A stretch of 64,000 bases of DNA. It comes from Octopus vulgaris (lineage: Eukaryota). The translations under genes and the position numbers were made by a program. Shown in pieces: positions 1 to 64,000 of this stretch; positions within the stretch are counted from its first letter, which is position 1, and the number at the start of each line of letters is the position of its first letter. Below the pieces are notes generated by a model, which ran no database searches, had not been told where the DNA came from, and saw only the letters and a list, made by a program, of their open reading frames with translations. The stretch lies in contig OX597827.1 in NCBI GenBank assembly GCA_951406725.2, positions 49,414,001 through 49,478,000 of the forward strand, read 5' to 3'.

Positions 1-757
1 ATTTTCCCTTCTATAAATCAGTAAGCACTAATCACATATTAATGAATAAGTCGGATCGTGAAAACTTAAATAACGTAGTCAGTTGTATAATAATAGACAA
101 CTCGTTAAAGAAGCAGGCTGTGACGATATGAAACCATAGGGCAAGAGTTCTTTCGTTCCAGTTGACTTAAACCATTAATATCACAGGGAAATGAGTTTCA
201 CGATTTAATCTATCACTTCTGTAAGTGTATAAGAAATAGCTGAGGGCATATGGACTCTGATATAGGTTTAGCCGACCAGATGGCCATCAGTTTTTTTTAA
301 TCTTTTTAGTATTTATGTTATAATTCCCTGAAGGAGGAAAGGTAAGGAGTGCCTATGATTTGATATTAAAAAGGAAAGAGACAAAAACGAATTATTTTGT
401 CTGATATTTATCAATTTTTTCATGTGTGTGTATTTATTCTGTCAAAATTTGAGTCTGCTAAGAGTTTCTTCCCGAGAGCTAGGTTGTTCCACCATATAAA
501 ATATATTCAGTCGGCAACTCAGACTACGATATATATTTAAAGAATGAGAAAATGGAAAGATAATAAAATTATTTATAAATTATAAAATATGACAACATCT
601 CTGACAGCTGTTTCGATTGAGAAATTTTTAGATAATTAATTTATAAAATTGAAATCATTATAAGATAAATATCTTCAGAGGTACTAAGGATATACTGATT
701 AGAAATACATGCTGAGGTAACGACTAAGAAACCGTTAACGGTTTCTCCTTAGTCTTT

Positions 758-803
<46 letters not shown>

Positions 804-906
804 CCACGGTTTATATGGTTACCTTAGATGGTTTCTATAGATTGGTAACTAACCAATATTTTCATTGGATTTATGATCCCTTAATGAGGTTTATTGCCTT
901 TACTTG

Positions 907-941
<35 letters not shown>

Positions 942-1798
942 ACAGACAGTGGGGGATGACAGGAAGACAGCCGAAAACATGTAGTAATACAAAAACCTGG
1001 CGAACTTCGAAGACTGTGTAGTAAGATACTTAAAAAATGTGAGTGTCGTGGTTCCGAAGCCACTGGTCTCGGTGCGGTTATTTCAGAAAACAGTACAAAA
1101 ACCACCAGTCCTTAGCAGATTTAAAAGATATTTTGTACAAAATCAAAGGCAAATTATTCCTATTTATTTAACCGAGTGATGAAGAACAAGCAATAGACTC
1201 CTTGGCATATCGATTCTCCGACCCGGTTTCGATTCAAGACTGAAGGCATTTCATTTCACTTCTATTGTTCATGTTTCTTGTGAAAAGTATGAATGCTACA
1301 TTTTTATCGCTGTATTCTTTCTCCTCCCTCCCTCCCTCTCCCTTCTGTGCACTGAACGATGTTACCATAAACAGAAGTGTGATGGTAAACTAACGAGAAT
1401 GGTTTTCTAATTACATTTCAAATACAAACATTTCGCTTTGATTAATGTCACTAGTTTTTAACCGCTTTCTTAAAACCATTTCCTCATTTTTCAGTCTAGA
1501 ACAATCCTTAACCACGCTGTCAACATATGCACCATTGTGCAAATTAAGGCGGTTGTATTTCTGTTCGATGTTTGTATTACAAATTAAAAAATAAATAAAT
1601 TACAACTCTATAGTCAAGAAGATTATTAACCGATGTCAAGTGATGTAGTAATTAAAAACAACACTAAAACAACACTAAAAATATTTCAGGTCTTTATGAA
1701 CAGAGAAAAATAACGAGACTTAAAATGAACTTACTGAAAACAGTTGTAAATTTACCTTCAAACTCTCTCTCACACACAATATATATACATTACATTAC

Positions 1799-1840
<42 letters not shown>

Positions 1841-2261
1841 CAGACCCTTTTTCGGATGTCAGCATCCCGCTATTCTTGTTCATACGATCATACCTAGAAT
1901 ACTATCTCCCCATATCAAACGAAGCACTGAACCCCAGAAAAGTAAATACAAAAAAATGGCATGTTTTGATTGTTGGAACCGAAATTAAAATATTGAAAGT
2001 ATTCTCTCCAACGTCACGGTGAGTGCTATATCATTTGTACAACGTGAAGAATATACCACAAACATTGACCAAAATACCTTAACATCATGTTTACAATTCA
2101 TCCTAGCCTGAGACTCCGTGCCACGTGACCCCTACATAAATCAAACTCACGACACATAATCACAGAAAAATAACATGTGAAGAAAAATAACATATGGTAA
2201 TGAGATTGTATGCTGTGGGCTTGATTCTGTAGGAGGAATATTATAGTAATACTGCTTCAAT

Positions 2262-2458
2262 TTTTTGCACAAGGCCAGCAATTACGAGAGAAGTATTACG
2301 TCAATTGAATCAACCCAGTGTACTGATTTAATCTACCTTGAAAGGGACGAAGGGCAAAGTCGACCTCAGCGGAATTTGAACTCAAAATGTAAAGACGGAC
2401 GAAATGCAGCTAAGCATTTTGTCCAGCCCGCTCACGATTCTACCAGTTCGCCGCCTTG
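2262..2458 (-). mobile_element. SINE family B, diverged (further copies near 22990-23325, 24470-24680, 36860-36950, 52810-53020)
   Basis: AAAGTCGACCTC.GCGGAATTTGAACTC core and CGCCGCCTT head end. Confidence 0.7.
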
Positions 2459-4014
2459 TGATACTATTTAACATTATCCCAAAACAAATGAAAGAATAAA
2501 AAAGATCCCGAAGCCTTCAAACGATACTTGGATAATTTTTTTAAAGAATACCAGTCAAACCACATATTCCTCCATAAATCTCAGTCAACAAAAATTCCAT
2601 TCATGAATGAACTATGATACCACAAAACACGACTTAAAAATTAAAAGATTTTATCAACTGGTTCTGTTATGCCCGATATAGCCTGGGCCAACTTTCACAG
2701 AAACATGAGTTCATTTATATATATATATATCAAAACAGGAAATTGAAAAACATTTTTAGTGTTATTTATTCATCATTACACGTGTTTCATTTGCTAATAG
2801 GTGTTACAAAATTGTACATATAAGAGGAAACGTCCTATATGTAAGATACCTCCTATTAAAAGTGTCTCAGACAGAATCAGATATGTGCTTCAAGAGGACA
2901 CGGCTGGGATTATAACCCCATCTACATACTAAGACAAACACACTCACACATATATATACAGGCACGCACACACACACACACTTTTTGTTACAAATGATGA
3001 AATATTACTCATAATAGGATATAGCCTCGAGAGGGCTGATGTTTCGCTTCGACACTTCGTTGTTTTTCGCAACGTGCGGTTGATCAGACAACGAGATGAA
3101 CCTTGATATTAAACGATCGGCCGAAAGTGACAGAAACTTTCCGAATAGTCAGTGCGTCTATCCTCAACGGTCCTAATGTGTGTGTGTGTGTGTGTTGCAT
3201 TGTATTTAATGGAAACTTATTCCGTAAAAATTGATGAGTTATTTCGTAGAAAAAAAAAAACAGTTCTATAATCCTTCCCTTCTGTCGTGCGAGAAGAGTA
3301 TTTGATGATTTTTGATACAAAACCTAATTTATTTCATTCTCTTTCTTTATGCAGTCGAAAATGGAAACGGAAAAGACAGAGGACGTCTTAACAGGTCCTC
3401 TTTCCATTTTCACTCTTTCATATTCTCTTTCTCTCTCTCTCAAAAACGAATGAGCATTTTCAAATATAACGAAAGAAACTGTCTTTAATCCTGGTGTCGA
3501 AACAACCAAATATTGAAGCAACCATATCATTTCTTCTTTAATCACTTTTAACGCAAGTCATGAATATCAAATCATTCCGTTACACTTTCTCGTTACATAC
3601 ACACACTTTCAGTATCAAAAGTACCAAATATATCTTATTTAGACTGAAATCATAACATTCAGAGTTTGTGTGTGCGCGTGTGTGTGTGTAGTCAAGAGGT
3701 CTTGAGTTTGATAACAGTACGTTGAATAAATGTCTTCTACGTTAGCCTTGTATCATTCAAAATATTTCAGAGTAAAGTGAGTTACCAGAAGCTGATTGGA
3801 AACCCACCTAAACAGGTTACACCTGTAAGTCAAAAGTCATAAAAACTGTCATTCGAAAGTGATACAACACCTCTTCTCACTAGAGATTTAGTTAAAAATA
3901 CAAGTGTACTGTGGAACACTAAACCTACACTAAGTGTCAATGAGTTTGGAGTTGTGTTAATAAAATAACAGGAACACACATTCGTCGAAACGGAGGCCAG
4001 AAATCTGTCATAAT

Positions 4015-4630
4015 GTATATACGTATGTATGTATGTACATATGTTTAAATGTGTGTATATGCGCTTACGTATATATCTACTTGTATACGTTTATACTTAA
4101 GCAGGTATGTATGTACGAATTATGTATGTACGTACGTATAATTATGCATGTACATATGTGATTACGTACGAAGGTGTGTATAATATATATACGAAGGTGT
4201 GTATAATACATACGAAGGTATGTATAATACATACGAAGGTATGTATAATACATACGAAGGTATATGTCGTAATGTAGATACGTATGTATGTACATATGTT
4301 TAAATGTGTGTATATGCACTTACGTATATATCTACTTGTATACGTTTATACGTAAGCAGGTATGTGTGCACGAATTATGTATGTACGTACGTATAGTTAT
4401 ACATGTGCATATGTGTGTACGTACGAAGGTGTGTATAATACATACGAAGGTATATGTCGTAATGTAGATACGTATGTATGTACATATGTTTAAATGTGTG
4501 TATACGCACTTTATGTGTGCACGAATTATGTATGTATGCATGTACGTACGTATAATTATGCATGTACATATGTGTGTGCGTACGAAGGTGTGTATAATAC
4601 ATACGAAGATATATGTGCGTACGTTTATAT
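4015..4630. repeat. Higher-order tandem repeat (about three units of 160-260 bp) rich in TACGTA
   Basis: TATGTACATATGTTTAAATGTGTGTATA recurs near 4032, 4287 and 4477; internal 24-bp repeat TGTATAATACATACGAAGG. Confidence 0.85.
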
Positions 4631-5229
4631 ATACATATATTTATTTATACGTATGTATATAAGAATATACATAAGTATGCATGTTTGTTCGTCTATGGGT
4701 ATGTACGTATATACGAATACCCATCGACAAAGATACTACAAATACAAGATGGATTATACCTATAATACATTGTAAAAATATTGTCATTCAGATGTTATAT
4801 AGATTATCCGCGGGGATTTGCATTAAAGACGGATGTGTAAATTTTATAACAGCCAAAAGAACTGTAATACTTTTTTTGACAGTCCCACTGATCAAACAAG
4901 GGGAATATAAATTTGTTGATATCAATACGAAATACATCATCAAGTGTGCATGAATGTGTGTGTGTGTGCACGCTGAATGATAAGCCTTCCTGCCAAATCA
5001 ATACAGAGCGAAGCTATAAACGAGCGTGTACATTGTATGTTGTGTATTAAAAAATAATCGATTATTTTCACGTTTTACCATTTGATATGAAATCATTTTG
5101 TTTCCTTTTAGTTACGATAAGAAATAAAAATGTTTAATTTTTATCCTTTTTTAAATTTTTTTTGTAAATAAACTACCAAGTAAAACAAAAAATACATACA
5201 TTCGTGCATAACAGTATATATTTGCACAC

Positions 5230-5617
5230 AAATGTGCGTATATATATTACTTATTTGTATATATATATATACATATATATACATATATATAGACATCTAC
5301 ATATATACATCTACATATATATACAAATGCATATATCTACATATCCATATATCTACATACATATACATATATATATACATATACATATATATACATCTAC
5401 ATATATATACATATGCATATATCTACATATATATATACATATGCATATATCTACATATATATATACATATGCATATATCTACATACATATATATATGCAT
5501 CTACATATATATACATATGCATGCATCTACATATATATACATATGCATGCATCTACATATATATATACATATGCATATATCTACGCATCTACATATATAT
5601 ATACATATGCATATATC

Positions 5618-5668
<51 letters not shown>

Positions 5669-6266
5669 TTACACATATATGTACATAAACATAGATATGT
5701 GTGAGTATGTATATATACATTTGTATGTGTATGTATATATACATTTGTGTGTGTATGTATGCATATATATTAGTTGTTGCTGCTGTTATTGATTTTGAAG
5801 ACATTTTTCTTATTACTATTTACCTTTTTTTCCTTTGTATTTTGATAGATCTGTTAAATATATATACATATAATACAGTGTTACAAAATATATGCAGATA
5901 TACCAAAACACATGCATACATCTACACACACATACACACAATAATGTAAATATATATAACTATACACATATTTATACACATGATATATATGTATATGATT
6001 AATGCGTGTATATAAATATATATATATACATACACACACATTCATATGGCTGCATTTGTATAAAAACATATACATAGCTTTATTTGTGCGTGTAAAACAT
6101 TTACAGATAGATAGGTTTGCTATAATCTGAAATTTATATATATATATACATACATATATATATATAGATATATATATATACATATATATATATACATATA
6201 TATACATATATATATATAAAGATACACAAAAATAATACAAACGGATATATTTATAACACAAATACA

Positions 6267-6319
<53 letters not shown>

Positions 6320-6360
6320 TGTGTGTATATGTGTTTATGTATGTATAAATGTATATAATT
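5230..6360. repeat. TA/CA compound microsatellite with ATGCATCTACAT units
   Basis: Directly visible low-complexity array. Confidence 0.9.
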
Positions 6361-7214
6361 TAAATTACAAAATATAGTATAGTCTCCAATTTTTGCTTAC
6401 ATTTCTTTTTATTGGTTATCTCCCTTCTTTATATATTCTACTCTATATTTTTATCCGGTTTGTTCCATGTTGCTTTCGTTTGTTTGTTTTCGTTTTTTCT
6501 ACCGTTTATTTTTAAAATAAATTTTGTTTAGTTTTGTTACATTATTTTAAATGTTCCAATTGTGAGCAGAAACGAGTCAAAAAAAAGAGAAATTAAAATA
6601 AAGGAAGAAATTTAAAAGAACGAGGGAATTGAAGAAAGAGTAGTTTTTTTTTTTTTTTTCGTCTACGCCGTATTTTACTGCTTTCTATAAAATCGTATCA
6701 TCAGATTTTGACATTTATATCCCAGTCTGCACGTGTCAAAATGTAAACAATATAGAGAATTGGAAACTGGAAGAAGACATGTATGTAATTTTCGAAAAGG
6801 ATTTTTTTTTTCCAGGATGTGGGCGTGAGAATAAAGAAGAAAATATATTAAAAAAAAGTATTTATTTACTTCAAGTTGTTTTCTTTTCATTTATTTATAA
6901 TTTTATTTATGCATATCTTTTTTTTTTTTTGCTTCATGATATCTATTTATATACTTATTACTGTAGGTTTTACTGAATATAATGTAGAGTTGTCACTTCG
7001 GAAATGATTTCTTTTAGACATCATACATACAAACATTATATATATATGATAAATTCAAATGTGTGTATGTGATATATACATATGTATATGATACGTGTGG
7101 TGTGTGTCTATGTGTGATATACTTATAGATATATCATTTAATGTACACAGTATAAGAATACGAGCTATTAATATCTTCTTGCTTTTGAGACACGTGACTA
7201 GGCATTTTTCTCTT

Positions 7215-7273
<59 letters not shown>

Positions 7274-7589
7274 CAGATAAGATACACACATATAAGATAC
7301 ATTGTATTAACATCTTGTGTTACTCCAATCAGTCCTAGGTCTCTGAGCACATGGTCTATTCTATTTGAAAATAAGGACGCTGGGACATAGAGACATCACA
7401 AGTAAGAATGAGACGGTTGGTGCAGAATATGGAAGGGAGATAAAAAAAAAACGAGAAAGGAAAGAAAAGAAATAGTTCTGGCCGTAAAAGCCATAACTAA
7501 ACTACTTGTTGTTGGATAATGCAACGGAGAATGTTCCAAAGTCTGCATGCAGTTGTTCAGTTCGGAGAGGATGGTGTCCTCCATTTCAC

Positions 7590-9395
7590 TAATAGAAATT
7601 TGTCGATATGCCTGCAATTGTTGGAATTTTCATATCTTGAATTAAGTAGTGAGGTGGAATTTTGAAATCTAAAAAGAATGTACTATCTTTCAGCTACGCA
7701 TAACTTGCATATCTTAGATCCATTTACATATGGCATGGATTTCTCAAAGACTCTCCACTTGATTTTATGCGAGGTACCAACTTAGTGGCTAGCCGATTTA
7801 GTGACTTTACTTTTATTTATGTGCCGGAATAGGTGGTTTGCATTACGTCTTTTGAAATCGCTTTCGCCATAAATCGGTGTAATCTTTCTTTTCACTTGGA
7901 GATCTTAGGAACACTATAGACGACGGAGTTTATTATACAGGCCTGCGCAAGTGAAAAAGCTTTAGGGAGTCGACAATTACAACTGAGAGCAGGCTCTTGG
8001 TGATGCTTACGAGTGATAAGGATCTTCATATTCAGACAGCAGCTATATGATATTTTTATCGAACATCTCTTAAAAAAATATTCCTGAATTTATGGTCTAC
8101 TGTGAAATGCTTATCTAAAAGACAGGAATTTCTGACCTGCATTAGTTTTAATATTTAGAAAGAAATGAAGTGGGGAGGTCGAACCTATTTTCCTAAATCT
8201 GTTTTTAGGCTTATTTTTATGATATATATTTCTACTTGAAGAAATGCAATATATCTTATCTCTGAAGCTGTTGTTAGCTAGGACTCTGTTACAGGAATTG
8301 CCTTATCAAATATTTTTTAAAAGGAGATTAAATATCATATTAATCATGTTAGCTATCAGGTTTTTAAACACTATAGGAGGTGACAGGATTATTTGTATAT
8401 AGGAGAGTTCTTCGTTTGGTTTGCGGTATGGTTTATAGGTGTGGGAGTTTAGATCTAGAGAAACATCTAGAAAATAGACTTTTGACAGAATAGTGGGACA
8501 GTGATTTTGAGGCATAATTGACCAAAGATATGAGTCTTTCCTAATTTTATCGAGAGTGTAATCATCACAGCCATGAGATATTCACAACCCATCGACCCGG
8601 TATAGGCCAATATCGTGGGCTGGAAACTTGTTTCTCAGTGTATTTAATATAAGATCGCCTACAAGATCGCAGATGTCCGCACCGATGCATCGAACAATTC
8701 ATCTGCATCAGAGTTCTAATCCATGCCGAGCCCTTACTAAACAGAAGTGTTTTCCTGCATACATGATAAAGTCCAGGTCTATGTGGTCAATAGTGACACG
8801 TGTTTTTTACGAACTCAATCGCCTTATCAAGCAACGATCTCGAGACTGAGGGATAAAAACTTATATCAAACTAGCAGTATCGCCCGGCGTTGCTCGGGTT
8901 TGTAAGGGAAATAACTATATAAGCATTTTTAGAGAGTTACTTCCCTTATAGATGCCAATTCGGGCTTTCTTAGCCATTTCTGTTTTGGTGTCTTCAAGCC
9001 ATGAAGTCGTTGTTCTAAAAGAACGCTGGTCTCCTTGACAACGCTTTACGACATTGATTTCCTTACACTCCCTTCCCCACAGCTTCACGAGGGAGGGAAG
9101 AAGGGGAGAAGCAAACAGGTGCAGGTGTTTGAGCGTAGACGCCAACTCCGCCACCATAGACACACGAAAAATAATGCATTAAAATGGAATAAAAAATGAT
9201 GTTAAATTATTTTTAAAATCGTAGACTCATCGTAGACGCGCGCTAATACTCAGACGGGCTCGATATGAATCACGACTATAAGATACCCGAATTTGGTTAA
9301 ACTGCACCGCAAAATGTGGGAGTAGTTAGGAATCTAAATCGTAGGAGACAGACACACAACTTGACTTTTATATATAAAGATTATGTAAATCTACC
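7590..9395 (-). pseudogene. Degenerate Penelope-like element (RT + GIY-YIG), interrupted by a Helitron
   Basis: Minus-strand fragments FDI.FYPSV..LLDKAI, GADICDLVG, IGLYRVDGL, FLDVSLDL..YKPYRKPN, NCR...C..NSVVY and LLNSR.E...CRH..KF; many stops and frameshifts. Confidence 0.8.
8871..9380 (-). mobile_element. Non-autonomous Helitron (510 bp)
   Basis: Minus strand starts TC (TCTTTATATATAAAA), has subterminal hairpin CCCGAGCAACGCCGGG, ends CTAG, sits between host A and T with no TSD. Confidence 0.85.
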
Positions 9396-9749
9396 TACCT
9401 GTCCCATTCCCTTCATCTACAGCCAGACAGCCAGGCAGATATGTATTCGCATACATATGTACAGGGACAGATACATTGATATATGCATATACACCTATGT
9501 ACACTACACACACGTAACATATACATAGATAAAACCGAAGCTTCAAAGTCTCATAAGTCCGATCTTCAAACGGTTTAGCAAACTGAAACATAAACACACT
9601 GGAAATATTTCATTGTCAAAGTACAGGCTGGTCGAGTTGAAGGAAACAAAAATATAACATATATTCAGTGTCTTCTTTTCATTTGCACTTAAGTGTTTAC
9701 CTTCATCCTTCTCTTTATCTCTGCATACACACATAAATACACTTATGTT

Positions 9750-10544
9750 AGGAAGGAAGGAAGGAAGGAAGGAAGGAAGGAAGGAAAGGAGGAGGAAGGA
9801 AGAAAGGAAGAAAGGAAGGAAGGAAGGAAGGAAGGAAGGAAAGGAGAAAGGAAGGAAAGGAGAAAGGAAGGAAAGGAGAAAGGAAGGAAGGCAGGAAGGA
9901 AAGGAGAAAGGAGAAAGGAAGGAAGGAAGGAAGGAAGGAAGGAAGGAAGGAAGGAAGGAAGGAAGGAAGGAAGGAAGGAAGGAAGGAAGGAAGGAAGGAA
10001 GGAAGGAAGAAAGGAAGGAAGGAAGGAAGGAAGGAAGGAAGGAAGGAAGGAAGGAAAGGAAAGGAAGGAAGGAAGGAAGGAAGGAAGGAAGGAAGGAAGG
10101 AAGGAAGGAAGGAAAGGAGGAGGGAAGGAAGGAAGGAAGAAAGGAAGGAAGGAAGGAAAGAAAGGAGGAAGGAAGGAAGGAAGGAAGGAGGAAGGGAAGG
10201 AAGGAAGGAAGGAAGGAAGGAAGGAAGGAAGGAAGGAAGGAAGGAAGGAAGGAAGGAGGAAGGAAGGAAGGAAGGAAGGAAGGAAGGAAGGAGGAAGGAA
10301 GGAAGGAAGGAAGGAAGGAAAGGAAGGAAGGAAGGAAGGAAGGAAGGAAGGAAGGAAGGAAGGAAAGGAGGAAGGAAAGAAGGAAGGAAAAGAGGAAAGA
10401 AGGGAGAAAAGAAGGAAGGAAGGAAAGAAAGAAGGAAGCAAGGAAAGAAGGAAGGAAGCAAGGAAAGAAGCAAGGAAAGAAGGAAGGATATAGATACATA
10501 CATACATACATACATACATACATACATACATACATACATACATA
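9750..10544. repeat. (GGAA)n polypurine tract of about 740 bp followed by (CATA)n
   Basis: Directly visible. Confidence 0.97.
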
Positions 10545-10762
10545 CGGGAAGTACTGAAAAGTTCCTGGTTTTAAGGGTATAGCGAAAGGCCTTGTCTGAG
10601 GGCCAACCTCCGAGTCCTTTTACAGGGGTTAGAAAAACTGACTGACTGCTGTGTGTGATGACTGTGTGAATCTGAGAGAGGATTATGTTGAACAAAATCA
10701 TAATTAACTGATATTCCAATATTTTCTTTTACCCAAAGCCAGGAAATTTTCAGCACCCCTCG
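10545..10762. mobile_element. Mariner-derived MITE
   Basis: Imperfect TIRs CGGGAAGTACTGAAAAGTTCCTGG / CCAGGAAATTTTCAGCACCCCTCG with TA on both sides. Confidence 0.75.
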
Positions 10763-11059
10763 TACAAACATTCATGCATACACACACACACACACACTAA
10801 AGTATTTGTATTTTTATGTGCTTTCAACATAATTCGGTCAGGCTGAATAAAAAGAGCAGAAAATTGAATAGTATCAATGCAAATATAGAGAGATGGATAT
10901 AAGAAATATACATAAAGACTCCAGAATTGAGCGTTGGTGATAGAATGTTAACAAAACAGGAGAGTATTGGAGAGAAATTAAGTTTGAGTAATGTTTGCAT
11001 ACGTTTCCATGTGTCTCTGTGTATATCCTCAATCTACAAGCAAGTGTATGTAAATATCT

Positions 11060-11074
11060 GAATGTATATATATG

Positions 11075-11132
<58 letters not shown>

Positions 11133-11206
11133 CACCAGTGCAAATGTATAAAATATGATGTATGGTTGTCTTTTGATGGGAATTTTGGTGTTATACAAGA
11201 TCAGAT

Positions 11207-11272
<66 letters not shown>

Positions 11273-11845
11273 AAATTAAATCTGTGTACATGTATATATG
11301 CATGTGCATATAAATATATATTGCACACATATACATACACACATGCATACCCATTTACACATACATATGCACATATATTATATATATATATACATATATA
11401 GATATATATACATACAGACATGCATATACATACATGCATGCTTACATACATACGTACATATATGCATGCATACATACACACATACATATATGCCTATACA
11501 TATATGCATGCATACATACGCACATACACACATGCATACACACATAAATACATGCATATATGCATTCATGCATACATACACACATGCATCCACACATACA
11601 TGCATATATGCATGCATACAAACATAGATGCATACATACATACACCCACACACACATGCATATATGCATGCATGCATACATACACACATGCATCCACACA
11701 TACATGCATATATGCATGCATGCATACAAACATACATGCATACATACATACACCCACACACACATGCATATATGCATGCATACGCACATACATACGTGCA
11801 TATGTGCATGCATGCGCACACATGCATGCATGCATAAACACACGA
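11060..11845. repeat. (TA)n plus CATG/CATA compound satellite
   Basis: Directly visible; includes higher-order repeats such as CACACATGCATCCACACATACATGCATATATGCATG. Confidence 0.9.
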
Positions 11846-12683
11846 ACATATAATCAGTTTTAAGTGTATATGTTGAGAATACATACGTAGGTTACGTACA
11901 TAGTACAAAACAGCAAAAATACGCATAAATTTATAAAGATATCGCACAGCGTAAAAATCAAACGATCCTATATTCTTATATATTTAAATACGATACATAT
12001 TTACAGAAATATATGCCTTGTTACTGCACAGAAGAGCGTGAGTATATGCTGTACGCATATGTGCGTGTATATATGTTGTATACGCATCTGTGCGTGTGTG
12101 AGAGAGCACGCGGTATTATATGAATATGTATTCCTATATAATGAAAAAAAACTGCTTTGCGAATGCTTAAAGTAAGTAGGATGAGTGAAAAAAATATATA
12201 TAAAACTATTATTAACGCTGAATATTTTACAGTTTGTAACATTTGCCTAGACAGAAAATCGCGGGCATGCGCTCTCACGTGAGTGTGCGTACGCATGTGT
12301 ATGGTACTTTCTGAAGAATGCAGGAAGATAATACGCAAGAAATGTTGATTCTCTTATATTTGCATAAAATGTAGATTATTTAAGTTATATGTGAAATCTT
12401 ATGCGTGTGTATATACATACATAGATGTAAATGTACATATAAAGCATATATATGTATTTGAATATACTTATAACGACGCACGTATACATACGTGTGTGTT
12501 TGTATGTGTGTCTAAATACATCGAAAGGGTGATGGATGTATATATAAATCTTTTCGGATAGATAATACAGGTGGTATATAGACTGACGGAAAAGCAATCA
12601 TATGTAGATATTTATGCATATAAATTTTATATGTATAAACAAGCATATCTGTGCATGAGTATATATGTGTGTGTATAAATTTA

Positions 12684-12773
<90 letters not shown>

Positions 12774-13599
12774 CGGGTACTAATAAGCACCTGCTTTGCT
12801 GAAGATAGGAGTAAAAAAACTCCGAAACCAGAGAAGAATCACTAAATTAATACAGGCATGATAGGAAAAGCAATTAGGTGAATAAGAGCTGTGCGTTACC
12901 TCTGCAAAGGTTGCGGAAGGAATGGCAGTTAATCTGATATCATATTTTCGAATTTAGCGCCAAAGATAAGACAATTCTTTTTCACTTAATTTTTTTCCTA
13001 TCATGCCTGTATTAATTTAGTGGTACTTCTGTAGCTTCAGAGATTTTGACTCCTATCTTTAGCAAAGCGGGTGCTTATTTGTACCCTCTTATACATAAAT
13101 ATATTTCATACTTTATATATATCTTAATTTTACATATACGGATTTTACGCTTGCGACCACTAATGTTATTTTTATGAATGATAACGTTCTTATATATATA
13201 TATGTGTGTGTGTGTGTTTGTGCGTGCGCGCGCTTATTCAATACATAAATATATACATAAATGTGTGCATCTACACATATATATTCATACATACAGACTT
13301 ACATTCACATTATAGATGAGTGTTACTTCAAGTTTCATTCTCGAAAAGTACAATATTCGACCGTACTTATATAATGTGCTAACCTGACAGTCATAACGTT
13401 CTTGGAAGCAAAATAAATCAGGACATGGGAGCTGAGTTTATTATAAAATACCCTACATAGATACACAGAACATTCATTCTGAGTGTGAATGACAAAATGT
13501 GACATATTTTAGAAATATATATAAGTATCAATATGACGCTGGTAAGTTTTCAGAGTATAAGTATAGTATCGGGAGAATATCAGATCATATGGCTAGTGG

Positions 13600-14160
13600 G
13601 AATATTTAAATAGAAGAAAGGTTGATGCATGTCTAACCTGGTGAGGTTGGAGGGATATCTGCTATTTTGACAACCGAAATTTGTTTCGGTATTTCTGTGA
13701 TGTATACATCTAGACAAATTTATGCTGTCAAATTGGATGATTACCCACACTTCAACAGTTTAGGCTCACATTGGCCTTTTACTTATCCAAGTATCCCCTG
13801 CTCGCCATGGATTTTCACTTTCTCTTATTGATACACCTTGCACTGAAGACTTACTATCTCAATATTGAAAGCTATTTCCAAAGATAAATTATATTGCATA
13901 AATACTCACTATGAACAATATTTATCCTCTGTATGTAGAACATTTTAACAAACCCAACTTCCATGCCCTGTTTAAAGGAATATTAACCTAACTTTCAAGA
14001 ACAGAATTGCTCCCACTTCTTTTAGAACGTTTTCCTCCTCATGTTTTCACTAATTGCCATTTTTCGCGCGCCTGGATGATTTCTGGATAATACCCTGGAG
14101 ACATTAGATAAGCGCTGCTGAATATTGCACTTTTCTACTACGATACTTGAAGGAGTTCAT
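13600..14160 (+). pseudogene. Possible highly decayed Penelope-like RT
   Basis: Only weak motifs (ILTMNNI, FARLDDFWII) in different frames. Confidence 0.3.
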
Positions 14161-15582
14161 CCATTATTTTTGTATTTATTAAATAATGTGTGCATATGTG
14201 TGAGAGAGAAAGAAAACGACAGAGAGAGGGAGGAAGAGATAGCCAGACATACATTTGCATATAATGCATAAAGAGACTTTTACACATTACGCGTGTATAC
14301 ATACATATAGACTTATACATATAATGCTTAAACACACATATAGACTTAGACAGACAGACAGACAGATGACAGAGACGTACATATAATGCACACAAGGAAA
14401 ATATATTTAGAAAAATAATTCAAACTGGCCAGTAGCAAGTATTTGAGGAAGAAAGGCGAATATGAATACAAGTATATTAAATAACATACAAGACAACGTA
14501 TATACATACATTCTGTGTGTGTATGTGTTTATACGTATGTATATATGCGTGTATGTATATGTACGTATGTATATATGAGTGCGTGTGTGTGTGTGTGTGT
14601 GTGTTTATATATATATTTATATATATATATATGAAGGACAATGTCCGATGAAGGACAATGATCCTGAAACACGGTGTCCCTAGATGCAGTTCCGGCGGTT
14701 GGGGGTGTTTGTCTCCCCTTCGTATATGTATATAAGGACACAGGAAAAAAATGTGTCGAAGCTGTCAGGAGGCGTTCGATGCCTCCTAGGGCTATACAAC
14801 GGTGGTGTACCCCCTACTGTCACGTTCTTGTTAGATTGACAGTATACAACCATTCTATCGCCCCACTACCGTACATGTCTCTACGAGAGATTTAGAAATT
14901 CAATATTTCTTATATATATATATATATACACGTTGAGAGAGAGAGAGGGTGTGCATATATATAGTTTTAAAATGTTACCAATTGGAAAACAGATCAAGAT
15001 AAATACATTAAATATAATCAATATAGCATTTCCTTAGACAAGAGTTAATGTTCCTCGCTCAAATGTGTCCATAAAATCATATATGAACACATGGCCTTCA
15101 TCAGCAACTTACAGAATGGCCCTTATGAGCACCTTTCTATATTTTATACAAACTTGTATTTCGACAGTTTTAATGACCAGCCAATCATTGAAGAAAGCTC
15201 AAATACATTCTCTCTTGAAGCAAAGTCTATTCGCATGAAAGAGTTCGACTTTCGTTATTAAACAAAATTGAATTCGCAAAGGACGATTCACATTACTAGT
15301 GACGAGCATTAATATTTCGTAGATATAATGAAAGTAATTACTTCGTGCAAGAGCTCAGCAAGGGGTACAATAAATAACTATGAATCCATAGTTAAAAGTG
15401 GAAAGATATGAATATAGCCTAAATGAATTAAAGCCTGTGCGTGATTTCGTGTATATGCATCTGTGTATATAAATTCATGCACACTATACATAAATGTATT
15501 GAGATATATATGTATGTGTATGTATATACCATATACAACATATATATATATATATGTATGTATGTATATACCACATACAACA

Positions 15583-15616
<34 letters not shown>

Positions 15617-15634
15617 GTATATACCATATACAAC

Positions 15635-15677
<43 letters not shown>

Positions 15678-15735
15678 GTATATACCATATACAACAATAT
15701 ATATATATATATATGTATGTATGTATATACCATAT

Positions 15736-15781
<46 letters not shown>

Positions 15782-15790
15782 ATACCATAT

Positions 15791-15834
<44 letters not shown>

Positions 15835-15893
15835 GTATATACCATATACAACAATATATATATATATGTATGGATGTATATACCATATACAAC

Positions 15894-15926
<33 letters not shown>

Positions 15927-16020
15927 ATACCATATAAAATATATATATATATATATGTATGTATGTATATACCATATAAAATATATATATATGTATATAC
16001 CATATAAATATATATATATA

Positions 16021-18041
16021 TCGCACTGCTTGAATCCAAAAAATATAACCTCCAACAATGCATGAAGACCCTCATCAATAACCAAAGATCAGCTGAGGAG
16101 AAGTGGGCCATTGAAAAAATCAAACTCAACCCCAAAGTGTTCTTTTCATTTGCGAGGAAACGCAGGGTCACTGTCTCCACTGTAGGCCCTCTAATTGACG
16201 AAACTGGCACTCTCCAAGATAATGCCAAATCCATGGCCGAGATACTGCAGAAACAATACTGCTCTGTTTTCAGCAATCCTGATATGGCCGATCTGGGCTG
16301 TATCAGTGATGTCAACCCCCAACACACTATATCGGACATAACGTTTAGTGCCCCTGATGTCTTAGCGGCGATAAACGAAATAAAACACAATTCAGCAGTA
16401 GGCCCCGATAGGTTCCCTGCTTGTGTCCTGAAGGTGTGTCGACACCAACTTGCATCTCCCCTTGCTAATCTGTGGAGAAACTCACTGGATGCTGGCTATA
16501 TTCCAAAAAACCTTCTGTCCCAGTCTGTTGTCCCAGTTTTCAAAAAGGGAAACAAGTCCCTTGCAGTGAATTACCGTCCGATCTCACTCACCTCTCATAT
16601 CATCAAGGTATTTGAGAGGGTGGTGAGATCTCAAATAACCCAATTTCTGGAAAGCAACAGACGGCTGATCTCCAACCAACATGGGTTCCGTAATGGAAGG
16701 GACTGCCTAACGCAGCTCCTGCACCACTTTGAGGACATTTTGAGAGCTTTGGGAGAGGGCTCCAACACCGATGTCATCTACCTTGATTTCAGTAAGGCCT
16801 TCGACAGGGTCGATCACAAGATCCTATTGAAAAAACTATCCAACATTGGTGTCTCTGGAAAGTTACTGAAATGGATTAAGTGTTTCCTGACAGACAGATC
16901 TCAACATGTTGTAGTTGAAGGGGTAAAATCAAGCCCAGCCAAAGTCAGTAGTGGCGTTCCGCAAGGCACTGTGCTGGGCCCACTTCTTTTCATCATTTAC
17001 ATTAATGACATTAATGACATTAATGACATCATCAAGCACAGCAACATAAAAATCTTTGCAGATGACTCCAAGCTACAGAAGGTCATAAATGAGGCGAGTG
17101 ACCGGACATGCCTTCAGTCAGATCTACTGGCTGTTATCCAATGGGCAGAAAAAAACAATATGCTGCTGAACGAGGATAAATTTGAGCTAATCCACTTTGG
17201 AAAAGAGGATGCCCTGAAACTCCCATACTCCCTTCCTTCAGGTGAAACTCTCACGGCGTCCAACAACATCAGAGACTTGGGAGTAATTGTGGACAACAAC
17301 GTAAGCTGGGCCACTCATATAAACACCAAAGTTGACATGGCCCGCAGAATGTGTTCCTGGATTCTCAGAACTTTCCAGTCGAGAGATATCCACACCATTA
17401 TCCTTCTCTTCTCCACTTTTGCCCGACCCCACCTTGAATACTGTTGTCCACTGTGGTCTCCCCACACAATACAAGGTATCATAAAAGTCGAAGCACCTCA
17501 AAGGGCAATCACAAAAAAGATAGATGGCATGACAGGCCTCGACTATTGGGGTCGACTAGAAAAGCTAAAACTCTATTCTCTCCAACGTCGTCGTGAGCGC
17601 TACATCATCTGCATGATGTGGAAAATATTCCATCAGCATTGCCCAAATGATGTTGGCATCACCTTTAAGGTACATCCAAGGCTTGGGCCCCGTGCCATCC
17701 GCCCAAAACAAAAATCGCACTCTCATCTCATAACAACAAAAACAACAATACGGCACAATTATTTCACCTCAATTGGCCCCGCTCTCTTTAACATTACACC
17801 AAAACACATTAAAACAGAAACTGACCCTATAGGGTTCAAGAAGTCTTTGGACAGATTCCTTCAAGAAATCCCGGATAAACCCCCTACACCCGGATATGTC
17901 TCTGTAAACAATAACTCTCTACTTGAGTGGGCCATAGTGCCCAAATTCTGACTTGAAAGACTTCACCAGGTGGTGCTATTAAGTTAGACATGGCCTGGGC
18001 CAATAATGGCCGAAACCTATCAAAGTATCAAAGTATCAAAG
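16021..18041 (+). mobile_element. 5'-truncated CR1-group non-LTR retrotransposon inserted into a minisatellite
   Basis: Frame open from the left junction; short 3' UTR with GGCCA-ATAA-TGGCC hairpin; terminal (TATCAAAG)x3 at 18018-18041; TA runs on both sides. Confidence 0.92.
16062..17951 (+). CDS. LINE ORF2 reverse transcriptase (endonuclease domain lost by 5' truncation)
   Basis: 629 aa without stops; motifs [56 protein letters not shown]. Confidence 0.95.
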
Positions 18042-18069
18042 TATATATATATATATATATATGTATATA

Positions 18070-18108
<39 letters not shown>

Positions 18109-18223
18109 ATATACAATATATATATATATATATATGTATATACCATATACATATATATATATATATATGTATGTATATACCATATACAATATATATATAT
18201 ATATATGTATGTATATACCATAT

Positions 18224-18292
<69 letters not shown>

Positions 18293-18357
18293 CATATACA
18301 ATATATATATATATATATATACCATATACAATATATATATATAATATATATATATAT

Positions 18358-18417
<60 letters not shown>

Positions 18418-18491
18418 CCATATAAAATATATATATATATATATATATATACCATATACAATATATATATATATATATGTATGTATATACC

Positions 18492-18525
<34 letters not shown>

Positions 18526-18579
18526 ATACCATATACAATATATATATATATATGTATGTATGTATATACCATATACAAC

Positions 18580-18613
<34 letters not shown>

Positions 18614-18625
18614 ATACCATATAAA

Positions 18626-18659
<34 letters not shown>

Positions 18660-18673
18660 ATACCATATAAAAA

Positions 18674-18707
<34 letters not shown>

Positions 18708-18842
18708 ATACCATATACAATATATATATATATATATGTATATACCATATACAATATATATATATATATATATGTATGTATATACCATATACAATATATA
18801 TATATATATATACCATATACAATATATATATATATATATACC

Positions 18843-18875
<33 letters not shown>

Positions 18876-19071
18876 CCATATACAATATATATATATATAT
18901 ATATACCATATACAATATATATATATATATATATATGTATGTATATACCATATACAATATATATATATATATATATGTATGTATATACCATATACAATAT
19001 ATATATATATGTATGTATGTATATACCATATACAACAATATATATATATATATATATATACCATATACAAC

Positions 19072-19107
<36 letters not shown>

Positions 19108-19346
19108 ATACCATATAAAATATATATATATATATATGTATGTATGTATATACCATATAAAAATATATATATATATATATATATGTGTATGTATGTATAT
19201 ACCATATACAATATATATATATATATATATGTATATACCATATACAATATATATATATATATATGTATGTATGTATATACCATATACAATATATATATAT
19301 ATATATATATACCATATACATATATATATATATATATATACCATAT

Positions 19347-19384
<38 letters not shown>

Positions 19385-19547
19385 ATATACAATATATATA
19401 TATATATATATACCATATACAATATATATATATATGTATGTATGTATATACCATATACAATATATATATATATGTATGTATGTATGTATATACCATATAC
19501 AACAATATATATATATGTATGTATGTATGTATATACCATATACAACA

Positions 19548-19579
<32 letters not shown>

Positions 19580-19640
19580 ATACCATATACAACAATATAT
19601 ATATATATGTATGTATATACCATATACAACAATATATATA

Positions 19641-19673
<33 letters not shown>

Positions 19674-20284
19674 ATACCATATACAACAATATATATATAT
19701 GTATGTATGTATGTATGTATATACCATATACAACAATATATATATATATATGTATGTATGTATCTATATACCATATACAACAATATATATATATGTATAT
19801 ATATATATTATATAATTAGGGCTTAGTAAAATAAATTACTTTGCCACATACTGAACTTTCTAGAAATAGCAGCCAAAAAAGTTTTTTAGCCATTTCCACT
19901 ACTTAATGAAAATTTCTCTCAGATAATGTTTACTCAAAATAACTCACGAAGGTATGGAGGTAAAAACAGAAAAATATCACAAGTACAAAGATTATTTGAG
20001 AACGTTAATGTTTCTAGATTAGCCAAATAAACTCAGCATTTCTTTCGTCAGCTCAACATTTCTTATTTTGGAATTGGAAGCACTAAAAAGAAAGAACATA
20101 CCCTTTGGCGACTTATCACCTCAGATGACCCGTTCAGACTGCCAGTACCAACAAATTCAAAATGTGCAAGCGAAGATTCCCTGCTCTCCCCTTCCACCCA
20201 CGTGAGTTATCTAGCAAACATTATATTTTAACGGTGAGAACCGAGGCAATATGACGTGTGTATGTATGTATGTATATACCATAT

Positions 20285-20321
<37 letters not shown>

Positions 20322-20361
20322 TATATTCATACACATTCACATATAACTTTGATCATTTAAC

Positions 20362-20696
20362 CTTTTGCTTGTTTCAGTCATTAGACTACGGCCATGCTGG
20401 GGCACAACCATGAGGAATTTTTAGTCGAATGTATTGACCACTAATTTTTAAAGTCTTGTACTTGTTCTAGCGATCTTTTTGCCGTACTGCTAAGTTACGG
20501 GGATGTAAATACACCAGCACCGTTGTCAAGCTGTGGGTGGGGGGAGACAAACACAGAGGCAAAACACACACATAGAAATACATATACGACGGGTTTCTTT
20601 CAGTTTCCGTCAATCAAATCTACTCACAAGGATTTGGTTAGCTCTAGGCTAAATTAGAAGACACTTGCTCAAAGTGCCACGCAGTGGAACTGAACC
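20362..20696 (-). mobile_element. SINE family A, diverged
   Basis: Colinear similarity to 41750-42085. Confidence 0.75.
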
Positions 20697-21211
20697 TTAC
20701 GTCTATATGTAGAAATACATGTTTAAAAGCCTGAAAGAAAAGAACTGAGCGAAAGAAGTCAATAACATTATGTAAAGAGGAATTATTTGCATTTTTACAT
20801 ATCGGCACTTAAACGACTCGTCACGTTTCCTTCGTTTCAGAATTCCGTAGAGATGCACAGGTTTTGTCTGTGTGTACTTTCCGTTATTGGTGGAAGGCGT
20901 CAACAAAAATGTACTCCATCCTGTAAGAGATAAATACTTATTAATATGAAGAGAATTTAAATGCGCGTTGGTATTACTTTCATGCCTCTGAAAATACAGT
21001 GATCTTACAAGCTTGTAAAGCATGCCGCGTACCATGTATTTTCAGGCAATCATTCAATCTGAAGCGACAGAAAGTCGTACCAAAGCAGCAATAAGAAAGG
21101 TCTCGACTTGGTGGTGCAATACTAAAATACAAAACCATAGCACTACACGTACGTAAGAAACACAGAACTGAGATTAAAAGTAGAGTGAAAAACATGCAAT
21201 AACAACTAGAC

Positions 21212-21864
21212 GTAATGGTTTCAAACTTTGGAACTGTCCCAGGAGTTTTTGAAGGGAGAGGAAAGTCTGAAATTTGGCGGAAGGGAATTAGACGATTATA
21301 TCGACTCCCAATGCTCAACTGGTATTATTTCATAGACCTCGAAAGTATGCAAGACAAAGTCGACCTCGGCGGTATTTGAACGCAAAGACAGCCGAAATAC
21401 CTATTTCTTAATTACACACAAGGGGCTAAACATAGAGGGGACAAACAAGGACAGACATAGGTATTAAGTCGATTACATCGACCCCAGTGCGTAACTGGTA
21501 CTTAATTTATCGACCCCGAAAAGATGAAAGGCAAAGTCGACCTCGGCGGAATTTGAACTCACAACGTAATGCAGACGAAATACCTATTTCTTTACTACCC
21601 ACAAGGGGCTAAACATAGAGGGGACAAACATGGACAGACATAGGTATTAAGTCGATTATATCGACCCCAGTGCTTAACTGGTACTTAATTTATCGACCCC
21701 GAAAGGATGAAAGACAAAGTCGACCTCGGCTCGAATTTGAACTCACAACGTAACGGCAGACGAAATACCGCTAAGCATTTCGCCCGACGTGCTAACGATT
21801 CTGCCAACTCGCCGCCTAAGCATTTTGTCAGGCGTGCTAACGTTTCTATTAGCTAGCTGCCTTA
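21212..21864 (-). mobile_element. SINE family B nested/tandem multimer
   Basis: An older copy interrupted by two 183-185-bp body+tail units (21401-21583, 21584-21768) and a head. Confidence 0.85.
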
Positions 21865-22085
21865 TAAAAACTAGAGATAATAATATTGAGAAGAGCATTG
21901 TCGCTGTAAGAACGATTACCATCCGTGTCGTTTTTTCCACTTTACTTCATTTCATTTTAAATGAACACCCTGGTGTATGTAATTTAAAGGCCTTTCAATA
22001 CAGTGATTTTCTTTGCCCTAGAGGTCGGGAATACAATCGGCAAGAAATGGAAACAAAACTGAAAGAAGAACATCTCATAATAATG

Positions 22086-22294
22086 GTTTCAAATTTTTTC
22101 ACGAGAGGAACAATTTTTACGAGGGTGGAGATGAGTCGATTACATCGACCCTAGTATTCAATTGGCACTTATTTTATCGACCCCGAAAGGATAAACGGTA
22201 AAGTCGACCTTGGCGAAATTTGAACTCAGAACGTAGCGACATACCGCGAAGCATTTCGTTTGGCGTGCTAACGATTCTGCTAGCTCGCCGTCTT
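22086..22294 (-). mobile_element. SINE family B (alternative tail) with TSD
   Basis: Flanked by AAGAACATCTCATAATAATG at 22066-22085 and 22295-22314. Confidence 0.85.
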
Positions 22295-23339
22295 AAGAAC
22301 ATCTCATAATAATGATGTTTATTATAGTACTAGTAGTAGTAGTAGTAGTACATTTTTGACAGAAGGGCAGCGTAGTTTTTAGTAAGACGGTGTTAGTCGA
22401 ATATATCGACTCGCCATTACTTGGCTGTTGAAGCCATCAATAACAATAAAAGCTTAGGACAACTCATAAATCATTTTCTCTATAGTCATTGGATGATTTC
22501 GAACAATTTACAAAGCTCAAATCCCCAGCTTGAGAACCTACTAAAAATTTTTATGCATTTAACCAAGAAATTAAAATGAGTATGTGACAAAACCAAACAT
22601 GGGCAAGCTTTCTCGAGGAGGCTCAAAATCAAATGAGTGCACTACTAAAAAAAAACACAAGTTAATTTTTTGTTAGACGTACCATTAGGAAAGTTCCACA
22701 GGCTGCAGTGTGCTCATTACTGGACTAGACAAATGTACCATAGCTACTTTAAGAAGAGGCAACCGACCATATAAATAAATAGGATTATATGAACCTGACT
22801 TCCTTTCATCTTAGAGAAATAAAAATACAAAATGAGAAAAAGTACTTCAGATGGATTAAACTAATTAAATGTTAGAAATAGGATATGCATCAACATACTG
22901 ACCTTCTCAGTTATGAACCATAGCTTTCACAAATGATGCTACGAAGGAACAACAATTGGAAATACAAAAAATACTACAACTAATAACAATGGTTTCAAAT
23001 TTTGATACAAAGCCCACAAATTAAGAGGATGTGTAAGTCGATTACATCGACTCCGGTGCTCAATTAGTACTCATTTTATGGACTCCGGAAGAAGAAAAGG
23101 TAAAGTTGAACCCGGCGGATTTTGAACTCAGAAAGTAAAGATCCGGAACAAATACTGAAAAATATTTTAAACACAAAGTCAGTGAGCAAAGGTATTTGTT
23201 CCACTTTGAGTTTAAAATATTCTTTTCTATTTTAGGCACAAGGCCCGAAATTTTGGGGGAAGGGGTCAAGTCGATTGGATCGACCCCAGTACGCAACTGG
23301 TACTTAATGTATCGACCCCGAAAGGTCTTCCCATCACTA

Positions 23340-23950
23340 TCCTGGAAATTAGTTGGAAAGCTCCGAGGAGGAAGACTTCCTGGAAAGTTCCGATGAGAGG
23401 AAGGCTTCTTGGAAAGTTCCGAGGATGGGGACTAAATTACCTGAGAAGTTCCGGGGGAAGACTTCCTGGAACTTTTCTATGCTGGCTACGAAATTACCTG
23501 GAAAAATTTTAAGTGCGGGGAGGATTTCTTGGAAAGTTCCGAGGGTGGGTGCAAAATTACCTGGAAAAGTCCTAAGTTGGGGGGGCTTCCTGGAAAATTC
23601 TGAGGAGGGAACAAAAACTTCCTGGAAAGTTCCGGGGTTTGGGACGAAATTACCTGGAAAAGTTCAAGGACGAGGAAGACTTACTGGAAATTTCAGAGGA
23701 CGGGGAGGAGTTCCTGGAAAGTTCCAAGGAAGTGAAGGAACTTCCTGTAAAGTTCGAGTTTGGGACGGGATTACCTGGAAAAGTCCAAGGAGATTACCCG
23801 GAAACTATGAAGGCAGGAATTCCTGGAACGTTCCGAGGAAGGTGGGACTTCTTAGAAGTCATAGACCTCCTCCCCTTCATTGAAACTTTCCAGGATGTCC
23901 TCCCCTTCCTCTCCTTGAAAGTTCCACGGGGGTGCACTTCCTGGAAAGTT
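23340..23950. repeat. Degenerate ~30-bp tandem repeat with core TTCCTGGAAAGTTCC
   Basis: About 17 units 23340-23860; an inverted unit near 23883-23894. Confidence 0.85.
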
Positions 23951-24054
23951 GAAAGGAAAGATCAATTTGCTATAAATCATAGCAGAAAACTGAAATCGCC
24001 CCTTGTAAGATATTTTAAAAGAGATCGGGATAAAACAAAATCGTTTTAAAGTAA

Positions 24055-24337
24055 GATAAAAGCAAGTTCTTAACCGCATCAAGCCGAAACTGTCGCTGGA
24101 AGCTAGGCTCACCAAGCATAGATCGGCATATTTTGGTCATATGCGGAGAAAATCCCTGGAGAATTACATCATGCTCGGAATGATCAGTGGCTAGAGAGGA
24201 AGAGGCCGACCAAGAACCCGATGGCTTGACACCATCAAGAGTGACACGGGAATGGCCATAGCCAATCAGAAAGAAGCGACCCAGGATAGAACTGGCCGGA
24301 GAACACTGATCCATCGAGTAACCGAGAGTCGACTTCG

Positions 24338-24373
<36 letters not shown>

Positions 24374-24375
24374 CG
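24055..24375 (+). mobile_element. RTE/BovB-like LINE 3' fragment
   Basis: Translation YFGHMRRKSLENYIMLG...RGRGRPRTRWLDTIK...IHRVTESRLR followed by a (GACA)n tail. Confidence 0.8.
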
Positions 24376-25962
24376 ATATAGATAGATAAAAACAAGATTA
24401 GCTTTAAAAATATCTTTATTTAAAAAGATTAATCGACATTCCATTTAATTATATTATTAGTTAAATACTGATTTCAAATGTTGGCACAAGGCCAACAATT
24501 TCTTTGTAAGTCGATTTCATCGACCCCAGCACCGAAATGATACTTATTTTATCGACTCCAAACAGGATGAATGGTAAAGTCAACCTCGATGGAATTTGAA
24601 CTCAGAACATGAAGATGGATGAAACGCCGCTTAGCATTTTGCCCGGGATTCTAACGATCCTGCCAGCTCGCCGTCTTAAATCACTTCCAAATGTTAAATT
24701 GTACAAGTGTTTGAGTTTCAATCATCAATTGACAGCCAAAGGATACAAGAATATGCAAACGGCGCTTAACCAATACATCATTACTTAGACATAGTTCACT
24801 TCGTTATACCAAGGGACCGTCTATGGAGTTATACAATCTGCTATAAATTATAGCAGAAAACTGAAACCGCCCCTTGTAAGATATTTAAAATGAGATCGGG
24901 ATAAGTTAGTCCTAGATGCACTAGTCCTAAAATATACCACTGGATAAGCTCAACTAGGAATACTTTTGATCATATTAAGGACAAGAATAACTTAAGGCTA
25001 AACGGCAATGATATAAAAAGATAAATCAGAGAATTGATTATAATTCTCCAGAAAATTCAAATATTGTACTTTACTAGTTAGTATCACTTCATCTTCGTTT
25101 GACCTTCACATGCAGACGAATCAACTATTTAAAAATTCTCATACAATGTTAACACATTCTGGGTTTTTTTCTGTAAGTTTGCCTATGAATGATGAAAGTT
25201 AAGTTCAAAATTATGCGCATAAAATCATTGAGAATTGAGAATCAAGATCTGCTACTTCTACCATATTCCCAGCAGTGTCAATATTTTACATACCTTCAGC
25301 TAGTTTCAGTAAAAAAAAAAATCTAAAATATACTAACTTAAGAATTCATCTCTACTAGTCATTTGAGAGAAGTGAAATGATTTCAAAGAGAGCTGAAGCC
25401 ATGTTACAATATCAATAAGTATTGATTTTTTTTTAAACTTGCCCTACTGAACTCCTCAACAAGAATTTTAAGTCAATTTCACTGAAATGAATACGCTGAG
25501 GGGGAAGTAATTTTGTTAAAGAATACTATTCAATTGAAAACAAGAAATTCCTTCAATCAAATGAGCCAGACGACCTTATAAGCACGTTCGTCTGCTTAAG
25601 TCAAAAAAGATTTTATCTAAAAAGACGTGTCGTCACTTACAGTTGAAAGAAAAATGATTTTGAGCATATTAAATAAGGACATTTTCTTATGGCTGATAGT
25701 TAATGTGAAATGGTTATCTCATTCATAAATTTTATAAAATAATTTTTTTGGTAAAACATGAAAGACCTTTTTTTACTTCGCAATCAAATTACCTTTTAAC
25801 AGGAAATTATTCAACTACCGAATAGTTTTTTTATCTAAAAATCATGAGATACTTTGAAAACCTTTCGATCTTTTCTGTTACCTTTCGATAAAAATTAAAA
25901 TTCAAAACTACAGTAATTTCTAATAGAGATTCCTGCTAAATTAAAAATCCGTTATATATAAA

Positions 25963-26133
25963 GGAGTGGCTATTTGGTAAGTAGCTTGCTTACCAACCAC
26001 ATGGTTCAGGGTTCATTCCCACTGCGTGGCACCTTGGGCAAGTGTCTTATACTATAGCCTCGGGCCGACCAAAGCCTTGTGATTGGATTTGGTAGACGGA
26101 AACTGAAAGAATCCCGTCGTATATATGTATATG

Positions 26134-26196
<63 letters not shown>

Positions 26197-26393
26197 TTGT
26201 GTGTCTGTGTTTTCTCCCAACATCGCTTGAGAACTGATGGTGGTGTGTTTACGTCCCCGTAACTTAACGGTTCAGCAAAAGAGATTGATAGAATAAGTAC
26301 TAGGCTTACAAAGAATAAGTCCTGGGGTCGATTTGCTCGACTAAAGGCGGTGCTCCAGCATGGCTGCAGTCAAATGACTAGAACCAGTAAAAG
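25963..26393 (+). mobile_element. SINE family A, full length
   Basis: tRNA-like head with A/B boxes, CCTTGGGCAAG box, internal (GT)n, conserved tail ...GCAGTCAAATGACT...AGTAAAAG; many similar copies in the window. Confidence 0.85.
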
Positions 26394-26429
<36 letters not shown>

Positions 26430-26885
26430 TTCAAATACGAATTAGATGCAGCTGGAGGTATATAAACAAAGTGGAACACACATACATTAGATGTGTGTTG
26501 TTAGTCTGTCGGGCATTTTATCGGCGAAATAGAATACAAACTCAATGCTCTTAGTGTAAAAACACCCGAAAGCAGACCATAGCCAAGTGAGACGACTCAT
26601 ACCAGATCCCTTTTTCCGGAGCAACACACATCGATGTTTCGTCATTGTTATGACTTATCAATGCCACGTACAGAGAAAAAGAGCCTGCTGTGAACTGTCA
26701 TATATCACAGATACACAACTCACAGCGTATAATATATTTATATATGATATATATCTCATATTTATCATATATATATATATATATACACACACACATATAT
26801 ACATACACACATATATATATACACACACAAACACACACATATATATACACATCATATATATATATATATATATACATCTTATATA

Positions 26886-27651
26886 TACTCCAGTTCTTGT
26901 AGTGATGATGGTGGAGGATATCGACTCCTTACTTGTTTTTCTAAAATACACCATAAATGTTCAATAATAATGGAGATCTGGGCATTGTGGTGGCCAGATA
27001 TGATGTTCAGCTTCACTAGAATGTTCCTTGTGCCATTCAGTAACAACTTTAGCTGTGTGAAGTGGTGCATTATTATCCTGAAAGATTGCGTTTTCCTCCG
27101 GAACCAGTTCCGCAAACATAGGATGAATTTGATCAGATAAAATACTTAAATATTCCTGACTTTTAATTCTGCCATGAAGGTAAACCATTGGGCCGGCGGA
27201 TTTCCAAGATATAGTTCCCCATCTACCCCAGATCATCACAGACCCTCCGCCATGTTTAACAGTTGGAAGACGTCAGTCAGGGTAAAATGCTTCTTTTGGA
27301 TGTCCCCACATGTATACTCGGCCAGTGGTCGGAAATAAGGTAAGGGATGACTTGTCCGAGAAAATAACATTCTTCCACTGCTCTAGGGACCAATTCTGTA
27401 GGTTTTTAACTCCACTCTAAACGCTTCGCAACATTTGCTTTCGAAAGCACCAATAATTTGACCGCTTTGAAAGTCCAATAGATCTGTCATTTTAATTAAT
27501 TTTAATTACTTTTTTCTAATGATATAGAAAAAAAAACAATTAAGCAAAACTAATAATAAATCAAAGAACAAAAATAAACAAGCCTTAGACAGTTTTATAG
27601 ATATTTGAAAATTATGATGCTGTATGTTTCCATTATTTTGTCCAATCGCTG
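26886..27651 (-). mobile_element. Decayed Tc1-like DNA transposon
   Basis: VIFSDKS, TVKHGGGSVMIWG, FQDNNAPLH, WPPQCPDL, IEHLW; TIR-like end CAGCGATTGGACAAAATAATGGAAAC next to TA at 27652. Confidence 0.85.
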
Positions 27652-27842
27652 TATAAATCTGATATATCTATGATATGCACACATATGATAGATATATATG
27701 TATATACACACACACACATACATATATCAGTACATATACATGTATAATGGTATACATATAAGTAGAAATATATGATAGAGCGTTCGCTCCTACATGCAAG
27801 TTTTTTCTCTCCATGTTTCTCTCCTTGTTTTTTTTCTGTGTA

Positions 27843-27880
27843 TCTTTCTGTCGAAGAGCGTAGGCTCGAAACGTAAAAGA
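27843..27880 (+). ncRNA. Minimal type I hammerhead-ribozyme-like motif in a TA-flanked repeat
   Basis: TCTTT-CTGTCGA-A-GAGC(GTAG)GCTC-GAAAC-GTA-AAAGA: 5-bp stem I, 4-bp stem II, palindromic ACGT stem III; core differs from CUGANGA at A6. Confidence 0.55.
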
Positions 27881-28459
27881 CTTGTTCTATTTCTATTCCT
27901 GAGCGCCATACTAATACAGTTGTTTGTTTGTACACCACCTGCCTTCGTCTTTTGTTAATTTTCGTAAACCTTCCCGTTATATATATATATATATATACTC
28001 AAATACAAATACATAGGTATGCAAAAAAATCTACATGCAGAAAATGGTATATCTTACATATATTCATATGACTGTGCATACAACACCCATATACACCTGC
28101 ATATAAGTATATGTATATAGACACACACATAATGGGTGTACATACTCACAGGCATGCATGTACAGATACACCTATGTCAGCACATATACAGTACATATAC
28201 ACGCATGCGCATATATGCAAAAAACACGGGAGTAAATAAGAAAATAGACAGGTACAAGTTCATATGTCCAAGCGTATGAGGAAAACAGTATAGACACACA
28301 TAGTTTGCAAAATGGCCCTGTGTATAGGAGATCCTTCAGTTATCGTAAAGGAAATATTAAAATAAAGTATATAAAAGGAATTTATGTTATAGTAAGACAG
28401 TAGGGATAGGATAAGGTTCTATATTGAGTAATATTGGAGAATATGTAATTTTTAAAAAA

Positions 28460-28616
28460 GCATGCAGGAGCACCGCCTTTAGTCCAACGAATCGACCCCA
28501 GGACTTCTTTGGAAGCCTAGTACTTATTCTATCGGTCCTCTTTTTGCCGAACCGCTCAGTTACGGGGAAGTAGACACGCCAACATCGGTTATCAAGTGAT
28601 GGTGGGGGGCACAAAC

Positions 28617-28712
<96 letters not shown>

Positions 28713-28925
28713 TATGTATGTATGTGTGTGTGTTTGTCCCCCCCCCCACGCACACACACACAACATCGCTTGACATTAGATGCTGGTGTGTTTACGTTCC
28801 CGCAACCTAGCTGTTCAGCAAAATGTGACCGGTAGAATAAAGTACTAGGCTTGGGGTCGATTTGCTCGACTAAAAAGAAAGGTGATGCTCCAGCATGGCC
28901 ACAGTCAAATGACTGAAACAAGTAA
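28460..28925. repeat. Two SINE A 3' halves in inverted orientation around a (TA)n(GA)n run
   Basis: 28460-28598 is the reverse complement of most of 28730-28925. Confidence 0.8.
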
Positions 28926-28989
28926 AAAAAATTAAAAGAATTGTTATTAATAGGCACGGGAGTGGCTGTGTGGTAAGTAGCTTGCTAAC

Positions 28990-30468
28990 GAGCATGCGTC
29001 GAGTTGTTTACTGTGTCAAGTTTTGACTAGGCGGACAGAATCCTTTGAGCTGCTCGCCAGCGGTTTGTTGCCGAGTGGAAAATAATGTATTCGGACCTTA
29101 GCGAGTACGAGCTGTCCACATCTGAGGAGGAGCTCGTTAAGGCCGTGAACAGGATGGACCAACATTTGGAGAAAATGAAGAGTTTTGCTGACGCGGCGGG
29201 AGTGAAGAGAAAGGAAGTGGACCTGACTGAACTGAAGGAGCTGTATAAGATGACACAGAAGGTGGGAAGTGACGTAAAGTTACTACCCCCGAAAACGGTC
29301 ATGGTGAATATGGAAAGGAAAACCATCACCTACAAGGTGCACTCAGTGGAGAGTAGGAGAGTGGAGCAGATGAATATGGAAAAAATAGAAAAAGCTCTCA
29401 AGGGGCTTTCGAACGAAGTAACATACATAGCAAACGGAAGCGGATATGGGACGGTGGTTGTCCAGTTTAAAACAGAGGAGGAGGCGAGGAGGCTGGCAAG
29501 TGCAACCGTAAAAGCTGAGGAACTGGTGCTTCTACCCTCTTATCTTGGAAGAAAAAATTCTAAGGTGAGGGTAGAAAGAATTCCACCTGACATAAAGGTG
29601 GCTTGGGTTGCGGCAGCCGTCCTCGTTGGAAGTGAGGAGGTGACTGTCCTCCAAGCCACAGAGACAGAGGAAAGAAGTTACAAAGGAAAATTACTGGAAA
29701 TGACCATACAAGCGGAGGCGAAGGAGCTGGAAAATTTGGCGGAAACGGTGTCAGTGGGAGAAATGGTACTGAGAGTATGGGTAGAAGGCAGAACCCCGCG
29801 GTGCTTTAAATGTGGCCAAAAAGGCCACATTAGAGCACACTGCCCCCTACAGAAGAAAAAGAGGAAAAAATAGATGAACCAGTTGCGGAGACAAAGAAGA
29901 AAAAAGAGGACGAAGACAAAGACGGACGAAAGGAGGTTGAATGGATAGTAGCAGAGAGCAGAAGTAAGAAGAGGAAGAAAAGAAAGAACACTGAGTGTGA
30001 AATGGTACCCCAGTCCAACTCCATCCCACCCAAGACCACTCAGACCCACCCGCCCCATACAGACACCAGACCCACCCACTCCCTTTCCCCACAAGAAAAA
30101 AAGAAAAAGAAAAAAGAGCAGACACCACAGAATTCAGAAGACCCCTCCCCCGGTGAAAAAGGTTGCGAAAGAAAGTTGTCTTTAAGTGATAGCGAGAATG
30201 GAAAAAAGAAGGACTAGACCAGAGATTAGAGAAGAATTCAGACTCAAAGGCAGCGAGTGGTGTTGCTCAGAGTGGGGTGAGTAGCACACTCGTCATATTT
30301 CATACTTCATTTTCAGATATCATGCATGTTATCATAAACTTAATTTATTTTCTCACGTTCATTTTCATGTCACTCACAGTATCATTTTATTTTTAATTGT
30401 TATATGTCTCCACATGTTTTTGTAGTGTCCCCTCTATGTAATGCCTTTATGGCAAAATAGTTGAAATA
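28990..30468 (+). mobile_element. Complete ORF1-only non-autonomous retroelement (Tx1/L1-type gag knuckle) inserted into a SINE
   Basis: Exact 15-bp TSD AAGTAGCTTGCTAAC at 28975-28989 and 30469-30483, splitting a SINE head. About 95-bp leader, ORF1, U-rich 3' UTR, terminal stem-loop and AATAAA; no RT sequence. Confidence 0.9.
29085..30217 (+). CDS. ORF1/gag-like protein with CCHC zinc knuckle; one frameshift near 29845
   Basis: ORF 29085-29873 contains a possible RRM-like segment (GYGTVVVQFKTEEEARRL) and VEGRTPRCFKCGQKGHIRAHCP. An acidic/basic then Pro-rich tail continues in another frame to TAG at 30217, colinear with the 36-kb homologue, implying a 1-bp loss in the CCCCC run. Confidence 0.8.
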
Positions 30469-30638
30469 AAGTAGCTTGCTAACCAACCACATGGTTCCGG
30501 GTTCAGTCCCACTGCGTGGCATCTTGGGCAAGTGTCTTCTGCTATAGCCTCGGGCCGACCAAAGCCTTGTGAGTGGATTTGGTAGACGGAAACTGAAAGA
30601 AGCCTCGTCGTATATATGTATATATATATATGTATATA

Positions 30639-30694
<56 letters not shown>

Positions 30695-32799
30695 CTGTGT
30701 TTGTCCCCCTAGCATTGCTTGACAACTGATGCTAGTGTGTTTACGTCCCCGTCACTTAGCGGTTCGGCAAAAGAGACCGATAGAATAAGTACTGGACTTA
30801 CAAAAAGAATAAGTCCCGGGGTCGATTTGCTCGACTAAAGGCGGTGCTCCAGCATGGCCGCAGTCAAATGACTGAAACAAGTAAAAGAGAAAAAGAGAAA
30901 GAAAGAGAAAGAGAATAGTATTGATACCTATTTAACTTTAAATTATTCAAAATCACGATATGTTCGTTTTGAATGTCGTGGGGGCATTCAACGTGCCACG
31001 CGCTGTTACTGAACTCGGTACTATGTGACCGGGAAGCAATTTTATTTTTTAAGCCACATAGCCATACCTATTCATATACACATTTAAAAACTTTAGGATT
31101 TCAGAAATTAGAAAACTTACAATACATTAAAAACTGAGGTCGTATCGTGCACCAGAGAGGTCGAACTTCGTCACTTAGAAGTTGCTATGTCCGTCTTCCG
31201 AAATAATATTAAGTTTCAGTGCTATTTTTCCAAAAATAGCTTTTAATCATTCCAACCAAATTTTAATGTATGAACTGCAAATGTGAAGATAAAATCTTCA
31301 ACGGCCAGAAATTAATCAATATGTTTTAGTCAGTAAAATTATGTAGCAGCATATTTTATAAACATAAAAAGAAATTGCTGTGGCTTTTAAACGTTAAAAA
31401 AAAATCGGTTCTTAGCTACCCGATAAGTCAATGTAAAAAGCTAAGAATGTCGTGACATTCAGAATATTAAAAGTGTAATATATCAGAATATAATAAACTC
31501 CAATAAGACATGGTATAAAGAGCAATATTGACATTTCGCTACGTGTTGTATGTAAAATTCTATCCAATGTCTTTTTTCCATATCTTTCCAGTTACGTTCA
31601 AATGCGTAGGAACGTTTTCTTCCTGAAAGAAACTATTAGCTCAACCAAATTAACCTAACTCGGCCAAAAGATAATTAGAGATGAGACAACAGAATTATTT
31701 TAGAACCATTCCTGCAAATTCAGCATGGTTAACACATCAAAATGTAAGATAATACGAAAATTATATTTTTAAAAGGAAACATTTTCACCAAGTAGTCTAA
31801 AAACCAACCAGGGTTACAATACAATGTGAAAGGATTATGAAGTTTAAGAGGAATCATTTTCATTTATAGAATCAAAGAAAAGGGGGTGAAATAAGTGGAG
31901 AAATGAATTCAGTTTCATTGGATGACACACACAGCTTATTCACTTGCTTTGACGCTGGAATGGAGAGGATTCCAACTATTTCGTTTCCTCTAGAAATTCC
32001 CCGACCTCCGAAATTAAAACTCCAGCACTGAGTGTTGTTGACGTTTTCAGCATCCTTTCTTTCGTCTTTGTAGGGAATTCTGTCGGGAATCATAACCAGT
32101 TTCATCGGTAAACTTTAGTATGGGTTACTTATTTTTGATCTTGTTTTAAACAACGTTTTTCAGGTCGATTGTTATACCCTATTTTCTAAATCTGAGAGTG
32201 AGCCATTGAAAGCATGAGGGTGGAAGCATTGTCATCCAGCGTCCCATTTTCTCCAATTCGCCACTGGATCTTTCCACCATCCACATTGGGAACCATTGAT
32301 CCATTCACCACCGTATGCGTCACAATCTATTCCATTCACAGACGGGTTACAGCAACACTCAGCGCATTAGTGATTACTTTAATCTCAATGATTCCCAAAG
32401 TAGGAGACGGGAAGATCCAGGGAGCCGCTGGAGCAAAAGTGAGACGAAAGTCGCGTGACCAAAAGGGAGCGCTGGATGGCCATGCCCACCACACACGCAT
32501 CCACTTTTTAATGTTGCACTCTTCAGATTTAGAAAATAGGAGACGTTTTTATGAACAAACATTGAAGCGTCGAACGATTGGTATTTTAGAAATGAAAGAA
32601 CTCTCGAACTCAGGAGAAGCGCTGTAGAAATAGCCTAAAGGATCGAACAAAATACCCTTATAGGCTGAAAACACGTGGCCAGAAAGCTGCTACAGAGAAC
32701 TGAACTCTGGGACTCACGTTTCGGCTGAGCTAAACAACTCCCGACATTTCTGAAACACCAACCACTCGACATTTCAAGGTTTATAAAAATGTTCTCATA

Positions 32800-33760
32800 T
32801 TCGAAACGTTTTATCCGGTATATGACACCATCTGCAAACCGCTATATGACCATTCTTTTATATGACTTATTGTGCCATCTTTAATACGGCGTATTTCACT
32901 TCATGTAATCCCGAGATGTGCAACATATAGCACCACTTTCAATCCGGCTTATTGAACCACATTTCGTATTAAAGTTCCGTCATTTGCCGAATTAAAGGTG
33001 GTGCCATATGCCGATGTATTCCGGATTTAAGATGGTATAAATATGCCGAATTACAGGTGGTTCAGTATTTTGGATTAAATGGGCGAATTACGCCAGATCC
33101 AGATTAGGAGTGGTAAAATATGTCGGATTACAGGTGGTACAATATACTGCATTGCATGAAATAACATTTACCGGATTTAATTAACGGCGGAAAATTCCGG
33201 ATTAAATATCAGAATATAATAAACTCCAATAAGACATGGTATAAAGAGCAATATTGACATTTCGCTAAATGTTGCATGTAAAATTCTATCCAATATCTTT
33301 TTTCCATAGCTTTCGTTATGTTCAAATGCGCAGGAATATTTTCTTCCTGAACGAAACTTAACTCAACCAAATAATAATTAGAGATGGTACAACAGAATTA
33401 TATTAGAACCATTCCTGCAAATTAAGCATGGTTAACATATCAAAATTTAAGATAATAGGAAAATTATATTGGTAAGAAGAAACATTTTCACCATGTAGTC
33501 TAAAAACCAACCAGAGTACAGGATTAAAAGTCGTTACATATACCGGAATAATGCCGTGGCCATATCCCGCATTAAATAGTCAATACGCCAGATTACGAGC
33601 GGGGAAATATACCTGGTAGAAGGTGGTCATATAGCGGATTAAAGGTTGTACTATATGCCAGATTACTTGTAGAAAAATATACCAGATTGAAGTGGGTTCT
33701 ATATGCTCAATAAAATAAGGAATCATGCCGGAAATGAATGTACCATATGCAGGGCTAAAG
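32800..33760. repeat. Degenerate 20-25-bp repeat array (CCGGATTAAAGGTGGT-like) with an orientation switch near 32970
   Basis: ATCCGG-type units on the left, CCGGATT-type units on the right; interrupted by 33206-33514. Confidence 0.6.
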
Positions 33761-35120
33761 ATAGTACAGTACACCCCTCAGTCGGTTTTAGTTTGCCGTG
33801 GTGTTTGTGTACTTGCACATTGAGATTAGTAGAGAATGAAAATGTTTTTCTAGGGGAGCGCGTGAAAATGATTAACACAGAATTTTTATTTACTGCACTT
33901 GGTATTTCCTGCGTCGGTATTTTGATGTAAAATAACAACGACAATTATACGCAGGGGAAGAGATGTGATGTATATAAATTCTAACAAAGAAATTGATGTT
34001 TATGGAAGTAGCCAAAAACATTTTTAAATTAAGAAACTACTTGTAACCACCAGCCAGTTTAGCATCGATAATGGTATCTATTTCATATACATCAAGAGTT
34101 TAAGAGTAAAGGTTCTCCAGTTTATGCGGAAAACAGCCATTCAATTCTGCTAAAAGCCCAACTACAAATTAGATATTTGTAGGAAATCTTATTAACTAAT
34201 TTTGCTCTGATTAACAGATTATACAAATGTCGACAATGGACAATAACGAAAAAAAAAAAGCAATATCTGCAAACGATATTTAAAGAAATATTACTTTTTT
34301 TTTCCTTCGGCAAAATAGAAATTTTATGATTATTCCAAAAGGATAATTCAGCCGCCTTTTTTCTTGGGGTCGAGAGACGGTATAGGTTTTAAAAGATCTG
34401 AAAATGACAGGCTTACAAAAGGAGAATAGTTTTTTTGTTTCCATATTATTTTGTTCTGTTACGTTCCATTAGTTTCATTTTTTTATCAGATATATTACTG
34501 TTCTTCATTCGAACGGGTCGTGGCAGGAGAACAGAATAGACGGACGGCCAGTCCGATTGGTTTCGATTTCAAGTAGCTAGCGATTGAAGAGCCACAAGAA
34601 AATAAAAATTATATCAAAATTTTAGTAATAAAAACACGAGGAAACTGACGTGAAGGAAACCAATTGATTAAAAGCAAGACAGAAAATGTCATTAAAAAGC
34701 ATAAAATAATAAATTTCAAGTTGTAAAAAAACAAAAAGAAAAATTCTGCATTCATTACTGTTGAAAATGTTTACAATAAATTTCAAAAGAAATATTTCCC
34801 AGTAAAAAGATTATGATATTTAAATATGTGATTGAGTGGGTGACATTCTTCTCAGACAATAGAGTTTAAAATAAAACAAAATGCGTTAACTACCCTTCAG
34901 ACATCTCTTCCGTCGACTGTGAAAGGCTAACATCTGCAAACAGACACTTTTTATTTTTTTAATGTTAACATTCCGACTAAGTTCCGTTGACTTAGCAGCA
35001 GCAACAAATCTCAATGCGTCACACGTTCAGATTTCTTTATTTTAGCACACGTATACATATAAAATGCAGAAAGCTTAGGATGAGTTCAAATTGTTTGTAT
35101 GCTGTGTGTGTGAATGAGAG

Positions 35121-35838
35121 TATTTCTTTATTACCCACTAGGGGCGACATAGAGGGGACACTACAAGACATTGGGGACATAGAACATTATAAAAATAAAA
35201 GTATGTAAGATGAAATTTTGAAAATGATAATATGAAAGTGATGCTAACGGTCCCATTCCGCTAGCACCACTTACCTGTCCTTCATAACCTATCATCCACT
35301 GTCATCTCCAATCAGAAGCCCTATATTCACTATCATTCTCTCAGTTCTCTCTTCATACTCCTTCACTACCACATCCATAAATCTCACCTTAGTCACCTTC
35401 ACACCCTCATTTAAAAACAACTCTCCATAATTGCATCCATCAGTCCCTTTGGCACTACTGCATAACTCCCATCTACTCTCTCATACCATGAATAATTATT
35501 TATAATGTCTTTCAAATTTTCAGTGTCCTCCTTTTTCACGAAACATAGAATATGGGGCTTGGGATCTTGTTTACTCTCTTGTGTGTCTGTGTTATTTTTT
35601 TGTTTTCTTGTAGGCGGGGAGTGGGTGGAATAACTGTTTGCAGGGGGAGGATGGGACTCAGAGGGTGCGGGTGGGTTGGGGTTCAATATAGTTCAATTTT
35701 CTTCTTTTTCTTTTCTTTCTTGCATCTTCCCATTTGGTCTGGGCTTCCTCCTCCTCAGTCTCTTCCTCAACTTGTTTCTGCTCCACCTCCTCCTTTTCCT
35801 GGTTCACAGTTTCCTTTTGTGGGGGAGGGCAGTAAGCG
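35121..35838 (-). mobile_element. 5'-truncated copy B of the ORF1-only family, directly downstream of copy A
   Basis: Starts at AYCPPPQKE, has YSWY..YAV domain with frameshifts; tail tgtcccctctatgtcgcccctagtgggtaataaagaaata. A+B together are flanked by a 16/17 TSD (35104-35120 and 36633-36649). Confidence 0.85.
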
Positions 35839-35839
35839 A

Positions 35840-36632
35840 TTTCTTTATTACCCACTAAGGGGCTACGAAGAATGGCGGACATAACAAAACATGGGGACAT
35901 AGAACATTATAATTAAACTTTATGAAAATGAATTGTTAAACGAAAAAAAATGATAAAATGAAAGCGATACCAACGGCCCCGTCCGTCAGCATCACTTACC
36001 TGTCCTTTGTTTTTCATAGTCACTTGAATGTTCTTTGCCAATACGAATAAATTCCATATCCATTCTTACTCCGAAATACTCATTCATATTTTCCACGAAT
36101 TCATCGCTCATTCTTATATCTTTCACCTCCCAATTCTCCCTTTCACACCTCTCCATAAACTCACCTATGTTCTTCTTTTCAATCACAGCATACCTAGTCT
36201 CTCCAACATCATACCATTTATACTCTTCCATTAGACTTTTAACTTCCCTCTGTTCAGTCATAGTACAAATGTACGGCCTGGGTTCGATTTCAATCTCTTG
36301 TGTGAGTGTATTCTTTTTTTTCTTTTTGTTTTCTTGTTGGGGGGGAGCGGGTGGGTTCAATGTCTGCATGGATAGGGTGGGACTCAGAGGGTGTGGGTGG
36401 TTTTGGGGTAGATTGGAGTTCCATATTATTTTCTTTTCCACGTATTCTTCTCTTCCTCTTACTTCCAGCTTCCTTCCATTTCTGTGTATTCTCTTCCTCT
36501 GTTTCCTTCTCCTCTGGTTTCTGCTTCTCTCTCTCTGGTTCGGAATCCATTTCTTTCCCTGGGGGAGGGCAGTAAGCTCTTATGTGGCCCCTCAGGCCAC
36601 ACTTATAGCATCTTGGTGCTCTGCCCTCCACC
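35840..36632 (-). mobile_element. 5'-truncated copy A of the ORF1-only family
   Basis: Encodes VEGRAPRCYKCGLRGHIRAYCPPP, a charged/Pro-rich linker and a YKWY..YAV domain; ends ...gccccttagtgggtaataaagaaa. Confidence 0.85.
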
Positions 36633-37639
36633 GTGCGTGTGAATGAGAGAGTAATTTCTATAATCAGTGTTTCTTTGCACGTGCTTGGCTGCAAATTTTG
36701 AAACCACAACAATTAAATGGATGAAATAATTGGACCATTCTATTTCATCAAAAAATGTTTTTAATCATAAAACACTCTGAATGAGGTAAGAGAGTTGGTT
36801 GCAGTTTCATTCCCAGATAGGTGAGCATTTAATCAGTCTTATTATTTTAATATCTTAACGCGGCGAGCTGGCAGGACCGTTAGCATGCCGAGCGAAATGC
36901 TTAGAAGTATTTCGTCTGCCACTACGTTCTGAGTTCAAATTCCGCCGAGTGCCCTTAATGCTCAAATTCGTTTCATGTGTTTATCGACCCCTTCGAGTCA
37001 ATAATAACCACTTTACCAGCCCTTGTCCCTGACAGACTGTCTAAATTAAAAGAAGAAACCACAGGATGCTCATGCCTTTAACGGCTTTGATCTGCATGAT
37101 GCGGGAGTGAGAAACAACTACAGCTACAATAGTATCGAACCCAAGAAGAGCACCTCTGGGAAGTTGTTCATGTAGTTAAACATAACCGAATTTCCTTAAA
37201 GTAAACGACCTTTCGGCTTCAAACAAAAGAAAAACACGTTGGAAAAATCTACATAAAAGAAACGAAAAAATACGAAGCGTTCAGATCGGTTACGTCTTTC
37301 ATCATAATTCATCATAACAATACTAAGGACTAAACAACAACAGCTAAACTTTAAGCTTAGGGCATCTATCGGTTAAAGTCGGGCAAGGTTAACAATGAAT
37401 CTGCACCAATATGCGTGGTTTAGCGGTTAGGGTATTTAGCCCAAGATATTAAGGTAGTGCTGTCCTTGAGCAAGACACTTCATTTCACATTACTCCAGTC
37501 CACTCAGCTGGCAAAAATGAGTTGTATCTATAATTGAAAGGGGCCAGCCCTGTCGCCTTCTGTGCCACGCTGAATCTCCCTCAGAGCTACATTAAGGGCA
37601 TGCGTGTCTGTGGTGTGCTCAGCCACTTGCAAGTTAGTT

Positions 37640-38662
37640 GGATCTTTTCTGTTTGATAGACGGAATTTTCTACTTAACTAAACAATTTGAAACTTCGTAT
37701 ACTGGTAGAATGTGTCAAAAGAAAACATTATTGTAAACAAAATTGAAAACAAAATTGTAATTCGTAACTTAAACGTAGTTTAATTTTTACGAATTTTAAC
37801 CAATGAAATCCCAACATCTTCGAATTTTAACCAATGAAATCCCAGCATTGCTGCGTTATCGATATTGATAAAGAAATATAGGAGACGCACGACACACACA
37901 CACACACACACACTCTCTCTCTCTCTCTCTCTCTCTCTCAAACACATGCATATACATTTGCATAAGCACATAGTAATTAATATATAAGCGTACACACACA
38001 TACAAACGGACATATACATACACATACGCACACAAGCAAAAATACCCGTTCGTGTTTTGCCACTTGCCGCAACAAATTTGCACAAAAGGTAAATAAACCA
38101 GAAGGGGGGGGTCAATGTTTCATCGTTTCGGGGTCGATAAATTAAGTACCAATTACGCACTGGTGTCGAGGATTTTTTCCCCAATTTATATCACAGCTTC
38201 CGACAAGCTGGGGGCATCCTTTTATGAAAAAATATTTCGCAAATTTTTACAATACTACTCACACTCCACGCGCAAACTCGAGACCGATTTAGGCATATCA
38301 TTGTTTTGTTTTTGTTGTTTCTGACCCTTCAAAACCATGGGAGAAGCCTTTTCGGTAAACGAAATTCATCGATTTAAGAGATATAGCTGTTATTTCTAGC
38401 ACATGTAGAAGACAGAAGAAGAGACAAGGATGAATAAGACGTGTGCGTGTGAGTTTTTAGATGCAGTAAATAATTTGAGCTCGAATGCTGCGATTTCATT
38501 GGTTAAAATTCGTAAAAATTAAACTACGTTTAAGTTACGAATTACAATTTTGTTTTCAATTTTGTTTACAATAATGTTTTCTTTTAACACATTCTACCAG
38601 TATACGAAGTTTCAAATTGTTTAGTTAACTAGAAAATTCCGTCTATCAAACAGAAAAGATCC
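37640..38662. mobile_element. Non-autonomous long-TIR DNA transposon, Merlin-like
   Basis: About 170-bp near-perfect TIRs starting GGATCTTTTC; exact 8-bp TSD AGTTAGTT (37632-37639, 38663-38670); splits a SINE. Confidence 0.88.
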
Positions 38663-38950
38663 AGTTAGTTTCTCGAGCAGCCTGTTTCTTTCATCGGATC
38701 AACTGGAACCCTCGTCTTTGTAACCGACGGAACTACTATTATTATGCGCAGACCCATGAAAGTCTTTTTTTCTTTCTTCAGTTTTCTCTGCAGCAGACAA
38801 GTTCCTTTCCCCTTGCCCCACCAGCAGTATCGCCAAAAGGAGAGGTTGCTTCACCTTGGTATCAGAGTTGCCTCGCCAGACGTTGTCTTCTGAACGCAAA
38901 GAACCGGAACAAATGCTACAAAACTGCCAATCCATCGACTTAGATAAACA

Positions 38951-38993
<43 letters not shown>

Positions 38994-39667
38994 TGTTCTC
39001 GTTAGCCATCCCGAAAGAATGAAATACAATGTTGAACTCGGTAGGATTCGCACTCAGAGGACGACAGAAAGAATGCCGCAAGGCAGTCTATCCAGCGCTG
39101 TCGCTGCTTTCTAATGAGCAGAACGCAGTTGTTTTCTTCTTCTTCTTCTTCCAGTCAGGACTCACGCCATTAGCCACAAAGAATAATCTCTAATTCGAGC
39201 CTACACTAAGCTACTAAGAATGCGTGTGGCAACATGAAGATCCACTCACCACACGTGATAGACTGGCGGTTGCACGGGCGCGAAAGCTACGTTGTTATCC
39301 TCATTCCGTAAACGGTGGCTTTTAACGGGTGATGCTTCAGTATGGCCGCAGTCAAATGACTGAAACAAGTAAAAGACTAAAAGAATGATTATTAATGATA
39401 ATGATACCTATTTAACTTTAAATTATACTGACTCACGATATGTTCGTTTGTAATGTCGTGGGGGCATTCAACGTGCCACGCGGTGTTACTGAACTCGGTA
39501 CTATGTGACCGGGAAGCAATTTTTATTTTTTAAGCCACATAGCCATACCTATTCATATACACATTAAAAAATTTTAGGATTTCAGAAATTAGAATACTTG
39601 CAATACATTAAGGACTGAGGTCGTATCGTACACTTGAGAGGTCAAAGTTCGTCACATAGAAGTTGCT

Positions 39668-40218
39668 GCAGCTGAATCCATGATAAAGATGATACCGCCA
39701 GCTGGACTCACAGAGGAAAGTAAGGCATGTTTTTACTGTACGGTTGCAATATTGAAAGAATGCGTCTGGAGAACGAGAATGGAAGGTGCGGTGAAAGGGT
39801 CTTTCATCTCAGGCCCCGGTTTGCTGACCTACTTCAAATACCATCTGAAGAGCAAGATGGGACTGTAGAGGAGGACCCTGCCACCGAGAGTATTCGAGAA
39901 ACGATGGAAAGATGTGATGAGAAAGGTGGGTGTTAGTAACCCAGCTTGATCATTGATGAAAGGAAAAGATCGTTGCTGGGTTTTATAGGCTGCCGGGTTT
40001 GATCCTTTAACCTTTGTGTTCGTCTTTCTTTCTTTGTGTTAGTTTTAATAAAAAATAAAAAAAAGTTTCTAGTTAATGGAAATTAAACGGTATATAAAAT
40101 ACTTTTTATGTAAATTTTTAATACTGAAATCATTCAAACTCATGTAAGATCTTTGTCCTTTGTTTGCCCTGTATTGTAACATTCTATGTAAGATCACCAT
40201 GATCATAACAAATGATAC
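39668..40218 (+). mobile_element. 5'-truncated Tx1/L1-like LINE 3' end
   Basis: 15-bp TSD CAC(A/T)TAGAAGTTGCT at 39653-39667 and 40219-40233; empty site present in the paralogue near 31173. Translation KECVWRTR...FEKRW resembles Tx1 ORF2 C-termini; U-rich 3' UTR. Confidence 0.7.
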
Positions 40219-40907
40219 CACTTAGAAGTTGCTATGTCCGTCTTCCAAAATAATATTAAGTTTCAGTACTATTTTTCCAAAAATAGCTTTTAATCAGTCC
40301 AACCAAATTTTAATGTATAAACTGCAAATGCGAAGATAAAGTCTACAACGGCCTGAAATTAATCAATATGTTTTAGTCCATTTTCAGTCATGTGGGGGTG
40401 TTCAGGATTCCCCCATAACACTCTTTGGGTTTGACACTCCTATAAACTGTATGGTGCCTGTTCTAATGCCAGGGTCACAGTAAAAAGGACCCTGTACATA
40501 CTAGGAAGGGCACCCAGCCATAGAAACAATGCTTTAATAGACAGCGGAGCAGAGCACAACATGATCCTTAGCCCCTTCAGATCCTGTTAAACCACCCAAC
40601 CCATGCCAGCATGGAAAACAAACATTAAAAGACGATGAGGAATAGAATGAATTACAGGGTTGCTGGTTAAAATCCTATTGTATTTTTAGGAATTGTATAA
40701 AAAAGAAACATTTAAGATATTTTGGGTATTGTACAAGAATAAGCAAGTTTTTACTCATGGACTTTAACAAAACCTTATATGGATCCTAAAAGTCATATGG
40801 ACCCCAATTGAGAACCATCCTGGGGTACAGAGGGTTCGCAATCTAGACAAGGGTCTGAAAGTTTACCACACCATAGTGGGTTACACCATGGTTCCTCTGC
40901 TTTGTGG

Positions 40908-41100
40908 CAGAAGTAGGAAGAAAGAGTGAGAGAAAGTTGTGGTGAAAGAATACAGCGGGGGTTCACCACCACCACCACCCCCGCAGGATCCTCGTGAAGC
41001 TTAGGTGCTTTTGCTCAATAAATACTCACAATGCCCGGTCTGGGAATCGAAACCGCGTTCTTACGACTGCGAGTCCGCTGCCCTAACCACTAGGCCATTC
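40908..41100 (-). mobile_element. SINE family C 5' part (other copies 56864-56992, 62497-62835, and 37412-38735 split by the MITE)
   Basis: Reverse complement of the 44140-44320 head. Confidence 0.8.
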
Positions 41101-41114
41101 CGGTTGCACCGCAG

Positions 41115-41335
<221 letters not shown>

Positions 41336-41744
41336 ACTTTAAACCAGACAATTTTTCTCTCAAAAAAAAAGCTTTATTTTGACATCGATATATAAATAAT
41401 ACTTAGAATATCCATTAAGAGAGTAAGTGATCAGTCAACGGGTGAAGAGTTTTCTATGGTAGATTTTTTCTTTATTTGTTTTTTTTTTGTGCGTCGGTGG
41501 GGTGGGATGCTGACGGCAGTATTCTTATTATTGTTGTTGTTTAAAGTAGAGCTTTTGTTGTTATTGTTTAAAGTAGAGAGTTTTTGTTGTTTTTTTTTCC
41601 AGCTGACCAAAATTAAATTGGTTTCATTTTGGAAATATCAAAAGCTCACATGTCATTCTTTATTCAGATTTGTTCACCCAAATAACGCTTAAATTTCGTT
41701 TTGTTGTTCTTGTTCTGGTTTCAGTTTTTCTTTTTTTTTCTTTT

Positions 41745-41931
41745 ACTCTTTTACTTGTTTCAGTCATTTGACTGCGGCCATGCTGGAGCACCGCCTTTAG
41801 TCGAGCAAATCGACCCCGGGACTTATTCTTTGTAAGCCCAGTATTTATTCTATCAGTCTCTTTTGCTGAACCGCTAATGACGGGGACGTAAACACACCAG
41901 CATCGGTTGTCAAGCAATGCTAGGGGGACAT

Positions 41932-41973
<42 letters not shown>

Positions 41974-42128
41974 ACGACAGGCTTCTTTCAGTTTCCGTCT
42001 GCCAAATCCACTCACAAGGCTTTGGTCGGCCCGAGGCTATAGCAGAAGACACTTGCCCAAGATGCCACGCAGTGGGACTGAACCCAGAACCATGTGGTTG
42101 GTTAGCAAGCTACTTACCACACAGCCAC
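41745..42128 (-). mobile_element. SINE family A
   Basis: Near-identical reverse complement of 30469-30890. Confidence 0.88.
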
Positions 42129-42329
42129 GTTAGCGTAAATAGATAAAACTCTTTCCATCACCGAATTAAACGTTGATCTTAAGAGTTCAGATTCCTGCGT
42201 TGGTTTAACACATTTACAGTTGATTTCTAAACAGTGGAGTTTAGGGAGCTAACCTAACACCCACACGGCATTCAAGAAATTAGGCAAACACCCTATCAAG
42301 ACTATAATAACGTTTAGTTAAAGCACCGA

Positions 42330-42661
42330 CTTGGCAGAAACGTTGGCACGCCGGGCGAAATGTTTAGCGATATTTCGTCTGCCTTTGCGTTCTGAGTTCA
42401 AATTCCGCCGAGGTCGACTTTGCCTTTCACCCTTTAAAATAAGGCGGCGAGCTGGCACGCCGGACGAAATGCTTAGCTGTATCTCGTCTGTCGTTACGTT
42501 CTGAGTTCAAATTCCGCCGAGGTCGATTTTGCCTTTCATCCTCTCGGGGTCGATTAAATAAGTACCAGTTTCGCACTGGGGTCGATATAATCGAATTAAT
42601 CCGTTTGTCTGTCCTTGTTTGTCCCCTCTATGTTTAGCCCCTTGTGGGTAGTAAAGAAATA
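42330..42661 (+). mobile_element. SINE family B, partial head plus full copy
   Basis: GGCGGCGAGCTGGCA head, GCCTTTCATCCT.TCGGGGTCGAT core, tail GCCCCTTGTGGGTAGTAAAGAAATA. Confidence 0.85.
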
Positions 42662-42739
42662 TATATTTTGAGGATTTGTACATTCTCAAAGATGAGACTC
42701 CTCTCTCAGATCAAGTTAAATTGCATTGCAAAGACTCGT

Positions 42740-42812
<73 letters not shown>

Positions 42813-43603
42813 AAAGTATGGGAGTTTAGTTCACATGTGATCTAAACGATTAGGTACGCTAGGTAAGTACTGGAACGGATTACTTGGGCCCCAAGGTTAT
42901 AGCCGAGACAGTAGTTATGGAGCCATTGTAGATTTCCGATGCAGCGGATATATAATAGTTAAACAGGACGTCAAACATTAAGGCAGGGCAAATATCTCAA
43001 GTCATATACAATATTATAATGGGAAGAAATTTAATTTCTTCCTATAATAATATTGTATATGACTTGAGATATTTGACGTCCCGTTTAACTATTATATATA
43101 TATTGTTCGAAGGTTATAATGGACACAGTTTGTGTGTCAAATAGCTAGCTTAAGGCGATGGCCTCATGGAGCTAATCAGCGACAGCTTTAGTCTTATATC
43201 TATAAGACTGCCATATTAATATGGCGATAACAATTAATTTCCAGTAATGCTGCCGTAATCTCTTTTAGAGAGACTTAGTAATTTTAATATTTCTATTATT
43301 GAAAACAAGTGGATGTATATATATATATATATATATATATAACTAAAAATAAGGGTGTCTGTGTGGCACCACCATGCCGAAATAGCAGTCAAATCCCTGA
43401 CTCCAAAAACCACCTTAAATGTTCATATTGCACCATGAGATGAGACAGAGGGACAAAATAGACTAGCAAAAAGATATTACTGAATAATTCAAGATCCTGG
43501 ATTTCTAGCTTTGCTAGTAAAAAATTATTACCTTTGTATGGTATTTATTCCCATGCTGGCCACTTGATAATATCGATATTTAAATATCGATATTATCCTT
43601 ATT

Positions 43604-43661
<58 letters not shown>

Positions 43662-43689
43662 CGATAAAATTCCAACATAGTCTGATTTT

Positions 43690-44097
43690 CACTGTTCTAT
43701 ATTTTAGAGATGCGAAATTCTGTACATTATTTGCATTATTTACATTGGACAGATATGTGTCTCCATCTTGTTTGTTGCTACCACGTTTTGGCTGATTTAC
43801 TCTGCAGCCTTTAGTAGGTGTCCTGATAGAATTTTGAAGCCGACCCTGGGTTCTCATTACATTCAAGCCAGCGGGTATTAGCTTTAAGTCTCCTCATCTA
43901 TACAGGAAGGTTAGATGGTTTGAAAGACGAGCTAGGTTTTGATGGAGTTTCTCTGTAAGTCTCCATTGAAGTCTAATGTCGGGCTCCGTATCGATTAGAT
44001 AATACAGTTCTATATTTGAGAGATGAGGAATTATGTACATTATTTACATCAAATTCTACCAGGACACCTGATGAAGGCTGGAGAGTACATCATCCGC
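43690..44097. repeat. Penelope pseudo-LTR-like remnants in direct and inverted arrangement
   Basis: 43694-43737 is repeated at 44007-44050; 44051-44095 is the inverse of about 43790-43836 and carries CTGATGAAGGCTG; third copy at 61810-61880 (-). Confidence 0.55.
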
Positions 44098-44133
44098 GGT
44101 ATTTGATTCTGACTCTCTGTACTCTGGACTGAA

Positions 44134-44518
44134 GTGGAGGCACAATGGCCCAGTGGTTAGGGCAGCGGACTCGCGGACATAGGATCGCGGTTTCGATTCC
44201 CAGACCGGGCGTTGTGGGTGTTTATTGAGCGAAAACACCTAAAGCTCCACGAGGCTCCGGCAGGGATGATGGTGATCCCTGCTGTACTCTTTCACCACAA
44301 CTTTCTCTCACTCTCACTTCCTGTTTCTGATGTACCTGCATTTCAAAGGGCCGGCCTTGTCACTCTCTGTGTCACGCTGAATATCCCCGAGAACTACGTT
44401 AAGGGTACACGTGTCTGTGGAGTGCTCAGCCACTTACACGTTAATTTCACGAGCAGGCTGTTCTGTTGATCGGATCAACCGGAACCCTCGTCGTTGTTAC
44501 CGACGGAGTGCTTCCACC
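44134..44518 (+). mobile_element. SINE family C with TSD
   Basis: A box TGGCCCAGTGG, B box GGTTTCGATTCCC; 13-bp TSD ACTCTGGACTGAA (44121-44133, 44519-44531). Confidence 0.88.
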
Positions 44519-44944
44519 ACTCTGGACTGAAATCCAATCGAAGTCAACTTTGTCATGCATCTTTTCAGAATCAATAAAAAGATTATCGATTCAGTACAGG
44601 GAGGAAATGTGTGAGGGTAGGGTGAGACTCTTTGCGGTATCTGAACTGGCTGTTTTCATTCTGATAGCAACGACACTGGTGCCAAGCTGATTTGGCCCAA
44701 AACGGCAGCCTTACCCTTGGATAAACATTGGTATCGTGAAGATTAGAAACTTGTATACATTATGAAAATCTGGTCTTTCTCAAAAAAAAAATCTAACCCA
44801 GTCCTGTACATATATGTCCAGATGCAAGGTCAACATAGACCGACGGGGGCCGCCGCACATTACTCTAAATAAGTCCATTGATTTTGTAATTCTTCTATCT
44901 ACTGGAATGAATAATATTTTGCAGTATCGGTTTCGGATCATTAT

Positions 44945-45840
44945 ATTCCAGTTTCAAATTCTGTCGAGGTCAACTTTGCTTTTTATTCATTTTGGAGTCG
45001 ATAAAATACAAAATAAAGTAGCAGTCAAGTACTGGGACAGACAATATAGACTAACTCCCATCTTTCAAGATTGTTGGCCTTGTACCTATATCAGAAATCA
45101 TCCTTGCTGTACCTCTTCTGATTCTTAACATTTTGAATTTAAATTTTATTGAGGTCGACTTTACCTTTCATTCTTTCGCAGTCAATAAAAGAAAACGCCA
45201 GTCAAATACTGACTTATATTTTGCAGTATCGGTTTCGGACTGCCAACATTTGAAATCATGTTTATTATTACTGAGGCTGCGAAGGCGGCGAACTTTGCAG
45301 AAACGTTAGCATTTTGCCGGACGAAATGCGTAGCCGTAAAATTTCGTCTGTCGTTACGAATCAGTTCAAATTCCGCCAAGGTCGACTTTGCCTTTCATCC
45401 TTTCGGGGTCGATACAATTTAAGTACCAGTTACGCACTGGGGTCGATGTAATCGACTTAATCCCTTTGTCTGTCCTTGTTTGTCCTCTCTGTGTGCCAAC
45501 ATTTAGCCCATATGTGGGTATTATTAGGGAAACGGCGAAGGAGGCAAGCTGACAGAAACGTTAGCGTGCGGGACAAAATGGTTAGCGGCATTTCGTCTAC
45601 TTTGACGTTTCGAGTTCAAATTCCACCGCGGCCGACTTTGCTTTTCATCCTTTCGGTGTCAACAGTACCAGTTAAGCACTCAGGTCGATATAATCGACTT
45701 ATTCCCACCCACCACAAAATTGCTGGCCTTGTGCATTTCATCGTTTCGGGGTCGATAAAATGAGCACCAGTTAAAAACCGGAGTTGATATAATCGATTAA
45801 CCCCCTCCCCTCAAACTGTTCAAGCCTTCTACCTGTTGTA
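44945..45840 (+). mobile_element. Cluster of about five same-orientation SINE B copies/fragments
   Basis: Recurrent GAGGTCGACTTTGCCTTTCAT core near 44965, 45150, 45380, 45630 and 45735. Confidence 0.75.
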
Positions 45841-47032
45841 AGAAGAATCATTATAATCATCGTTGTTGCTATTTAGTAGTAGTAGTAGTAGTACCAGCAG
45901 CAGTAGTAATAGTAGTAGTAGTACCAGCAGCAGTAGTAATGATAGTCAAATTTTGTAGCAAAGCAGTCAATTCTTTTCCAGACGTTATTATAACGGTGCT
46001 ATATTCACGGAAAATAGAATAAAATTTAAAAAAGAGGGAAAAAATACCTAACTCTCAATTCAAGCCTAGAATACCAAACTTCAAAGAGAAACCATAGGAT
46101 AGCAAGCAACAACAACACAGCATAATTGACTGATGTTCTGTCAATCTACCTTGTCGGGTTAAAAGAAAGAAAATACTGATGCTATGCGATATTGTTTTCC
46201 GTTTTTGTTCTGTTCTACTGACACTCTTTCTAAACCAATACGGAGTTGGGTTATTGTTCGTGTTGTGTTGTTGCTGTTTTTGTTATATCCTGCTTTAGTA
46301 TTTATCTTTTAATTTAGCGTTTACTTTTTTAACTTTACATCATATTTTTGTCCGAACTTCAAAAGTGTGTTGTATTATTTGTTTCATAAATGAAACAATA
46401 CGAGTGTTTAATAAACTACTGATGTTTTGTTTCAAAGTTATAATTACCACCACAGAACATATATCTGTAGACGTTAGCCAACATTATATATAAAACACCA
46501 AAAAAAAAAAGGATGGAGAATTAAGCATCTTCAAAACTTGTTTATTACAGTATTACATTCAAGTTAGATTTCAGTCCAGACACGTGTTTCTGCTACATAG
46601 GTATCCGAATGACCTTCGATGTAGCATTTATGTGCTGATTCAGTTGATTCAATTGCAGTATATATTCGTCCAGGGTAGATGTATCCATGCAGCTTTAGAA
46701 CACTTATGCAGCAGAAACACACGTCGGGACTGAAATCTAAACCTGAATGTAAAGTGAATAATACTACAATAAACAACTTTTGAAGATGTGTAATTCTCCA
46801 CTCTTCTTCATGTCTTGAATAAATATGCGTGTGTGTGTGTGTGTGTGTGTACTCTGTGATGCTGTATAAGATCTAAGGAAATGAACTCAGGGTTTACCTG
46901 TCAAGTGAAGTGTCATTGTACTTAAACAATTTTATGTGTTCCCTATCATTCAATGTGGTTAGCTAGAACATGGATTACATCAGAGTACTAATAAGATATC
47001 TGACCGAATTCAAAATCCCTATTCCTTTACCT

Positions 47033-47075
<43 letters not shown>

Positions 47076-47789
47076 AGCGGTATCTGACATCCTCACTGTT
47101 TGAGAGACACGGCAGGAATGATCTCGTTTGAGATTACAGCCATCTTTGGCCGAGTTGTTCCTGTTGTGTCGACTGATCTGATTGGTTGACATGTGGGGCG
47201 ATTTGTCTCTACTTATTTCGCGCCACTGTCCAAAGCCAACCAATCACAGCCTTTGGTTAAGGTCCCTTTTCCTAGGCTCTGTTGAGCCACCTTTCTTGTA
47301 TATAAAGGATTGTTCTCAGTATACTTGGTCTTTGACTCCAGACCTTCTAAGATCTGGTCACTGACCACAGAGCTACTCAACATGTTTCAGTTCCAGCGAC
47401 AGACGATTGCTCCTGCTACAACCAGCGACGACGCTAACATACACCAGCACCGCAGAATGCCTTTTATCTCCGCCGCCGTCGTCACCATCATTGTACCAAC
47501 TTCAAGTCGTCTCTACCATCGTCCACTTTAGATATGTACACAACAACTTCACAGACCCACGCCGTTAGAGTGAATCCCTTCACCAAGTAAAACAGTCCAT
47601 CTGAAGAATTTTATATTAGAACCAGCTCGGCGATTGAGACCACAACCGCGGCTCGACAATATTCGCCCAACCGGTCTCCGCCCGAGACACATCTTAAAAT
47701 TTTCGAACCTTATTAGATTATGAGGGGTTTGTTTGTTTGTTTTTTTAATTCTATTATTCTTATTTCTAATCATGAGGACAATTAGATGA

Positions 47790-48600
47790 ACGGAATAATA
47801 CATTGGTTCTCGTATTTAGTATACCATGATTTCCATTTGTACATTAATCCTTACTCAATCTTATTCCTATTCATGCCAGTTCGTTTAAAATTATTACTAT
47901 CATGAGAAACATCCTTGTTGTTAGAGACACTGATGTCCATATTTTAGGATAATATTTCAATTTTTGTTTACACCCAGCTTTGCTGAGTGCCACATTATAG
48001 TCAGCCTTTTCGTCAAAAATATCCTTATTAAACAATAGATTAGAAATTCTTTTAGAGATATTATAAACTAAAAAAAATCTTTTACAGAACCGGGATGATT
48101 ACTTCCAACATTCATATACTTGGAATTAGGCTGGATATATGGTTCATAGCTGCCAGTAAAGGGATTAACATCCAGGAAGTTAACCGATTCATGTTCATTT
48201 TCTATTGTTATAGAGAGTCCAAAACTCTTGAAAAACCTGTCAAATTTCTTCTAATACAGTTCAAGTTTCCTATTAGATAGATTCCTAATGGTAAAAACGG
48301 CAACACGTTGGAATGTAACTCCTTTCTGGAAAAATTCTCCTCTGATGAAATACCCAATTAACCAGTTTCAATATGAACATTTTTAATTAATTTAATTCAT
48401 TTCTCTAATTGAACTGAATTGGCTATGGAAACGGCTGTAGGGATAAGAATTTCATATCATATTGATTTGAATGTCTTGGAATAAACTAGTGTCTATAGGT
48501 CAATTTCTCCATTTTCTTCTTTTTCTCATTCATACTTTAAATAGCCATATCCATCAATGCAAAACTAACGTATTTATTTTTCACTGAACACTGGTAAAAC
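47790..48600 (-). pseudogene. Second degenerate Penelope-like RT fragment
   Basis: Minus-strand translation FFKSFGLSITIENEHESVNFLDV..GSYEPYIQP..YMNVGSNHP, typical of PLE RT C-terminal motifs; boundaries approximate. Confidence 0.65.
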
Positions 48601-48842
48601 CTGGAGAACTAGGATGCAAACACACACATATATATGTATATATATATATATACACACACACATATATATGTATATATATAGACACATATATATGTATATA
48701 TATATACACACACACACATATATATGTATATATATATACACACATATATATATGTATATATACATACAGACATATATATATGTGTATATATACATACAGA
48801 CACATATATATACGTATACACACACACAAACACACACACACG

Positions 48843-48883
<41 letters not shown>

Positions 48884-49861
48884 ACACACACACACAACCA
48901 CACATATATACATATATACATAATAAGAATATAAAACTTCTGCATGCTTTTTTCTCCAAAGGGCAAGTGAACAAAATATTTGAATTTCCTTCTTCCAATC
49001 AAATTAACTTGCAGCAATTTTCGTTTTTTTTTTCTTTAAATTTTTATAAATCAACTTTGTCAGAAGTAGTCTACAATCAGTTTCCTTGGATTCTGTAATA
49101 TTCTTACCTCGTCGTCCAACAGACAACAACATTCTTCTCGTGACGAGCCGCCCAACCATTGTGATTAGACACCACTCCAATTTCACGGTTGCCTGATTAT
49201 CAACCAAAACGAGTGTCCTTATGTCATGTTATTTACATTTGCTATGATACGGCATATTCAAATGTCCAAAATAGAAAATAAAAAAACACACACAAACACA
49301 TACATACACACGCCCGTGCATGCACACAAACGAACTCACATACATGCACACACACACACACATGTACATGCACACACAACCATGTCAGTGTGTAGAAACA
49401 TACAAAAAATCCTCTTGGAAATATAAAGAAAACATTTGACAGTTAATATTTGAATGCACATAGAAATGACACTTTATGTAAATGTGTATATGGGATGAGT
49501 GCGTGTGTTTGTGTGTGTGTGTATGTGTGTGTAGCGCGCGTGCGTCCAGTGTGTCTATGTACGTGTGGAAGAAAGTTTCATTGTATACTGGTGGGGGTGG
49601 GTCACTTTGTGCAAGATTCAATAGGAATGTATAAAACTTGTACCCATAGGTGTATATGTGAAAATGAGTGTGTATAAAGAGGCATGCATACTGGAATGTG
49701 GAGAGATATATAGTGTGTTTGCATATATGCATGAATGCATGTATATATATATATATATGCACATATGCATGTAAATATATATAAATGCATTATTTATGTA
49801 TGCACTTATGTATAAATGCATATAAGCAGTTGTGTGTTTGTGCATGAGGGTGTATGTGCAT

Positions 49862-49915
<54 letters not shown>

Positions 49916-49928
49916 CATTGTAAAGTGT

Positions 49929-50111
49929 TCATTTTTTGAAATACATTGGTGGTAAAGGTGGTACTGGGTTTAGTTTTTCATCATGGACAGGTGATCCCGG
50001 TAAGTGTTCTAGACGACATTGGTTCTGTTGTAAAGTAGAAGAAATCTGTGTCTGCTGTAAGCTGGGTGCACTGGTGTATTTGCGGGGAGGAGGTTCCGAT
50101 CTTGCCTTGGT
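49929..50111 (-). CDS. FAM184A: FAM184A-like probable terminal coding exon (TKARSEPP...RLEHLPGSPVHDEKLNPVPPLPPMYFKK*)
   Basis: ttccag| acceptor, phase 0. RLEHLPGSPVHD resembles FAM184A RLDPIPNSPVHD; TGA at 49929-49931. A weak alternative donor (gtattt) at 49944 cannot be excluded. Confidence 0.8.
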   Translation of the reverse strand, partial: TKARSEPPPRKYTSAPSLQQTQISSTLQQNQCRLEHLPGSPVHDEKLNPVPPLPPMYFKK

Positions 50112-50307
50112 CTGGAACAGAAATAACAAAACAATATTAATGGCTTTTCTCTACAGCATAATTAACTGTAATTAGCTTTTTAATGCTCCCTGCATTAAAT
50201 ACGATATCACAGACATTAAAATGTGTGAGGGTGTGTGTGCATGCGTGTATGTATGTATGTATGTATGTATGTATGTGTGTATGTGTGTATGTATGTGTGT
50301 ATGTATA

Positions 50308-51262
50308 CAGGGTGCTCAGGCTAAAGGTGATGATCTCTTATTTCTCCTTTTTCTGGGAACAGCTTGCTGCATTGGTGGACAATTAACAGCGTTGGAGAGC
50401 ATAAAGGTTAAAGTTAGGTGATATGGCGGACTGGAAGCCATTTGAATATTGGGAAAGAGTTACCAGTATCGAGGTGATGTTGAAATGCTGACATCATGGC
50501 TGCTACTCAATTCTCTGTGAACATCGTAAAGGCTGTATGATGTGGCATTTAAGACGGCTACAAAGGAGACTATGAAGCTGTGACCAGCTGGAATGGATAG
50601 TGCAGGCGTTTTAACTGCGTCCACACACCAGAATTCATCCAAGAACTGCAGGACAAGGGAATGGAAAATCCGAGCAACGAAATCTCGGCTTTGGCAAGAT
50701 GGGTGCTGGAGTCACTACCATGAAGCTGGCTCTGAATGCAGACTTTCACTACCACTTGTACAAGAGGTGCAAGGGAAAAATTCTGACAGCCAAGGCCAAG
50801 AAGAACCACTTGACAAATGCAAGGAAACTCCTGAACAATCTAAGGCATCCTGTTGAGCCTATCTGGTTCTTCTCAGATGAAAAGAACTTCTGTCTGTACC
50901 AGTTGCACAACACCCAGAACAACAGGTGGCTTTCCTACAATATATGCAATGGCTCATCTATCATGAAAACCAAGTTCCCCCAAACTGTGATGGTCTTTGG
51001 GTGTGTCTCCAGGGAGGGTGACATCATGCTGACCCACATCTTTGAACAAGTCCTTAGGCTCAGTTCAGATGGCTATGTGAAGCTACTGAAAACTATGGTC
51101 AAAATCTGGCTGGAGAAGGTTGCTGCTGAAAGGCCATATGCATGGCAGCAGGATTTGGCTCCTTGCCATACCTCCAGAAAGAGTCAGAAGTGGTTATCAG
51201 AGAATCACTATGACTTCACCAGCCCAAATTTCTGGCTTCCTAATTCCCCTGATCATAATCCT
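50308..51262 (+). mobile_element. Decayed DD37D/maT-type Tc1-mariner transposon, 3'-truncated (FAM184A intron)
   Basis: TA|CAGGGTG start; FFSDEKNF, NTQNNRW, VMVFGCVS, WQQDLAPCH, PNSPDHNP motifs. Confidence 0.8.
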
Positions 51263-51990
51263 TTTTCCCATGAAGCTCCCTTCTCTGTTGTGGTTGAGCT
51301 TTTTCCCTTTTATCAAGCCATTGTTTACAATGTTTAACATTTCGATAGAAGATCCATTTTACGTCTATCCGAAGAGGGTGAAATGAGTTTGCGAGAATGG
51401 AAAGAAGAGCAGATGTCAACTCAGGATTTGCGGTTGCTTTCGGACAATTCATCTGGCACCCATTTACTAAGTTTAGGAACCTTTCCAAGTTGTTGAAGAT
51501 GACAATGAACAGTTGTATGGTTTGAACTAAGCTTTATTGCCAATTCTTCAACGGATAATGCAGGATTTTCTTCAAGTAATGCCTCAAGGAGCTTATCATC
51601 AAACTCAACTGGACATCTTGTTTGATCTTCATCTTCAAGGCTGAAATCTCCACTTCTTAATTTTGCAAACCATCTTCTGCAAGTTCTTTCATTGAAGCAT
51701 TCTTTCCCATAAACTGAGTGTATGTTTCGAGTTGCTTCGGCAGCAGAGTTTCCTTTTTTTATAATCATAAAGCATTATGTGCCTCAAATGCTCTTTGGAT
51801 ACTTCCATGTTAGAAAGGGTTTTAATCAAAAAAATTTTAATTCTATTATTCTGTAAAATAATAATTAGTTTAAATGTACACAAATGCATAAAAATAATTT
51901 TTAATTCCATTAGACATTCTCTAAAATACTATTAAATTTCATTCAATTTTAAAAAAGGTAAAATCGGACAGAACTTATAGGATGACCTCA
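51263..51990 (-). mobile_element. Decayed mariner (DD34D) 5' half
   Basis: MEVSKEHLRHIMLYDY, frameshift, then ATRNI..VYG..RRWF..RSGDFSLED, KWVPDEL and KWIFYRN; TIR-like end adjoining TA at 51991. Confidence 0.88.
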
Positions 51991-52049
51991 TATATATTTA
52001 TCTCTTTTATGCAAGTATATATATACATACTTATATATATATATATATA

Positions 52050-52322
52050 CGAGGGGGTACCCAAAAGTTGCTGGAAGCATTCTCTGTCAAACAAGCCCGT
52101 TGTAGTTCAGGTTTCCGCTGCTAGAAGCCACTTGATGCAACCCTCAGGCATCAGTCTACCAACCAGCGGCATCCACTGAAGTCATACTGCCTAATGGTGC
52201 GTCTTTGCTTTTCAGTGCTTCTCCCTTGTTCATCAATTTTTGTGATGACTGAAACGAAAGGACAGTGTGCTTCTGTGAAATTCTGTTTTCTGGTGAGGGG
52301 AAACAGTGGCTAAAACAGTTCT
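52050..52322 (+). mobile_element. Short mariner 5' fragment
   Basis: TA|CGAGGGGGTACCCAAAAGTT end and MTETKGQCASVKFCFL, resembling mariner N-termini. Confidence 0.5.
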
Positions 52323-52482
52323 CAAACACATACACATATTCTGCTTACCAAATCCACTAACAAGGCTTTGGTTGGCTTGAGGCTATAATGGAAGATACTC
52401 ACTCAGGGTTGCACATAGTGGGACTGAACCTGGAACCAAGTAGTTGAGAAGCTAATTTCTTACCACACAACCATGCCTGCAC

Positions 52483-52576
<94 letters not shown>

Positions 52577-53470
52577 TGCAGAGGAGTGGTTCTCACTTAA
52601 CCCACACCAGTCAAATCTGTCAAATTAGTTAATATTGTTAGAGGCTGAAAAAAGACCATGCAGATGAAGTATCAGACTGGATTATTGTGTCCTGAGTTCA
52701 GATATGCTATTCATCTTTTTTCATGTTTCATGGCAGGACACATTATTCCACAGGCCTTCAGGTCATGTCCCAGCTGTCAGGACTAGGTATTATGACTGAT
52801 GATAAAATCAGCGAACTGGCAGGATTGTAACTGCACCAGACAAAATGATTAGCAGCATTTTCTCCATCTTGACATTCTGAGTTCAAAATTCTGCCAAGAT
52901 TGACTTTGCCTTTCATTCTATCCAATTTGATGAAACATGTACCAGTTGAGCACTGGAGTTAATGCAACTGACTGGCTCCCTCCCCAAAAATTTCAGGGCC
53001 ATGTACCTATAGTAGACAGGGTTATTACTAAAGATAGACTTGTATCCTACCCATGAGAAATGTTTAACTCCCATCTACTTCCCTCGATGAAAGTCTTGAG
53101 TTAAGCACTTGCTCCAAAATACTCTTTGGAACCTAATGCCTAGCTGCCCAATAGTTTCAGCTGATTCAGTGAATGAACAAATGAATGAGCAAGCATGCAT
53201 GTGAACAATGAATAGTTGAATGAACAAAAGAGGCAGAGGGACAGATGGTTCCCCCATGACAGAGATGCTCAGACACCAACAATTCTATACAATTCTATCA
53301 ATGAGACATGTCCACCTGTTCAGACATCAAACTGGTGTCAACCTCAGAGAAGGAATACCTTATCAACCAGTATTTGGTGTTTATATCCTGGTAATTAGTT
53401 CCTGTGCAATGAAACAGTCAATCATTTCGAATGATAAGAGTTATAGAGAATGAGGAAATCCAATACCTAC

Positions 53471-53575
53471 CTTTGACAGTGGGTTGATAAGACCCACCTG
53501 TAGACTGGAACCAAAAATCTTATTGAAGTTTGTATCTCTGTTGATTAGTTCCATCTGGAAGAAATGTTTCTCTTC
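53471..53575 (-). CDS. FAM184A: FAM184A-like internal exon (EEKHFFQMELINRDTNFNKIFGSSLQVGLINPLSK)
   Basis: tttag| acceptor and AAG|gtagg donor; 105 bp, phase 0 to 0. Close to the recalled vertebrate FAM184A segment FYQLELVNRETNFNKVF...VGVINPL. Confidence 0.92.
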
Positions 53576-54909
53576 CTAAAAATTACAACAAAAGAAAATA
53601 CCAAAGTATATCTTTGAAAATTCAAGCTTTCCCCATCCCTACTATCACATCCACCATTTTTTACAATTGCTAATACCACCAACATCATCATATGGTTTCA
53701 CTATCATGCCATTGTTTGGTACTTTGGGTAAGTATTTTTTACTTTAGCCCTAGGTCAACTTAATACTTTGCAAGTAAATTTGATAGACAGAAACTGTACA
53801 AAACCATTGTGTGTGTGTGTGTATGAATGCTTACAATCCAAGCTCTACATGAAAGTCACTGAGCTACAGATGATGTTTGTTGATAATTCCCTATCAACAA
53901 ACCACTGACGAACTGCGTGCTTTTGAAGGTAAGTGAAAAATTCCTTTGGAAAGCAGGTAACGGTTAATAACAGGAAGGTCATCCAACCGTAAATCAATGT
54001 TTCAATGCTTCAATAATATGTTTTGTCAAACTTTTGCAAGCATGGAAAATGACAAACAATTGATGGTCTTCTGCAGAGTTTCCTTCAATTAGATTCTAAA
54101 GACAGGGTACTGACCTTTGTGAGGTTACTGTAGAAGACACTTCATGAAAGCGTCACACACTGGCACCAAACCTGGACCCATGTGGTGACAAAGTAAACTT
54201 CTCTACAACACACGCCTGCCTGCACTCTGTAATTTATTCTAACAGTAAATATAAATATTTGCAAGGCAACCCTGTTAGTGCTGGTGCCGCCATAAAAAGC
54301 ACCCATGAAAATGGATGGCATTAAAAAGGAAGCCCAGCAGTAGAAACCATGGCAAAACAAACAGAACCTGGTGATGCTCCCTGACATGCCAGCTCCTATT
54401 ACACTGTCCAATCCATGCCAATGCTAAATGATGATGAGGAGAAGGAGGAGGAAGAAGAGGAAGGGGAGGAGGTGGAAGAAGGGGAGGGGAGGTGGAGGAG
54501 GAAGATGAAGGGGAGGGTGGGAGAGGGGAAGAGGAGGGGCGAGGGCGACAACGATGACAAGGAGCCCTATATTATAATGGATAAAAAAATAGGCATGTAT
54601 TTATTCTAACAATTGCTGAAAATATTTTCAAAACAATTTAACCCCTTGTTACAAGTAGGGAAATATATTTGTGTCACAATTTGTGAACTACCCATCAATG
54701 TTATTATGATAAAAAAAAAAAAAATCTTTCGATAGCACAGTTTCTACAAACATTTGTTTAAATTATTTCAAACCATGACAGCAATGAAAATAACTTGATA
54801 ATGAATGCAACAATTAAGACTAGGATGGGAAATAACTATGACGAAAAAAAAATTTTTTTTTAATTGGAAAGAAAATTAGAAATAAAATGTTTAAAAATTA
54901 GAATAGTAC

Positions 54910-55027
54910 CTGTATCTTTTTCAATTGCAGCTCTTTGTCATGAATCTCATCACGCAAATGATGTATTTCTTCAAGATCTTCTGGACGGGACTCTCGGTTT
55001 GAGTATTTCTCTTCAGCTTTCACCAAT
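54910..55027 (-). CDS. FAM184A: FAM184A-like internal exon (LVKAEEKYSNRESRPEDLEEIHHLRDEIHDKELQLKKIQ)
   Basis: attag| acceptor and CAG|gtacta donor; 118 bp, phase 2 to 0. EEKY..RES.PED matches my recollection of the FAM184A C-terminal region. Confidence 0.9.
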
Positions 55028-55349
55028 CTAATTTATATATAAAATATAAATCAAATTCAGATATATGAGAACCTTCCATATCGGCTTCTCTCTATTTTCA
55101 CTCAGCTCAAATGCACCACATGGAAACTACTTTCCTCATCGTATTATGTGGTAATGACAAATTAGACAGACAAACCACATCCCTGCCCAGGTTAGAGACA
55201 AATGTTTGTGAATTTCTAAGTGCAAATATTTCCAAGGGAATGGAAAGGAAATGTACAACAACCTGGGATCAAGCACTGGATTATCAATCTTACCCAGGGA
55301 CAAACTACAGTCAGGTCATTTCTTGTGTATATTTCCTTTTAAATCTATA

Positions 55350-55583
55350 TATTTCTTTACTGCCCACAAGGGGCTAAACACAGAGGAGACAAACAAGGAC
55401 AGACAGAGGGATTAAGTCGATTACATCAACCCCAGTGTGTAACCGGTACTTAATTTATCGACCCCGAAAGGATGAAAGGCAAAGTCGACCTCGGCAGAAT
55501 TTGAACTCAGAACATAACGGCAGATGAAATACGGCTACGCATTTCGCCTGGCATGCTAACGTTTCTGCCAGCTCGCTGCCTTT
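55350..55583 (-). mobile_element. SINE family B, full length (intronic)
   Basis: Reverse complement of 42442-42661. Confidence 0.85.
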
Positions 55584-57019
55584 AAATTTATAGTGAAGTA
55601 AATTTTAAATTTAGAGTGAAGTAAGATGGTACCTTTAAATTTATAGTGAAGTAAGATGGTTGAACATTCAAAATCTAATATCTCTTGTCCAACAATAATA
55701 ACTGAGGCAAAGGCCTGAAATAAGTACCAGTGCTTAACTGGTACTTATTTTATGGATTTAAATTCAAAATATAGCATGAACAGTTTTTGCTCTCATCATT
55801 GAGAAGCTAGCATCATCAGCATCAACGATCAGAGATCGATAAAAAGCGAACCAGAGAAATGTCAGAGGTTTATATAATTGAACCCAGATGTATACAAGTG
55901 TATGGATGGATGGATGGATGGATGGATGGATTGGTGGGTGGATGGAGGGATGGATGGGTGGATGGAGGGATGGATGGATGGGTGGATGATGTATGTGTGT
56001 GTGTGTGTGAGTGTGTGAAGGCGCATGTGTATATGTTTAATAAATGCTGTAAGTAGTGTTCGTGAGTGAATAGTAAGAGAAAATAGACAGAAAGGGATCT
56101 AATTCAACATACTTCATTAAAAAAGAAAAAACAGAAATAAAGTCCTGGATAATAGACAATAATAAAATGGATCTTTTTAAGAAGATGGTTAAAAGTGTCA
56201 GATGAAACTAATTTGTGGAAATAGAAAAAAACGAAAAGTCGATTTTCAAGGGAAATAATTCTCATTACTTTTATGACACTGTGTCATAATTGTCTCCCTT
56301 ACACTATGAGGCCACATGCATACACAGACACTCTTTCTCTCTCTCTCTCTCTCTCTATCTTACTTCTTCGATTTCACCAGTCGCACATTACAGTTATACA
56401 AACATTCCATGGCTAAGTATTCCATAGACGCTTCTATTAGTAATGTAAGCCTCTCAAGCACTGATAAACATGACGTGACACTGTACGACACAGCAAACCA
56501 TTTTGGGGTCAGTCAATCCGACAGGCCTCTACAGTTTCTGTCCGTCCAGACAAGAAATTTAGAAATAAATAACCGGAGGGCCGTAACCTACGACATATTA
56601 CGTTCCAAAGGCTTGAAAATTAATGAAACTCTTCATTTATCGCTTCATTATTTTCAATATAAATCAACAATAAATAAATATATTTTAATCTACAAATACT
56701 GTTCACGAGAATTTACGACTGATTATCTCGAACCATTACCTTGTTTCAGTCTTTGGATTGCGGCCATGCTGGAACATCGCTTTGATGGGTTTAGTCGAAC
56801 AAATCGACCCCAGGATTTATTCTTTTTATGTCTGGTGCTTTTATCGAGCTACTATATCACGAAGGTGGAGGCGCAATGGCCCAGTTGTTAGGGCAGCGGA
56901 CTCGCGGTCGGAGGATCGCGGTTTCGATTCCCAGACCGGGCATTGTGAGTGTTTATTGAGCGAAAACACCTAAAGCTCCACGAGGCTCCGGTCGTTAAGC
57001 ATATAATGTGTGTGTTTGT

Positions 57020-57059
57020 TTGTATACACACATGCATACATACATATATATATATATAT

Positions 57060-57105
<46 letters not shown>

Positions 57106-57139
57106 CATGTATATATACATATATATATATACCAGGCTC

Positions 57140-57172
<33 letters not shown>

Positions 57173-57452
57173 ATATACATATATATATACATGCATATAT
57201 ACATATATATATATACATATATATATATATACATGTATATATACATATATATATACATGCATATATACATATATATATACATGCATATATACATATATAT
57301 ATACATGCATATATACATATATATATATATATACATGCATATATACATATATATATAGATACATGCATATATACATATATATATATAGATACATGCATAT
57401 ATACATATATATATAGATACATGCATATATACATATATATATAGATACATGC

Positions 57453-57493
<41 letters not shown>

Positions 57494-57520
57494 TATTTAT
57501 ATATATATATATATATATAT
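57020..57520. repeat. ATACATGCATATATACAT(AT)n minisatellite
   Basis: Directly visible. Confidence 0.9.
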
Positions 57521-57943
57521 TTTAGCCTGCTCGCTTAGCCTGCGGGATGGCGTCATTTGAAGGCTAAAACAGTGCAAAGCGCATTGTGACCAGCGATGTG
57601 TAGCCACATCTGATAGCCTGGTCGGTCACGGTGATGTATATATGTATATATATACAGATGTGTGTGAGTATATATATACACACACACACAGACACACAGT
57701 TTATATTGATATCAGCCTATATTTAGATAACCAGGAATGAGGATAAGCAGTGCTGGGTTTTTTTCCCCTGTAAAACTGAAAGACAATATAACACAGGGAC
57801 TCCTATTTCACTTACACCTGAGGCTGTAGCAGAAGACACTCGCTCAAAATGAAGTCCCTTCCAAGAACCATGTGATTAGAAGGCAAAACTTTTAAGCATT
57901 TCCATATCTCCATTACATAGTGCAGCCCAACTTTATCACTTAC

Positions 57944-58090
57944 TCGCTGTTCAGAGATGTTATTTTGCTAGTCATCAATTCTTGGGTCCGACTGAATTCT
58001 TTTACCATTTTCTGCATTTCATGGACATAATCTTCCTCAACATTTTCTAACTCTTGTTTCTTAATTGTTTCGAAGTGTTCTTTTAATTCT
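57944..58090 (-). CDS. FAM184A: FAM184A-like internal exon (ELKEHFETIKKQELENVEEDYVHEMQKMVKEFSRTQELMTSKITSLNS)
   Basis: ttttctacag| acceptor and GA|gtaagt donor; 147 bp, phase 2 to 2, open in the required frame. Confidence 0.9.
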
Positions 58091-58283
58091 CTGTAGAAAA
58101 AAAATGTTTAAAAGGTAAAAAATAACATTTAAACAATACACCACCAGCATTGCCACATCATCATCATCATCATCATTATATTCATTGGGTTTTTAAATGC
58201 AGGCAGATGGATAACCAATGTGCATATTGTATATGTATGTATGAGCATGCATGTATACATGCATACATGCATACATACATACA

Positions 58284-58317
<34 letters not shown>

Positions 58318-58730
58318 CATACATACATACATACATACATACATAATGGTTTCCCCCTCGTCATCAAGTATGGCCATTGCACAAGACTTAACTGTTATCA
58401 GTGCTGTGATCGAATGACTCTTTAGCCCAGCTAAAGATCTACAATGTCTTATACAGAATTGGCAGCTAAAACCTTTACCGGCAATACACACACACACACA
58501 CACACATACACACACACACACATTCATTCATTCATTCATTCAGTCATGCATGCACAACCAACTCAATATCAACAACAGGGCTTCATTGACAAAAGTAAAC
58601 CAGTTCCTTCAAATTAGCCAGCTTCAGTGCCCAATGACCAAAATTACTAAGTGTCCGGTTACACTTGAGACACAACGAGAAAATAATTTCCTGAAAGCAA
58701 GACTCCACAAAGGAACATTACATTGATTAA

Positions 58731-58950
58731 CCCTTTAGCATTCAGATTACTCGGTCAAATGTAATGGTTACTTATTCACATTGCTTTGAAATAATCATAC
58801 ACTGTCCTATAGATTTGAGATTTCAATGACACAATTGCTTATCTTTAGAAAGTCATTGGATGGTAGGTATCAGATGCCAGATCTGGCCAGTTTGAACATG
58901 AAGCAGGTGGAGTATTTGAGTTTGATATGGCCAGTTTAAATGCTAATGGC
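58731..58950. mobile_element. piggyBac-like MITE
   Basis: TTAA on both sides; ends CCCTTTAGCATT / AATGCTAATGGC. Confidence 0.65.
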
Positions 58951-59029
58951 TTAAGTAGCTATTTATTATCATCAAAGATGTGATTTCTGACACCAATTCC
59001 ACAAGGGATTCTCTTTCTCTTTTTTTCTC

Positions 59030-59404
59030 TTTTTACTTGTTTCAGTCATTTTGACTGCAGCCATGCTGGAGCACCACCTTTAATCGAGCAACTCGACCCC
59101 AGGTCTTATTCTTTGTAAGCCCAGTACTTATTCTATCGGTCTCTTTTGCTGAACCGCTAAGTGACGGGGACATAAACATACCAGCATCGGTTGTCAAGCA
59201 ATGCTAGGGGGACAAACACAGACACACAAACATACACGCACATATATATAAATACATATATACGACAGGCTTCTTTCAGTTTCCGTCTACCAAATCCACT
59301 CACAAGGCTTTGGTCGGCCCGAGGCTATAGTAGAAGACACTTGCCACACAGTGGGACTGAACCCAGAACCATGTGGTTGGTAAACAAGCTACTTACCACA
59401 CAGC
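59030..59404 (-). mobile_element. SINE family A (intronic)
   Basis: Matches 41745-42128 with a small deletion. Confidence 0.85.
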
Positions 59405-60049
59405 ATTCAATATGAATTATTCAAGTTGAAAAACATTTCTCAGACTTGTTTCCCAGAATCGAGGGTATTGCATTTCTCTGGCTTCAACAATGAATGATGG
59501 ATTTCAACAATGACTTGAGCTATTGATGTATTTTTTCCATTTCCCACAACCAACATATGTGAATTTAAATAGGCCCACATTAAGTCCAAGACTAGAAACC
59601 AGTTTGTCCCAAGCTCAGATATGAAGCTGGCTCTGTCAAAGTCTAAACAACACATCAAAAACCTGGCGGGAACAAAGCAATTACATCCATTTCCCCTATA
59701 GTTCAGTCAACAGCATCAATAAGGACTGAAAAAGGACTGTTATGATAAGGACTGAACTGCACTAGAATTATAAAAAACACAATTTTATTTTGAGATAATT
59801 TGGAACCTGTGACAGCTAAAAATAGAAATAAAACTAGAATATAAGTTTAGATACCATTGATTAATGCATTTGCTTGATCTGCTAGAAATAGAAGTCAAAT
59901 TTCACTTAATTTACACCCTCCTGTCTTAATGGGGTGGGTGGGTAGAATCAGACAGTATAGTCTTCAATGTACACTGCCTAAAATAAAGAGGGATAAATCA
60001 TTCAGCAGTCATTAAACATCAATCAAAAATCAACAGCGTCCAAACATAC

Positions 60050-60234
60050 TTCTTTTCTTGGCTGAAGAATTCCTTCATATGTTCTTGTTTCTCTTTCTCT
60101 TCATTCACGTTGACCATTAGTTCTGTAATGGTCTCCTTCAATTTCTTCTTTTCTTCTTCTATGGCAAAGAATTTCTTCTCTTGGCAGTCAATCTTGTTTT
60201 TCAGTTCTGACATAATCACCTGATGATCCCGATC
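60050..60234 (-). CDS. FAM184A: FAM184A-like internal exon (DRDHQVIMSELKNK...KEFFSQEK)
   Basis: ggtag|GAT acceptor and AA|gtatgt donor; 185 bp, phase 0 to 2; heptad-rich. Confidence 0.85.
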
Positions 60235-60431
60235 CTACCGAATGGAAAGTGACACAGAAGGATTTATAAGACTGAAAATGGTGATTAAAGACTAACACAA
60301 CCTATAAGAAGAAACCTTTTCTCTGAATCAATGGATGGGTCAGCCAAGTAGAACACATTCTCCAAGAACAAGATCCTGAAGCCTAATGAAATAATTTTTT
60401 AAATTTTGAAGCTCATCCTGACCATTTACAG

Positions 60432-60683
60432 CAGTGGTTCTCAACCAAGATCCCTGTGGCCCTTGGGGGTCAATATAAGATTTTATCGTTAAAATTTACA
60501 TAAACTGGTAATACTCCTACAGTACACAAAATGTTTTAAAAATTTTCTATTCAGTTCCTAATAACACTTATTCCTAAAAATTTAGGAGTTTTTAAACATT
60601 GAATAGCAATAAGGATCCTCGCCCACCCCAAGTAAAATAGGAATCAAAGGGGTCCCTAGGTAAAAAATGGTTAAGAATCAATG
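60432..60683. mobile_element. hAT (Charlie/MER5-like) MITE
   Basis: TIRs CAGTGGTTCTCAACCA / TGGTTAAGAATCAATG; 7/8 TSD ATTTACAG / ATTTACAA. Confidence 0.75.
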
Positions 60684-63321
60684 ATTTACAAGGATGAACT
60701 GTATAAATCTGTCCTACATATTTCATGGTACATATTCTGAATCATCAAGAGCTAAATGTAACTGGGTAATGGACACAGGACAGAACCTTTTGTCAGGATA
60801 TGAACTATTTTCTTTTAATTGGTATTCGAATCATCCACTCTCAGAATCAAAACCAACCAACCAAAACACACTGTAGAGTAGAGAAGTAAATTTCTCACAA
60901 TGTCAAATAATGACCATTTAATCCAAGAGAATTTCAAGATGCAAAAAACAACTAATGAAAACATGGCCTTATAAAACAAAACAATCTCCCATGAAATAAC
61001 TGGTACTATATAGTGGGTGAGTGGAGGCACATGGCCTAGCGGTGAAGGTGTTGGGCTCAGGATCATAAGATTGTGTTTTCTATTCCTGGACCAAGTGATG
61101 CATTGACTTTGTGTGCAAAACACTTCATTACATGTTATTCCAGTCCACTTGGCTGGCAAAAGTGAGCATTCCTGTGACAGACTGGCATCCCATCCAGGGG
61201 AAAATATATACACCACAAAAACTGGAAAACCAACCCTATGAGTCTATATGATTCAGGAAGGAGCTTTATCTTTTTATCCTATCCTATATGGTGGGTGGAA
61301 ATTAAAATGAGGCAAATACATATCACTTTTAGAGCCAATGAGGGTACCTCAATGAAGTTTCTAAATAAACTAGAAAAAGCAACCAAATCTCTCTCAAGCT
61401 GTATGATTACTTTCTTCTAGAAAGGGTAAAGTAGTTCAAGATACAATATGTTTTAATTAAAAAACACAAGATAGTCACAGTTGAATAGCTTTCAATCATG
61501 GGTCTGGTGGTTTCAGATCTGACCAAGGGTTAAACAACACTTAGCACTTATCTTACCAACTCCCAATTTAATGAAAACACAAAATAAAGTTGCTACCAGT
61601 GGGATTTCAATAAAGAACATGGAGAGGCATCATAATAACTGTTTCTGGTTTAGGCAAAAGGCCAACAATTTTGAAGGGAGGGGTTTGCGTTGACCTCAGT
61701 ACCTTAGTTCTTGAAGATAGGGTTTAGCTGATTACATTGAATTCAGTACCTCAGTAGTTAAAAGGAAGAGTATAACCAATTATACCAACCTCAGTACTTG
61801 TGAGGAGGATTTACACTCCAGCCTTCATCAGGTGTCCTAGTAGAATTTTGAACCCATCCCTGGATTCTCATTCCTAAGGTAGGTAGGTAGGTAGGTAGGT
61901 AGGTAGGTAGGTAGGTAGGTAGGTAGGTAGGTAGGTAGGTATGTATGTATGTATGTATGTATGTATGTATGTATGCATGCATACTTGCATGCATGTTTGT
62001 ATGAATGCATGCATGCATGCATGTATGTATGTATAAGATCTTAAGTTGATAAAATAAGATGTTACTAAGAACCATACCCCAAGATAAGATTTTACACACA
62101 AAGTGATAATTTGAACCTGGTCTGAATGAAATTATCAATTCAGAATTGAGATTAAATTCTGTTACATTTTATCTAGCAGCTCACTTTTAACATTTCCCAC
62201 TGCTTTCAACCCCCAACTAAACATGAACTAGCGAGAAATCCTGTATGTGGTGCCTCACCTCCTGGAAATAGCAGCCAAAGGATCCTCAAGTTACACCTTT
62301 ACTATATTAGAAAAACTGAATAGTCAGTCAAGGTTATCAGTTGAGAGGGTTAAGAAAGCAACAACAAGCAGAGAAAGAAGAAAAACAAAACTGAAAAGAA
62401 AAACAGTTCAGGCTATATTAAATCTGGAGAAAGATAGAGTGATCACAGCTAGAATTCTTTTGATCACAATGACAATAATGACAACAGCAACAACAGGAGG
62501 CGCAATGGTCCAGTGGTTAGGGCAGCGGATTCGCAGTTGGAGGATCGCGGTTTCGATTCCCAGACCGGGTGTTGTGTGTGTTTATTGAGCGAAAACACCT
62601 GAAGCTCCACAAGACTCCGGCAGGGGGTGGTGGCGACCCCTGTTGTACTCTTTCGCTCCAACTTTCTCTCACTCTTTCTTCCTGTTTCTTGTCCCCAACT
62701 TCCTACGCAACCGCTGAGCCTGGATGTGCATTCATCCATCCGTCGATGCTCTCAGTATCGGGGGGGTTGACCTGCTTTCTCTTCTGCGGGTCTTATGAAT
62801 AGCAAAGGACCACGTTTCGGACTTCTCCCACAACTGGGACGAAGACCACTTCGCTCAACAAACAAACAAACAAACAAACAAACAGCAACAACAAAACAAC
62901 CAGCCCAAATGAGAGGTAAAAATGACTTGTGATATCCGAGTTCAAATTCTGCCATACTGTCTTTGCCATTCATAAAGAGTTTCACAAAGTAAGTACAAGT
63001 AAAGTACAAGTAATGGGTGAAGATAGGAGGTAACATTACCACTACTGGACATATCCTTCTTAATACCTGAAGACTTTTAGCCATAGCCCCACTGACTTGC
63101 CTTAGAATGAGCACTCTATCGATCTTAATACTTGCTTTTGCCAGCTGAGTGAACTGAAGCAATGTGAAGTAAAGTACCTTGCCCAAGAACACAACAGTAT
63201 GTGTCCCGGACCGAGAGTCAAACCTATGACTTTATGATACAAAGGAAGAGCTCAGTTGCTTGACCACTAGGTGACCTGCCTTCCCACATGTAACCAACCC
63301 AATAAACCTGCTTCTGCTAAC

Positions 63322-63449
63322 CTTCTGTTTGCCGGTCTGCAGTATTTTTTGCAATTCTTCTTTCAGCCGTGATATTTCTTTCAAGTGGCACTCCAGTTGC
63401 AGTGAGATTTCATTCCGGTGCTTCTGGTACAGGTCTTCTTGTAAACACT
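63322..63449 (-). CDS. FAM184A: FAM184A-like internal exon (xCLQEDLYQKHRNEISLQLECHLKEISRLKEELQKILQTGKQK)
   Basis: Acceptor gacag|AG and donor AAG|gttag; 128 bp, phase 1 in and phase 0 out, matching the next exon. Coiled-coil composition. Upstream exons lie beyond the window. Confidence 0.8.
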
Positions 63450-64000
63450 CTGTCGAATACATACAAATAAAGAGAACGGTGTCAGGTGACTGCGAAATGA
63501 CCAATTTTACACAACAATAACAACAACAACAACAGGCATCAACTTGCCGGAGCATCAATTCCCCCACCATCACTAACACCTGTAACAGAGCTTCTACGTG
63601 GTCTCTCAACCTGCAAGAAATAACAGCCAAATCTACTTCTAATTACACAGGATTGTCTTTATTTGAAGGACACTTTGATCGATGTAGTCCTTAATATGTT
63701 TTAAAATGGGATGATCACAGCCAGGGCAGTTTTGATCAGAAGTTTGCTCCATCAGAGCTGACCTTGGGTTAAAGAATAACAACTTGTTGGTCATCAGACA
63801 CCAATAATTTTAGAAAGGCTCTGATCTATTTTAGCCACCATTATAGTTAAAGGGGACAAGAATGAGGTGGGGTCTGTTTCAAGCAAAATCCTTTAGTTGT
63901 AGGGAGCAGAAAACACAAGCTTTAGCAACATTATTCATCTTAACAAAGAATAGAGGACTTCTTTTTCATTTCTTTCCTATCAAACTTTGTTGTTGTTGTT

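Follow-up and report, generated by a model that had tools for sequence, protein, structure and literature searches.

What is a retroelement that carries an ORF1 and a 3′ end but nothing between them: a LINE that has lost its ORF2, or a member of a family built that way? The question is raised by an insert in a 64,000-nucleotide stretch of Octopus vulgaris DNA (contig OX597827.1, positions 49,414,001 to 49,478,000; hereafter the window). The original prediction read it as a non-autonomous, HAL1-like element. We consider it very probable that the insert belongs to an ORF1-only family that inhabits one fixed site in a SINE and is copied by a partner of the L1/Tx1 type, with which it shares its 3′ end.

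The insert (1,479 bp), its exact 15-bp target duplication, the 95-nt leader and the CCHC knuckle were seen as predicted at 28975-30483 (Table 1). The insert is one copy of what we call family A, and its ORF1 starts with an ATG at 29085. Pfam recognized a zf-CCHC domain (E 3e-4) in the window ORF1, and an RRM_3 domain below the cut-off (E 1e-3).

Table 1 Features of the family A insert and of its sister elements in the window.
Feature	Position	Strand	Basis or remark
Host SINE head, left part, with A-box-like motif (presumed from the box consensus)	28953..28974	+	Sequence; same flank at most family A copies
5′ copy of the 15-bp target duplication	28975..28989	+	Identical to 30469-30483
Family A element, 1,479 bp (non-LTR retrotransposon with ORF1 only)	28990..30468	+	Comparison of genomic copies
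5′ leader, 95 nt	28990..29084	+	
ORF1 as read in the window copy, 262 aa, stops just past the knuckle	29085..29873	+	
RRM-like domain pair in tandem, predicted (residues 69-156 and 157-236 of the model)	29289..29792	+	AF2 model of L037
CCHC zinc knuckle	29802..29843	+	C, C, H, C invariant in 19 aligned ORF1s
Out-of-frame ORF1 tail, acidic/basic and Pro/Thr-rich	29862..30284	+	4-nt loss near 29861; extra A in 30202-30207
3′ UTR, 184 nt	30285..30468	+	
3′-terminal 43 nt common to autonomous element X (84%)	30426..30468	+	DNA comparison
AATAAA completed across the element/target junction	30465..30470	+	Sequence
3′ copy of the target duplication	30469..30483	+	
Remainder of host SINE, then (TA)n; B-box-like motif 30500-30509	30484..30610	+	Sequence; empty copies
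Family D copy, 5′-truncated, sister ORF1-only, joined directly to the E copy	35121..35838	-	
Family E copy, 5′-truncated, sister ORF1-only	35839..36632	-	Full length ~1.73 kb; other 3′ end and target

The ORF1 of the window copy is broken. A frameshift in a C run had been proposed as the cause; we rejected it, the C run being identical in close copies. Relative to older copies, the window copy is without 4 nt just past the knuckle (~29861), a loss common to L001, L002, L003 and L006. Because L002, L003 and L006 have it too, and the contigs of runs X3 and X17 read across it without a gap, the loss is inherited, and an assembly error was likewise rejected. The second lesion, an extra A in 30202-30207, is private to the window copy and absent from the contigs of X1, X3 and X17. 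Four copies form a subfamily with a 262-aa ORF1; in a sister subfamily of the 4-nt-loss copies (L004, L005 and L007), a 28-nt duplication after the knuckle restores the frame of the tail. Intact natural copies have ORF1s of 400 aa (L008, older) and 408 aa (L004), with the stop at the position of 30284. The family ORF1 thus has ~400 codons instead of the ~377 first proposed, and the 3′ UTR 184 nt instead of ~250 bp.

The expected ending in a stem-loop and AATAAA held only in part. A TGCC-N5-GGCA inverted repeat is present at 30442-30454, within the last 43 nt, but the stem-loop was not significant by energy (z -0.84), and the last two A’s of AATAAA are the first two bases of the target. Family A has no poly(A) tail at its 3′ end; the ends adjoin the SINE target directly.

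Searching the octopus genome with family A gave 530 candidates, of which the best 40 were scored and 30 loci fetched, in line with the prediction of a family. The fetched loci were 75–100% identical, most being ~1.45–1.5 kb long; 23 of the 30 spanned nearly the whole element or had a separate 3′-end match. With the ORF2 of neighbouring autonomous elements as tblastn query, no match was obtained in any of the 30 ORF1-anchored loci. All 30 3′-anchored loci likewise gave no tblastn match in the interval from ORF1 to the 3′ end; this set overlaps the first, and its query included the last 23 ORF1 codons, favouring ORF1-joined matches. Two of the 3′-anchored loci had an ORF2 only past the 3′ end, belonging to another element, and one partial 3′ match was a 163-bp truncated insert. 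Thus, as predicted, no fetched copy had an ORF2 match between ORF1 and the 3′ end, within searches that scored the best candidates only and could miss a closer ORF2-bearing parent of family A. Contigs of two runs that we guessed to be RNA covered 26 of the 30 bins, which shows neither transcription nor strand.

For selection on ORF1 we used 37 family A copies and counted as shared any single-base codon change found in three or more of them. Shared changes in the core (codons 1-257) were 143 synonymous and 93 nonsynonymous (pN/pS 0.19), compared with 87 and 242 among the private, singleton changes (pN/pS 0.80; Fisher p 3.5e-16). Selection on the tail was weak (pN/pS 0.49 vs 0.80, p 0.09). Pairwise dN/dS, the check suggested at the outset, was 0.21–0.43 across family A ORF1s. 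These ratios argue that the ORF1 core is under purifying selection and that ORF1 is functional in the lineage. The same data speak to the idea that ORF1 is a passenger, the element spreading like a long SINE with an ORF1 signal inherited from autonomous ancestors. In four young copies ORF1 does reach no further than 262 aa, broken copies are numerous, and the tail is weakly constrained. Yet changes common to ORF2-less copies are strongly biased toward synonymous ones in the RRM-knuckle core, truncation just past the knuckle spares that core, and the sister subfamily regained its frame via the 28-nt duplication; we regard a passenger ORF1 as extremely improbable.

A single-sequence fold of ORF1 was uninformative (pLDDT 37.6), and an alignment-based model was used. 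The AF2 model of a natural copy (L037) with 19 aligned relatives had a mean pLDDT of 81.9 and placed two RRM-like domains ahead of the knuckle. The top Foldseek matches were tandem-RRM proteins, and the La RRM matched the model with Z 9.4 and rmsd 2.6 (80 aligned). ORF1s combining RRM and CCHC are type I in the L1 ORF1 typing of PMC5203782, and with its two predicted RRMs and CCHC knuckle the modelled family A ORF1 is of this type. Related proteins were found in Octopus sinensis and O. bimaculoides, annotated as uncharacterised.

Joined together, the two flanks of the insert make up one short repeat, with (TA)n at its end. We take this host repeat to be a SINE from its anatomy and from A- and B-box-like motifs in its head, recognised by eye against the box consensus; ARAGORN and Rfam gave no tRNA match for it. 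Family A lies between the two motifs. Empty copies of the site occur elsewhere in the window (25974, 42104 and 59383), and the genome has 69,390 exact empty target sites. Tandem copies of another, apparently SINE-like repeat are found at 21293-21769 and 42344-42542 of the window (183-bp and 109-bp periods). A 3′-end pattern independent of the target had 1,083 genomic matches, 895 of them followed by an exact AAGWAG (controls, 0). Of the first 30 element ends, 27 differed from the 15-mer at no more than 4 positions, and another two, with small rearrangements, fell in that SINE as well. On inspection by eye, the SINE site held 29 of 30 family A 3′ ends. By these counts, family A insertion is site-specific, at one fixed site in the SINE head. 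The insertion separates the two box-like motifs, and the SINE copy that receives it would fall silent. Among younger A copies the AAGTAG...TAAC form of the target predominates, among older ones AAGAAG...TTCC, and the elements may track SINE subfamilies over time.

Family A shares this site with a guild of other elements: the ORF1-only families B (~2.0 kb), C (~2.25 kb) and H, and the autonomous families X, Y, V and Z. Guild elements stack head-to-tail with one target copy between units, the longest arrays having 8 units (contig C1) and 9 units (contig C10). ORF1-only elements made up 22 of the first 30 ends on contig C1, with 3 ORF2 and 5 unclassified; an overlapping sample of ends had ~18 ORF1-only, 5 ORF2 and 7 unclassified. 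Several families open with a GCGCATG(C/T)G motif, found at 28990-29000 in the window and at the 5′ ends of B and C. It resembles what we take to be an NRF1 site and is a possible internal promoter.

One locus at the same SINE site (L113) is an intact X of 5,440 bp, with an open ORF1 and an open 1,150-codon ORF2 frame. Family X has endonuclease, RT and zf-RVT domains; the endonuclease is of the APE type and the ORF2 of the L1 group, with human L1 ORF2p as its best PDB match (E ~1e-66). Set against the Tx1-like features compared in PMC5203782 and PMC4494074, X has both the RRM/CCHC ORF1 and the target preference. The 16 homologues returned included no named Tx1 reference. X likely belongs to the Tx1 clade. 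The only significant DNA similarity between the window element and X is in the last 43 nt (84%, E 2e-6), a stretch that is likely the ORF2 recognition signal; the two ORF1s are 35% identical. Sharing both target and 3′ end, X is likely the partner type that drives family A, among at least four autonomous families at the SINE site, any of which could be the driver. The window itself holds a 647-codon LINE ORF2 fragment with an RT (Pfam RVT_1) at 16008-17951 (+); as a candidate partner it was rejected, with 26% to the X ORF2. Frames at 26961-27272, 50615-51337 and 51421-51774 read as Tc1/mariner transposase fragments, going by motifs that we take to be diagnostic.

The missing ORF2, the purifying selection and the intact partner support the prediction of a non-autonomous cephalopod family with a functional ORF1 of its own, and ORF2 is likely borrowed in trans from the partner. 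The 15-bp repeat that had been ascribed to target-primed reverse transcription proved real; the SINE target, the arrays of several families and the partner had been missed.

Two further elements in the window (35121-36632), at first taken for subfamilies of the same family, are copies of sister families D and E, whose 3′ end and target differ from those of family A. A 17-bp repeat with 1 mismatch (36633-36649 and 35104-35120) stands on either side of the pair. Across 35104-36649 (-), D and E are joined in a (CA)-rich site with no target between them and one shared flanking repeat, and the junction looks like the product of a template switch. Family E is young: among 747 candidates, the best 40 copies were 96–100% identical. 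D and E are part of a second guild that includes ORF1-only families F and G and an intact autonomous family, W (5.26 kb). The site where E stacks with F, G and W, seen 3′ of E/W arrays at L150, L152, L153 and L156, has a translation resembling that of a decayed Tx1-type ORF1, and a D copy was found nested in an H-type ORF1 (L038/L111). Placing D in the SINE guild was rejected after a check of its 3′ end.

The ORF1 tree comprised 13 rows, four of them autonomous ORF1s, with near-duplicate and partial rows left out. Family A grouped with D/E/F of the other target guild (97/98). In AU tests, with groups defined after a first tree, an A+X clade (p-AU 0.0008) and an A+X+V+Y clade (p-AU 0.0011) were rejected, and a single origin was not rejected, either for all ORF1-only rows (p 0.26) or for the ORF1-only rows of the SINE guild (p 0.12). 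The next-closest family, related to the O. bimaculoides protein P0003, was without ORF2 in four of four core-matched loci, and a fifth, tail-matched locus had no ORF2 either. The target of this P0003-like family (L237-L240) is a third one, a repeat whose GC-rich terminal hairpin presumably resembles Helitron-type ends; Rfam gave no match for it. That the ORF1 of family A groups with ORF1-only families of other targets suggests an old RT-less lineage in which tails and partners are exchanged. The tree suggests, as the simplest reading, that an old ORF1-only lineage has changed its tail, partner and target.

Family A could instead be a recent internal-deletion derivative of an unsampled autonomous LINE. 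Homology links its ORF1 to those of autonomous elements (35% to X), and genome searches that score the best candidates may pass over the parent. Against such an origin stand the uniform structure of copies 72–100% identical, the restriction of significant DNA similarity with intact X to the last 43 nt, the rejection of both the A+X and the A+X+V+Y clade, and the nearest relatives (D, E, F and P0003-like), which are ORF1-only as well. A deletion derivative seems to us very improbable.

The distribution of ORF1s over targets also bears on what selects the site. HeT-A Gag and the ORF1 of Dictyostelium TRE5 choose targets, and in family A, too, ORF1 rather than the partner endonuclease might do so: ORF1 is kept under selection, and the target lies in a head that resembles a Pol III promoter. 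But close ORF1s (A, D/E/F and P0003-like) use three targets, distant ones (A, B/C/H and X) share one, and it is the 3′ tail that tracks the target, making choice by ORF1 very improbable.

An extra T marks a variant of the 15-mer (+T) that was found at 46 SINE heads. At 36 of the 40 fetched, the 5′ end of an element followed (X, B, C and others) and 4 were empty, compared with an occupancy of ~1.6% at ordinary sites, two counts that differ in stringency. At 3′ junctions +T was found only 21 times, mostly inside few arrays. Young A copies had 2–3 mismatches between their own two target copies. The transcripts thus probably include target sequence from upstream, on which part of the 5′ junction is templated; alternatively, the +T variant would stem from slips that recur during joining.

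The arrays themselves might come mainly from tandem duplication of DNA or from co-transposition of read-through multimers, which would be compatible with the rest of the model. Near-identical B arrays may be partly DNA-level duplications: B units are ~99% identical in one array, similar unit orders, A-B-X for one, are met on more than one contig, and +T is repeated through whole arrays. Many unrelated families of differing age are mixed in the arrays, however, each precisely bounded by one target copy, and we hold duplication as their main source to be rather unlikely.

In the mechanism that we propose, family A RNA would be coated by its own ORF1 through the two predicted RRMs and the knuckle. 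The partner ORF2 would bind the 3′ motif, nick the SINE site and prime reverse transcription there. At its 5′ end, and perhaps at its 3′ end as well, where AATAAA spans the junction, the transcript would overhang the target, so that part of the duplication would be copied from RNA. Every insertion would regenerate the target, letting further elements stack, and the host SINE copy would lose its promoter spacing. The ORF1-only lineage would be older than the present partnership, having changed tails, partners and targets. We lean slightly toward the broadest form of this reading, an old, self-renewing RT-less octopus lineage that swaps tails among site-specific Tx1-type drivers, outnumbers them several-fold and builds non-telomeric, HeT-A/TART-like arrays with duplications that are in part RNA-written, one guild in the promoter of the dominant SINE of the genome and the other in the ORF1 of fellow elements.

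HAL1 has a poly(A) tail and dispersed, L1-type integration; family A has a fixed target, arrays and no poly(A) tail, and lives in a mollusc. The proposed likeness to HAL1, an ORF1-only, non-autonomous element of the L1 group (PMC5786205), is good as an analogy, family A also encoding ORF1 only and no ORF2, but does not extend to site specificity, to the 3′ end or to the protein. The family A ORF1 is type I with RRM and CCHC, not the Transposase_22 of type II (types per PMC5203782), and Pfam found only zf-CCHC and weak RRM_3 in the family ORF1s, with no Transposase_22. HeT-A resembles the octopus system in having ORF1-only families in head-to-tail arrays with autonomous partners; in Drosophila telomere arrays, ORF1-only lineages repeatedly spawn ORF1-only families (PMC13534243). 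Unlike HeT-A, the octopus elements are interstitial, dispersed on many contigs inside SINE copies and flanked by target duplications, their partner ORF2 is L1-like, and no host role is evident. HeT-A itself is of Jockey-clade origin. We know of no site-specific arrays of Ag-Sponge. This Anopheles element of another clade, CR1, is, like HeT-A and HAL1, an ORF1-present non-autonomous LINE (PMC5786205). Family A fits the ORF1-present category of Kojima 2018, with one ORF1 protein and a LINE-like 3′ end. As to the single autonomous counterpart of that scheme, to which 5′ and 3′ parts alike should trace, the 3′ 43 nt match X, ORF1 identity is 35%, and the A+X clade is rejected with four autonomous ORF1s sampled. 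By analogy, family A would work like HAL1 and HeT-A, but it is neither.

Tx1 elements target transposons, U2 and microsatellites, and their tandem insertions sandwich one target duplication (PMC4494074). Tx1L in Tx1D, Keno (U2), Kibi/Koshi and Tx1-Mar with SINEU likewise target another repeat, and non-autonomous followers share the target (PMC4494074); in the octopus, by contrast, the repeat targeted is a SINE head, and the driver is outnumbered by its followers, ORF1-only families that code for protein. The passages compared of PMC4494074 contain no SINE target or ORF1-only Tx1. A 2026 paper on O. vulgaris repeats (PMC13282606) describes 13 recently active L1-Tx1 families, and its compared passages make no mention of an ORF1-only, SINE-targeted structure. 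With further literature compared in passages (PMC8869645, PMC4758252, PMC8967140 and PMC10294476), no ORF1-only or SINE-targeting Tx1 was found in octopus; Repbase, Dfam, the Zenodo library of PMC13282606 and supplements may list the families. ORF1-only LINEs as a kind are thus already known. Their combination here (L1/Tx1, type I ORF1, SINE head, non-telomeric arrays and a cross-target lineage) was not in the passages of the literature searched.

Few lineages are known to have ORF1-only LINEs (HAL1, HeT-A and Ag-Sponge), and so far it is with Drosophila telomeres that their repeated proliferation has been associated, a setting confounded by a host role. The octopus case presents the same pattern at a dispersed, apparently dispensable target. 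The SINE head is added to the known Tx1-type targets, and the +T variant provides a naturally occurring marker of 5′ junctions templated by RNA. In annotations, the family ORF1s are already listed as uncharacterised Octopus proteins. With this system one can test whether stacking at a specific site is in itself what gives rise to ORF1-only cheats, why these keep their ORF1, and whether the tail or the ORF1 sets partner and target.

Follow-up and report, generated by a model that had tools for sequence, protein, structure and literature searches.

Three copies of a retroposon lie in the 64-kb stretch of Octopus vulgaris DNA analysed here (hereafter the window), and each carries a stable hairpin near the end of its ORF1 region. 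The question this locus raises is whether these hairpins act as RNA and, if they do, what role they would have in an element that encodes only an ORF1 protein.

An ORF1-only retroposon and its relatives

The copies, their target-site duplications and the coding region of the full-length copy are arranged as follows:

28990..30468 (+): full-length ORF1-only retroposon of 1,479 bp (the 29-kb copy), without ORF2 and without terminal repeats, inside a SINE-like repeat
28975-28989 / 30469-30483: perfect 15-bp target-site duplication of the 29-kb copy
29085..29873 (+): 5' part of ORF1, encoding an RRM-like region and a single CCHC zinc knuckle; past the knuckle the frame is interrupted, and it resumes in a different frame as far as 30217
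35838..36636 (-): copy A, truncated on its 5' side, just upstream of the zinc knuckle
35121..35837 (-): copy B, likewise 5'-truncated, in this case at the knuckle end, and head-to-tail with A
36637-36649 / 35108-35120: one 13-bp target-site duplication common to A and B

The original prediction had described these as ORF1-only copies, and this proved correct: no second ORF lies between the target-site duplications, and neither a reverse transcriptase (RT) nor an endonuclease domain is present in the 72 ORF1 relatives scanned. An LTR element or provirus was rejected, given that self-comparison of the 29-kb copy revealed no terminal repeats and that pol is lacking. The marks of target-primed retroposition are present, namely target-site duplications, 5' truncation, a fixed 3' end and no LTR; the copies end in GAAATA or GAAATC without poly(A), and the 3' end at 35121 recurs with varied flanks in 41 and 60 contigs. 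We infer that the element is a non-autonomous octopod derivative of a non-LTR (LINE) element, and the A and B dimer within one target-site duplication suggests template jumping. Summed contig depth in run X1, which is not a copy number, amounted to 470,000-582,000 over the bins of the A hairpin versus 6-1,300 over most of the B interior, and suggests that subfamily A is very abundant.

The full-length copy sits within a member of a second SINE-like family, close to that member's 5' end (28960-28989, 30469-30890), and another copy of the same family ends just upstream (28770-28930). Elsewhere in the window, 37639-38663 carries 179-nt terminal inverted repeats, 98% complementary and 667 nt apart, and is probably a non-autonomous DNA transposon.

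Within ORF1, the zinc knuckle was matched above the cut-off (zf-CCHC, E=3e-4) and the RRM-like region below it (RRM_3, E=1e-3). Searches found 435 relatives; 10 of the 20 that were looked up are Octopus or Argonauta proteins and the others MetaClust, Logan or ENA entries, and PF00098 matches 20 of the 36 aligned. Five ENA proteins of 350-860 aa (P0065, P0104, P0130, P0150 and P0158) carry the ORF1 core and a C-terminal motif in common with octopod relatives; by this resemblance, the ORF1 family may reach beyond octopods. HAL1 proper has an L1 type II (Transposase_22) ORF1p and a poly(A) tail, and this identity was rejected given that Transposase_22 had no match in 36 family members and that the GAAATA/GAAATC ends lack poly(A). 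RRM together with zf-CCHC is the make-up of type I ORF1p (PMC5203782, in the part available), and the parent ORF1 was probably of this type, as in Tx1/L1-like elements. Matches from a PDB sequence search with ORF1 were confined to the knuckle and low-complexity parts; atlas matches to CCHC proteins of arthropods and to RNA-binding domains of the ZCCHC3 type (0.88-0.91) are leads only. DNA searches with ORF1 returned 26 and 2 loci, mostly knuckle-only matches, none of which was used, with 0 in prokaryote genomes and none among plasmids, and the 3'-tail pattern had 0 matches in metagenome and prokaryote contigs. The active O. vulgaris families listed in the available portion of PMC13282606 are L1-Tx1, RTE, CR1, Dong-R4 and Penelope, and that portion does not describe the present element.

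The hairpin and the conservation of its pairing

The three hairpins are:

35236..35272 (-): copy B; 15-bp stem, 7-nt G-rich loop, in-frame TAG at 35263-35261 inside
35962..35997 (-): copy A; 15-bp stem and G-rich loop of 6 nt, the 5' arm including the ORF1 stop TGA at 35994-35992
30254..30292 (+): 29-kb copy; 15 pairs plus one bulged G, 8-nt G-rich loop, donor-like GTGAGT at 30277

Stems of 13-15 bp with G-rich loops, each followed by a U-rich tract, had been proposed at these three places; re-inspection of the sequence confirmed all three in position, together with the loops and the tract, and the 13-bp cores first recognised in A and B lengthen to 15 contiguous pairs. Sense-strand minimum free energies were -23.5, -21.3 and -23.2 kcal/mol for B, A and the 29-kb copy, with z scores of -5.96, -4.41 and -4.58, and 0 of 200 shuffles were as stable in each case. 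The opposite strand gave -15.6, -7.7 and -12.1 kcal/mol, so that the sense strand is the stabler one throughout. Hairpins A and B are among just 9 uninterrupted stems on both strands of the window (non-low-complexity stems of at least 13 bp with at least 4 G-C pairs). Loop sequence and length differ between the three copies (6, 7 and 8 nt), yet all loops are G-rich. Over 28900-37000, Rfam gave 13 weak matches, none at the gathering score and none covering a hairpin.

Of the 30 stem positions, 6 differ between copies A and B, a rate similar to that of the adjacent UTR (17 of 111). All six are pair-keeping transitions that amount to one-sided wobble changes, with 0 two-sided changes; transitions account for 6/6 differences in the stem versus 4/17 in the adjacent UTR (Fisher p=0.002). 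In neutral simulations, all 15 pairs were retained with a probability of 0.0009-0.0012 at the observed transition fraction of 0.40, 0.009-0.012 at a fraction of 0.7 and 0.07-0.09 when every change was a transition, values that are optimistic given that the stem was chosen post hoc. Comparison by eye with the 29-kb copy adds one clean change from A-U to G-C and four inner pairs altered on both sides; these four seemingly compensatory pairs may represent one block replacement. In an unfitted MAFFT alignment of the three complete hairpins (n=3), covariation was not significant, with 123 of 500 shuffles scoring as high. Of the covariation originally claimed, pair-keeping is thus borne out by the significant one-sided test, whereas two-sided covariation is not, being absent between A and B and matched by shuffles at n=3. 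Selection at the RNA level fares similarly: G-U-tolerant pairing on the sense strand holds, but compensatory changes appear only against the 29-kb copy, where they are not significant.

A neutral origin is conceivable in the form of a DNA-level quasi-palindrome, made or repaired by template switching. The resemblance of the inner four pairs of the 29-kb copy to a block replacement would suit it, as would the repetition of GAGTGG in the arm and loop of that copy. DNA repair, however, gives Watson-Crick pairs, yet the stems hold G-U pairs (4 in A, 2 in B); moreover, the opposite strand of hairpin A barely folds (z only -0.87), and all point changes preserve RNA pairing. We regard this explanation as highly improbable.

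Variants in other genomic copies, drawn from four public runs, add independent support to pairing conservation. Among the best 40 of 158 substitutions and 12 of 50 indels, the B hairpin has a loop A>G change (35251), a loop deletion (35256) and a change from A-U to G-U (35262), and the A hairpin has none, despite the highest summed depth of the stretch; four of the listed changes fall in the U-rich tract right after it. The listed substitutions all reach about two-thirds of depth in some run, so that rarer stem-breaking variants may exist.

The direction of these changes raises a second possibility. Five of the six A/B stem differences are A/G, at adenosines opposite U, and both substitutions listed in the B hairpin are sense A>G; given this bias, ADAR editing fixed by retrotransposition could yield the wobbles, in which case pair-keeping would reflect mutation bias rather than selection. 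Cephalopods have high ADAR activity. Five of the eight A-U pairs vary versus one of the seven G-C pairs (one-sided p=0.08), a pattern that selection would also produce, as it too tolerates a change from A-U to G-U more than one from G-C to G-U. At 35262, G makes up 51% and 34% of depth in DNA runs and is found in 3/3 contigs of an RNA-type run, a difference that compares different individuals as well as paralogues. A 15-bp stem is a marginal substrate, and editing leaves the existence of the stem in the diverged 29-kb subfamily unexplained. Element-wide A>G hypermutation was rejected, since no excess remained once base content was normalised (5.3 vs 6.4, 4.3 and 4.1 per 100 sites in X1; X4 and X11 were similar). 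Fixed edits are in our estimate quite unlikely to account for the pairing. Conservation of an RNA structure is the reading we retain: that the hairpin forms and counts at the RNA level is likely, and this is firmer than any assignment of the hairpin to the loading of ORF1p.

Further hairpins were picked from a scan of ORF1; the three in the 29-kb copy were then tested against synonymous-codon nulls:

29530..29576 (+): hairpin in coding sequence, 19 bp interrupted by a 2-nt bulge, burying the donor-like AAG/GTGAGG at 29565 (slash, cut site); matched in stability by 1-2 of 1500 synonymous shuffles
29598..29659 (+): hairpin in coding sequence, containing internal loops; matched in stability by 0 of 1500 synonymous shuffles
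29798..29843 (+): hairpin spanning the codons of the zinc knuckle; matched in stability by 0-2 of 1500 synonymous shuffles
36582-36602 (-): shorter zinc-knuckle hairpin in copy A; 72-176 of 1500, not significant

As the three hairpins of the 29-kb copy beat their synonymous nulls, the whole RNA looks folded under constraint. In A and B, no window other than the 3' hairpin reached z<=-3, and a 1.5-kb control had 1 of 146. The 5' truncation points of A and B (36564-36629 (-) and 35837) both flank the zinc-knuckle hairpin, and truncation at this place could mark stalling of the RT. Protein P0002, probably a gene model, joins the N-terminal half of ORF1 to an unrelated host-like stretch exactly at AAG/GTGAGG (29565).

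Stop codon and candidate splice donor at the end of ORF1

The hairpin had been assigned to the start of the 3' UTR. This describes the 29-kb copy, in which it lies 36 or 97 nt after the candidate stops, but not subfamily A, in which the stem overlaps the ORF1 stop. Both in-frame stops of A and the one of B sit in the stem, where their A's pair with U; 11 of 31 O. vulgaris protein clusters with A's C-terminal module end in RTGK directly before the stop, and a stop within the stem is therefore typical of subfamily A. The suggested role in translation termination is weakened, because the distance between hairpin and stop differs in the 29-kb copy. In a broader version, termination, readthrough or reinitiation would be under the control of the hairpin, itself a relic of the ORF1-ORF2 junction of an autonomous parent. 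The paired stops of A and B are what one would expect of such a relic; nevertheless, no conserved frame follows, indels shift the frames among A, B and the 29-kb copy, stop spacing differs in the latter, and a weak search of long ORF1 fusions (1092-3115 aa only) found no ORF1-RT fusion. We consider a junction relic very improbable, and a selenocysteine or readthrough ORF was rejected given that no conserved frame continues past the stop.

Two candidate splice donors adjoin these stems:

35994..36002 (-): exact match of copy A to the 5' splice-site consensus, CAG/GTAAGT, with the cut falling between 36000 and 35999
35269..35277 (-): exact match of copy B to that consensus, CAG/GTAAGT

The perfect donor 9-mer is found at A and B only, in 128 kb counting both strands, and a search of both strands of the window finds CAGGTAAGT exactly twice, once in A and once in B. 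That the stem overlaps this donor, as originally stated, is correct for positions +3 to +6 and not for the GT. The latter falls immediately beyond the 15-bp stem; in B it is unpaired (p 0.01), in A partly paired. A and B agree in all ten of the unpaired bases that precede the stem, and sequence further upstream diverges. CAG/GTAAGT is absent at this place from the 29-kb copy, which has GTGAGT instead, at the loop and 3' arm.

Gene models also bear on this donor. The 31 clusters (O. vulgaris P0170-P0200) are gene models on the C-terminal module of subfamily A; 12 have two or three units, which suggests tandem or clustered copies like A and B, and some are fused to host domains (HAUS1, HTH). Models bearing the module are likely annotation contamination or exonisation. 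The module breaks after RT 32 times (leaving out one further case that continues GK), and at 30 of these 32 breaks the residue that follows has a codon starting with G, versus a background of 37%, which fits a phase-1 cut at the donor and implies that the donor has been kept in many subfamily-A copies. The O. vulgaris annotation, from which these models presumably derive, mixes ab initio and transcript evidence (PMC10700109, in the part available), and model breaks at the donor thus do not establish splicing. None of 9 listed joints in two runs, judged RNA-type by guess, used either donor, in contigs that drop rare forms; three contigs from runs of this guessed type cross A's donor unspliced.

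One explanation for this arrangement is that the stem tunes access of U1, half-burying the donor at the last ORF1 codons, so that the intron-less RNA escapes splicing and its 3' processing is not blocked completely. There is a precedent in the Ty1/Copia retroelement EVD, in which U1 at a donor at the end of gag represses premature termination (PMC5580714, in the part available). The restriction of the perfect donor to A and B, the identity of the ten bases before the stem amid diverged upstream sequence and the retention of the donor in subfamily A are all consistent with it, as are the GTGAGT held in the 29-kb hairpin and the AAG/GTGAGG buried in the coding hairpin of that copy. Against this, the GT is unpaired or only partly paired, one of the three copies lacks the donor, and a donor that did harm could be silenced at lower cost by mutation of the GT than by a 15-bp stem. 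In addition, pairing at the 10 donor-like hexamers of the three copies does not significantly exceed that at 495 control hexamers (p=0.11), by which a general donor-masking rule was rejected. With no junction listed either, we would call U1 tuning, and with it the U1 masking first envisaged, unlikely, if deserving of some weight.

Candidate roles and comparison with known systems

What the hairpin does may be approached through the 3' tail, which the element has in common with a SINE:

35121..35160 (-): last 40 nt of B, common with SINE copies (81-88%), with a small terminal stem-loop, ending in GAAATA without poly(A)

This identity of 81-88% is that with four SINE copies of the window, and it is exactly at 35160 that contigs depart into SINE sequence, with loose ends at 35121 and 35160. 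The large hairpin has no match in the SINE copies, which share the last 40 nt only; as they have the tail and lack the hairpin, the hairpin is specific to the protein-coding element. The shared tail suggests that the SINE uses the same enzyme as the element, and if so, the large hairpin is not what that enzyme needs. SINE copies with the tail lie at 21402-21780 (-), 42400-42661 (+) and 55350-55560 (-) and carry a 13-bp hairpin of their own near the 5' end; ARAGORN detected no tRNA in the SINE, which is presumably of tRNA origin. Two copies are joined as a tandem dimer, and its junction sequence appears again in the loose ends of many contigs, which suggests preferred tandem insertion.

A partner LINE was not found, in the window or in the weak protein search for ORF1-RT fusions. 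The window holds a 647-aa open RT frame at 16008-17951 (+) (RVT_1, E=1.6e-29), which ends in short tandem repeats and presumably belongs to a CR1-like element; it was rejected as the partner given its different tail.

The location of the hairpin in the 3' region of a retroposon invites comparison with the stem-loops read by the RT of stringent LINEs (ZfL2, UnaL2), whose ORF2 proteins bind their cognate 3' stem-loop (PMC4176376, in the part available). The octopus hairpin, however, lies 115, 124 and 176 nt from the 3' end in the three copies, outside the 40-nt tail; that tail has a small stem-loop of its own, and the loop sequence of the large hairpin is not conserved. The large hairpin is probably not the RT-recognition stem, and we think this role hardly likely.

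We favour, tentatively, the view that the 15-bp hairpin acts in cis in the RNA and likely serves, at the end of the ORF, as the place where the zinc-knuckle ORF1p encoded by the element itself is loaded. CCHC knuckles can bind exposed guanosines. RNP assembly, among the roles originally put forward, is plausible for a hairpin accompanied by a CCHC ORF1. Under the proposed mechanism, the RT of a partner LINE would recognise the SINE-shared 40-nt tail, and freshly synthesised ORF1p would attach in cis to the exposed G-rich loop as translation is completed. The ORF1p-RNA particle so built might then recruit the partner enzyme, as has been proposed for the proteins of HeT-A, HAL1 and Ag-Sponge; in subfamilies A and B, an added advantage would be that the U1-complementary donor is partly buried. 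This interpretation must be made cautiously. Evidence against a loading site comes from the distance between hairpin and stop, which is not fixed (overlap in A and B, 36 or 97 nt in the 29-kb copy), and from the variable distance to the 3' end; in addition, the A/G character of five of the six A/B changes could also be explained by editing. A more elaborate scenario, in our view a long shot, would make the hairpin a switch, in which ADAR editing of U-paired adenosines, stops included, and binding of ORF1p together choose between access of U1 to the donor and particle assembly. If this were true, thousands of copies could donate an ORF1 C-terminal exon to host transcripts.

To our knowledge, how ORF1-only LINE derivatives secure the RT of a partner has hardly been examined so far. 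In the octopod family, a defined cis element can be separated from the SINE tail, and very many natural copies are available for covariation analysis. The family is also a natural test of whether cephalopod A-to-I edits get written into retroposon DNA. For octopus annotation, dozens of O. vulgaris gene models (the 31 clusters) have arisen from its perfect donor, which contaminates the gene set, and the element may be exonised.

Bipartite non-autonomous LINEs of the "ORF1-present" kind include HAL1 (L1), HeT-A (Jockey) and Ag-Sponge (CR1) (PMC5786205). Like these, the octopod element encodes only an ORF1-type nucleic-acid-binding protein, has target-site duplications and would depend on a partner RT; unlike them, it has an ORF1 of a different family, no poly(A) and a 3' tail in common with an abundant SINE, and the available part of PMC5786205 makes no mention of a stop-covering hairpin with a perfect donor. 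With ZfL2-1 and ZfL2-2 (PMC4176376, in part) it shares a pair-conserved stem-loop near the 3' end and a tail common with a SINE, although its hairpin lies outside that tail and has a variable loop, which makes the small terminal stem-loop the better analogue. As in EVD, a consensus donor stands at the end of a structural-protein ORF; in contrast to EVD, the octopus element is non-LTR and has no pol, no conserved acceptor was found, no splicing was seen, and the donor lies partly in a stem. The SL2 and SL3 packaging hairpins of HIV-1 combine a donor-containing hairpin and G-rich loops with a CCHC zinc-knuckle protein. The octopus element likewise places a donor-containing hairpin with G-rich loops beside a CCHC protein, where binding is putative, but its hairpin stands at the 3' end of an ORF, in a non-viral element and with no sequence relationship. 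A literature search returned no description of the family or its hairpin; the Zenodo repeat library and the supplement of PMC13282606 may contain the family. Set against this literature, ORF1-only elements and retroposon 3' stem-loops are known, and what appears to be new is this family, together with a stop-covering, donor-adjacent hairpin outside the SINE tail.

What the first reader, a model, noticed from the sequence alone, without database searches (positions are those of the whole stretch)
35121..35182. ORF1-only elements and SINE family B share the same 3' tail
Seen: copy B ends TGTCCCCTCTATGT-C-GCCCCTAGTGGGTAATAAAGAAATA and SINE B (42621-42661; also 21401, 21584, 55350) ends TGTCCCCTCTATGT-TTA-GCCCCTTGTGGGTAGTAAAGAAATA. 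The 29-kb element has TGTCCCCTCTATGT followed by TGCC-TTTAT-GGCA, a different sequence with the same 4-bp stem and 5-nt loop. Known: stringent LINEs recognise a 3' stem-loop that partner SINEs copy. Inference: a protein-coding parasite and a tRNA-derived SINE use one LINE RT.
Basis: partly seen in the sequence, partly recalled or inferred. Interest (0 to 1): 0.8.

Follow-up and report, generated by a model that had tools for sequence, protein, structure and literature searches.

The report
Octopus half-LINE and SINE share tail
In octopus DNA, a repeated element that encodes only an RNA-packaging protein and an abundant short non-coding repeat end in the same 40 bases, which likely lets both borrow the copying enzyme of a third, not yet identified jumping gene.

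Summary
Confirmed. The window is octopus DNA. Three ORF1-only elements (two predicted RRMs plus one CCHC knuckle, no RT) carry 13-18 bp target-site duplications. They share their 3' end with SINE B: 37 of 40 aligned bases for copy B, and 0 of 500 shuffles score as high. It is not a local chimera. The ORF1-only 3' UTRs align with each other well upstream of the SINE match, and high-depth contigs from public runs cover the ORF1-stop junction and the UTR-plus-tail. The SINE also occurs with a different, older tail, so it likely acquired this one by tail exchange. Three corrections. The 4-bp terminal hairpin is not better than chance in the SINE. A stronger 15-bp hairpin at the ORF1 stop is confined to the ORF1-only elements. 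Copy A is likely a younger insertion nested in B. No RT partner was found; Tx1 is the best inference. 'One RT' is unproven, since the 29-kb element has a different loop. It works like HAL1, HeT-A or Ag-Sponge combined with a stringent SINE-LINE pair; I found no report of this in cephalopods or Tx1.

The parts
35121..35160 (-). Shared 3' tail of ORF1-only copy B (14-mer, 4-bp hairpin, AATAAA, terminal GAAATA)
   Evidence: loose ends at 35121 in 41, 31 and 60 contigs of three runs with low agreement, i.e. a fixed end with many flanks
35121..35837 (-). ORF1-only copy B, 3' part (decayed ORF1 C-terminus, 3' UTR, tail); includes one copy of the 18-bp repeat at 35820-35837
   Evidence: near-identical pieces (2-4 differences over 145-400 nt) in runs labelled as two other organisms
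35236..35272 (-). 15-bp RNA hairpin at the ORF1 stop / start of the 3' UTR of B
   Evidence: z -5.8, 0 of 200 shuffles; the 6 differences from A all keep pairing
35838..36559 (-). ORF1-only copy A, 5'-truncated, likely a young insertion nested in B; ORF1 stop at 35992; tail 35838-35882
   Evidence: 18-bp direct repeat at 35820-35837 and 36560-36577; contig with 0 differences over 35956-36081 at depth 4313 against 16.9 for the flank in the same run
35962..35997 (-). 15-bp RNA hairpin over the ORF1 stop of A
   Evidence: z -4.4, 0 of 200 shuffles
36560..36636 (-). 5' remnant carrying the CCHC knuckle (inferred 5' end of truncated B), with the second copy of the 18-bp repeat
   Evidence: zf-CCHC E=0.018; loose ends behind 36632 in 19-30 contigs per run continue ORF1 upstream
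35108..35120 (.). 13-bp target-site duplication, 3' copy (partner at 36637-36649)
36637..36649 (.). 13-bp target-site duplication, 5' copy
28990..30468 (+). ORF1-only element E29, inserted in the head of SINE A; 15-bp TSD at 28975-28989 and 30469-30483; ends GAAATA
   Evidence: 8 runs hold half or more of its sampled words
29085..30217 (+). ORF1 of E29: two predicted RRMs and one CCHC knuckle, then a charged low-complexity part; frameshift near 29860
   Evidence: Pfam RRM_3 E=0.0012 (below cut-off), zf-CCHC E=0.0003; model pLDDT 90.5; best Foldseek hits are tandem-RRM proteins
30253..30293 (+). Long hairpin in the E29 3' UTR, different sequence, similar position
   Evidence: z -4.2, 0 of 200 shuffles
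30426..30468 (+). E29 variant tail (same 14-mer, different stem and loop, GAAATA end)
42443..42661 (+). SINE B copy with the shared tail (42620-42661)
21585..21817 (-). SINE B copy with the shared tail
21402..21584 (-). SINE B partial copy in tandem; tail with broken stem
55350..55580 (-). SINE B copy with the shared tail; 12-bp TSD with one mismatch (55338-55349 and 55581-55592)
45282..45523 (+). SINE B copy with a degraded version of the tail

Best explanation
These are amplified ORF1-only non-LTR retroelements whose last 40-50 bases are shared with SINE B, and both likely use that tail to be copied in trans by the ORF2 (endonuclease/RT) of an unidentified LINE family, most likely of the Tx1 clade. 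Shown: one ORF1 with no ORF2 between stop and tail, TSDs of 13, 15 and 18 bp, 5' truncation, a fixed GAAATA end, a shared tail, and two tail versions of the SINE. Inferred: (1) an ancestral LINE lost ORF2 and kept ORF1 and its 3' end; (2) the ORF1p packages its own RNA and may help recruit the partner's ORF2p, as proposed for HeT-A; (3) ORF2p binds the tail and primes reverse transcription at a genomic nick; (4) an older SINE swapped its (ATT)n-ending tail for this one by template switching, and that version then expanded; (5) copy A inserted later into B and joined at the homologous position.
For: Tail identity and shuffles. ORF1-only UTRs align with each other over about 150 nt (A-B) and 80 nt (E29-B), while SINE contigs leave the alignment at 35160. 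A depth-206 contig spans UTR plus whole tail (35121-35238, 15 differences) and another spans 35124-35281; a depth-4313 contig crosses A's ORF1 stop with 0 differences. TSDs. Type I ORF1 fold (definition in PMC4120745 and PMC5203782, passages). SINE bodies with the shared tail are 87-98% alike (5 copies); those with the other tail are 73-82% alike (6 copies). Octopus sinensis is listed with 103 Tx1 clusters and 0 L2, L2-2, Rex1 or Nimb (PMC10294476 Fig. S12; columns read from page layout). RTE has a single ORF (PMC9115989, passages); that R4, Hero and CRE lack a type I ORF1 is recalled.
Against: No RT-encoding element with this tail was found. The only RT in the window (16008-17951) ends in a different repeat, and no whole genome was available. 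The terminal hairpin is not significant in the SINE and shows no two-sided covariation. Loops differ between families. Type I ORF1 also occurs in I, Jockey, R1, L2 and some CR1 elements, and CR1 is common in Octopus, so Tx1 is reached by elimination and resemblance. Only 1 of the 4 SINE B loci checked has a clear TSD. Contig depth is not a copy number, and run X1 or X4 may be the window's own source.
Confidence: 0.7

Rival explanations
1. Related tails, different enzymes: SINE B and the B/A subfamilies use one ORF2, while E29 and other subfamilies use sister LINEs that read different loops. This refines the best explanation rather than replacing it.
For: E29 has a different stem and loop and only 76-82% tail identity to the SINE. 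ZfL2-1 and ZfL2-2 discriminate mainly by the loop. The ORF1 family is very diverse.
Against: The 14-mer and the GAAATA end are kept in E29, B and the SINE, and may be the real determinant.
Confidence: 0.45
2. Reverse direction: ORF1 transcripts captured the tail of the abundant SINE and so gained access to the SINE's partner RT.
For: The SINE tail is very abundant (depth at 35117-35173); such template switches are known.
Against: The tail is more diverged among ORF1-only subfamilies (71-90%) than among SINE copies (86-100%). It is continuous with the ORF1-only UTR, and the SINE has an older alternative tail. The ORF1-only copies A and B keep AATAAA, while 3 of 4 SINE tails have AGTAAA.
Confidence: 0.1
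3. The mobilising RT is not the ORF1 donor: the tail belongs to an ORF1-less LINE (RTE, R4/Dong, CRE, or an ORF2-only element), and the ORF1-only elements form a split system with it.
For: No RT or endonuclease domain in the 27 proteins and the 50 alignment members scanned, and no hit among longer proteins. These clades are abundant in Octopus.
Against: ORF1 and ORF2 are normally separate ORFs, so protein searches would not show a fusion. One unnamed ORF1 homolog (P0118, 861 aa; cluster member P0153) lies on a 6159-nt contig, which leaves room for an ORF2 (DNA not seen).
Confidence: 0.12
4. Local chimeras or chance: individual ORF1 fragments were fused to SINE ends by recombination, or the match is low-complexity noise.
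For: The tail's upstream part is T/G-rich; SINE copies are dense in the window.
Against: 0 of 500 shuffles reach the score; two subfamilies carry the full tail inside their own TSDs; multi-copy contigs join UTR and tail.
Confidence: 0.03

Closest known systems
ORF1-only non-autonomous LINEs: HAL1 (L1 clade), HeT-A (Jockey clade), Ag-Sponge (CR1 clade) (PMC5786205, PMC5753468; passages)
   Same: One ORF1p, no RT, LINE-type ends, amplified as families, presumed trans-mobilisation.
   Different: Type I ORF1 with a single knuckle rather than HAL1's L1-type ORF1; GAAATA end rather than poly(A); not telomeric here; probable Tx1 origin, a clade not in that list; tail shared with a SINE.
Stringent SINE-LINE pairs such as UnaSINE1/UnaL2 and ZfL2-1/2 (PMC3747384 Table 1; PMC4176376)
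   Same: Shared last 40-50 nt, small possible stem-loop, short terminal repeat unit.
   Different: The visible tail partner is itself non-autonomous. The 58-pair table lists no cephalopod and no Tx1 tail. The stem-loop is weak and untested.
SINEU / Tx1-Mar of crocodilians (PMC4494074, passages and section 16)
   Same: A SINE inferred to be moved by Tx1; insertion into other repeats.
   Different: There the link rests on shared targets, age and shared 5' heads, not a shared 3' tail. No clear target consensus here.
Octopus tRNA-derived SINEs (OK, OR1, OR2; 'tRNA-Core' and 'tRNA-Deu' in PMC8967140, passages)
   Same: SINE B is probably one of these abundant families; the Deu-like look of its body is recalled, not tested.
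   Different: I could not obtain their consensus sequences, so the family name is open. I found no stated source for their tails.

Membership tests
ORF1-only non-autonomous LINE (HAL1/HeT-A/Ag-Sponge kind) | Encodes an ORF1p and no ORF2 | tested here: met
   The stop is followed by 150-250 nt and the tail in all three copies; RRM-RRM-CCHC; no RT
ORF1-only non-autonomous LINE (HAL1/HeT-A/Ag-Sponge kind) | Amplified in that form, not a one-off deletion | tested here: met
   High-depth contigs cross the ORF1 stop and the UTR-tail; A and B share the stop-UTR junction
ORF1-only non-autonomous LINE (HAL1/HeT-A/Ag-Sponge kind) | TPRT marks (TSD, 5' truncation, fixed 3' end, no LTR) | tested here: met
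   TSDs of 13, 15 and 18 bp; loose ends at 35121 and 36632
ORF1-only non-autonomous LINE (HAL1/HeT-A/Ag-Sponge kind) | Traceable to an autonomous parent LINE | not testable with these tools
   No genome held; scans 26, 27, 32 and 43 brought no octopus loci
HAL1 proper | L1 type II ORF1 (Transposase_22) and poly(A) end | tested here: not met
   No Transposase_22 hit; CCHC present; ends in GAAATA
Tx1 clade | RT phylogeny | not testable with these tools
   No linked RT found
Tx1 clade | Type I ORF1 (RRM plus CCHC) | tested here: met
   not exclusive to Tx1
Tx1 clade | Target-site preference | tested here: inconclusive
   E29, A and B targets share no obvious consensus; GAAATA followed by GGTATTTC recurs in SINE clusters
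Stringent SINE-LINE pair | Shared 3'-terminal sequence | tested here: met
   37 of 40 bases, 0 of 500 shuffles; shared with the ORF1-only element, the LINE itself not seen
Stringent SINE-LINE pair | Conserved 3' stem-loop | tested here: inconclusive
   It can form in 6 of 7 tails, but z is about 0 in the SINEs and there are no two-sided changes
Stringent SINE-LINE pair | Short terminal repeat unit | tested here: inconclusive
   Single GAAATA in the window; one contig joint suggests a repeated unit (table 5c)
Stringent SINE-LINE pair | ORF2p binds the tail and needs it | not testable with these tools
   Needs binding and retrotransposition assays
tRNA-derived SINE | tRNA-related head with A and B boxes | tested here: inconclusive
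   Box-like motifs and complementary ends seen by eye; ARAGORN 0 and no Rfam tRNA hit
Deu/Nin-domain SINE | Central Deu/Nin domain | not tested
   Resemblance recalled only; motif searches of four papers' supplements found nothing, and SINEBase supplements could not be read

The most novel reading that the evidence does not exclude
Octopods carry a long-lived radiation of ORF1-only retroelements with no cis-linked RT. They work as one half of a split retrotransposon with an ORF1-less RT element through a common tail, and they donated that tail to one of the dominant octopus SINEs, triggering its expansion.
Probability: 0.1. Interest if true: 0.75.

Novelty: new variant of a known kind. Interest (0 to 1): 0.42.

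Why it matters
SINEs make up about 40% of octopus transposable-element content and look like an octopus-specific expansion (PMC8967140, passages), yet I found no partner LINE named for them. The shared tail is a direct handle for finding the enzyme behind one major family, and the two tail versions show how it may have become active again. If the partner is Tx1, this would add that clade to those that give ORF1-only derivatives and tail-sharing SINEs, and show stringent recognition in a relative of L1. The 15-bp hairpin found only in the coding elements is a testable difference between coding and non-coding passengers of the same machinery.

Tried and rejected
No whole genome was held. Tail-pattern scans of viral and prokaryote contigs gave 0 matches. 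The metagenome scan with ORF1 gave 29 loci that match only around the zinc knuckle; these were treated as unrelated and not used. P0118 in viral contigs gave none. Searches for longer ORF1-RT fusions gave none, which is weak evidence, and one search covered only 1508-4305 aa. No RNA holder was listed among the runs; this is no evidence on expression. Two runs do not cover the flank at 36656-36760; this was not used. The window's RT (16008-17951) was rejected as partner because its tail is unrelated. My first reading of A+B as one template-jump insertion was dropped in favour of nesting, because of the perfect 18-bp repeat and the age difference; it is not excluded. A's C-terminus showed no significant match to P0006. 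In one search two of the eight alternative-tail SINE entries were probably false. One search recomputed with six: it dropped 56814, 22418 and 45777 and added 23290. Earlier findings of this scan returned nothing. Literature searches found no description of this family or pairing. Repbase, Dfam and Ohshima & Okada 1994 could not be consulted and may already hold these elements. Supplement motif searches were incomplete: files 25-33 of PMC10294476 were not searched and long lines may have been cut; file 1 of PMC4758252 and of PMC4824008 was not searched.

Full report
Setting. The window is repeat-rich animal DNA. The ORF1 of the 29-kb element found 4 homologs. Of 14 family proteins looked up, 9 carry an organism name, and all are octopods: Octopus sinensis, O. 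vulgaris, O. bimaculoides and Argonauta hians. No whole genome was available, so genome-wide statements rest on contigs of four public runs laid on 35060-36760.

The observation. Copy B ends at 35121 on the minus strand. Its last 40 bases match the four intact SINE B tails at 34-37 of 40 aligned positions, and none of 500 shuffles reaches the alignment score. Copy A carries the same tail with a small insertion. E29 shares the 14-mer and the final GAAATA but has another stem and loop; taken alone its match to the SINE is borderline, while its match to B is clear. The quoted SINE string is exact in 2 of 4 intact copies.

The coding elements. E29 spans 28990-30468 inside the head of SINE A, with a 15-bp TSD. 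Its ORF starts at 29085, at the same position as two homologs, has one frameshift near 29860, and stops 250 nt before the end. Pfam gives zf-CCHC and a sub-threshold RRM. An AlphaFold model from a 50-sequence alignment has mean pLDDT 90.5, and its best PDB matches are tandem-RRM proteins. Atlas neighbours are CCHC proteins and ZCCHC3-like two-RBD proteins, as leads only. This is the type I ORF1 layout (PMC4120745, PMC5203782; passages). A profile search gave 246 representatives at E up to 1e-10, some of them mere zinc-knuckle repeats. None of the 27 proteins or 50 alignment members scanned showed an RT or endonuclease family (one search displayed 25 of 27 families).

A and B. One 13-bp TSD encloses both, and a perfect 18-bp repeat flanks A. 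In one run A matches contigs of depth 4313-4736 with 0 differences over 126 nt and 3 substitutions plus 4 gaps over 280 nt, against a flank depth of 16.9. B differs from most of its relatives at many positions, yet near-identical low-depth pieces of it occur in runs of two other organisms. I read this as an older truncated B later hit by a young A, which joined at the homologous position; a single template-jump event is less likely but not excluded. Loose ends at 36632 continue ORF1 upstream, so the truncation is real.

Is the tail native? Yes. A and B align over about 150 nt from the ORF1 stop to the end, and E29 and B over about 80 nt, whereas the SINE matches only the last 40-60 nt. In the runs, 26 contigs leave the reference at 35160 with SINE sequence. 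Between 31 and 60 contigs in three runs end at 35121 in unrelated flanks. A depth-206 contig covers UTR plus complete tail, and a further contig covers 35124-35281. Depth over A's tail is of the same order as over its ORF. Depths are not copy numbers, and the best runs may include the window's source.

Direction. The SINE B head and body occur in the window with two tails, switching right after the same body motif. The five copies with the shared tail have bodies 87-98% alike; six with an (ATT)n-ending tail are 73-82% alike. The shared tail is more diverged among ORF1-only subfamilies than among SINEs. The SINE therefore likely took the tail from this LINE-derived lineage, either from the ORF1-only RNA or from its unseen parent. 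B is the closest match.

RNA structure. The terminal 4-bp hairpin is the predicted minimum in 6 of 7 tails. It is no better than shuffles in the SINEs, is broken in one copy, and shows no two-sided change, so it stays a hypothesis; the invariant sequence may matter as much. By contrast, a 15-bp hairpin over the ORF1 stop in A and B has z of -4.4 and -5.8. All 6 differences between them keep pairing, which random substitutions would do with probability 0.0005-0.03 depending on the transition share. E29 has an equally strong hairpin of different sequence at a similar place (z -4.2). The SINE lacks it, so it is probably not needed for RT recognition; a role in translation or 3'-end formation is a guess.

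Which enzyme? Not found. The RT at 16008-17951 ends in an unrelated repeat. Martelossi et al. list for O. sinensis CR1 125, RTE 148, Tx1 103, Ingi 8, unknown 31, Hero 5, R4 89, CRE 48, and none for L2, L2-2, Rex1 or Nimb (PMC10294476 Fig. S12; columns read from layout and consistent with main-text passages). Among these, Tx1 is the clade associated with type I ORF1 (PMC5203782), though a CR1 subgroup also has it. I put Tx1 at about 0.6. Since L2 proteins discriminate close tails by the loop (PMC4176376, outline and passages), one RT for all three tails is uncertain.

Comparison and novelty. ORF1-only LINE derivatives are known from the L1, Jockey and CR1 clades (PMC5786205, passages), and SINE-LINE tail sharing is textbook. 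Table 1 of PMC3747384 has no cephalopod or Tx1 entry. The crocodilian SINEU-Tx1 link rests on shared targets, age and 5' heads. Ten literature searches found no description of this family, but Repbase, Dfam, SINEBase sequences and the 1994 octopus SINE paper were out of reach, so prior deposition is quite possible. Other papers seen as passages only: PMC4824008, PMC5804259, PMC5753468, PMC4758252, PMC9115989, PMC8967140, PMC3531059, 10.1101/2023.05.16.540928.

Verdict. A real, well-supported feature that combines two known arrangements in a new setting. Interest 0.42.

Noticed in passing
window 21282-21862 (-): Two shared-tail SINE units sit inside the head of an older-tail SINE, each followed by GGTATTTC with no TSD. 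The same letters lead the loose-end consensus beyond the tail in two of three runs, suggesting frequent self-insertion or tandem formation at this site; GAAATA and TATTTC are complementary.
   Followed up: partly
window 35270-35278 (-) and 35995-36003 (-): A perfect splice-donor consensus (CAG/GTAAGT) lies at the ORF1 end in both A and B; in A the stop overlaps an ATG (TGATG) at the base of the long hairpin.
   Followed up: no
window 36124 and 35839 (tables 5 and 5c): One contig joins a tail with an extra terminal repeat unit to the inside of an A-type element, a possible second self-insertion.
   Followed up: no
run X1 over window 35858-36598: Summed depth over copy A is about 10,000 times the flank in this run, against about 300-1,800 times in run X4 of the same organism label; unexplained (library type or a large array).
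   Followed up: no
window 16008-18045 (+): 5'-truncated RT element, CR1-like by recalled resemblance, 647-aa open frame with RVT_1, ending in a short tandem repeat inside a (TA)-rich array.
   Followed up: partly
window 41738-42128, 59031-59404, 25966-26393, 20353-20696, 28461-28988, 30469-30887: SINE A family, about 380 nt with an internal microsatellite and clear box-like motifs; a CORE-like centre is recalled, not tested.
   Followed up: no
proteins P0003, P0010, P0035, P0054, P0098: Octopus gene models fuse this ORF1 to other domains (C2H2 zinc fingers, LDL-receptor repeats, Helitron helicase); probably annotation chimeras, possibly exonisation.
   Followed up: no
protein P0153 (cluster of P0118): An 861-aa ORF1 homolog on a 6159-nt unnamed contig, long enough to hold an ORF2; a candidate autonomous relative whose DNA could not be fetched.
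   Followed up: partly
window 51421-51774 (-), 26961-27272 (-), 50615-51337 (+): Tc1/mariner transposase remnants (HTH_48 E=4.5e-14; weak DDE_3; the third by resemblance only).
   Followed up: no
window 30919-33517 and 39399-40378: An unclassified repeat with internal duplication (31480-31814 and 33206-33517) and 92-95% copies at 39399-39667 and 40219-40378.
   Followed up: no
window 23345-23930: GC-richer degenerate tandem array with long open frames on both strands; not classified.
   Followed up: no
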